Origin: Sphingomonadales bacterium
Lineage (GTDB): Bacteria; Pseudomonadota; Alphaproteobacteria; Sphingomonadales; Sphingomonadaceae
Direction: 5' to 3'
Assembly (NCBI GenBank): GCA_005773165.1
Contig: SXHP01000142.1
Location: forward strand, 1 to 39,732
DNA length: 39,732 nt
In this document: piece by piece, positions 1 through 39,732 of the stretch
Layout: each line of letters opens with the position of its first letter
Position numbering within the stretch: the first letter of the stretch is position 1
Translations under genes and position numbers: made by a program
The notes under the pieces: model-generated
Told to the model about the DNA's origin: nothing
Database searches by the model: none
The model's input: the letters and a program-made list of their open reading frames with translations, nothing else

Positions 1-2
1 GC

Positions 3-623
3 GTGCTGTCGCTGCTCTGGGCGGCGCTGGAGGGGGAAGGCAGGCTCGCCAACCTCGTCACGTTTACGACGCCCGTCGATTTCAGCGCGATGGAAATGTT
101 CCAGGCGTGGTCGGACCGACGGTTCTTCGACGTCGACCGGCTCGTCGACACGTTCGGGAATTGTCCGGGCGAGTATCTGTACACCGCCTTCGACATGCTG
201 CGTCCCGGCGCGCGCGTGGCGGCGCAGGTGCGGCTGTACGACAAGATGGGGGACGACGAGGTCGGCCAGTCGTTCCGCATGTTCGACCGGTGGGCGAGCG
301 ACATAGTGCCGCTCGCCGGCGAGTATTTCCGCCAGACCACGCGGCAGCTCATGTGGGAGAACAGGCTTCTCCACGGCACGATGGAGGTCGGCGGGCGCGC
401 GGTCGACCTCCGCGACATCACCGCGCCGTTCCTCCATGTCGCCGCCGAGCACGACCACATCGTGCCCACCGCGGCTTCAGCGCCGCTGATTGGGATGATT
501 GGATCGAGCGACAAGGAGGAGGTGGTGCTGAAGGGCGGGCACGTCAGCCTGGTCGCGGGGGGCAACGCGATCCGGCGGCTGTGGCCGAAGCTCTCGCACT
601 GGCTAGGAACCCGCTCGACGTGA
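3..623 (+). CDS. phaC: PHA synthase, class III PhaC-type, C-terminal part (5' end lies outside the window)
   Basis: LVTFTTPVDF, LAGEYFRQ, AEHDHIVP (catalytic Asp) and GGHVSL (catalytic His) match the PhaC C-terminal half. The catalytic Cys box is upstream of the window. A phasin gene lies nearby. Confidence 0.8.
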   Translation: MLSLLWAALEGEGRLANLVTFTTPVDFSAMEMFQAWSDRRFFDVDRLVDTFGNCPGEYLYTAFDMLRPGARVAAQVRLYDKMGDDEVGQSFRMFDRWASDIVPLAGEYFRQTTRQLMWENRLLHGTMEVGGRAVDLRDITAPFLHVAAEHDHIVPTAASAPLIGMIGSSDKEEVVLKGGHVSLVAGGNAIRRLWPKLSHWLGTRST

Positions 624-633
624 AAGGGGCCAC

Positions 634-1170
634 ATGACGACGCACACCATTCGCGCCTTCGCACCCGCCGACAGCGAGGCGATGCTCGCCTTCGCCCAAG
701 GACTGCCCGAGCACGATCTGCTGTTTCTCGGCCGCGACCTCAGGCACCCGCGCGTGGTCTCAGCCTGGCTCGGGGCGATCGCGGAGGGGTGGATCGACAG
801 CGTGCTTGCGGAGGACGACGGGACGATCGTCGGCACGGCCGCGGTGGTGCGCGATCCGTTGGGCTGGAGCAGGCACGTCGGCGAAGTGCGGCTGCTAGTC
901 TCGGCGGAGCGGCGCGGCGCCGGATTGGGACGAGACCTGCTGGAGGCGGCGTTCGCGATCGCGGAGCAGCGGGGGCTGACCAAGCTGACCGCGCAGATGA
1001 CCCCCGACCAGACCGGCTCCATCGCGCTGTTCGAGAGCCTAGGGTTCCGGGCCGAGGCGTTGCTCAAGGATCAGCTGTGCGACCGCGGCGGCAGGCTCCA
1101 CGATCTCGCGATCCTCAGCCATGACGCGCGTTCCGCACGCGCGCGACGGGAGGCGCTGGGGCTGGAATGA
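634..1170 (+). CDS. GNAT-family N-acetyltransferase
   Basis: Acetyl-CoA motif A (VSAERRGAGLG) and C-terminal ALFESLGF. SD-like AAGGGG upstream, 10 nt after the phaC stop. Confidence 0.85.
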   Translation: MTTHTIRAFAPADSEAMLAFAQGLPEHDLLFLGRDLRHPRVVSAWLGAIAEGWIDSVLAEDDGTIVGTAAVVRDPLGWSRHVGEVRLLVSAERRGAGLGRDLLEAAFAIAEQRGLTKLTAQMTPDQTGSIALFESLGFRAEALLKDQLCDRGGRLHDLAILSHDARSARARREALGLE

Positions 1171-1175
1171 ACAAA

Positions 1176-1198
1176 ATGCTGCACTGAAGCATTATCAT
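1176..1198 (+). promoter_or_regulatory. PhaR-like operator (ATGCTGCACTGAAGCAT) next to a -10-like TATCAT
   Basis: Imperfect palindrome one mismatch from TGCTGCACTGCAGCA-type TGC-N3-GCA boxes, in an AT-rich intergenic gap of a PHA cluster. Confidence 0.5.
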
Positions 1199-1218
1199 GG
1201 GAAATCAGGAGTTTTTCG

Positions 1219-2016
1219 ATGGTCAGCGTTTCCGTGTCCCCTAACGCTCACGTGCCCCCGCCCTCCATGCTGCTCGCGCTCAGCGAATTGCCGCGCGCGG
1301 TCGCCGAGTTCGCCTCGCTGCCTCTCGCCTCGCCGCTGCTCGCTTCCGCACCGCGCGGCGACGGCCATCCGGTGCTCGTTCTCCCCGGCTTCGCCACCAG
1401 CGACGCATCGACCAAGGTCTTGCGCAAGTTCCTGACTCGGATGGGCTATGACGCGCACACCTGGGACCTAGGGCGCAACCTGGGCCACCGGGCGATCGGA
1501 CGCGAGGGTGAAAAGCTGGTCGCGCGCCTGCGCGCGATCCACGAGGCGACAGGGCAGAAGGTCAGCCTGGTGGGTTGGAGTTTGGGCGGAGTGATGGCGC
1601 GCCTCGTCGCGCACCGTGCGCCCGAGGCGGTGCGGCAGGTGATCTCGCTCGGCTCGCCGTTTGGGGGCAGCCCCAAGTCGACCAACGTATGGCGAGCCTA
1701 TGAATGGATGACGGGCGACAAGGTGGAGGATGCGCATACCGTTCGCCAATTGAACGACCATGCGGGTCCGCCTCCGGTCCCCTCGACCGCCATCTGGTCG
1801 CGCGGCGACGGCATCGTCGCGTGGCAGACCTGCAAGGAGCGCGAGGCGCCGACGACGGACAATATCGAGGTTCGCGGCAGCCATTGCGGGCTCGGCGTCA
1901 ACCCGGCGGTGCTCTACGCCGTCGCGGATCGGCTGGCGCAGCCGGACGATGGCTGGGCGCCGTTCAAGCGCGACGGGCTGAAGGCTTGGGTGTACCCGTC
2001 GGCGGGACATGCCTGA
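1219..2016 (+). CDS. alpha/beta-hydrolase (lipase/esterase-like)
   Basis: PVLVLPGF oxyanion motif, GWSLGG nucleophile elbow, DGIV (Asp), GSHCGLG (His). SD AGGAG upstream. Confidence 0.85.
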   Translation: MVSVSVSPNAHVPPPSMLLALSELPRAVAEFASLPLASPLLASAPRGDGHPVLVLPGFATSDASTKVLRKFLTRMGYDAHTWDLGRNLGHRAIGREGEKLVARLRAIHEATGQKVSLVGWSLGGVMARLVAHRAPEAVRQVISLGSPFGGSPKSTNVWRAYEWMTGDKVEDAHTVRQLNDHAGPPPVPSTAIWSRGDGIVAWQTCKEREAPTTDNIEVRGSHCGLGVNPAVLYAVADRLAQPDDGWAPFKRDGLKAWVYPSAGHA

Positions 2017-2098
2017 GGAGGGTGTGGAGCGGTCGCGCCGGGATCGGGCGAACAGCGGCGACTTCCGCGATTGATGACCGGGTTTGCGACGGGTGAGA

Positions 2099-2800
2099 AT
2101 GGCTGCGATCCGCAACATCGTAATCCTCACCGGCGCGGGTATCTCGGCCGAGTCCGGAATCGCGACGTTCCGCGGGCCGGGCGGACTGTGGGAGGGACAC
2201 CGGGTCGAGGACGTCTGCACGCCCGAGGCGCTCGCGGCGGATGCGGAGCTGGTGCACCGCTTCTATGATGCACGACGAGCGGCCCTAGCGACGGTCGCGC
2301 CCAATGCGGCGCATCGCGCGCTGGCGAAGCTCGATGCGGAGTGGCCGGACGAGCTGCTGGTGGTGACCCAGAACGTCGACGACCTACACGAGCGCGCCGG
2401 AACGGAGCGGGTGCTCCACATGCACGGCGAGCTGCTGTCGGCGCTATGTGCGGCGTGCGGGGAGCGCGTGAGCTGGGCCGATCCGCTGCCGCCTGGATCG
2501 GCATGCGCGTCATGCGGCGCGGCGGCGCTCCGGCCCGACATCGTGTTCTTCGGTGAGATGCCGTACGGTATGGACGCGATCGAGGCGGCGATCGCGCGGG
2601 CCGATCTGTTCGTGTCGATCGGCACGTCGGGGGCGGTGTATCCGGCGGCGGGGTTCGTGCGGACGGCCAAGGCGTATGGCGCGGCGACGCTCGAGATCAA
2701 TCTGGAGCGTTCCGCGGGAAGCGGGTGGTTCGATGAGAGCCGGTTCGGGTTGGCGGGGGCGTTGGTGCCGGAGTGGGTGGAGGAGGTTCTGAGCCGATAA
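2099..2800 (+). CDS. cobB: NAD-dependent protein deacylase (class III sirtuin)
   Basis: TGAGISAESGIATFR, TQNVDDLHERAG, HMHG, CAAC/CASC Zn ribbon, RPDIVFFGE, GTSGAVYPAA, and FYDAR (Tyr/Arg desuccinylase pair). ATG at 2099 is preferred over TTG at 2084. Confidence 0.93.
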   Translation: MAAIRNIVILTGAGISAESGIATFRGPGGLWEGHRVEDVCTPEALAADAELVHRFYDARRAALATVAPNAAHRALAKLDAEWPDELLVVTQNVDDLHERAGTERVLHMHGELLSALCAACGERVSWADPLPPGSACASCGAAALRPDIVFFGEMPYGMDAIEAAIARADLFVSIGTSGAVYPAAGFVRTAKAYGAATLEINLERSAGSGWFDESRFGLAGALVPEWVEEVLSR

Positions 2801-2805
2801 GCGTG

Positions 2806-2914
2806 CGTCACCTGGGCCTTGTGCCGGGGTCCGGCGTGCGGCGAGCAATGCGCTCCGAGGCGCAAAGGGCGTTGTGCGTGGAACCCTGGACCCCGGCACA
2901 AGGCCGGGGTGACG
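2806..2914. repeat. REP/BIME-like long inverted repeat between convergent genes
   Basis: CGTCACCTGGGCCTTGTGCCGGGGTCC ... GGACCCCGGCACAAGGCCGGGGTGACG. The two ~27-nt arms are near-perfect reverse complements and each is itself palindromic, resembling sphingomonad REPs. Confidence 0.8.
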
Positions 2915-2933
2915 AGGTATACCGGGCTGGCGC

Positions 2934-3398
2934 TTACCCCTGCCCTTCGCCTCCCTGCCCGCCCGGGCGCAGCGGCGCGACCGCGTCGCGGCCGAACTGC
3001 ATGATCAGCTCGCCGATCTCGCGGGCCTGGGACATCGAGCGGGTCGATTGTTCGCGTAAGTAGTCGCCCTGAATGCGCATCACCTCCGACAGGTCCTTGG
3101 CCGAGGCGGCTTCGCGCATCGCGTTGAACGCCTCGCGCGCGTTCTGTTCGGCCTGGTCGATCATCTTGACCCCGATCGTCGAGCCGCCCTCCGCCATCTT
3201 CTGGCCCGAGGCCTTCATCGCCTCGCCCGCACGCTGCGCGGGTTCGACCACCTTGTTCTGGAACGTGTCGCGCGCCTGCTGAGCCCCTGCCCGCATCTTG
3301 TCGGCGGCGTCCTTGGCGGCGTTGGCCGCGCGGTCGGTCGCGGACTTGGTCGCGTTGGCGGCCTGGTCGATCCCGTTGTTCTCGTCGGCCATATTCAT
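2934..3398 (-). CDS. Phasin-family granule-associated protein with N-terminal 11-mer repeats
   Basis: Ala/Gln-rich helical protein with the Phasin_2-like segment AKDLSEVMRIQGDYLREQ. SD AAGGAG. ATGA overlap with the WS/DGAT stop. Confidence 0.8.
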   Translation of the reverse strand: MNMADENNGIDQAANATKSATDRAANAAKDAADKMRAGAQQARDTFQNKVVEPAQRAGEAMKASGQKMAEGGSTIGVKMIDQAEQNAREAFNAMREAASAKDLSEVMRIQGDYLREQSTRSMSQAREIGELIMQFGRDAVAPLRPGGQGGEGQG

Positions 3399-4894
3399 GC
3401 TCCTTGCTTGCTGCGGCGTGCCCTCGCCTTGTCGGCGGGCTTGTTGTCGTTCCCCTCAACCGGCGGCGCGGACGTTGGTTTCACCGCAGCCGCCTTCATC
3501 GCCTCGAACGTCGCGCGCAAGGCCGCCGCATAGGCTTCGGGATCGGGCATCATCGCGCGGTCGCAGGTGAAGGAGATCGCGAGGGTGTCGCCGTAGCTGT
3601 AGACCGGGTTGATCAACCCCATGCCGTCGAACACCGGCCCGGTGCCGTACATCGCGACCATCTCCGCGCCCGCGAAATACAGCGGCACGCGGCTGCCCGG
3701 CACGTTGGTGACGACGCAATTGAAGACGGGCGCGTGCGCGTTCGCTGCGCCGACGCGCGTGTAGAGCCGAGCGGCGAGGCCGGCCAGCGCAGAGGGCATG
3801 AGCTGCGAATAATCGGCAAGGTTCTTGGCGCCGACCGCGTTGGTCATCGCCTTGGAGTTCATCGCCTCGTCGTGGACGAAGCGCAGCCGTTCGATCGGGT
3901 CCTCGATGTGCGTGCCGAGCCCGACGACCATGGCGGACACGAGATTGCCCAGCGCGGCCTTCTCGCCCTCGCCGCGCACCGAGATCGGGGCCATGGCGGT
4001 CATCGCGTCTTTGGGCAGCTCGCCCTTGTCCTTAAGGTACGTGCGCAGGCCGCCGCCGACGATCGCGAGGACGACGTCGTTGACGGTCGCGCCCGGCACA
4101 TGATCCTTGATCGCGCGGATGTCGGCGAGCTTGAAGGGAACGGCGTCGAACACGCGGTGGCCGGATACCTTGGTGTTGAAGCGGGTCTTGGGCGCGGGGC
4201 GGGCGTTGCGAACGCTGACGTCGCCCTTGACCGCCTGGGTCCCGAGCTTTGCGAGCCCGGGGAGCGAGCGGCCGATCGTCTCCACCACGCGCATCGGCTG
4301 AACGAGATTGTTGACGTAGGAGCGCGCGAGCAGATCGGCGACCGCGGGCATGTTCTCCGGCCGCCAATCGTCCTGCCGGTCGGGGGGCGTCATCGAGGCG
4401 TCGAGATCATGGACCGCCGCGGACATCTCGACCCCCGACATGCCGTCGATCGCGGCATGGTGGACCTTGGAGACGAGCGCGAAACAGCCGGGGGGCAGCC
4501 CTTCGACGTTGTCGAGACCCTCGACGATGGTGAACTCCCAGAGCGGCTTGGTCAGGTCCATCGGCCGGGCGTGGAGCCGCGCGACCTGAATGCAGAGCTG
4601 CCGCCAGTCGCCGGGCTTGGGCAACGCGATGTGGCGGACGTGGAACTCGATGTCGAATTCCGGATCCTCGATCCAATAGGGATGGTCTAGGTCGAACGGC
4701 ACGCGGACGAGCCGCTGACGGAACGAACGCGCGCCAGACAGGCGGCTCTCGATGAACTGCAGAATATCCTTGAAGCGGACGAACCCGCCGGGCGCGGTCG
4801 ACGGATCGTAGATGCCCACCGAGCCGATGTGCATCGGCGTGTGCGGCGTCTCGAGATAGACGAACGACGCGTCCTGCGCGGACAATTGCTGCAT
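3395..4894 (-). CDS. Wax ester synthase / diacylglycerol acyltransferase (WS/DGAT)
   Basis: N-terminal LSAQDASFVYLETPHTPMHIG, catalytic HHAAIDG (HHxxxDG), ATVNDVVLA, TNVPG. Confidence 0.93.
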   Translation of the reverse strand: MQQLSAQDASFVYLETPHTPMHIGSVGIYDPSTAPGGFVRFKDILQFIESRLSGARSFRQRLVRVPFDLDHPYWIEDPEFDIEFHVRHIALPKPGDWRQLCIQVARLHARPMDLTKPLWEFTIVEGLDNVEGLPPGCFALVSKVHHAAIDGMSGVEMSAAVHDLDASMTPPDRQDDWRPENMPAVADLLARSYVNNLVQPMRVVETIGRSLPGLAKLGTQAVKGDVSVRNARPAPKTRFNTKVSGHRVFDAVPFKLADIRAIKDHVPGATVNDVVLAIVGGGLRTYLKDKGELPKDAMTAMAPISVRGEGEKAALGNLVSAMVVGLGTHIEDPIERLRFVHDEAMNSKAMTNAVGAKNLADYSQLMPSALAGLAARLYTRVGAANAHAPVFNCVVTNVPGSRVPLYFAGAEMVAMYGTGPVFDGMGLINPVYSYGDTLAISFTCDRAMMPDPEAYAAALRATFEAMKAAAVKPTSAPPVEGNDNKPADKARARRSKQGA

Positions 4895-4961
4895 GAGCCT
4901 CTCCTGCTGCGCCGTTGCGCCTAGCTCATGTTGAACCGGACCGGCTGAAGGAGCAAGCCGT

Positions 4962-7900
4962 TCACTTGCCGAAGCCGAACACGTCCTGGTGGAAGCGGCC
5001 GTCTTCGATCAGCGTGTTGAGCCACTCCGACCCCTGAGCGTGCTCGTCGCCGGCCTGCTGCATCTGGATGCGGATCAGGGTGTCGCGAACGGCGGGGGCC
5101 ATGTGCTTGCCGTCGCCGCAGAGAAACACGCTCGCGCCCGCCTGCAGCGCCGCCCAGACGCGCTCCTGCTCGGCCCAGAGCGCGTCCTGGACGAAGCGCC
5201 AGGGGTGCGATGGAACGGCGGAGAAGGCGAGGTGCAGTTCCGCTACGCCTTCCGCCTGCCAGCCCTCCATGTCCTCGCGGCAGATCCAGTCGTGATCGGG
5301 ATGGCGACAGCCGAAGAAGAGGAGCGAGCGGGCGACGTCCTGCCCCTGCGCTTTCTGGCGCGAGCGTTCCTGGAGAAAGCCGCGCAAGGGCGCGAAGCCG
5401 GTGCCGGGCCCGATCAGGATCATCGGGACACTCGGGTCCTCAGGCGGAGCGAAGGGCGGGTTGGGACGGCGGACATAGCCGAACACCTGCGCGCCGGGTT
5501 CGACCGACGCCATGTAGCCGCTGGCGAAGCCGCGGTGCTCGCCAAGGCCTGACCAGGCGGGGGCGGCCATGGTGCCGACGATGAGGTCGGCGGTCTCGGG
5601 CGCGACGAGCGGGCTGGAGGCGATCGAGTAGAAGCGAGGCGCGATGGGGGCGGACAGTTCGACCAGCGCGTCGACGGTGATCTCGGCGGCGGGGTGCGTG
5701 TCGAGCAGATCGAGGAGCGTCGTGCGCTTGGCGACGAGCGCCTCGTAAGTCGCGTCGTCGATCGACTCGAGCTTGCGCCGAGTGTCGGGACAGCGGGTCT
5801 GCGCGGCGATCGCGGTGATCGCACGGCGCGACACCGGGTCGGACAGCTCGACAAAGTCGGCGAGAAGCTGCGCCACGGTGAGGGTGCGGCCGGTCGGCAG
5901 ATGGCGGAAGCGGCCCCCCTGCCCATCGACCCGGACCAACGCCGCGCCGTCGACGTCGAGGCGGGCGAGCGCGCGGTCGACCAGGTCCGGGCGATTGCGC
6001 GCGTAGACCGCGATATGGTCGCCGGTATGGTAGCGCTGCCCCTCGGGCAGGCGGACGCGGATCAGCCGGGTCGACGGACGGGGGGGCTCCAGCGCGAAGT
6101 CCCACAGACCGTCGGCGGGCTTCACAAGCTCGTCGTTGGCGATGATCTCCAGCCGCTGCGCGTGCGCGGGGAGCGCGGCGGCGCGGGTTTCGGCGGCGCT
6201 GACGGGCACCAGGCTGAGGGTCGCCTGTGGTTCAGCGGGCGCGGCTTCGCTGCCCAGCGCGCCCCACAGGCTGCGCACGAATCCTGCGACCACGCCGTCG
6301 AAGTCACCCTGCGCGTCGGCTTCGGCGCGGGGCACGAGGCGGGCGCCCCCCGCCTTCTCGATCGTGTCGTCGATACGCTTGGGGAAATGCTGGTAGTTCG
6401 GCCATTGGCTGTTGCCGATGCCGAGCACCGCATAGCGCGCGCCGCTCCAGTCCGCATCGTCGAACAGCCCAGCGTCAAGCGCGCGCTCGACCTCGACCGC
6501 GGTGTCGGGGGCGCGGCCGTTGTAGGTCGCGGTGACGATGACGACGACCTTGTCCTGCGGCTTGGCCCCGCCCTTGAAGCTCTCGTCGAGCGAGCGGACG
6601 ACGACGTCGAAACCGTCGACGCGGGCGCGCTCGGCGATCTCCTCGGCGATGTCGCGGGCGGTGCCGAGCGAGGAGCCATAGAGCACCGCGAACGTCTGTC
6701 CGGTGCCCGCGACCGAGCCGACAGGGGCGTCCTGCACCGCCTCCTCCACCGGCGCGGCCGCGATCCGCTCGTGCAGCTGGCGCAGGCGGATGCGCATGTA
6801 GAACTCGTCGGGCTTGATCGACAGCGTCTCCTTGATGCGGAGCCGGTAATTGTGCGGGTCGCTGATCGCGAAGGAGCGCAGCATCATCGCCATCGCGATC
6901 TTGGCCTCGACCATCGCGAACTGGCGGCCGATGCACGCGCGCTCGCCGTTGCCGAAGGGCTTGTAGGCGTGGGGATGCCGCGCGGCCTCCGCCTCGGGCA
7001 ACCAGCGGTCGATGTCGAACTCCTCCGGATCGTCCCATGCCGCGCCGCTGCGGTGGAGGCCGGGGGTGAAGACATTGACCGGGCGGTCCTTGCGCATGAC
7101 GTACTTGCCGCCGATCACTTCGTCCTCGAACGGCGCCAGGCTGAACGACGGCGCGGTCGGCCACAGGCGAAGCGCTTCCTTGAGGATGCGCTCGATCAAC
7201 TCCAGCTTCGCCACTTGCGCGTAATCGGGGCGGGTGTCGCCCGGGAGAACGCGGTCGACCTCGGCATAGGCCTGCGCGAGGACATGCGGGTGGCGGAGCA
7301 GGTGATGAAAGGCGAAGGTGAGCATGCCCGACGTCGTCTCGTGCCCGGCAATCAGGAAGGTCAGCACCTGATAGCGGATGTTGAGGTCGTCGAGGCGCTC
7401 GCCCGTGTCCGGATCGACCGCGGTCAGCATCAGGTTGAGCAGGTCGCGGCCGTCCGTGGGGTTCACACGGCGATCGGCGATGATGCCGTCCACGAGCGTG
7501 TTCATCTCGGCGATGTCGGCGTCGAACTGCGCCTCCGCGCGCTTGGCGAAGGGCTTCTGGAACGACATGCGGGTCAGCTTCGCCAAGGACTCGCCGAGCG
7601 CACGGCCGAGCGCGACCAGGAAGCTGTCGAGCTCCTCGCGTTCGAAGCTGTCGAACCGGTGTCCGAACCCGGTGATGGCGATCGAATCGAGCGTGAGCCG
7701 GGTCATGTCGTCGGCGACAAGCACGTCGGTGCCGCTCGCCCGGGTCCATTTGGCGACCAGCGCGTCGCAGACCTCGACGATCAGGTCGAAATAGCCGCGC
7801 ATCGCGCGATTGCTGAACGCGGGGAGCAGAATGCGGTGCGCCTTGCCACAGTTCGGCTCGTCGCTGAACGCGGTGAACAGACCGTCGCCCGCGAACTTGC

Positions 7901-8156
7901 GGACGACGCGCAGGCCGGGCCCGGGCATCTTGCGGAAGCGGGTCTCATCGCACAGCTCGGCGACAAGATCAGGATGCGTCACGAACAGCGACACGCGGCT
8001 GCCGAACCGGAGCTTGAAGATGCCGTCGGGATATTGGCGGCTGACCGCGAGCAGATGTCCGACCAGCCCCGCACGGGCGATCTGGTGAAGGTGGCCGACG
8101 ACGGGGAGCCCCGGTGGGGCGGGAACGCTGTGCCGCTCGGCTGCCGCTGTCGCCAT
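4962..8156 (-). CDS. Self-sufficient cytochrome P450 / diflavin reductase fusion (CYP102/BM3-like)
   Basis: AGDGLFT, AGHETT, EALR, heme motif FGNGERACIG, FMN-binding YGSSLGTA and TATYNG, RFYSIASSP, GPGTGFAPLRGF, FFGCR, CGDG. Confidence 0.95.
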   Translation of the reverse strand: MATAAAERHSVPAPPGLPVVGHLHQIARAGLVGHLLAVSRQYPDGIFKLRFGSRVSLFVTHPDLVAELCDETRFRKMPGPGLRVVRKFAGDGLFTAFSDEPNCGKAHRILLPAFSNRAMRGYFDLIVEVCDALVAKWTRASGTDVLVADDMTRLTLDSIAITGFGHRFDSFEREELDSFLVALGRALGESLAKLTRMSFQKPFAKRAEAQFDADIAEMNTLVDGIIADRRVNPTDGRDLLNLMLTAVDPDTGERLDDLNIRYQVLTFLIAGHETTSGMLTFAFHHLLRHPHVLAQAYAEVDRVLPGDTRPDYAQVAKLELIERILKEALRLWPTAPSFSLAPFEDEVIGGKYVMRKDRPVNVFTPGLHRSGAAWDDPEEFDIDRWLPEAEAARHPHAYKPFGNGERACIGRQFAMVEAKIAMAMMLRSFAISDPHNYRLRIKETLSIKPDEFYMRIRLRQLHERIAAAPVEEAVQDAPVGSVAGTGQTFAVLYGSSLGTARDIAEEIAERARVDGFDVVVRSLDESFKGGAKPQDKVVVIVTATYNGRAPDTAVEVERALDAGLFDDADWSGARYAVLGIGNSQWPNYQHFPKRIDDTIEKAGGARLVPRAEADAQGDFDGVVAGFVRSLWGALGSEAAPAEPQATLSLVPVSAAETRAAALPAHAQRLEIIANDELVKPADGLWDFALEPPRPSTRLIRVRLPEGQRYHTGDHIAVYARNRPDLVDRALARLDVDGAALVRVDGQGGRFRHLPTGRTLTVAQLLADFVELSDPVSRRAITAIAAQTRCPDTRRKLESIDDATYEALVAKRTTLLDLLDTHPAAEITVDALVELSAPIAPRFYSIASSPLVAPETADLIVGTMAAPAWSGLGEHRGFASGYMASVEPGAQVFGYVRRPNPPFAPPEDPSVPMILIGPGTGFAPLRGFLQERSRQKAQGQDVARSLLFFGCRHPDHDWICREDMEGWQAEGVAELHLAFSAVPSHPWRFVQDALWAEQERVWAALQAGASVFLCGDGKHMAPAVRDTLIRIQMQQAGDEHAQGSEWLNTLIEDGRFHQDVFGFGK

Positions 8157-8206
8157 AGGTCGTACTCTCCCGTGTCGGCGTCACCACACCATAGCGGCGG
8201 CGGGGA

Positions 8207-8215
8207 TGCAATGCA
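8207..8215. promoter_or_regulatory. PhaR-like core box TGCAATGCA upstream of the P450
   Basis: TGC-N3-GCA palindrome about 50 nt upstream of the P450 ATG, in the -35 region of a minus-strand TATGGT -10-like element. Confidence 0.4.
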
Positions 8216-8223
8216 GGGAAGCG

Positions 8224-8247
8224 CTCCTCCCTCGGGAGGCGGAGGAG
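8224..8247 (-). terminator. Stem-loop directly after the GH3 stop
   Basis: CTCCTCC...GGAGGAG inverted repeat, with only a weak U-tract. Confidence 0.4.
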
Positions 8248-10539
8248 TTAGGCAGCGGTCAGCGTGAACGCCCCCCTCACCCCGTCCGCCTCGGCCGAGG
8301 GCGCGACCCACCGGTCGAAGCGGCCGGGTTCGACCGTGGGCTTCAGATCCTGGCCGACGAAGAGGAGGTCGGCGCGGCGAAGGGTGAAGGTCACCTGCTC
8401 GCTCTCGCCCGGCGCAAGCGCGACGCGCTTGAAGGCCTTGAGCTGGCGGACGGGGCGAGTGATGCTCGCCGCGACGTCGCGGACATAGAGCTGGACGACC
8501 TCGACCGCGGCGGCGCGGCCGCGGTTGGTGACGGTGGCGCGGACGGTCAGCGCACCGTCCCAGGCGAGCGTGGCCGTGCCCAGATCGAGCGCGGAGTAGG
8601 CGATGTCGCCGTAGGTGAGGCCGTGGCCGAAGGGAAAGCGCGCGGCGTTGGGGGCTTCGCGGTAATGCGCCTTGTACTCGGGATGCTGCCCCGCGGGCGC
8701 CGGGCGGCCGGTCGGCTTGTGGTCATAATGGTAGGGCTGCTGGCCGCTTTCATGCGGAAAGCTGACCGGGAGCCGCGCGGACGGCCCCTCGACCCCGAAC
8801 AGGATGTCGGCGGTCGCGGGGCCCGCCTCCGAACCAAGGAACCATGTCGCCAGGATCGCGGGCGCGTTCAGCACCGCGCCCGAGAGCGCGAGCGCGCGGC
8901 CGTGGCGCAGGACGACGACCACCGGCTTGCCGACGGCGGCGACCGCCTCGGCAAGCGCTTGTTGCGGCGCAGGGATCACGATCGCGGTGCGCGATTGCGC
9001 CTCGCCCGACATGCGCGCGTGTTCGCCGATCGCGAGCACGACGATGTCGGCGGCGCGCGCGGCGGCGACCGCGGCGTCGATGCCGCCGGCGAGCGGAGCC
9101 TCGACCGCCGATCCGGCGACCGTGGTGACGAGCGACGCGTCGGCGACCGCGGCGCGGACCCCCGTCGCGAGATCGACCGCCTCCGCATCCGTGCCATAGA
9201 CGTTCCACGGCCCGACGAGGTCCTGCTGGCCGCTCGCGAACGGGCCGATCAGCGCGATCCTCTTGCCCGAGCGGGGCAGCGGCAGGAGCGCGCCGTCATT
9301 CTTGAGCATGACGATCGAGCGCCGCCCGGCTTCGCGCGCGAGGCGGAGATTGGCGGGGGTGCGGACGCGGGTCTTCTCGCGGCGCGGATCTATGCGGCGG
9401 AACGGGTCGTCGAACAGCCCGAGCGCGGCCTTGACCGCGAGGACGCGGCGGACCGCCTGGTCGAGCCGCGCGACGGGCACTTCGCCCTTGGTGACGAGAT
9501 CGGGCAGGTGCCGAATGTAGAAGCTGGACTGCATGCTCATGTCGCAGCCCGCCAGGAACGCGAGCTTGGTCGCTTCGCGCGCGTCGGCGGCGAAGCCGTG
9601 CGCGATCAGCTCTTCGTCGCCGGTATAATCGGAGACGACGAGGCCGTCGAAGCGCCACTCGCCACGCAGCACCGTGTCGAGCAGCCAGCGGTTGGCGGTG
9701 GCGGGGATGCCCGACAGTTCATTGAAGGACGCCATCGTCGACAGCGCGCCCGCATCGAACGCGGCCTGGAACGGCGGAAAATAGACCTCGCGCAGCGTTC
9801 GTTCGGACACGTCGACGGTGTTGTAGTCGAGCCCCGCCTCCGCCGCGCCATAGGCGGCAAAGTGCTTGGCGCAGGCCATCACCGCATCGTCGGCCTTCAG
9901 CCCGCGCGTTCCCTGAAACCCCCGCACCCGCGCGGCGGCCATCACGCGGCCGAGCAGCACGTCCTCCCCCGCCCCCTCGACCACGCGACCCCAGCGCTGG
10001 TCGCGGCCGATGTCGACCATGGGTGCGAAGGTCCAGTCGATCCCGGCCGCCGCCGCCTCCACCGCCGCGACGCGCGCGGTGCGCCGGGCGAGCTCGGGGT
10101 CGAAACTGCCCGCCTCGGCGATCGGCATGGGGAACACCGTGCGGAAGCCGTGAATGACGTCGGCGGCGAAGATCAGCGGGATCTTCAGCCGCGATCCGCG
10201 CACCGCCGCGGTCTGCATGCGCCGCGCCATCTCCGCGCCGTTGCCGTTGAACACGCCGGTCAGCCGCCCCGCGCGAACCTCGGCGAGCTGGCCGTCGAAG
10301 CTCGCCGCCGCGCCCGCGGGATTGAGCGACGTCGCGGCGCCCCCCGCCCAGGCGGCGGCGTTGAGGGTCAGCTGGCCCGCCTTCTCCTCCACCGTCATCC
10401 GTGCGATGAGCGACTCGACCGCTGAAGGAAGCGACGCGGGCGCAGCCTGCATCAGAGCGCGGGCGGGATTCGCCAGCCAGGCCGCCGTGGTCGCCGCGCC
10501 CAGCATCACCGCGCGCCGCGAATATGCCTGACCGGTCAT
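8248..10539 (-). CDS. GH3 beta-glucosidase (BglX-like), Tat-exported
   Basis: SRRAVM twin-arginine signal, DVIHG, RWGRVVEGAGED, KHFAAYG, VVSDY nucleophile, SGEAQSR acid/base, C-terminal FnIII-like domain. Confidence 0.93.
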   Translation of the reverse strand: MTGQAYSRRAVMLGAATTAAWLANPARALMQAAPASLPSAVESLIARMTVEEKAGQLTLNAAAWAGGAATSLNPAGAAASFDGQLAEVRAGRLTGVFNGNGAEMARRMQTAAVRGSRLKIPLIFAADVIHGFRTVFPMPIAEAGSFDPELARRTARVAAVEAAAAGIDWTFAPMVDIGRDQRWGRVVEGAGEDVLLGRVMAAARVRGFQGTRGLKADDAVMACAKHFAAYGAAEAGLDYNTVDVSERTLREVYFPPFQAAFDAGALSTMASFNELSGIPATANRWLLDTVLRGEWRFDGLVVSDYTGDEELIAHGFAADAREATKLAFLAGCDMSMQSSFYIRHLPDLVTKGEVPVARLDQAVRRVLAVKAALGLFDDPFRRIDPRREKTRVRTPANLRLAREAGRRSIVMLKNDGALLPLPRSGKRIALIGPFASGQQDLVGPWNVYGTDAEAVDLATGVRAAVADASLVTTVAGSAVEAPLAGGIDAAVAAARAADIVVLAIGEHARMSGEAQSRTAIVIPAPQQALAEAVAAVGKPVVVVLRHGRALALSGAVLNAPAILATWFLGSEAGPATADILFGVEGPSARLPVSFPHESGQQPYHYDHKPTGRPAPAGQHPEYKAHYREAPNAARFPFGHGLTYGDIAYSALDLGTATLAWDGALTVRATVTNRGRAAAVEVVQLYVRDVAASITRPVRQLKAFKRVALAPGESEQVTFTLRRADLLFVGQDLKPTVEPGRFDRWVAPSAEADGVRGAFTLTAA

Positions 10540-10609
10540 GCCCTTCTCCTCGTCCCGTGCTCACGACGATGGCGCTTTCCGCCGCGTCTTGAACATGGGT
10601 TGTGGATGA

Positions 10610-10623
10610 TGTAACCGGTTACA
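10610..10623. promoter_or_regulatory. LacI-family operator
   Basis: Perfect 14-bp palindrome TGTAACCGGTTACA with central CG, in the divergent GH3/LacI intergenic region. Confidence 0.85.
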
Positions 10624-10684
10624 GCAAGATGCGATCGGCGGGCGAAGCACCTGACGACGGACGGGAGGGAGTTGTGAGCCGGGC

Positions 10685-11722
10685 ATGCCCAATGTCACCA
10701 TCCGGGACGTGGCGCGCGAAGCGGCGGTGTCCGTCGCATCGGTGTCGCGGGTGATGAACGGCATGGGCAACGTCACCCCCGCGCTGCGCCGCCGGGTCGA
10801 GACCGCCGCCGCCGCGCTCGGCTATGTTCCGCATGCCGGAGCGCGCAACCTCAGCCTGGCGCGCGCCAACGCGATCGGTGTGGTGCTGCCCGACATCCAC
10901 GGCGAGTTCTTCTCCGAGGTGCTGCGCGGCATGGACCGGGAAGCGTCGGATCGCGGGCTGCAACTGCTCCTCTCCAACATGCACGCGGACGCCGACCTCG
11001 CGGTCCAGGCGCTGCGGACGATGCGCGGGCGGGTCGACGGAATGGTCGTCATGGCCCCCCACGTCGACCCCGACCAGCTCTTTGCGCAACTGCCGCCCGG
11101 AGTGCCCGTGGTGCTGGTCAATTGCGCGCCCCACCATGACAAGCGGCCCGAGATCCGCACCGACAATGCCGGCGGCGCGATCGCGATGGTCGACCATCTG
11201 GTCGCGGTGGGGCGGCGTCGGATCGTTCATGTGTCGGGGCCCCAGGGCAACATCGAGGCGGCGGAGCGGGCGCAGGGCTACAGCGCCGCGATGGCGCGCC
11301 ACGGCCTTTCGCCGCGGATCATCCCGGGCACCTTCATGGAGGAATCGGGCGCAGAGGCGGCCGAGGTGCTGCTGCGCGACCTTCAGGCGGTCGATGCGGT
11401 GTTCGCGGCCAATGACATGATGGCGATCGGCGCGCTGATGGCGTTCCGTCGCGCGGGCGTGACGGTGCCGGACCGGGTGGCGGTCGCGGGCTTCGACGAC
11501 ATTCCGCTCGCCCGACTCGTCTCGCCCAGCCTCACCACCATTCGCGCGGGCATCGCAGGCGTAGGGGCGCGCGCGATCGCCCGGCTCGCCGCCGCGATCG
11601 CGGGCGACGCGGACGACACCGTCGAGCTCTCGATACCCGAATTAGTGCCGCGTGAGACGACCGCCCTGACCGACCGACAACAAGCCCGGATCACGGGCCA
11701 ACAAAGGGGAACACGATCATGA
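10685..11722 (+). CDS. LacI-family transcriptional regulator
   Basis: VTIRDVAREAAVSVASVSRVMN HTH, hinge ARNL, FAANDMMAIG, VAGFDD. Confidence 0.95.
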   Translation: MPNVTIRDVAREAAVSVASVSRVMNGMGNVTPALRRRVETAAAALGYVPHAGARNLSLARANAIGVVLPDIHGEFFSEVLRGMDREASDRGLQLLLSNMHADADLAVQALRTMRGRVDGMVVMAPHVDPDQLFAQLPPGVPVVLVNCAPHHDKRPEIRTDNAGGAIAMVDHLVAVGRRRIVHVSGPQGNIEAAERAQGYSAAMARHGLSPRIIPGTFMEESGAEAAEVLLRDLQAVDAVFAANDMMAIGALMAFRRAGVTVPDRVAVAGFDDIPLARLVSPSLTTIRAGIAGVGARAIARLAAAIAGDADDTVELSIPELVPRETTALTDRQQARITGQQRGTRS

Positions 11723-14700
11723 GGACTGCCCAGACGCTCCGCCTGCTGCTGGCGAGCACCGCGCTGGTCGCGGGCGCCGCCGCGCTTGTCGCGCCCGCCG
11801 CGGCGCAGACGACAACCGCCAACGTCCGCGGCCAGGTGCGCGACGCGGCCGGCGCGCCGGTCGCGGGCGCGACGGTGGTCGCGGTCAACGTCGGCACCAA
11901 CCAGACGTTTCGCGCCACGACCGACGCATCGGGCGCGTATGTGCTGAACGGCCTGCGGCCCGCGGGTTATGACGTGACCATCACCGGGCCGAACGGCGAA
12001 ACCTTTTCCGAGCGGGTGACGGTGGCGATCGGCCAGTCCGCGACGCTCGACGCGACGCTCGGAGCGGCGGCGGCCACGACGACCGATGCGACCGCGGTGG
12101 AGACCGCGGATGCGGTGCAGGGCGACGACATCGTCGTCACCGGCGCGCGCCTGATCGAGACGCGGACCAGCGAGATCGCGACCAACGTCAGCCAGCAGCA
12201 GATCCGCACCCTGCCCCAATCGGACCGCAACTTCCTGACCTTCGCCGCGCTCGCGCCAGGCGTCCGCTACAACGACAGCGAGACCGACAAGAGCTTCACC
12301 TCGGGCGCGTCGACCGCAAGCCAGGTCAACGTCTTCATCGACGGCGTGAGCTTCAAGAACAAGCTGCGCGAGGGCGGCGTCGCCGGGCAGCAGAACAGCC
12401 GCGGCAATCCGTTCGGTCAGATCGCCGTGCAGGAGTTCCGCGTCCTCACGCAGAACTACAAGGCCGAGTACGAGCAGGCGGGCGCGGCGATCATCACGTC
12501 GGTGACTAAGTCGGGCACCAACAAGTTCCACGGCGAAGTGTTTGGCCAGTATACCGATCGCTCGCTCAGCTCCAACAGCTTCACCAACGAGCGCAACGGC
12601 ATCCGCAAACCGGAGTTCGAGCGCAAGCAATACGGCGCGTCGCTCGGCGGGCCGATCATCAAGGACAAGTTGTTCTTCTTCGCCGCATATGAAGGCAACG
12701 ACCAGAACCGCGCGCTCAACGTCGACGTCACCGCTTCGGCGTCGCAGGTCGCGGCGTTCGAGGCGGCGACCGGACGGCGCGTCGCCGATTTCGAAGGCGC
12801 GTTTGTCAGCCCGTTCCGTGGCGACTTCTATTTCGGCAAACTGACGCTGACTCCCGACAGCAATCAGGTGTTCGACCTGTCGTTCAGCCGTCGCGATGAG
12901 ACCGACATCCAGAATTTCGGCGGCAACCGCACGTTTGAATATGCCGAGAACAAGAAGAACAGGGTCGACACCTACCTGTTCAAATGGACCTATACCGGCC
13001 AGACGTTCGTCAACGAATTCAACGCCAATTACGTCAACTACGCCTTCACGCCGACGTCGCTCAACCCGGACTCGCCCAGCTTCATCTACGATCCGGTAAT
13101 CATCCTGGGCGGGTACAACGCTTCACGCCGCGAGATCCAGAAGAGCTACAGCATCCGCGACGACTTCACCTATACCGGGCTGGACCGCCATGTGTTCAAG
13201 ATCGGCGCGCGGGTCGAGGTGACCGACATCGAGTTCAACAGCCAGTCGTTCCTGCAGCCGCAATATACGTTCCGCATCGATCAGGCCGGGACGCCCAACA
13301 CCACCGCCGACGACACCGACTTCACCTTCCCGGCCGAAGCCCGGCTGGGACTTGGGTCGGGGCGCGTCTACGGCTCCAACACGCTGATCGGGCTGTACCT
13401 CCAGGACGATTGGGACGTCACCGACCGGCTGCAGGTCAACCTGGGCCTGCGCTGGGATTATGAGACCAACGGCTTCAACAACAATTATCGCACGCCGGGG
13501 CCCGCAGCCTCCGCCCTGCGCGCGCTGCCGGCGACCTTCTACTTCGACCCCGAGGATTACATCACCGACGGGACCGAGCGTAAGCCCTACGCCAAGGCGT
13601 TCGCGCCGCGGGTCGGGTTCTCCTGGGACATCAAGGACGACGGCTCGACGGTGATCTTCGGTGGCGCGGGCCGGTATTACGACCGCAACACGTTCAGCAA
13701 CTCGGTCGACGAGCTGAGCCGCACGATCAACCCGATCGGCGTCTTCCGCTTTTCGCGCACCGGAACGCCGCGCAACGGCCTGCCGACAACGGTGTTCAAC
13801 CAATCGTATCTGACCCGCGAGGGGCTGCTGGCGCTGGTCGCCAGTTCGCGCACCGAAGGTTTGCCCGAGCTCTTCGCGGTGCCGGAGAACGCGAAGCCGC
13901 CGGTCAACGACCAGTTCTCGCTGGGGGTGCGCCAGCGCGCAGGGATCTTCCAGGCGTCGTTGACCGCTTCCTATCAGCGCGGACGCAACGGCTACACCAA
14001 TCTGTTCGCGACCCGGCAGAACAACGGCTTAGGCAATTGCTGCAACACCGCGCCGGTGGTGCCGTTCGGCTACGCCAACGTGCTGATCGGTTATGACGGG
14101 CTCGATACCCGGTACAAGGCGATCTATTTCACGCTCGACAAGGTCTATACCGAGGCGAGCGGCTGGGGCTTCAACCTCGCCTATACGCTGTCCAAATCGG
14201 AGCAGAACGGCAACGATCTGTTCAGCCTCGACGGGCTGACGCCCGACAATTACGGCTTCCGCAACCGCGCAGGCGACGAGCGGCACCGGCTGGTGCTGTC
14301 GGGGATCCTGGACCTGCCGCTCGGCTTCCAGTTCTCGACGCTGACCACGCTGGGAAGCGGGCAGGCGTATCAGGTGACCGATGCCTCGGCGGGGTTCGAC
14401 ACCGGCAAGCTGGCGTTCACGGCGGCCTATCCTGAGAAGAACTGCATCGGTGGCGTCTTCGCCTATTGTGAGGTCAATTTGACGCTGGCGAACAAGGTCA
14501 GGATCTTCGACGACCACGAAGTCAATGTGGCGGTCGACCTGTTGAATGCGTTCAACAACAAGAATCCGGCCGGGTTCGACGGCTTCATCAACCGGTCGAA
14601 CACGCCGCCGGACCTGCTCGATCCCGCCAATTCGACCACCGCGTCGAGTTCACTGACGCTGCCCCGGCGCATTCAGTTCCGCCTCGGCTATCGCTTCTGA
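11719..14700 (+). CDS. TonB-dependent receptor (Oar-like, with N-terminal carboxypeptidase-regulatory-like domain)
   Basis: Signal peptide, NVRGQVRDAAGAPVAGATV domain, DIVVTG, TKSGTNKFHG, LGLRWDY, C-terminal GYRF. Confidence 0.93.
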   Translation: MRTAQTLRLLLASTALVAGAAALVAPAAAQTTTANVRGQVRDAAGAPVAGATVVAVNVGTNQTFRATTDASGAYVLNGLRPAGYDVTITGPNGETFSERVTVAIGQSATLDATLGAAAATTTDATAVETADAVQGDDIVVTGARLIETRTSEIATNVSQQQIRTLPQSDRNFLTFAALAPGVRYNDSETDKSFTSGASTASQVNVFIDGVSFKNKLREGGVAGQQNSRGNPFGQIAVQEFRVLTQNYKAEYEQAGAAIITSVTKSGTNKFHGEVFGQYTDRSLSSNSFTNERNGIRKPEFERKQYGASLGGPIIKDKLFFFAAYEGNDQNRALNVDVTASASQVAAFEAATGRRVADFEGAFVSPFRGDFYFGKLTLTPDSNQVFDLSFSRRDETDIQNFGGNRTFEYAENKKNRVDTYLFKWTYTGQTFVNEFNANYVNYAFTPTSLNPDSPSFIYDPVIILGGYNASRREIQKSYSIRDDFTYTGLDRHVFKIGARVEVTDIEFNSQSFLQPQYTFRIDQAGTPNTTADDTDFTFPAEARLGLGSGRVYGSNTLIGLYLQDDWDVTDRLQVNLGLRWDYETNGFNNNYRTPGPAASALRALPATFYFDPEDYITDGTERKPYAKAFAPRVGFSWDIKDDGSTVIFGGAGRYYDRNTFSNSVDELSRTINPIGVFRFSRTGTPRNGLPTTVFNQSYLTREGLLALVASSRTEGLPELFAVPENAKPPVNDQFSLGVRQRAGIFQASLTASYQRGRNGYTNLFATRQNNGLGNCCNTAPVVPFGYANVLIGYDGLDTRYKAIYFTLDKVYTEASGWGFNLAYTLSKSEQNGNDLFSLDGLTPDNYGFRNRAGDERHRLVLSGILDLPLGFQFSTLTTLGSGQAYQVTDASAGFDTGKLAFTAAYPEKNCIGGVFAYCEVNLTLANKVRIFDDHEVNVAVDLLNAFNNKNPAGFDGFINRSNTPPDLLDPANSTTASSSLTLPRRIQFRLGYRF

Positions 14701-14711
14701 TCTCTCCTGTC

Positions 14712-14750
14712 GGGGCGGATGGTGCGAACGCATCCTCCGCCCCTTTCTTT
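14712..14750 (+). terminator. Stem-loop with U-rich tail between the TBDR and GH144 genes
   Basis: GGGGCGGA..GTGCG-AA-CGCAT..TCCGCCCC followed by TTTCTTT. Confidence 0.65.
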
Positions 14751-14752
14751 AG

Positions 14753-16147
14753 ATGGATGCGCCCATGCTCGATCGCCGTGCTTTTCTCGGGACGAGCGGC
14801 TTGGCGTTGGTGGGGACCGCCGCCGGAGCGGGGCTCAGGCCGGGCCTTATCGGCGACATCCAGCGGCGGACGTTCGACTACTTCCGTGACACCACCGATC
14901 CACGGACCGGGCTCGCGCCCGACCGCTGGCCGACCAAGTCGTTCGCCTCCATCGCCGCGGTCGGCTTCGCGCTGACCGCCTGGCCGATCGGGGTCCACAA
15001 CGGCTGGATGACGCGGGCGGAGGCGCGGACGCGGACCCTGCGCTGCCTCCAATTCTTCGCCGGCTCGCCGCAGGGTCCCGCGGCGACGGGGGTGAGCGGG
15101 TACAAGGGCTTCTTCTACCATTTCCTCGACATGGCGACCGGCCAACGGTTCGGACGGACCGAGCTGTCGACGATCGACACGACGCTGCTGCTCGGCGGCG
15201 TGCTGTTCGCGCAAACGTGGTTCGATCGCGACGACCCGGAGGAGCGCCGCATCCGCGCGCTGGCCGAAGGGCTGTACCGCGCCGTCGAATGGGACTGGAT
15301 CGTGCCGCGCGGCACCTTTGTCGGCATGGGCTGGCACCCGGAAACGGGGTTCATCAAGTCGGATTGGGCGATCTACGACGAGGCGCTGCTGCTGCAGATT
15401 CTGGCGCTCGCCTCCCCCACCTACCCGCTGCCGCCGACCTTGTGGCCCGCGCTGACCGATCGCTATGCGCGATCGTGGACCGACCGCTACGGCCCCGCGC
15501 ACCTGCATTTCGGACCGATGTTCGGGCACCAGTACAGCCATATGTTCGTCGACTTCCTCGGCATCCGCGAGCCGTTCATCGCGAGCAAGGGGATCGACTA
15601 TTTCGAGAACAGCCGCCGTGCGACGTACGCCCAGCGGCGCTACGCCATCACTAACCCGGGTCGATGGAAAGGCTATTCGGCCGACTGCTGGGGGCTGACC
15701 GCGTGCGACGGACCCGGCGACTTCAAGCAGATGATCGACGGGCGTGAGCGGGAGTTCTTCTCCTATTCCGCACGGGGGCCGGGCGATCGCGACGACGGGA
15801 CCATCGCGCCGACAGCGGCGATCGGATCTATCGCTTTCGCGCCCGAGATCGTGCTGCCGGCGACTCGTGCGATGCACGCGCGCTACGGCCGCGGCATCTA
15901 TGGCCGATACGGGTTTTGGGACTCGTTCAATCCGACGCTGACCGCCACGGCCGAGCCGCTCCGGCACGGCCGGATCGTGCCCGGCGTCGGCTGGGTCGAC
16001 GGGGACCATATCGGGATCGATCAGGGACCGATCCTCGGCGGCATCGAGAATTGGCGCACGGGCCTGATCTGGCGGACGATGCGGCGCAATCCGCATATCC
16101 GCCGGGGACTGGAGCGGGCTGGATTCAAGGGCGGCTGGCTGGGGTGA
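14753..16147 (+). CDS. GH144-type endo-beta-1,2-glucanase ('glucoamylase family'), Tat-exported
   Basis: DRRAFL Tat signal, SIAAVGFALT, KGFFYHF, ELSTIDT, YDEA, HQYSH, WGLTACDGP, DDGTIAPTA, GIDQGP, IENWRTG. Alternative start at 14765. Confidence 0.85.
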   Translation: MDAPMLDRRAFLGTSGLALVGTAAGAGLRPGLIGDIQRRTFDYFRDTTDPRTGLAPDRWPTKSFASIAAVGFALTAWPIGVHNGWMTRAEARTRTLRCLQFFAGSPQGPAATGVSGYKGFFYHFLDMATGQRFGRTELSTIDTTLLLGGVLFAQTWFDRDDPEERRIRALAEGLYRAVEWDWIVPRGTFVGMGWHPETGFIKSDWAIYDEALLLQILALASPTYPLPPTLWPALTDRYARSWTDRYGPAHLHFGPMFGHQYSHMFVDFLGIREPFIASKGIDYFENSRRATYAQRRYAITNPGRWKGYSADCWGLTACDGPGDFKQMIDGREREFFSYSARGPGDRDDGTIAPTAAIGSIAFAPEIVLPATRAMHARYGRGIYGRYGFWDSFNPTLTATAEPLRHGRIVPGVGWVDGDHIGIDQGPILGGIENWRTGLIWRTMRRNPHIRRGLERAGFKGGWLG

Positions 16148-16204
16148 ACCCTGCCCGCCGCCAAAGCTCTTTGCGCTGGCGAAACGACCCGTTAGACCCC
16201 TGAC

Positions 16205-17203
16205 ATGATCCCTGCCCCGCTGCTGCTGTACCTCGGCCACAACGCCGATCCGATGGGGATCAAGACGTCGCGAGGGCTCGCGATCTTCGCGCCGGAGAAG
16301 TGCGTCGGCGAGTTCCGCCACGACGATTGTCCGCAGACGCTGGGACTGCCGCGGATGGGAATCGCGGAGGGCGCGGCGGCGGGGGCGCGGACGCTGGTGC
16401 TGGGGATCGCGAACTCGGGCGGGACGATGGAGGCGAGCCTGGTCGAGGACGCGCTCGCCGCGATCGAAGCTGGGATGAACGTCGCGGCGGGGCTCCACCA
16501 GCGGCTGCGCGACCAGCCGCGCCTGGTCGAGGCGGCGCAGGCGAAAGGCGTTGAGCTGTTCGACGTGCGCGAACCGCCCGCGGACCTGCCGGTCGGGAAC
16601 GGACGGCCGCGCAGCGGGCGGCGGGTGCTGACCGTCGGGACCGACTGTTCGGCGGGAAAGATGTATACGACGCTGGCGCTGACCCGGGCGCTGCAGGCGC
16701 GCGGGATCGCGGCCGATTTCCGCGCGACGGGGCAGACGGGCATCCTGATCGCAGGGAGCGGCGTGCCGGTCGACGCGGTGGTCGCCGACTTCATCTCGGG
16801 CGCGATCGAGCAGCTTGCGCCTGCGCGCGAGGACGGCGGGTGGGACGTGATCGAGGGGCAAGGGTCGCTGTCGCACCCGTCGTTCGCGGGGGTGTCGACC
16901 GGGCTGCTCCACGGCGCGCAGCCGGAGGCGCTCGTGCTTTGCCATGTGCTGGGGCGCGAACATATGCGCGGGCTGCCGGGACAGCCGCTGCCGGGGCTCG
17001 CCGAGACGCTGGCGATGAATTTGGCCGTGGCCCGGCTGACTTCGCCGGAGGTGCGCGCGGTCGGCGTCTCGGTGAACACGTCGGCGCTGGACGAGGATGC
17101 GGCGCGGGCCGAGTGCGGCCGACTTGAGGATGAGCTGGCGCTGCCCTGCACCGATCCGATGCGCTTCGGCGTGGAGCGCATCGTCGACCGGCTGCTCGGG
17201 TGA
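16205..17203 (+). CDS. dgcN: DUF1611 protein, DgcN-type D-glutamate N-acetyltransferase
   Basis: VGTDCSAGKMYT, ATGQTG, DAVVADFISGAIE and EGQGSLSHP motifs. Coupled to a dipeptide-epimerase gene. Confidence 0.8.
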   Translation: MIPAPLLLYLGHNADPMGIKTSRGLAIFAPEKCVGEFRHDDCPQTLGLPRMGIAEGAAAGARTLVLGIANSGGTMEASLVEDALAAIEAGMNVAAGLHQRLRDQPRLVEAAQAKGVELFDVREPPADLPVGNGRPRSGRRVLTVGTDCSAGKMYTTLALTRALQARGIAADFRATGQTGILIAGSGVPVDAVVADFISGAIEQLAPAREDGGWDVIEGQGSLSHPSFAGVSTGLLHGAQPEALVLCHVLGREHMRGLPGQPLPGLAETLAMNLAVARLTSPEVRAVGVSVNTSALDEDAARAECGRLEDELALPCTDPMRFGVERIVDRLLG

Positions 17204-18186
17204 GACAGTTAGTCGCGCGCCACGAGCGGTTCGCGCTGCACACGCCGTTCCGCATCTCGCGCGGGGTGAAGGACGCGGCGGACGTGGTGACGGTGACGAT
17301 CCGCGACGGCGACGCGATCGGGCGCGGCGAAGGCGTGCCGTACCCGCGCTACGGCGAGAGCATCGAGGGGGTGCTCGCCGCGGTCGAGGGCGTGCGCGGC
17401 GCGGTCGAGGCGGGGGCGGACCGGCAGGTGCTGCTCGCGTTGCTGCCCGCGGGGTCTGCACGCAATGCTGTCGATTGCGCCTTGTGGGACCTGGAGGCGC
17501 GGCTGGCGGGGCGGAGCGTGTCGGCGATGCTCGGGGGGCCCCTGCCCGACGGCATCACGAGCGCGCTGACGATCGGGATCGACACGCCCGAGGCGATGGC
17601 CGAAGCCGCCGGGCGGGTCGCCTTTGCGCCGCTGATCAAGGTGAAGGTCGACGCCATCGCGCCCGCCGCGCAGCTTCGCGCTGTGCGAGGCGCAGCCCCC
17701 GATGCGGCGCTGATCGTCGATCCCAACGAGAGCTGGAATGCGGGCGTCGCGGCGGCGATGCGGCCGGTGCTGGTCGAGGCGAGGGTCGCGCTGCTCGAGC
17801 AGCCCGCGCCCGCCGATGCGGACGCCTGGCTTGAGGGGTTCGACATGGGTGCGCCGGTTTGCGCCGACGAATCGGTGCATGTCGCGGACGACCTCGATGC
17901 GCTCGGCAAGCGGTACGGCGTGGTCAACGTCAAGCTCGACAAGGCGGGCGGGCTGACCGCGGCGCTGGCGCTGGCGAAGGCGGCGCGCGCGCGGGGCCTG
18001 GGCGTGATGACCGGGTGCATGGTGTCGACCTCCCTGTCGATCGCGCCCGCGATGCACGTGGCGGCGGTGAGCGATTTCGTCGACCTCGACGGACCGTTGT
18101 GGCTCCGCGAGGATCGCGCGGGCGGGGTGCGTGACGAGCGCGGCGTCCTTGCACGCCTCGCCGCCGGCTTCTGGGGAGAGCCGTGA
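17200..18186 (+). CDS. dgcA: Enolase-superfamily L-Ala-D/L-Glu epimerase / N-acetyl-D-Glu racemase (DgcA/YcjG type)
   Basis: FRISRG, YPRYGES, ARNAVDCALWDLEA, KVK, DPNE, EQP, ADES, KLDKAGGLT, GCM, DLDGP. GTGA overlap with dgcN. Confidence 0.85.
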   Translation: MRQLVARHERFALHTPFRISRGVKDAADVVTVTIRDGDAIGRGEGVPYPRYGESIEGVLAAVEGVRGAVEAGADRQVLLALLPAGSARNAVDCALWDLEARLAGRSVSAMLGGPLPDGITSALTIGIDTPEAMAEAAGRVAFAPLIKVKVDAIAPAAQLRAVRGAAPDAALIVDPNESWNAGVAAAMRPVLVEARVALLEQPAPADADAWLEGFDMGAPVCADESVHVADDLDALGKRYGVVNVKLDKAGGLTAALALAKAARARGLGVMTGCMVSTSLSIAPAMHVAAVSDFVDLDGPLWLREDRAGGVRDERGVLARLAAGFWGEP

Positions 18187-19727
18187 TCGGGCGAACCGCG
18201 GCCGCGCTGCTCGCACTGGCGACGCTCGGGGCTGCGCCGGAGCAGGTCGACGTGCTGATCCGCGGCGGCACGGTTTATACGGGTTCGGATGCGCCGTTCG
18301 TCGGCGACGTGGCGGTGACCGGGGATCGTATCCGGTCGGTCGGCCGGGACGTCCGGCTCAGCGCGCGACGGACGATCGACGCGCGCGGCATGGTCGTCAC
18401 GCCGGGCTTCATCGACCCGCACACCCATATCGAGACGATGCTCGCGTCGGCCGATGCGCAGGAGCGGCTGGTGCTGCCGTTCCTGATGCAGGGGGTGACG
18501 ACCGCCTTCGTCGGCAACGACGGCGACGGCGCGGTCGACGTGGCGGCGACGCTCACACCCGCCGCGCCTGTCGGCGTCAACTACGCCGCCTATGTCGGCT
18601 TCGGGGCGGTGCGCCGCGCGGTGATCGGCGAGGCGCGGCGTGCGCCGAGCGAGACCGAGCTGGCGACAATGCGCGGGTTGGTGGCCCGGGGCATGTGCGA
18701 CGGCGCGCTGGGGCTGTCGACCGGGCTGTTCTACGCGCCGCAGAGTTTTGCGGAGACCGGCGAGGTGGTCGCGCTCGCCCGCGAGGCGGGGTCGCGCGGC
18801 GGCGTCTACGACACGCACATCCGTGACGAATCGAGCTACACCGTCGGGCTCGCCGCCGCGGTCGACGAGGCGATCGCGATCGGGCGCGCGGCGCGGATGC
18901 CGGTGCATGTCAGCCACATCAAGGCGCTCGGCGTCGACGTGCGGGGGCAGGCGCCGGCGATCGTCGCCAAGGTGGAGGCGGCGCGGCGACGCGGTCAAAA
19001 GGTGACCGCGGACCAATATCCGTGGAGCGCGAGCGGGACGACCTTGGTCTCGGCGCTGATCCCGTTGTGGGCGCAGGACGGCGGGCGAGAGGCGCTGCTC
19101 CGCCGCTTCGCCGATCCGGCGCTCGCCGGGCGGCTGCAGGCGGACCTCGCCGAGGGGCTGCGCAAGCGCGGCGGCGCGGAGGCGCTGCTCATCACCGGCG
19201 GCGCGGAGCGCGGGCGGACGCTGGCGGCGGTCGCGGCGCGGCTCGGGACGGATGCGGCCGGTGCGGCGATCGCGACGATCCGGGTTCACGACCCCGCCGT
19301 CGCTTCGTTCAACCAGAGCGAGAGCGACATCGCCGCGTTCATGGCGCGGCCGTGGGTGTTGACCGGATCGGACGCATCGGCGGGGCACCCGCGGGTCTAT
19401 GGCAGCTTCGCGCGCAAATACGCCAAGTACGTGCGGGCGGAGCATGTGCTGTCGCTGCGCCAGTTCATCGAGCGGAGTTCGCGGCTGACCGCGGACACGT
19501 TCGGGATCGCGGACCGCGGGCGGCTGCGGCGGGGCGCCTACGCCGACATCGTGATGTTCGATCCGGCGACCTATGCCGAGCGCGCGACCTACCAGCAGCC
19601 GACGCTTCTCGCGGCGGGGGTGCTGACGGTGCTGGTCAACGGCCGGGTCGTGGTCGACGGCGGGGTGGCGACAGGCGAAGCCGCCGGACGGCCGCTGCCG
19701 CGCACGCCGAAGCGGGGTTGCCCGTGA
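18183..19727 (+). CDS. N-acyl-D-amino-acid deacylase family amidohydrolase with predicted signal peptide
   Basis: PGFIDPHTH, QGVTT, GLSTGLFYAP, THIRDE, SHIK, DQYPW, GSD, HPRVYGSF, ADIVMFD. Hydrophobic N-terminus MIGRTAAALLALATLGA. Confidence 0.88.
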   Translation: MIGRTAAALLALATLGAAPEQVDVLIRGGTVYTGSDAPFVGDVAVTGDRIRSVGRDVRLSARRTIDARGMVVTPGFIDPHTHIETMLASADAQERLVLPFLMQGVTTAFVGNDGDGAVDVAATLTPAAPVGVNYAAYVGFGAVRRAVIGEARRAPSETELATMRGLVARGMCDGALGLSTGLFYAPQSFAETGEVVALAREAGSRGGVYDTHIRDESSYTVGLAAAVDEAIAIGRAARMPVHVSHIKALGVDVRGQAPAIVAKVEAARRRGQKVTADQYPWSASGTTLVSALIPLWAQDGGREALLRRFADPALAGRLQADLAEGLRKRGGAEALLITGGAERGRTLAAVAARLGTDAAGAAIATIRVHDPAVASFNQSESDIAAFMARPWVLTGSDASAGHPRVYGSFARKYAKYVRAEHVLSLRQFIERSSRLTADTFGIADRGRLRRGAYADIVMFDPATYAERATYQQPTLLAAGVLTVLVNGRVVVDGGVATGEAAGRPLPRTPKRGCP

Positions 19728-20965
19728 GCCGGTGGTTCGCGATTCCGTTGTGGAAGCGGGTGCTCGGCGGGCTCGCGCTCGGGCTCGTCTTCGCGCTCGT
19801 CTGGCCCGAAGGAACGCCGTACGTCGCGTTCATGGGCGACCTGTTCGTCCGCGCGATCCGGATGCTGGTCGCGCCGATCGTGCTGGTGACGATCGCGGCG
19901 GGGATCACGTCGCTCGCCGATCCCAAGCGGCTCGGGCGGCTGGGCGGACGGACGATCGCGCTGTTCGCGGGGACGACCTTCGTCTCGGTGTCGGTCGGCA
20001 TGGCCGTAGCGACCTTGGTCCGGCCGGGGGTGGGCGCGCCGCTGGGAACCGCCGCCCCGCATGCGCTCGGCCCGCCGGTGACCCCGTACGACCAGCTCGT
20101 CGGCATCGTGCCGCTCAACATCGTCGAGGCGCTGGCGAAGGGCGACATGCTCGCGCTGATCTTCGTCGCGATCCTGTTGGGGGTAGGCACGGTGCTGGCC
20201 GGCGAGGCGGGGCGGCCGTTCGCGCGGGGTTTGCAGGCGCTGTCGGCGGTGCTCCTGCGCGTCGTCGGCATCGTGATGGAGCTCACACCGTTCGGCGTCT
20301 TCGCGCTGATCGCGAACGCGGTCGCGGCGAACGGGGCGGCGGTGTTCGTCCATGTCGGCTGGTTGGCGCTGGCGGTCTTGATCGGATCGCTGGTGCAGGT
20401 CGTGGTGGTGCACAGCCTGGTGCTGCGCCTGCTCGCGCGGTTGCCGGTGGGGCCGTTCTTCCGCGGCGTCGTCGATGCGCTGGCGGTCGCCTTCTCGACC
20501 GCATCGAGCTCGGCGACGCTGCCGGTGGCGATGCGGGTGGCGGGCGAGAATCTCGGTGTAGGACGCCCGGTCTATTCGACGGTGCTGCCATTGGGCGCGA
20601 GCATCGGCAAGGACGGGACCGCGATGTATGTCGGGCTGCTCAGCCTGTTCGCGCTGCAGGCGTTCGGGACCCCGCTGACTCCGCAGGTCTATGCGACGGT
20701 GCTGCTGACGGGCGCGCTCGCCGCGTTCGGGACCGCGCCGGTACCGTCGGCGTCCCTGTTCATGCTGGCTGCGGTGCTGTCGGCCGTCGGCATAGCGCCC
20801 GAGCAGACCGCGCTGGTCGTCGGCTTCGTGCTGCCGTTCGACCGGCTGCTCGACATGACGCGGACGGTGCCGAGCGCCAGCGCAAACCTGACGGTGGCGA
20901 CGACGGTTGCGCGCTGGGAGGGCGAGCTCGACGAAGCGGTCTATCGCGCGCCGCCCGCGCGGTAG
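19724..20965 (+). CDS. Dicarboxylate/amino acid:cation symporter (DAACS/GltP family)
   Basis: GDLFVRAIRMLVAPIV, AFSTASSSATLP, PLGASIGKDGTA, DRLLDMTRT. GTG start overlaps the deacylase stop (GTGA). Confidence 0.92.
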   Translation: MSRWFAIPLWKRVLGGLALGLVFALVWPEGTPYVAFMGDLFVRAIRMLVAPIVLVTIAAGITSLADPKRLGRLGGRTIALFAGTTFVSVSVGMAVATLVRPGVGAPLGTAAPHALGPPVTPYDQLVGIVPLNIVEALAKGDMLALIFVAILLGVGTVLAGEAGRPFARGLQALSAVLLRVVGIVMELTPFGVFALIANAVAANGAAVFVHVGWLALAVLIGSLVQVVVVHSLVLRLLARLPVGPFFRGVVDALAVAFSTASSSATLPVAMRVAGENLGVGRPVYSTVLPLGASIGKDGTAMYVGLLSLFALQAFGTPLTPQVYATVLLTGALAAFGTAPVPSASLFMLAAVLSAVGIAPEQTALVVGFVLPFDRLLDMTRTVPSASANLTVATTVARWEGELDEAVYRAPPAR

Positions 20966-22782
20966 AAGCGCAGGTCGGCGAGCTCCAGCCGGACGCGCGT
21001 GCCCGGCGCACCTTCTAGGCGGAAGCGGAGCGCACGCAGGCCCGCCAGATCGAGGGTGCGCTTGGGGTCGTCGCTGACAAAGGCGGCGAAGGGAAGGCGT
21101 ATGTCGCGGGGGTTCGGGCCCGCCTGGAACTCCGCGGCGAAGAACCGCTCGGCGGGCAGACCGTGGCTGTCGAGCACGAGCCCGTACGCGCCCTGCCCGG
21201 TCGCGCGAAACGCCACGCCTGCGAAGCCGCGCGCGTCGGCGGGCACGATCGCGCCGCGGGTAAGCGGGACGATGAGGTAGGCGTAGGGCGGGCCGAATGC
21301 GCCCGGGCCCATCCGGGCGTCCGCGATCAGCCTCTCGCGTTCGCGAGTGATCCGAAGAATGCTGTGCGGCACGCCGGGCTCGGCAGCGTCGACCGGGAGG
21401 GTGCCAAGGTCGGTGCGCAGCCCGGTGCTCGCCGCGGTGAGGATCGGTCCGGTCATGCGATGCGGCGGCAGCGCCGTCGGCCGGTCGGAGGAGAGCCGCC
21501 TGCGGAGCGAGGCCAGCGCGACCTCACGCCCGCCAACGAACACGCGGGACACGTTCGAGAGGTCGGCGATCGACACGTCCGGGCGGCCGTCGACAAGGAT
21601 CAAATCCGCACGACGGCCGACCGCGATCCGGCCGTCGGGCGACCACAGGACGCGCGCCGACACGCCGGTCGCCGCGGCGAGCGCCTCCGCGGGAGAGAGG
21701 CCGAGTTCGGTCAGCAGCATGGTCTCACGGACCGCGCTGGAGCCGTGATAGACGCCGCCGACACCCGCGTCGGCGCCGACCGCGATGGGCACGCCCGCGG
21801 CGTGGAGGCGGCGGATGTTGGCGCGCATGGTCGACCAGCGGCGCGCGTCGCGCGGGGGCACGGGCTTTCGGCGGATAGCCGTCTCGTACCTCAGCTCGGG
21901 CGGTCGCAGGCGGGTTCGTTCGACCTCGGTGAGGCGGCGCTCGGCCAGCGGCTCGAAGGCGACGAGCGTGGGGATGTAGGCAGTGCCGCGCGCGCGCATG
22001 GCGGCGATCAGCGCGTCGTCGACTGCCAAGTCGCCGACGCCGTGGCCGAGCGCGTCGACGCCCGCCGCGGCCGCCTTCTTCGCCCCGTCGAGCGTCGTCG
22101 TATGGCTGATGACAGGGACGCGCGCGCCGTGCGCCGTCTCGACGATCGCGGTGAGCGTCGCGGCGTCCATATCGACGAGATCGGGCGAGCGGCCGTAGCG
22201 CCAGCCGTCGACGAACACCTTGATGACGTCAGGCCGATAGCCGAGCGCGCGGCGGACCGCGGCGCGGCCCTCACGCGGGGTGGCGGCCTCCAGCGTGAAC
22301 GCGCGGCCCCAGCCGTATTCGGTCCCATGTCCGCCCGGTGGGGCTATGCGTACGGCGAGCGCGAGCCGCGGAGCGGGAATAGGGCCTGATCCCACGAGCG
22401 CGCGGACTCCCGCCGCCATCTCGCCCGAAAGCGAGAAGTCGGCCACCCGCGTGACGCCCGCCGCCAGGTGACCGGCGTACGCCTTGGCGACATCGTCGGC
22501 GCCGCCGAAGCCGGTCGCGCGCGCATGGATGTGGAGGTCGGAGAGGCCGGGCAGCAGCGTCTGGCCATGTGCGTCGACCACGCGCGCGCCGCGCGGCGCG
22601 GCGATGCGAGGGCCGATCGCCGCTATACGATCGCCCGTCACGAGCACGTCGGCGACCGCCGCGGGCGCACCCGTGCCGTCGAAGACGCGCGCGCCGCGGA
22701 TCAGAGTCGACGGCTGCGCAGCGGGCCGCGGCTCGACGCCGATCAGCAGCGTCGCAAGCAGGGCGAGCACGGTACGGATCAT
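20941..22782 (-). CDS. Secreted metal-dependent amidohydrolase fused to a C-terminal CIA30/CBM-like domain
   Basis: Signal peptide, LPGLSDLHIH, VIKVF, SHT, GHG, GADAG, RADLILVDG. The C-terminal beta-rich region (DARGFAGVAFRATG...IRLPFAAF...LELADLRFY) resembles CIA30. Confidence 0.78.
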   Translation of the reverse strand: MIRTVLALLATLLIGVEPRPAAQPSTLIRGARVFDGTGAPAAVADVLVTGDRIAAIGPRIAAPRGARVVDAHGQTLLPGLSDLHIHARATGFGGADDVAKAYAGHLAAGVTRVADFSLSGEMAAGVRALVGSGPIPAPRLALAVRIAPPGGHGTEYGWGRAFTLEAATPREGRAAVRRALGYRPDVIKVFVDGWRYGRSPDLVDMDAATLTAIVETAHGARVPVISHTTTLDGAKKAAAAGVDALGHGVGDLAVDDALIAAMRARGTAYIPTLVAFEPLAERRLTEVERTRLRPPELRYETAIRRKPVPPRDARRWSTMRANIRRLHAAGVPIAVGADAGVGGVYHGSSAVRETMLLTELGLSPAEALAAATGVSARVLWSPDGRIAVGRRADLILVDGRPDVSIADLSNVSRVFVGGREVALASLRRRLSSDRPTALPPHRMTGPILTAASTGLRTDLGTLPVDAAEPGVPHSILRITRERERLIADARMGPGAFGPPYAYLIVPLTRGAIVPADARGFAGVAFRATGQGAYGLVLDSHGLPAERFFAAEFQAGPNPRDIRLPFAAFVSDDPKRTLDLAGLRALRFRLEGAPGTRVRLELADLRFYRAGGAR

Positions 22783-22864
22783 GGCGGTGAAACTCTGCGG
22801 GGCGCGGGGTCAGGGGGCAAGCCCTCCATTGTGCCGGACCGCGCGGGCGCTAGGCTGGGCACGT

Positions 22865-24274
22865 ATGCGGATCACCCTCCTCGCCGTCCTCGTCGTCACC
22901 GCCGCACCCGCGTACGCGCAGACCCCGCTCGCCGAGCGTGTCGCCGCTGCTTTGGCGTCCCAAGGGCCGGGCACGCGATTCGGCCTGGTCGTCGCGGACG
23001 AGGACGGGCGCGAGATCGTGGCGATCGCGCCGGACGCCCGCTTCGTGCCCGCATCGAACACCAAGCTGTTCACCACCGCCGCCGCCTTCGCGACGCTCGG
23101 CGACGTGACGCGCGACGATGCGGAGGGCGGCGCGGCGGTGCGCCTGGAGGGCCGTGACGTGGTGCTGGAGGGGCGCGGCGATGCGCGACTGTCGAGCGCT
23201 GCGAATTGCGTGCGCGACTGCCTGGCGACGCTTGCCGACGCGGTAGCGGCGCGGACGCGGGCCGTGCGCGACGTCGTTGGCGACGACACGCTGTTCCCCG
23301 ACGAGCGGTGGAGCCCGGGGATGAGCTGGAACAACATTGAGACGCGGTCGGGAACCGGAGTCTCGGCGCTGACGCTCGACGACAATGAGGTGGTGCTGCG
23401 GGTGACTCCCGCGGGTGCGATCAAGGGGCCGGGTTACTACCGGATAGACGATCGGGTGACGGCCGCGGCCAAGACCGACCTGCGCTTCAGCCGGATGCCT
23501 GGGAGCGACCGGGTGCGGGTCGAGGGCACGATCCGCGGGGACGGCGCGGCCGAGGTCCTGCGGCTCGGCATCGACGATCCCGCGCATCATGCCGCGTGGC
23601 GGCTGCGAGCGATGCTGGTCGCGCGCGGGGTTCGGGTGACCGGGCGTGTCGCGGTGCGGCATCGGCCGCTCACGCCTGCCGACGATCCGGCGGTGCGCGG
23701 CGCGACGCCCCCTGCCCGGCCGCCGCGGAACGCGCCGCTGGCGCAGCTCGCCGCGCCGCCGCTCCTCGCCGATCTGGCGGTGATCAACAAGGCGAGCCAG
23801 AACGTCCATGCCGAGCTGCTGCTGCGCCGGGTCGGGCTGGTCGCCGGGACGGGGTCGATCGCCGACGGGCAGGCGGCGGTTCGGACGATGTTGGGCCGGG
23901 CTGGGCTCGAGCGATGGCGGTACGACTTTTCCGACGGGTCGGGGATGTCGAGCTACAACCGGGTGAGTCCGCGCGGGGTCGTGCGGTTCCTGCGCTGGAC
24001 GCAAGCGCAGCCCTGGGGCGCGGCGTTCCGCGAGACGCTGCCGGTGGGCGGGGTCGACGGCACGCTGCGGCGGCGGTTCGTAGGGACTCCGCTCCAAGGC
24101 AAGGTGTTCGCCAAGACAGGTTCGCTCAACGCGGCGTCGGCGTTGGCGGGGTGGATGGTGGCGGCGAGCGGGAAGACGCTGACCTTTGCGGCCTATGCGG
24201 CCGACATGCCGGAAGACCGTTCGGCGAGCGCCGCGGTGGATGCGGCGCTCGGGCTCATCGCGGCGGAGAACTGA
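22865..24274 (+). CDS. dacB: D-Ala-D-Ala carboxypeptidase/endopeptidase (PBP4, peptidase S13)
   Basis: Signal peptide, PASNTKLFT (SxxK), KASQNVHAE (SxN), DGSGMS, GVDGTL, AKTGSL (KTG). Confidence 0.92.
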   Translation: MRITLLAVLVVTAAPAYAQTPLAERVAAALASQGPGTRFGLVVADEDGREIVAIAPDARFVPASNTKLFTTAAAFATLGDVTRDDAEGGAAVRLEGRDVVLEGRGDARLSSAANCVRDCLATLADAVAARTRAVRDVVGDDTLFPDERWSPGMSWNNIETRSGTGVSALTLDDNEVVLRVTPAGAIKGPGYYRIDDRVTAAAKTDLRFSRMPGSDRVRVEGTIRGDGAAEVLRLGIDDPAHHAAWRLRAMLVARGVRVTGRVAVRHRPLTPADDPAVRGATPPARPPRNAPLAQLAAPPLLADLAVINKASQNVHAELLLRRVGLVAGTGSIADGQAAVRTMLGRAGLERWRYDFSDGSGMSSYNRVSPRGVVRFLRWTQAQPWGAAFRETLPVGGVDGTLRRRFVGTPLQGKVFAKTGSLNAASALAGWMVAASGKTLTFAAYAADMPEDRSASAAVDAALGLIAAEN

Positions 24275-25262
24275 AGGCGGCGATCACCGCGTCGCCGACA
24301 GCGGGGCGGAGCGCGGCGATGCCGCTCTCGCGGTGGCGGGTCGGGTGGACGCGGTTGGTGAGCAAGGTCCAGGCGAGGTTGCGGTCGAAGTCGACCCACA
24401 AGCCGGTGCCGGTGAAGCCTGTATGGCCGATCGTCGCGTCGGAGCAGGCGTCTCCGCCGGGCCAACCGGGGAAACGGCGCTCCCAACCGGCGGTGCGATG
24501 GCCGTTGGTGCGCTGACGGATCGCCTGAAGCATCGCGGGCGACGCGCCGCTGCCGTCGAGCAGTCCGCGCGCGAAATCGAGAACGCCGTCGACGGTCCCG
24601 AACAGCCCGGCATGCCCCGCCGCGCCGCCGAGCGCCCATGCGTTCTCGTCGTGAACCTCGCCCTTGAGCACGCGACCGCGCCAGGTGCAGGCTTCGGTCG
24701 CGACCGCGGGCCCTTGCGGCCTGAATGCGAGGCCGGGCGGGAGCGGCCAGGCGTCGAGCCCCGCGCCGGTGATCCGCTCGGTCGCGATGCCGAGCAGGAT
24801 GAAGTTGATGTCGGAATAGACCGGCGGGCCGCGCCGCCACGCGCGCTGGAGGACGAAGGCGCGGAGGCGGGCGGGGTCGCCGCCATAGGTGTAGACCGGC
24901 TCGACCGCGGGCAGGTGCGTGTTGTGCGCGAGGCAGTCGCGAAAGGTCAGGCGGCGCTCGGGCGCGCCCTCTACGTCGTACTGGCGCAGGTCGGGGATCG
25001 CGTCGGTGAGCGGGCGGTCGAGGTCGAGGCGGCCCTCGTCGGCGAGGCGAAGGATCATCGTCGTCGTCGCGATCACCTTGCTGACCGAAGCGAGGTCGAA
25101 CCAGTGTTCGCGGCTGAGCGGCTCTCGTTCGGGGACGAGCGCGGCCAGCCCCGCGAGCTTCACCCAGCGCTCGCCTTCGCGGGTGACGACGCCGAGCGTC
25201 GCGCCGGGGATGCGGCCGTCCGCGACCGCGGCGGCGGCGGGGGCGAAGGCTTGGTCGATCAT
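24255..25262 (-). CDS. Cytoplasmic beta-lactamase-fold serine hydrolase, YbbE(AmiE)/YfeW-like
   Basis: FDLASVSK (SxxK), YSDINF, GEVHDENA, GHAGLFG, GHTGFTG, LLTNRVHP. No signal peptide. ATG overlaps the ampG stop (ATGA). Confidence 0.85.
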   Translation of the reverse strand: MIDQAFAPAAAAVADGRIPGATLGVVTREGERWVKLAGLAALVPEREPLSREHWFDLASVSKVIATTTMILRLADEGRLDLDRPLTDAIPDLRQYDVEGAPERRLTFRDCLAHNTHLPAVEPVYTYGGDPARLRAFVLQRAWRRGPPVYSDINFILLGIATERITGAGLDAWPLPPGLAFRPQGPAVATEACTWRGRVLKGEVHDENAWALGGAAGHAGLFGTVDGVLDFARGLLDGSGASPAMLQAIRQRTNGHRTAGWERRFPGWPGGDACSDATIGHTGFTGTGLWVDFDRNLAWTLLTNRVHPTRHRESGIAALRPAVGDAVIAAFSSPPR

Positions 25263-26758
25263 CGGTCGTCGGCGCGCGGGCGGATGCGCGCGAGGGCGGG
25301 GAGAAAAGCGATCGCGGCTAGGCTCAATACGCCCGAGGCGAGAAAGAACAGGTCGAACCCGGAGTAACCTGCGCGGTCGAGCCGCTCGACGACGACCCCG
25401 CCCGCCCCCGCCAGCAGTCTCGGCAGCAGGAAGGCGAAGCCCGACAGAAAGGCGTATTGCGCGCCGGGGTAGCGCGGGTTGACCAGCATCGACAGGTAGA
25501 CGACGAACACCGCGCCGGCCATGCCGTTGCCGAACTGATCGGCGAAGGTGGCGAGGTAGAGCAGCGGCTCGCTGACGCGCTGGTGCGCCAGCCAGACGAA
25601 GCCGAAATTGCCGAGTGCGGCGAACACCGCCGCTATCGCCAGCGCGCGGCCGAGCGGCGGCCGGGTGGCGAGCCAGCCGCCGATCCCGACTCCGCCCAAG
25701 CTGGCGGCGAGCGCGACCAGGCTGTCGGCGCGGCCGATCGCGCTCAGCGAATAGCCGAGGCTCTTGATCATGGGCTTCGACAGGTTGAGCGCGAGCACGT
25801 CGCCCATCCGGTAAAGCGATACAAAGGCGAGCACGACCAGCGCCGCCGTTCCATAACGCCAGAAGATATCGACATAGGGTCCGATCGCCGCCGAAGTGCG
25901 CAGCCGCGAGGTCGGCGGCGCCCGCCTGATCCGCGGGAGGGCGATCGCCATCGCGGCGAACGGCAGCAGCGCCAGGGCCAGGACGTAGGGCGTGACATTC
26001 GCCTCGCCGTCGAGGCCTGCCTGCGCGAATAGGGTCAGCGCGACGGCGCCTACGCCCGCGACGAGGAGCATCGCGGCCAACAGCAATGCGGCGCTCGCCG
26101 CCAGCCCGGTCGCGAGCGCGACGCTGCGCCCTCCCCCGCCGTCCGCCTGCGGGCGCATCGCGGCGAGGATCGGAAACGGCGCAAACGCCGCCGCCGCGAT
26201 CACCAGATAGGCCGCGGTCCATCCCGCGCCGTCGGCGACGAGCAAGGCGCCGCTCCCCGCCGCAACCATCGCGCTCCTGTAGCCCCACAGGTTGGCGGCG
26301 ACGATCGGACCTTGCTCCGCTTCGGTCGGCGCGAGCTCGATCCGCCAGGCGTCTGCGGCGACCTCCAGCGTCGTCGTCCAGAAAGCGAGCAGCACCGCGA
26401 ACAGCGCGGTGACGCCGAGGCTGCGGTCGTCGGAGGTCCACGCCATCGCCGCGGTCGAAGAGACAATGCCGAGCTGCGCCAGCATGATCCACCCTCGCCG
26501 CTTGCCCCAGAAGCGCGCGAAACCCGGCACGTCGTAGCGGTCGAGCAGCGGCGCCCAGGCGAATCTGAAGGTCGGCAGGAGTTGGACCCAGGCGAAGAAG
26601 CCGATCACCGCAAGCGTCACGCCGTGCTCCGCCAGCCGCAGCGCGAGCACCGTCGAGAACATGTAGAACGGCAGCCCCGCCGAGAAGCCGAGAACCCCGA
26701 ACAGCGCGAGCCGCGCCTTGGTGGACGGGCGCTCGGAGACGGGACGCGGCGCGTGCAT
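25259..26758 (-). CDS. ampG: AmpG-family muropeptide MFS permease
   Basis: LGFSAGLPF, FAWAPLLDR, GKRRGW, VAADAWRIE, GYR, LYRMGD, YPGAQYAFLS. Start assigned to ATG at 26758. Confidence 0.82.
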   Translation of the reverse strand: MHAPRPVSERPSTKARLALFGVLGFSAGLPFYMFSTVLALRLAEHGVTLAVIGFFAWVQLLPTFRFAWAPLLDRYDVPGFARFWGKRRGWIMLAQLGIVSSTAAMAWTSDDRSLGVTALFAVLLAFWTTTLEVAADAWRIELAPTEAEQGPIVAANLWGYRSAMVAAGSGALLVADGAGWTAAYLVIAAAAFAPFPILAAMRPQADGGGGRSVALATGLAASAALLLAAMLLVAGVGAVALTLFAQAGLDGEANVTPYVLALALLPFAAMAIALPRIRRAPPTSRLRTSAAIGPYVDIFWRYGTAALVVLAFVSLYRMGDVLALNLSKPMIKSLGYSLSAIGRADSLVALAASLGGVGIGGWLATRPPLGRALAIAAVFAALGNFGFVWLAHQRVSEPLLYLATFADQFGNGMAGAVFVVYLSMLVNPRYPGAQYAFLSGFAFLLPRLLAGAGGVVVERLDRAGYSGFDLFFLASGVLSLAAIAFLPALARIRPRADDR

Positions 26759-26882
26759 GGGCCGACGGTCGGGCCCTGCGCGCCTCGCGTCAACCGCCGC
26801 GCGAATTCTCTGGCGTTGTGTGACGGTTTTGTTGTGTATTGGAGGAAAGCGCCGGGGGGAGGCGCACAAGGGGAAGACGACA

Positions 26883-29800
26883 ATGCGCACATCCAAGTCC
26901 GTCCTGCGGTTGCTGCTGTCCGGCTCGGCGATCGCCACGCTCGCGGGCGGGACAGCATGGGCGCAGAACCCGCCGACCGGCGACCAGACCACGCCGCCCG
27001 CGGCGACGCCCACCGGAGCGGCGACGCCCGCGACCGGGGCCGGGGAAAGCGACGCGCCGACTTCGCGCGACATCCTGGTGACCGGATCGCGGATCCGCCA
27101 AGACCCGAACAGATCGGCGCTGCCGCTGCAGATCGTCACCACGGCCGATCTGTCGCGCGAAGGGATCAACAGCCCCGAGCAGCTCATCTCGTTCCTCAGC
27201 ACCAACGGCAACGGCGCGGACAACCTCGCTTCCAACGCCGACGTCACCAGCGGCGCGCAGCGCGGCACCAACGGGCTTTCGGCCGCGAACCTGCGTGGGC
27301 AGGGATCGGCGTCGACCCTGGTGCTGCTCAACGGTCGGCGGGTCGCGGCGCACGGGCTGCAGGGCGCGGCGGTGGACGTGAACCAGATCCCGTTCGCCGC
27401 GCTCGACCGGGTCGAGGTGCTGAAAGACGGCGCGTCGGCGATCTACGGCACCGACGCGATCGGCGGCGTGATCAACTTCATAACCAAGAAGAACTTCCAG
27501 GGGCTGTCGCTCAGCGGCTTCACCGACATCACCCAGCGCGGCGACAGCCCGATCTATCGGCTGTCCGCAACGGCCGGCTACGGCGATCTGGCGAGCCAGG
27601 GCTTCAACATCATGGGCGCGGTCAGCAAAAGCTGGAACGGCGACTTGTTCGGGGCAGAACGCGATTTCGTGAACACGAACCAGCCCAATCGCGGGCTGTC
27701 CGCCGACACGCGCGGCACGCCGATCGCGACCGCGTTTCCGATCAACCGGACCGCCGCGAACGTAGGCATCGCCCAGAACGGGACCCTGCTCGGCGATACG
27801 GCCCAGTGTTCGTCGGGAACCGCGCCGAACTGCACCGTGTTCAACCCCAACTTCCTTGCGAACCGCCCCGGCTTCTTCATTCCGGGCACCACCGTCCCTG
27901 CGACGGGCGGGATCAACGTGCTCGACCTACCCGGCGGCGCGGGATGCGACTCGGTGCCGCTCGGCTTCGCTTATGACGAACAGCTCTGGAACATTCCCGG
28001 AGCCCGCTTCGCCTGCGCCTACGACACGGGGCGCGTCGCGGTGCTGCAGCAGCCTTTGGAGACGCTGACCTATTACGGCCGCGGCACGGTGCGGTTCGGC
28101 AGCCATGAGTTGTTCGCCGAGGTGACCGGGTCCGACGCCGATTCGGCCAAGCGCTTCTCCGAGAACCAATACACCGCCAACAACGCCGCGCTGCCGATCG
28201 CCTATCCGCTCAACGCGCTCACCGCGGCGACATATAACGACGTCTACAACCGCATCGCCGCCGTCTTTCCGGGCATTGCAGTGAATTATGGGAAGCCGAT
28301 CAGCTTCCGCTATCGCTGCCTCGCCTGCGGCGTCCGCGAATACACCACCAGCACCAAGACGTTCCGCGGCGCAGTCGGGATCGAGGGGCCGCTGTTCGGC
28401 GGCTGGGACTATCGCGCGGGCGGGTCCTATGCGCGCAGCGAATCCTCGTCGCTGCTCGGCAGCGGCTATCATTTCCGCGGCGTGTTCCCCACCGCGGGCG
28501 CGGCGCTCGGTTCGGGTATCGCGGGAGCCACCGCCGCCGGGCAGGCGGACCCGCGTGCGCCGACCGCGCCCGGCGCGAGCGCTCCCGGCATCGTCGGGCT
28601 GTTCAACAGCGGCATCCTCAATCCCTTCTCCGTCACTCAGACCCCGCAGGCTCTGGCGGGGCTCGAAGCGGTGTCGGCGCGGGGAACGCGGCTTTACGGC
28701 GGCAAGTACGAAGTGACGCAGTTCGACGGATCGGTGTCGGGCCGACTGTTCGATCTGCCCGGAGGCGCGGTGCAGGCGGCTGTGGGCGTGGATTACCGCC
28801 GCGAGTCCTACAGCTTCGACGGCTCAACCGCGGCGACGATCGCGTCGCCCGACATCTTCAACGTCGCCTTCGACAACATCAACGCGCTCGCGGGGGTGCG
28901 CCGCACGGTCAAGGCGGCGTTCGGTGAAATCTCGTTCCCGATCTTCCAGCCGCTGGAGATCACGCTTGCGGGTCGGATCGACGACTATACCGGCTTCGGC
29001 ACCACGACCAATCCGAAGGTCACCGCCAAGTTCACCCCGGTCGATTGGCTGCTGGTCCGCGCATCGTACAACACCGGCTTCCGGGTGCCGACGTTCAACC
29101 AGATCTTCAACGGAACGACCGTGTCGCCCAATCCGGGCAATACGCGGGTCGATCCAACGACCTGCCCCGCCGGCGGCACGCCCAACGTCACGCCGGGCTG
29201 CGCGGTGATAACTCCGGACACGCTGAGCGGCGGCAATCTGACGCTCGAGCCCGAGACGTCGGAGCAGTATAGCGCGGGCGTGGTGTTCCAGCCGACGCCG
29301 CGGTTCAGCGCCTCCGTCGATTTCTGGAGCATCGCGGTCGACAACACGATCGGCGCGCTGACGATCGATCAGTTGCTGCAGAACATCACGTTCTTCCCGG
29401 ATCGGGTCGGACGCGAAAACGGCATCATCACGGGGCTTGATCTGCGGTCGGACAACATCGGCTCGCGGCGTACCCAGGGCCTGGAGATCATGCTGCGCGG
29501 CGGCGTCGACGCGTTCGGCGGGCAGCTCACCGCGGGACTCGACGGCACGCGGCTGCTCAAGAAGAAGGAAAAGCTGTTCCCGGCGGCGAATTATCGCGAC
29601 ATCATCGGCATATTCACCTTCGTCGGCGACATCGGGCTGAAGTGGAAGCACAATGCGTTCGTCACTTGGTCGAACGACGACTTCATCGTGACGCTGTCGC
29701 AGATCTTCCGCAGCAGCTATCGCAACTGTGCGCCGCCGGAATGCACGGTCGCGGCGCTGGCGCGGCCGGACTACAATCCCCGGGTCAAGTCGTACACGCT

Positions 29801-29993
29801 GTACAACATGTCGGCGGGCGTGCGGATACAGGAGGGCATGCAGCTGACCTTCGGCATCCGCAATCTGCTCGACCGCGACCCGCCGTTTGCGATCACCTAT
29901 GACTCGAACACAGGCGCGGGCAGCTCGTGGGAGCCGCGCGTCGCTGATCCGCGTGGGCGCTCGTTCACCGCGGCAGTGGAAGTGAAGTTCTGA
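26883..29993 (+). CDS. TonB-dependent receptor with Cys-rich loops
   Basis: SD AAGGGG, signal peptide ending [55 protein letters not shown]-terminal VKF. Confidence 0.95.
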
Positions 29994-31117
29994 TCGCGCT
30001 CGCGCTGCTCGCGGCGGCGCAGCCCGTCGCGAGCGTGCGGGTCGGTTTCGACCGGCGCGGCGTGACGGCGATTGCGGCTGCGGGGTGGGCCGACGTCGCG
30101 GCCAAGCGCGTGGTGACCGCCGACGATCCGGTGCGGGTCGCGTCCATCTCCAAGCTGGTGGTCGCGATTGCGGTGCTGCGACTGGTCGAGCAGAAGCGGC
30201 TGGACCTGGACGAAGATGTGTCGCGGCTCCTCGGCTGGCGGTTGCGCAATCCGGCGTTCCCTGACGTGCCCATCACGCTCAGGCTGCTGCTGTCGCACCG
30301 AGCAAGCCTTGCCGACGGCATCGACTATGTGCTGCCGCTAGACGTGGGAATGCGTGAGGCGCTCGCCGACGCGCGGGCTTGGGACCCCGATCACGCGCCG
30401 GGCAGCTATTTCCGCTACGCGAACGTCGGCTATCCGGTGATCGCCAGCGTGATGGAGCGCGCGAGCGGCGAGCGGTTCGATCGACTGATGAAGCGGCTGG
30501 TGCTTGATCCGCTTAAGCTCGACGCTTGCTACAATTGGGCGACCTGCTCCGATGCGACGACGGCGCGCGCCGTGGTGCTCTATCGCGACGGCGCAGCGGT
30601 GCGCGATGATCACCGGGGCGGACGCCCAGCCTGCCCCGTTCAGCCCGCGCGTGACGGCGGCTGCGACCTGACGACGTGGGCGGCGGGACGGAACGGAGCC
30701 TCCTTCTCGCCGCAGGGCGGCTTGCGCATCTCGGCGCGCGGACTGGCCAAGATCGGCCGGTTGCTGCTCGGGCGCGGTGCGGTCGACGGGGTCCGACTGC
30801 TCACGCCACGCTCGGCCGCGCTATTGGAGCAGCCGCTCTGGCGATTCGATCGCGATAACGGCGAACCGGAGGGCGGTTTCTACTGCCGTTACGGCCTTGG
30901 CGTGACCTTCACGGCTACGGCGATTGGCGGTTGCCGCGACGATCCGGTGGGCGACGGGCGCACGCGGATCGGCCATGCGGGCGAAGCTTACGGCCTCCGC
31001 TCGGGGCTCTGGATCGATCGCGAACGCGGCACAGGCGTGGCGTTCTTCGCGACGGACGTGCCCGCCGAGCCGGGTCGTTCCGCCTTCACCGCAACCGAGG
31101 AGCGGCTCGCGCGCTGA
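29990..31117 (+). CDS. Secreted beta-lactamase-fold serine hydrolase (class C / D-peptidase-like)
   Basis: RVASISK (SxxK), LLSHRAS, YAN (YxN), [16 protein letters not shown]. The in-frame signal peptide begins at CTG 29990; the ORF track start is GTG 30035. Confidence 0.82.
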
Positions 31118-31971
31118 TCCGCAAGCTGCTCGGCGGCGACCCGCTGGAGCGCGATCGCGACCGCGGGCGCAATGCCGAGGTCGTCGGCAGCCCGCTCCTG
31201 CCCGCCCAGCGTGCGCGGATCGACCCCCGTCACCTTGCCGAAGACGACCAGTGCCTCAAGGTATGCGCCGTGAACGCTGGCGTGATACTGATCGTGGGTC
31301 CACAGATCGATCTGGCCGAAAGCGATGCCGTCATAGGGGTTCGAATCCGCGACGCGCTGCGCAATGGCGCGGCTCCATGCTTCGCCGACCGGGATGACCC
31401 CGTCGATCTCCGGCGAGGCCGCGTCGATCGCCCGCGCGGCGGCCGCAAGATCGTTCGCCATTGCGGTGACGAGCTTGCCTGACCATGGGCTCCCGGGACG
31501 ATAGGTGAGGTCGGCGCGGCTCCAGGTCGCCATCAGCTGAACCTGGACGGCCGGGTTCGCGCGACTGAACATCTGCGCCAGGCGGACCGCGTCGCGCGTA
31601 TAGGCGCTCGCATCCCCGGGGCGATCGGCGTCAAGCGTGCTGTACTCCTGAAGCACGACGACGTCCCAGGCGCGGTCGAACAACCCGCGGCGCTGATCGT
31701 AGTGGAAGCCGAGTGACTGTCCGCCCTGCGTGGCGTGGCTGACCGCATAGGCGAGCTTCGCCTGCTCGGCGAACACCTTGAAGAGGGCCGGGACGCCGCC
31801 CTGACCGCTTCGTGTAAGGTCGGTGACCGTGTCGGGGCGGTAGCGGCGAATGGCCGACAGCGCCCCTTGCGTGAAGCTGTTGCCGACGAACAGGATGGTG
31901 CGAGGACGCGCCGTCTGCGCCGCGGCGGGCAGCGACGGGACGCAGAGGAGCAAAGCCAGGAGGAAACGCAT
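30988..31971 (-). CDS. Secreted SGNH/GDSL-like hydrolase (DUF4886-like)
   Basis: Signal peptide [19 protein letters not shown], block [27 protein letters not shown], block V DQYH (DxxH). Confidence 0.75.
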
Positions 31972-31996
31972 CGCGCGGCCTTGTTGCCCAGGCAGA

Positions 31997-32481
31997 TCAA
32001 AGGTCAAGTCGGAAGGGGCTTGCCGCGGCGGCGAAGTCGAAGACGCGCTCTGCCGTCACGGGCCCGGCGACCGCGCCCGCGGCGTCCAGTGCTGACGGAC
32101 GAGGCACCGGGAGCGTTCGGCAGCGTGGCCGGCAGGGCGACATCGACCAGCCGTCGCATGCGAAGCAATCGCCGGAGCAGGCGTCGTGCGGCGTAACGCA
32201 GGTCCACGCGCGCTTTCGGTGTTCCAAGCCGCCGTCGTGACCGGATGCGTCTTCGCGCGACAGGGTTGTGCGGTCGGGCCGGTGAAATCACGCGTGCGCG
32301 AGCGTGACGTTTTGCGCGCAGCCTTCGGTTGCCGCCCAGGCCTCCGCCCCGCAACCGTCGCGAATGCGGCGTTCGAAGCCGCTGACGATGGGGTCGACTG
32401 CGATGCCCGCGCACGCGTCAGCCGATCGCGAACTTGCCGCGAACGGTGCGCCTCGCCGGGCAGTCGCTCTGCATACCCCAC
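31997..32481 (-). pseudogene. Possible degraded coding remnant of unknown family
   Basis: SD-like GGAGAGG upstream. Protein-like high-GC3 patches (GIAVDPIVSGFERRIRDG; AGAVAGPVTAERVFDFAAA) are separated by a stop codon and apparent frame changes. Confidence 0.25.
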
Positions 32482-32568
32482 CCTCTCCGTCAGGGATCGG
32501 AACGCAACTGGCGACTCTTGTTATGGCGACAGCCTATCAGGCGACCGCCTGGCACGCAACGGAGCGGC

Positions 32569-32594
32569 GGCCGGGCGCGCAGCGTCGCCCGGCC
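32569..32594 (-). terminator. GC stem-loop after the SDR stop
   Basis: GGCCGGGCG...CGCCCGGCC inverted repeat about 10 nt after the stop, without a U-tract. Confidence 0.4.
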
Positions 32595-32603
32595 CTGCTC
32601 TCC

Positions 32604-33389
32604 TTATTCCTCGGCGGAACCCGGCTCCGCCATCTTTCGATGCTGCGCGGCGAGCACGGCGTTCGGGGTGATGTTCGCGCTTGCGACCTGAAGCTTGTTC
32701 TTCCAGCCCGAGACGATGGACGCCTTGCCGCTCATCACCGCGTCCCAACCGTCCTTGGCGACATCGGCCGGATCGCTCTTCTTGGGGTCCGTGCCGACCG
32801 AGGTGTCCATCATGTCGGCGCGGTCGAAGAACTCGGTCTCGACCGGACCCGGCATCAGGTTCGTCAGCGTGACGCCGTCGGCATCCTTGATCTCGTTCTG
32901 GATGGCGGCGACGAAGCTGTCCACGAACGCCTTGGTGCCGTTGTACACCGCGTGGAACGCCCCGGGAATGTAGCCGGCGATCGACCCGGTGACGAGCACC
33001 TTGCCGTCGTTACGCGCGACCATCTGCTTGAGAACCTTCTGAAGCAGGTACACGGTTCCCGTGACGTTCGTGTCGATGACGTGACGCCAATCCTTCGGCT
33101 CCTGGTCGAGGAACGCGTGGCCGAGCCCATGACCCGCATTGGCGCAAAGCAGGTCGATCTGGCGACCTTCGGCCGCGTCAAGCAGCCGGTCGACACCGTC
33201 GAATGTCGACAGGTCGGCCTGGACCGATCGGACGTCGGTGCCGAACTGCTTGAAATCGGCCGCCGCGGCGTCGATCAGCGGCTCGTCGGCGACGACAAGA
33301 ATATCGTAGCCGTCCTTCGCCGCAAGCGTGGCGAGCTCGAAGCCGATTCCGGTCGAAGCGCCGGTGATGATCGCGAATTTGTCCGCCAT
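32604..33389 (-). CDS. Short-chain dehydrogenase/reductase
   Basis: TGASTGIG, NAG, GS, YNGTK (YxxxK), PGPVET. SD AGGAG. Confidence 0.93.
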   Translation of the reverse strand: MADKFAIITGASTGIGFELATLAAKDGYDILVVADEPLIDAAAADFKQFGTDVRSVQADLSTFDGVDRLLDAAEGRQIDLLCANAGHGLGHAFLDQEPKDWRHVIDTNVTGTVYLLQKVLKQMVARNDGKVLVTGSIAGYIPGAFHAVYNGTKAFVDSFVAAIQNEIKDADGVTLTNLMPGPVETEFFDRADMMDTSVGTDPKKSDPADVAKDGWDAVMSGKASIVSGWKNKLQVASANITPNAVLAAQHRKMAEPGSAEE

Positions 33390-33485
33390 GATGTTTCTCC
33401 TGCTAATTGGGCCCGCTGCGGCGAAGCCGCGTCGTCGGTCCTCGGCCGAGCCGAGGCCGGCCGGCCTTCACGGTCTCGACGCCAA

Positions 33486-34679
33486 CTACGCTGCCGCCGT
33501 GCCGCTCATGCCCGGCTTCAATACGATTTTGGTGTATTCGTTCTGGTTGTCGTGGAACTGCTTGTAGCCCTCGGGTGCCTGCTCCAGATCCATGCGATGC
33601 GAGATCAGGAAGGTCGTGTCGATCTTGCCTTCCATGATCGCGTTGAGGAGTCCCGGCATATAATGCTGGACGTGGGTCTGCCCGGTTTTGAGGGTCAGCC
33701 CCTTCTCCATGAACGCACCCAAGGGGAACTTGTCGACAAAGCCGCCGTAGACCGCGGGCATCGAGACGCGGCCGCCCTTGCGACAGGCGATGATCGCCTG
33801 GCGGATCGAGTGGATGCGGTCGGTGCCCAGGAAGGTGGACGCCTTGATCTGATCGATCACGTTGTCGACGAAGAAGCCGTGCGCCTCCAGGCCCACCGCG
33901 TCGATCACCGCATCGGGTCCGATGCCGCCGGTCAGCAGCATCAGCGCCTCATAGGTGTCGGTCTCCTCGAAGTTGATCGTCTCCGCGCCGAACTGCTTGG
34001 CGAGCGCCAGACGCTTGGGGAAGTGGTCGATCGCGATCACGCGCTCGGCCCCCATCAGGAACGCCGACTGGACCGCGAACAGGCCGACCGGGCCGCAGCC
34101 CCAGACCGCGACGGTGTCGCCGGGTTCGATCTGCGCATATTCCGCCGCCTGCCAGCCGGTGGGCAGGATGTCGGAGAGGAACAGGACCTTGTCGTCCTCG
34201 ACCCCGTCGGGGATGACGATCGGGCCGACGTCGCTGACCGGCACGCGGACATATTCCGCCTGACCGCCCGCATAGCCGCCGGTCATGTGGCTGTAGCCGA
34301 ACAATCCGCTCATCGGCATGCCGTAAGCGGCCTGCGCGATGTCCTGATTGTCGGCGGGCAAGCCGTTGTCGCACGCGGAATATTGGTGCTTGCCGCAATG
34401 GAAGCAGCTTCCGCACGAGATGGTGAAGGGAACGACGACGCGCTGCCCCTTCTTCAGCGTCGACTTCGCGCCGACCTCGACGACCTCGCCCATGAATTCG
34501 TGGCCGAGAATGTCGCCCGCCTGCATCGACGGTATGTAGTGATCGTAGAGGTGGAGATCCGACCCGCAGATCGCGGTCGAAGTGACCTTGATGATGCAAT
34601 CGCGAGGATTGATGATCTCCGGATCATCGACGGTGTCGACGCGGACGTCGTGCTTGCCGTGCCAGGTGAGCGCGCGCAT
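33486..34679 (-). CDS. Zn-dependent alcohol/formaldehyde dehydrogenase-like (MDR family)
   Basis: ICGSDLH, GHEFMG, CGSCFHC-x7-C structural Zn site, [15 protein letters not shown]. Confidence 0.93.
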
Positions 34680-35224
34680 CAGGCGACTTCCTTCTCGTGT
34701 TGAGCTTTGGTCCAGCTGGAGGTCGCGACCTCGCCGGTCTCCAGCAATTGCTTCAGGCGGCGCAGGTCGCGGCGGGACTGGATCGCGGGCTCGCGCTGGA
34801 ACATCTTGGCGATCAGCTTGCCGACGATGCCCGCGGGCGGATCATAGTCGATGATGGCGGTGATGACGGTGCCGCGCGCGCCCGCATCCCGGAACTCGAC
34901 GCGACCGCGGTTGGGCACGTCGGCGCCCTCTTCGGAAGTCCAAGCGATGAGACGGCCGGGCTGGTCCTCGGTCACCCGCGCGTCCCATTCGACCGTCTCT
35001 CCCGCCGGAGCCTTGACGACCCAGTGCGAGCGGGTGTGGTCGAGAATGTCGATCCGGACGATGTTGTCCATGAAGCTTGGCAGGTTCGCGAAGTCGCGGA
35101 AGTAAGCATATACCTCCGCCGCGGGCTTGTTGATGGTGACGGCGCGGGCGACCCCCTTGCCGTCTTCGCCGCCATGCTTGGACGTCGTCGGCGGCGCGTC
35201 GTCGGTCTGGACCTTGTCGGTCAT
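34679..35224 (-). CDS. SRPBCC (polyketide cyclase/dehydrase-like) protein
   Basis: [52 protein letters not shown] overlap with the ADH gene. Confidence 0.9.
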
Positions 35225-35251
35225 GGAGCTACTCCGTTGATCGGGAGGCCT

Positions 35252-35278
35252 AACCGCGCGGGACGGCCCGCCGGTTCC
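35252..35278 (-). promoter_or_regulatory. Possible EcfG/SigT general-stress promoter for SRPBCC-ADH-SDR
   Basis: GGAAC-N18-GGTT on the minus strand. The spacer is 1 nt longer than the usual GGAAC-N16/17-CGTT. Confidence 0.45.
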
Positions 35279-35289
35279 CCGTCCATGCA

Positions 35290-35322
35290 GAAATGCCGCG
35301 GCTCGGTCTCCCCAACCGCGGC
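35290..35322 (-). terminator. Stem-loop after the DUF4142 gene
   Basis: GCCGCGG...CCGCGGC stem followed by ATTTC on the minus strand. Confidence 0.5.
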
Positions 35323-35329
35323 GGTCCGC

Positions 35330-35812
35330 TCACATCGTCTTGAGCATCGCGATATGGCTCTTCACCACCGGCACGATCTTCGCCGCCGCCGCCTTGAGCG
35401 GAGCCGCGGTGCCCTCCTTCGCATAGGCCTCCTGCACTGCCAGAGCCTGGCCGTGCGACTGGCGCTGCTGCGCGATATACGCCTGGTCCCGTGCGACCCC
35501 GGTTTCCTGGCGAAGCTGCGCGACCATCTCGTTCTGCGCGGGCGTGAGCATCGGCGGCGCGACGCGGACCCGCGCGCGAGCCGCAGCCGCCTTCACATCG
35601 GCGGTGCTCTTGGTGTGATGACGGATCATCATCTGCGCGAACTGGCGAACCTTGGGATCGCCGGTCGATTCAAGCACCGTGCGGCTGGACGTGATCTCGT
35701 ACAGATCGCTTGCGCCAGACGTCATCACATATTCGCTCGGGCTCATCACCTGCGCGTAAGCGGGAGCCGAGATCGCGGTCGCAGCCAGCGCGAACAGCAT
35801 GGTCATCTTCAT
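35330..35812 (-). CDS. DUF4142 domain secreted protein
   Basis: Signal peptide, SDLYEITSS, VRQFAQMMIRHH, DQAYIAQQ, PVVKSHIAM. SD GGAG. Confidence 0.88.
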   Translation of the reverse strand: MKMTMLFALAATAISAPAYAQVMSPSEYVMTSGASDLYEITSSRTVLESTGDPKVRQFAQMMIRHHTKSTADVKAAAARARVRVAPPMLTPAQNEMVAQLRQETGVARDQAYIAQQRQSHGQALAVQEAYAKEGTAAPLKAAAAKIVPVVKSHIAMLKTM

Positions 35813-35840
35813 GGGTTTTCTCCGATCGTAAGGAAGCGGT

Positions 35841-36929
35841 TCACATGCCGAATGCGGTTTTGAGGCGGGTCACGGCGTAGTTGTTCGCGTCATAGGCGCC
35901 GCGGACGACCTTCCCCATGCCGAAGAACTCGTGCGTCACGCCGTCGAAGGTGCGCTGCTCCACGCGAACGCCCGCCGAGCGCATCGCCTGCGCCAGCGTC
36001 TCGCCGTCCGAGCGCAACGGGTCGATCTGCGCATTGACGATCGTCGTCGGCGGCAGCCCGCGCAGGTTCGCGCGCACCAGATTGACGCGGGGGTCCATCT
36101 GATCGGCCTTGGTCCGCGAATAATAATAACCGAACCAATCGAGCATCGCGGCATTGAGCGGCTTGGCGTTCGCCGAATCCATCTTGGACGGCAGCATCTT
36201 GTCGCTGTTGGCGATCGGATAAACCGACAGGATGTGGACCGGCGCGGTCAGTCGATTGTCGCGCGCGTGGATCGCGGTGGCGACCGCCAGATTGCCGCCC
36301 GCGCTCTCGCCCGCCAAGGCGATCTTGGCCGGGTCGGCGCCCCAGCTCGCCGCGTTGCGCAACACCCAGCGGTAGGCGGCCGACGCATCGTCGTGTTGCG
36401 CGGGGAACTTCGCCTCGGGCGCGTGGCGGTACTCGACCGACACGACGATGGCGTTCAGCTGCTTGGACAGCATGCGCGGCGTCGGGTCATAGACGTTGAC
36501 GTCCGCGATGACCCAGCCGCCGCCGTGATAATATACGATCACGGGCAGCGGCGCGCCGCCTGCGGCCGCGAGCGGCTTGTAGATGCGCGCATATTGCATC
36601 GGGTGCGCGCCATAGGCGAGGTCCTGAGTCGCGACCGCAGGGTCCGGCGCGGTCGACATGCCCTGCTTGCGCATCAGCGCCTTGGCGGCGTCGGCCGCGG
36701 ACGGCTGGATGCGCGCCTTGACCGGCGACAGCGTCTCGATCGGCTTGGGCGCAAGCGCCGCATGCGCATCGAGCACCGCCTGCATGTCGGCGGCGGGCTG
36801 CGGCGGCATCGTCGCCGCGGGCGGCGGCGGGGGCGGCGGGGGCGCGTTGGGGGACATGGGCGATTGCGCCAGAGCGGCCGCCGAGACCGTCAGCAACAGG
36901 CCTGCGCCCGCCAGAAATTTGATCTTCAT
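35841..36929 (-). CDS. Secreted HSL-family (GDXG) esterase/lipase with poly-Pro linker
   Basis: Signal peptide, PPPPPPPP, HGGGW, GESAGG, DPLRSDG, THEFFG. Start at ATG 36929. Confidence 0.9.
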   Translation of the reverse strand: MKIKFLAGAGLLLTVSAAALAQSPMSPNAPPPPPPPPAATMPPQPAADMQAVLDAHAALAPKPIETLSPVKARIQPSAADAAKALMRKQGMSTAPDPAVATQDLAYGAHPMQYARIYKPLAAAGGAPLPVIVYYHGGGWVIADVNVYDPTPRMLSKQLNAIVVSVEYRHAPEAKFPAQHDDASAAYRWVLRNAASWGADPAKIALAGESAGGNLAVATAIHARDNRLTAPVHILSVYPIANSDKMLPSKMDSANAKPLNAAMLDWFGYYYSRTKADQMDPRVNLVRANLRGLPPTTIVNAQIDPLRSDGETLAQAMRSAGVRVEQRTFDGVTHEFFGMGKVVRGAYDANNYAVTRLKTAFGM

Positions 36930-36970
36930 CCGTGTCTTGTCCCTGTCCTGCCCACCGCTCACGAGTGTCC

Positions 36971-36995
36971 AACAAGGTGCGGTTGCACGGGTTCC
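36971..36995 (-). promoter_or_regulatory. EcfG/SigT-type general stress promoter
   Basis: GGAAC-N17-GTT on the minus strand, about 40 nt upstream of the esterase ATG. Confidence 0.65.
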
Positions 36996-37099
36996 GCCGC
37001 TCGCGGCGCAGTTAATCTAAGTGAACGGAAAATGTACGGCGGCGGCGGGAGTGGTCGCCCGTTGCGCTGAAGAGGCAACTTGTGGAACACACGGGAACG

Positions 37100-37798
37100 A
37101 TGATGCCTGCGCTCCTGAATCCTGGCGCGACCATTCGCGTTCTGCGGCAAGGGACAGAGCACGAGCCGGTGATCGTCATCGATGACATGCTCGCCGCTCC
37201 CGAACGCTGGCGCAATCTGGCCGCGCAGGCGCACTACGGCAAGATCGGACCGCATTACCCCGGCATCCGCGCGCTGGTTCCCGCCGCCGCGGCGTTGTCG
37301 ATGCGTGACGAACTGTCGGCGCTGATCGGCGATGTCTTCGACTTCGCCGTCGTGCCGCCGGTGTTCGAATGCTTCTTTTCGATCGTGACCACGCCGCCGC
37401 ACGCGCTGGCGCCGATCCAGCGGCTGCCGCACGTCGACGGGCTGGAGCGCGAGCGGGTGGCGATCCTCATCTACCTCTCGGGCGCCGAGCAGGGCGGCAC
37501 CGCCTTTTATCGGCAGCGAGCGACGGGGTTCGAAACGATCGACCGTGAACGGTTCCCGCGATTCGAGGCGGCGCTGAAGGCGGGCGTTGCGGAACACGGT
37601 CTGCCGCCTGCGAGCTATATCGCGGGCGACACGCCGCTATATGAGCAGGTCGCCGCGTATGAAGCGCGGCCGAACCGCGCGCTGATCTATCGAAGCTGCC
37701 TGCTCCACTGCGCGCACATTCCGCCCGGCGCGCCCCTGCCAGCCGATCCGCATACGGGACGTTTGAGCATCAACAGCTTCCTGTTCGCTTCGGGTTAG
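37100..37798 (+). CDS. DUF6445-like protein, predicted 2OG-Fe(II) oxygenase fold
   Basis: PVIVIDD, YPGIRA, FSIVTTPP..L.PIQRLPHVD, GGTAFYR, NRALIY, LLHCA, GRLSINSF. Confidence 0.75.
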   Translation: MMPALLNPGATIRVLRQGTEHEPVIVIDDMLAAPERWRNLAAQAHYGKIGPHYPGIRALVPAAAALSMRDELSALIGDVFDFAVVPPVFECFFSIVTTPPHALAPIQRLPHVDGLERERVAILIYLSGAEQGGTAFYRQRATGFETIDRERFPRFEAALKAGVAEHGLPPASYIAGDTPLYEQVAAYEARPNRALIYRSCLLHCAHIPPGAPLPADPHTGRLSINSFLFASG

Positions 37799-38032
37799 AC
37801 CGGCGCGCCAACATTGCTGCTTTTGAAGGTCAACAAGACGAGGGCGCAGAAAACAGAATTGTCCCGTCGTCGCGGTCGGGCGATCAGCCAGCCTTGAGCG
37901 ATCTGGATCGCGTGGTCACTGACCACACCGAATCTTCGCGCGCTAAACGGCTGATTTACTTCTGATTACAGAAATACCGACCACCTCAGTCGCGTAGAGT
38001 CATCGTCGATTGCAAGAACAGGGCAAGACCCC

Positions 38033-38060
38033 TTGCCGATCCGCGGTCCGCTGATATTAT
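38033..38060 (+). promoter_or_regulatory. sigma70-like promoter
   Basis: TTGCCG-N16-TATTAT, 34 nt upstream of ATG 38095. Confidence 0.45.
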
Positions 38061-38094
38061 CGCACGTACATCGGCGCGGTTGGGGAAGGCTGCG

Positions 38095-39621
38095 ATGAAA
38101 GCTTGGGCGAAGCTGCCGACCGCACCTGTGACCGCGCTGATCGGTGCGGCCGCGGTGCTGGCGATGTCGGTGGCCGGACGGGGCGGCGCCGTGACGCCGA
38201 AGCTGCCTACCTATCCTGCCCCTACGCGCACCATATGGCTCGATCAGGGATGGGGAGACACCGAACGCGCCTGGTACCACCATGTGTCGCAAGGCACCGA
38301 CACGATCCCGATACCTTATGCCTGGTTCATGGCGCTGGAGCAGCCGCAAGCGTCGCTGGGCTCCCCCGGACTGTTCAGCGATCCCCGATACCTGGACCGC
38401 CTCGGCTTCATCCCAGCGCCGAAAAGCGCGACCAATCCTGCGGGGCTGCCGATCGGCTTCGCCCGTACCGCGGGAATCGACCCGACCAACGGCGCGCGCT
38501 TCGACCAGCTCGGCTTCACCTGCGCCGCGTGCCACACGGGTCGGATAGACTTCGGCGGCGTTACGATGCTGGTCGATGGCGGTCCGGCGTTGACCGACAT
38601 CAACAAGTTCAGAATCGCGCTGGGCTTCGCGCTGGGCAAGACGCTGATCGACCCGCCGCGCTTTCTGCGGTTCGCGGCGCGTGTGCTCGGCCCCGGCCGG
38701 ACGGTGCGGCAGGTGGCGGCGCTCAAGCTCGAGCTCGGCCGGCTGGTGAAGGAAGGCTTCAAGCTCGCCATCGCCGAGCCGGGTTCCCGCGACAACGTGG
38801 AGGAAGGCTATGGCCGTCTCGACGCGCTGAACCGCATCGGCAACGAGGTTTTCGCGACGCAGATGAAGGACAAGCGCAACTACGCGGACCTGACCGCGCC
38901 GGTCGCCTATCCGCACATCTGGGACACGCACTGGTACGATTGGGTTCAATACAACAGCTCGATCCAACAGCCCATGGTTCGCAACGCGGGCGAGGCGATG
39001 GGGGTGCGCGCGCTGGTCAACTATGACGGGCGCGTCGCCCCGCGGTTCACCTCGACCATCCCGATCGACCGGCTGCACGAGATCGAGACGATGCTCGCCG
39101 GGCGCGAGCAGCCGACGACGGCGAGGCGCTTCACAGGGCTGCGCTCTCCGGCCTGGCCCGAATCGATCCTGCCGCGGATCAATCGCGCGCTCGCAGCCCG
39201 GGGGGCTGAGTTGTACGAGCAGAAATGCGCGTCGTGCCATCTTCCCGCAGTCGGCACCGAGGCTTTCTGGAACAGCCCGGCCTGGCTCCCCGCGAATGCG
39301 GCGGGTCAGCGCCATCTGCGGGTTCCGGTGATCCCGGTCGATGTGATCGGCACCGATCCGGCGCAGGCGGTCGACATGAAGAACCGGAGCGTGCGGGTGC
39401 CGCAAGCCTGGGGCTTTACGGGCGCTACCGGCACGGACGGCGATCATGGCGTCTATCCTTATGGTCCGGCGCTCGGCCAGATCGTCGAGAAGGTCGTCTA
39501 TCGCTGGTACGACGACCGCCGGATCTCCGCCGCCCACCGCGAGAAGATGAACGGGCATCGGCCCAACGGCATTCGCGATGGGATGCGCGGGCCGAACGGC
39601 AGCGTGCCGGGGTTGCTTTGA
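38095..39621 (+). CDS. RoxA-like di-heme cytochrome c peroxidase-family protein, probably 3'-truncated
   Basis: Signal peptide, LDQGW...WYH..QG, GLPIGF, CAACH (38521-38535), GYGRLDALNRIGN, APVAYPHIW, WVQYN, RNAGEAMGV, CASCH (39226-39240), IGTDP. SD GGGGAAGG. Confidence 0.78.
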   Translation: MKAWAKLPTAPVTALIGAAAVLAMSVAGRGGAVTPKLPTYPAPTRTIWLDQGWGDTERAWYHHVSQGTDTIPIPYAWFMALEQPQASLGSPGLFSDPRYLDRLGFIPAPKSATNPAGLPIGFARTAGIDPTNGARFDQLGFTCAACHTGRIDFGGVTMLVDGGPALTDINKFRIALGFALGKTLIDPPRFLRFAARVLGPGRTVRQVAALKLELGRLVKEGFKLAIAEPGSRDNVEEGYGRLDALNRIGNEVFATQMKDKRNYADLTAPVAYPHIWDTHWYDWVQYNSSIQQPMVRNAGEAMGVRALVNYDGRVAPRFTSTIPIDRLHEIETMLAGREQPTTARRFTGLRSPAWPESILPRINRALAARGAELYEQKCASCHLPAVGTEAFWNSPAWLPANAAGQRHLRVPVIPVDVIGTDPAQAVDMKNRSVRVPQAWGFTGATGTDGDHGVYPYGPALGQIVEKVVYRWYDDRRISAAHREKMNGHRPNGIRDGMRGPNGSVPGLL

Positions 39622-39708
39622 GTAATTCTCTGCCAAGACCAGGTAAGTAAGCCATCAGGGACTCCCTCTGCGCTTATTTTCGATCGAGGACCGATCGCAG
39701 GCGCTTTT

Positions 39709-39730
39709 TTGAACAACTCTAATTGTTCAA
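39709..39730. promoter_or_regulatory. Perfect 8-bp inverted repeat, operator-like
   Basis: TTGAACAA-CTCTAA-TTGTTCAA in lower-GC DNA at the window edge. Confidence 0.45.
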
Positions 39731-39732
39731 CC

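Follow-up and report, generated by a model that had tools for sequence, protein, structure and literature searches.

Gene content of the locus

The window, i.e., the whole stretch of 39,732 nucleotides that was analyzed, contains 11 open reading frames between positions 16205 and 31971, all of them intact and without interruption (Table 1). The ORF list and a codon-model gene caller gave the same set, which bears out the 11 genes of the original prediction, a reading made from the letters alone. A single operon was ruled out, as the genes lie in at least six blocks of opposite orientations. Family searches of all 11 proteins found a glycoside hydrolase in none of them. The five signal peptides claimed earlier were supported by inspection and a crude N-terminal hydrophobicity scan; they belong to the D-aminoacylase-like enzyme, the amidohydrolase, DacB, the second serine hydrolase and the SGNH hydrolase. 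The region between ampG2 and the gene of the TonB-dependent receptor (TBDR) carries a TTGTT(G/A)CTTAAT-like element and, on the opposite strand, TTGAC. Both were found again in related loci, and a consensus promoter scan of this region gave no site. The 11 genes had been proposed to form one system, and this held for ten of them. The exception is the SGNH/DUF4886 gene, which occurred in 1 of 80 loci of the receptor's clade (clade A, see below), and none of its 14 family homologues had dgcN or the D-aminoacylase-like gene within 30 kb. It is probably a passenger outside the system.

Table 1. Features between positions 16205 and 31971 of the window
Feature	Position	Strand	Basis
DgcN (DUF1611), D-glutamate N-acetyltransferase, cytoplasmic	16205..17203	+	NF041892, 504.9 bits (cut-off 480); PF07755, PF17396
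DgcA, N-acetyl-D-Glu racemase	17200..18186	+	NF042940, 416.4 (cut-off 400)
Exported D-aminoacylase-like amidohydrolase	18183..19727	+	Matches D-aminoacylases in PDB, E 3.5e-67
DAACS/SDF symporter, candidate D-Glu importer	19724..20965	+	PF00375, E 6e-97
Exported Cc2672-type metallo-carboxypeptidase with C-terminal CIA30/CBM11-like beta-sandwich	20941..22782	-	Foldseek; invariant residues
Exported DacB/PBP4 (peptidase S13) DD-endo/carboxypeptidase	22865..24274	+	TIGR00666, 187.7 (cut-off 107.8)
Cytoplasmic SxxK serine hydrolase, PBP4b/YfeW type (PF00144), overlaps ampG2	24255..25262	-	PRK03642 is best NCBIfam match
Second AmpG-family muropeptide permease (AmpG2)	25259..26758	-	TIGR00901, 330, just below cut-off 350
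Divergent intergenic region ampG2/TBDR	26759..26882		Promoter-like elements common to related loci; putative function
TBDR, clade A	26883..29993	+	PF07715 and PF00593 only; no N-terminal signaling domain
Exported SxxK/YxN serine hydrolase (PF00144), candidate D-Ala-specific peptidase	29990..31117	+	PF00144, E 7.5e-46
Exported DUF4886/SGNH-type hydrolase, adjacent gene	30988..31971	-	DUF4886 with SGNH-type motifs

D-Glutamate genes and regulators

DgcA had been labeled an Ala-Glu epimerase. The protein shares a clade with the L-Ala-D/L-Glu epimerase YcjG, is 48% identical to the E. coli enzyme and keeps its R24-equivalent, KxK and DxD motifs; the YcjG model itself scored 309, under its cut-off of 343, and the DgcA model scored above its own. 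The catalytic motifs KxK, D/E/D, K and DxD were kept in 17 to 18 of 18 homologues. The D-aminoacylase-like protein also matched N-acyl-D-glutamate deacylase in the PDB comparison (E 1.4e-58). By the criteria for AfDam and BbDam, the metal and catalytic residues H80, H82, H212, H245 and D397 are present. The carboxylate pocket residues Y184, K247, Y279 and R404 are kept, and the Ser291-equivalent position is Gly. The bridging Cys ligand is replaced by Asp (D113) in all 21 homologues, and GxDG likewise occurs in 21/21. Because the Cys ligand and the Ser291 equivalent are missing, we regard its substrate as putative. In 18 of 21 genomes, dgcN and this gene are no more than 5 kb apart. The identity of a GlcNAc1A deacetylase like OngB was rejected: T286 occupies the position of OngB Ser292 (Thr in D-aminoacylases), and the protein scored 155 bits to OngB versus 230 to D-aminoacylase. 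For the symporter, the DctA and GltP models were both under cut-off.

A regulator had been described as absent from the window. This was correct for positions 16205 to 31971 but not for the window as a whole, as a LacI regulator at 10685 to 11722 forms part of a separate beta-glucan locus. A LysR regulator is regular in relatives; it flanks dgcN in 12/12 related loci with dgcN and is missing only in the source lineage (best match in the source genome, 117 bits versus about 290 or more for orthologues).

Exported peptidases and serine hydrolases

The top Foldseek match of the amidohydrolase was the L-Lys/L-Arg carboxypeptidase Cc2672 (3mtw; E 1e-29), and residues H84, H86, K188, H227, H247 and D338 showed no variation in 41 alignment rows. 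Its earlier label, amidohydrolase-CIA30, fared differently with the two methods. Pfam found no CIA30 domain in the protein and weak ones in 16 of 41 homologues, while the predicted C-terminal domain gave Z 15.7 to 7zkq_A, a complex I assembly chain that we take to be the CIA30 subunit, and CBM11; because of this resemblance, the label appears reasonable at the level of predicted structure. In DacB, the motifs S64-K67 (SxxK), S311-N313 (SxN) and K417-T-G (KTG) are intact and kept in 42 homologues; the gene is accessory in the family survey (26/150 genomes).

The PBP4b-type hydrolase matched PRK03642 with E 1.6e-21 and 76.7 bits, under the cut-off of 385. It is 26% identical to E. coli YfeW, has the SxxK, YSD, VHDE and GHTG motifs in common with it and gave no signal peptide in the crude hydrophobicity scan. 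AmiE is placed with amidases of the PBP4b/YfeW type, and by analogy we infer that the protein is a candidate muramyl-L-Ala amidase. The second, exported PF00144 hydrolase probably starts at a CTG that overlaps the TBDR stop codon. The same CTGA overlap was seen in locus L011, and homologues of this hydrolase were found in 14/80 clade-A loci. Substrates of both serine hydrolases and of the carboxypeptidase were assigned by family analogy only and are putative.

The window encodes a PBP and a D-aminoacylase-like enzyme besides the two PF00144 hydrolases, and six related loci carry penicillin-amidase-family genes. This content would also suit another substrate that is acylated or contains D-amino acids, for example oligomers of poly-gamma-D-glutamate, a non-ribosomal peptide or a molecule resembling beta-lactams. 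We consider this very unlikely, given that it does not account for LdcA, DdpX, Amidase_2, MurQ, LysA and AmpG next to one and the same clade of receptors and that class C beta-lactamase models scored far under their cut-offs.

A second AmpG and the sugar moiety

AmpG2 is additional to a canonical AmpG, which is encoded elsewhere in the genome (contig C219; TIGR00901 score, 416); the same holds for 5/5 complete relatives. The substrate residues of AmpG, including the sugar-binding Y152, R153 and K62, have been named (PMC12214514), and we compared the substrate and proton residues K62, D125, D129, Y152, R153, D238, E326 and R365. The Y152, R153, D129 and D238 positions are identical in AmpG2. 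D125 is replaced by E, E326 by D and K62 by R (this position is K in 24/24 homologues), and the R365 equivalent is displaced by one alignment column. By alignment, AmpG2 retains the anhMurNAc- and GlcNAc-binding positions.

A search confirmed that nagZ, anmK and murQ are absent from the window, as originally stated. The conclusion drawn from this, that the system is directed at the peptide moiety, was not supported: AmpG2 keeps its sugar-binding positions, related loci carry MurQ, and nagZ-like and nagA genes are present elsewhere in the source genome. AnmK and MurQ were not found in the source assembly, which is 67% complete. MurQ occurs in 5 of 16 related sphingomonad loci, three of which also encode NagA and NagB-II. 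S9 peptidases are encoded in 8 of these 16 loci. Whole muropeptides are the more likely substrate rather than stem peptides alone, since most of the residues that bind sugar are retained in AmpG2 and since MurQ, NagA and NagB are added in related loci.

The narrower possibility, i.e., that the TBDR imports free stem peptides and small D-amino-acid peptides and that AmpG2 has shifted to peptides, would be in line with the lack of a sugar enzyme in the locus, the D125E and E326D exchanges and shifted Arg of AmpG2, and the S9 peptidases (8/16) and penicillin-amidase-family enzymes of related loci. It would also accommodate a smaller dgcN-dgcA-D-aminoacylase module that genomes G542, G443 and G547 have next to clade-B-like TBDRs, with neither DacB nor the PBP4b-type hydrolase. 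It is nevertheless unlikely in view of the kept Y152, R153 and basic K62 positions and of the MurQ genes, not only in the sphingomonad loci (5/16) but also in the 30 betaproteobacterial clade-A loci, which contain MurQ in 5, GHL10 in 8 and Amidase_2 in 11 cases.

Conservation around the receptor

The receptor had 3618 homologues at E<=1e-100 among 7997 scored and no near relative among solved structures. Its clade (clade A; support value, 100) comprises members from Sphingomonadales, Burkholderiales, Opitutae and Lysobacteraceae. The expected shared conservation of the locus genes was observed: the same members recur around a TBDR across genera, with the gene order shuffled. DacB, LdcA, DdpX, Amidase_2 or MurQ lay within 10 kb in 61/80 clade-A loci (all at least 116 bits) versus 0/20 paralogous TBDR controls, in a comparison whose marker HMMs were derived from the same 80 loci, whose controls were from Sphingomonadales only and whose kin are not independent. 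By lineage, the markers were found in 28/35 loci of Sphingomonadales, 28/30 of Betaproteobacteria, 2/7 of Opitutae and 3/8 others. Peptidoglycan enzymes are kept beside clade A in three lineages; their families differ by lineage, and all act on peptidoglycan. GHL10 is restricted to betaproteobacterial and Opitutae loci, and the Lacunisphaera locus L070 contains a D-aminoacylase-DacB fusion. In several loci, lysA adjoins or is close to the TBDR gene; of five genomes checked, two have it as a second copy.

A second TBDR clade (B), which is not sister to A, occupies the same slot in other genomes. Among 150 family genomes, both are patchy (clade A, 15; clade B, 13). Genomes with either clade had DacB in 21/27 cases (5/123 in the others), the PBP4b-type hydrolase in 12/27 (2/123) and dgcN orthologues in 16/27 (5/123). 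Against a role in peptidoglycan uptake, 14/80 clade-A loci were without a peptidoglycan marker, 8 of these 14 being full-length, and many clade-A receptors stand in reduced or orphan loci. Among the 15 clade-A genomes of the family survey, DacB was within 20 kb in only 7, and DacB, dgcN and the PBP4b-type hydrolase occurred together in only 2.

The TBDR is named "iron complex outer membrane receptor" in sources, AmpG and RhtX/FptX are related, several blocks lie on opposite strands and one gene is a passenger. An iron-siderophore uptake unit of TBDR, RhtX/FptX-like MFS transporter and hydrolases, or a set of unrelated genes brought together by chance, is however highly improbable: the RhtX/FptX model TIGR02718 scored 70.9 (cut-off 356) versus 330 for AmpG, the TBDR is without a signaling domain, no Fur-like box was found in the window and the locus members reappear together from genus to genus, though not in a fixed order.

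Proposed pathway

We consider it probable, judging from sequence, that the locus serves the TonB-dependent uptake of outside soluble peptidoglycan fragments (muropeptides), which would be stripped for carbon and nitrogen. The TBDR would draw disaccharide-peptides across the outer membrane. DacB would cut DD cross-links and terminal D-Ala, and the exported SxxK hydrolase could take further D-Ala. The Cc2672-type carboxypeptidase would take off the diamino acid, with MpaA-like M14 enzymes as its counterpart in betaproteobacterial loci. The exported D-aminoacylase-like enzyme may act on L-Ala-D-Glu or N-acyl-D-Glu to release D-Glu; being outside the cytoplasm, it would not reverse the DgcN reaction that takes place there. 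D-Glu would be brought in by the DAACS symporter and turned towards L-Glu by DgcN and DgcA, and the latter may in addition epimerize L-Ala-D-Glu. AmpG2 would import the sugar-bearing rest, from which the co-transcribed PBP4b-type hydrolase might cut off leftover peptide. The sugars could be handled by NagZ and NagA, whose genes lie elsewhere, or by MurQ, NagK, NagA and NagB, which are encoded in the locus in other genomes. As no glycosidase is encoded, the substrate is likely pre-solubilized debris and not intact sacculi.

Every enzyme family of the locus also serves endogenous recycling, and self and foreign walls are not distinguishable from sequence. The locus might therefore recapture the cell's own wall fragments leaked past the outer membrane, with no foreign walls involved; for NixC of Xanthomonas, it has been proposed that a TBDT takes up fragments of the cell's own wall in this way (PMC4173781, section 17). 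This is quite unlikely, as a separate housekeeping set exists (AmpG on C219, Amidase_2 on C17, S66 on C120 and NagZ-like on C315), the receptors occur patchily (15/150 and 13/150 genomes) and D-Glu would be destroyed by DgcN-DgcA instead of being reused in wall synthesis.

More tentatively, clade A could be an outer-membrane importer dedicated to muropeptides and the anchor of a peptidoglycan utilization locus that is widespread among Proteobacteria and Verrucomicrobiota of soil and freshwater. Sphingomonads might then have rebuilt the downstream pathway from non-homologous parts (Cc2672-type diaminopimelate carboxypeptidase, Cys-to-Asp periplasmic D-aminoacylase as Ala-D-Glu dipeptidase and PBP4b-type cytoplasmic amidase) and filled the receptor slot a second time, with a TBDR clade that is not sister to A. 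In that case, the way in which D-Glu arrives at DgcN-DgcA would be identified as well.

The cell walls of bacteria make up a large store of organic carbon and nitrogen, and D-amino acids in soil and water have in them a main source. How wall fragments pass the Gram-negative outer membrane is barely known, and the single precedent that we found is the indirect NixC result from Xanthomonas. The locus supplies a receptor clade, permease and enzyme set that are testable in harmless, cultured strains. If the proposal is true, TBDR clade A would be a metagenome marker gene for necromass feeders, DgcN-DgcA would gain an upstream source, and several orphan hydrolase families would gain natural substrates.

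Comparison with known systems

The DgcN-DgcA pathway of D-glutamate was reportedly described by Yu et al. in 2023, and its third enzyme is the N-acetyl-L-Glu deacetylase DgcH. As in the parts of the sources on this pathway that we consulted (NCBIfam NF041892 and NF042940; PMC12363236, PMC10845958), dgcN adjoins dgcA, with both above the equivalog cut-offs; here, in contrast, the two genes stand in one locus with a TBDR, exported peptidases and AmpG2. Tannerella forsythia likewise scavenges peptidoglycan of other bacteria's walls through AmpG, which also takes non-anhydro GlcNAc-MurNAc, but it is a MurNAc auxotroph that salvages the sugar for its own wall; the main text of that report does not contain the word "TonB," and its consulted parts showed no D-Glu catabolism (PMC7670621).

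The E. coli clusters mpaA-ycjG-mppA and murQ-murP-yfeW and the B. subtilis cluster murQ-murR-murP-amiE-nagZ (PMC5061867) share with our locus an epimerase like YcjG (48% identical) and, adjoining a muropeptide or MurNAc transporter, a hydrolase of the YfeW/PBP4b kind, but they have no dedicated outer-membrane importer. A search for MpaA in the window proteins and in the called genes of the assembly gave no match, and neither did one for MppA in the window proteins. Caulobacter crescentus also has an alphaproteobacterial AmpG, in a route with AmiR and NagZ in which, as its authors suggest, the peptide stems are broken down into amino acids; that route differs in being housekeeping recycling, with TBDRs in GlcNAc clusters (PMC13046382). 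The source genome has a separate nag locus (C163), comparable to the C. crescentus nag clusters, whose TBDR was not among the E<=1e-5 matches of the window's receptor.

A Bacteroidota PUL differs in its SusC/SusD pair, which is absent here (SusC/RagA model, 20.2 versus 368; no SusD family on the 11 proteins). The X. campestris CUT loci and Nix TBDTs are alike in combining a TBDR without SusD with periplasmic hydrolases and inner-membrane transporters, and indirect genetic evidence led to the proposal that NixC takes up products of peptidoglycan degradation (PMC4173781). The Nix system is GlcNAc-controlled and based on glycoside hydrolases, whereas our locus is peptidase-based and has DgcN-DgcA and its own AmpG (PMC4173781). 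The carbohydrate-active degradative enzymes of a CUT locus sensu stricto are absent among the 11 genes. As in CUT or PUL-like loci in the wider sense, the TBDR is clustered and co-conserved with exported hydrolases and inner-membrane transporters, and the gene set would represent a new variant of TBDR utilization loci, most likely for peptidoglycan fragments.

Gene content and setting of the locus

Gene calling on the window filled the locus with eleven intact open reading frames (see table). The assembly containing the window (contig C106) is 66.8% complete, and close homologues carry the name Sphingomonas. Since the GC content of the locus (0.712) is close to that of the genome (0.693), there is no sign of recent acquisition. 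No promoter, terminator, paired LysR box, or Fur box stood out above chance in consensus scans. Three convergent gene pairs overlap at their 3′ ends. The exported serine hydrolase apparently starts at a CTG codon overlapping the stop codon of the TonB-dependent receptor (TBDR); the same overlap is present in a related locus (L011), and other homologues have Met at that position.

Features of the window (positions in nucleotides)
Feature	Position	Strand
Lipid/PHA-type cluster	3-8156	
Separate TBDR locus	8248-16147	
Locus	16205-31971	
dgcN		+
dgcA		+
D-aminoacylase-like gene		+
DAACS symporter		+
Amidohydrolase		-
dacB		+
Serine hydrolase (PBP4b-type)		-
ampG2		-
TBDR		+
Second serine hydrolase		+
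DUF4886/SGNH gene		-
3′ overlap of convergent genes (25 bases)	20941-20965	
3′ overlap of convergent genes (20 bases)	24255-24274	
3′ overlap of convergent genes (130 bases)	30988-31117	
TBDR stop/serine hydrolase start (CTGA)	29990-29993	
Di-heme cytochrome c peroxidase-family protein	38080-39621	

A separate TBDR locus that abuts dgcN probably serves beta-glucans; it comprises a GH3 beta-glucosidase (712 with the BglX model, cut-off 666), LacI, a TBDR, and a glycoamylase-family enzyme (PF10091). This unit was rejected as a component of the system, since homologues of its glycoamylase, LacI, and GH3 were found in 0 of the best 80 of 607 loci compared below, and since in G587, the closest relative, the unit is separated from dgcN by about 12.7 kb of other genes. 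The lipid/PHA-type cluster contains a PHA synthase-like fragment, GNAT, an alpha/beta hydrolase, Sir2, phasin, a wax-ester synthase, and a P450-reductase fusion of 1064 aa; a similar cluster adjoins a TBDR of the window's receptor clade (clade A) in G009 (L004). The di-heme cytochrome c peroxidase-family protein matches RoxB weakly; it follows a DUF6445 gene and is truncated by the contig end.

The locus genes are accessory and travel together

In a survey of 150 genomes of the window's family, each at least 95% complete, 15 had the clade-A TBDR and 14 the PBP4b-type hydrolase; the D-aminoacylase-like gene was present in 25, and DUF1611 genes were present in 35 (21 of them at 60% identity or more). 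DacB occurred in just 26 of the 150, and a housekeeping role for this copy was therefore rejected. The locus genes are thus accessory and travel together. The co-conservation expected by the original prediction was borne out by synteny: gene order varies among relatives while membership is kept, and dgcN lies within 5 kb of the D-aminoacylase-like gene in 18 of 21 genomes. Among the matches listed, only G587 has the same ten genes plus the SGNH gene; nine of the genes are present in G010. A canonical ampG is found elsewhere in the window's genome, as in all five complete relatives that have ampG2.

The SGNH esterase, which had been counted as a member, was dropped as a probable passenger. It occurs in 1 of the best 80 of 607 clade-A loci and 0 of its 14 family homologues lie near the locus; a role as a peptidoglycan O-acetylesterase of the system was rejected. 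Its Atlas matches were unnamed clusters and DUF4886 only.

Neighbors of clade-A receptors point to peptidoglycan

Genome contigs were scanned for clade-A loci, and the best 80 of 607 candidates (37 to 76% identity) were retained; their genes were called and clustered, and cluster representatives were named by Pfam and NCBIfam. Within these best 80 of 607, the 35 sphingomonad loci contained DacB (23 loci), LdcA-type S66 peptidases (5), AmpG-family permeases (11), and the PBP4b-type hydrolase (10), and the 30 betaproteobacterial loci contained DacB (24), S66 (21), D-Ala-D-Ala dipeptidase (21), Amidase_2 (11), M14 (10), GHL10 (8), family-5 binding proteins (8), and MurQ (5). At least one of DacB, S66, M15, Amidase_2, and MurQ was found in 61 of the best 80 of 607 clade-A loci compared to 0 of 20 control loci around paralogous TBDRs, and a wider marker set was found in 66 of the 80 compared to 1 of 20, where the controls are all from Sphingomonadales, related clade-A loci are not independent of one another, and the marker HMMs derive from the test loci themselves (they detected E. 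coli MurQ, YcjG, YfeW, and MppA and missed MpaA). The sole control locus with a marker belongs to a second receptor clade, clade B. Counted by named family, the signal was present in 11 of 15 families represented in the best 80 of 607 loci. The neighbors of the clade-A receptor thus point to peptidoglycan. Two observations count against this reading, however: 14 of the best 80 of 607 loci are marker free, 8 of them at full length, and in the unbiased family survey DacB lay within 20 kb of the TBDR in only 7 of 15 clade-A genomes.

A sample of 400 Alphaproteobacteria spread evenly over families yielded no clade A, a weak negative with two candidates scored per genome and three genomes from the window's family. 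A structure search with the window's TBDR returned plug-level matches only and no close solved relative. A D-aminoacylase-DacB fusion was found in Lacunisphaera (L070:2433-5432), in a locus that also has MurQ, GHL10, an epimerase, and an AmpG-like MFS protein.

Several further features recur in these loci. Exported penicillin-amidase-family proteins were seen six times among L117-L156 and also in L098 (e.g., L121:4597-6984 and L098:11597-13957); it is speculation that the gamma-D-glutamyl bond of the stem peptide might be their natural substrate. The diaminopimelate decarboxylase gene lysA lies beside or near the TBDR in L015, L019, L085, L118, L136, L150, and L151; of five genomes checked, two have a second copy above the cut-off, and in three it was the sole copy found. 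A Gate-domain membrane protein occurs in 10 of the 30 betaproteobacterial loci (best 80 of 607). Carriers available in culture include Sphingomonas sp. Root241, S. mali NBRC 15500, and Allopontixanthobacter sediminis KCTC 42453, and Massilia rubra CCM 8692 has the betaproteobacterial form. L046, with a clade-A TBDR and S66 at 67.5% GC, is on a metagenome-assembled contig labelled Klebsiella pneumoniae that is probably mis-binned.

A second receptor clade occupies the same slot

In most genomes of the family that have a dgcN-DacB-PBP4b cluster, clade A is missing and a clade-B TBDR is present instead. Clade B (at least 57% identity to its query) was present in 13 of 150 family genomes, and both clades occurred together in 1 of 27. 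DacB, dgcN, and the PBP4b-type hydrolase were all within 20 kb of a receptor in ten genomes; the receptor was of clade B in eight of them and of clade A in two. Clade B occupies the same slot as clade A. In a midpoint-rooted tree of 66 receptors, made with FastTree only and including the window's receptor along with 24 of 95 clade-A rows, each clade had a support of 100 and the two were not sisters, so a sister relationship was rejected. A second DUF1611 clade (about 50% identity), with up to seven copies per genome in G535 and other family genomes, adjoins clade-B-like TBDRs in two cases.

In 16 genomes whose DacB surroundings were retrieved, all 12 loci with dgcN also had a LysR regulator; of the 16 loci, 5 had MurQ, 8 had an S9 peptidase, and 2 had LysA. 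The best NCBIfam match of this LysR is PRK11013 (140; cut-off, 288). That model describes the activator of E. coli lysA, and sensing of diaminopimelate is no more than a lead here. No orthologue of this LysR turned up in the window's 67%-complete assembly, nor in G587 over the 18 kb upstream of dgcN.

Of the TBDR paralogues in the window's genome, the nearest (G000 C347:1956-5144; 28% identical) lies near an alanine racemase-like gene. In G017 and G021 (L115 and L116), paralogues with a similar level of identity lie near D-amino-acid dehydrogenase-like and gamma-glutamyltransferase-like genes, all named by eye from N-termini. These receptors are possibly another D-amino-acid uptake family.

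The enzymes appear active

Motifs and predicted models suggest that the locus enzymes are active. DacB keeps SxxK, SxN, and KTG throughout 42 homologues, and both PF00144 proteins have SxxK and a Tyr motif. The cytoplasmic one has its motifs in common with E. coli YfeW/PBP4b; B. subtilis AmiE presumably belongs to the same family. No close solved structure was found for its profile in the structure search. In E. coli, yfeW is a gene of the murQP operon (PMC5061867). Six metal-site residues of the amidohydrolase are invariant in 41 rows. Its predicted model (pLDDT 90.5) most resembles Cc2672, an L-Lys/L-Arg carboxypeptidase of Caulobacter, and a putative prolidase. When its C-terminal domain was folded by itself (pLDDT 76), it matched CBM11 and a complex I assembly chain (Z 15.7). 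Although DgcA scores above the DgcA cut-off, it has 48% identity to E. coli YcjG and may have either activity.

The Bordetella N-acyl-D-glutamate deacylase reportedly also cleaves L-Xaa-D-Glu dipeptides. The D-aminoacylase-like protein retains four His and the catalytic Asp, and the Cys ligand position is Asp in 21 of 21 homologues. An OngB-like role in chitin oxidation was rejected, as the protein carries Thr where OngB has its specificity Ser (PMC12017989, section 10). Every substrate assignment in the proposed route is one that we infer from family analogy.

AmpG2 and the likely substrate

Substrate residues K62, D125, Y152, R153, and R365 and proton sites D238 and E326 have been reported for AmpG (PMC12214514). 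In AmpG2, the second AmpG-family permease, the equivalents of the first four are R, E, Y, and R, those of the proton sites are D and D, and an Arg stands one column off R365. MurQ, NagK, NagA, and NagB genes were found in related loci, and the window's genome has a nagZ-like gene and nagA outside the locus. The missing sugar genes had been taken to indicate the peptide moiety; because of these residues and genes, that reading gave way to one that favors disaccharide-peptides over free peptides as the putative substrate. Neither AnmK nor MurQ turned up in the window's assembly, a weak negative given its 67% completeness. Another AmpG-like MFS subfamily (cluster c7) in betaproteobacterial and Opitutae loci (L048-L090) has D238E and R365M in 13 of 13 rows.

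Comparison with known systems

The locus is real and conserved and, as far as the literature searched shows, not previously characterized. Analogy with known families suggests that it most likely serves feeding on soluble peptidoglycan fragments; what the sequences show directly is gene content, motifs, localization signals, and co-conservation. In literature covering subscription papers poorly, and with supplements that may list such loci, we found no description of this gene combination; the same limited coverage gave no account of TonB-dependent uptake of exogenous muropeptides, a TonB-dependent peptidoglycan utilization locus, or a DUF1611-TonB link. The closest precedents are Xanthomonas NixC (PMC4173781), AmpG scavenging in Tannerella (PMC7670621), peptidoglycan recycling in Caulobacter (PMC13046382), the mur clusters of E. 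coli and B. subtilis (PMC5061867, PMC6403190), and the DgcN-DgcA pathway (PMC12363236, PMC10845958). Having neither a glycoside hydrolase nor SusD, the locus falls outside the CUT and PUL classes in the strict sense, although it works like the loci of both.
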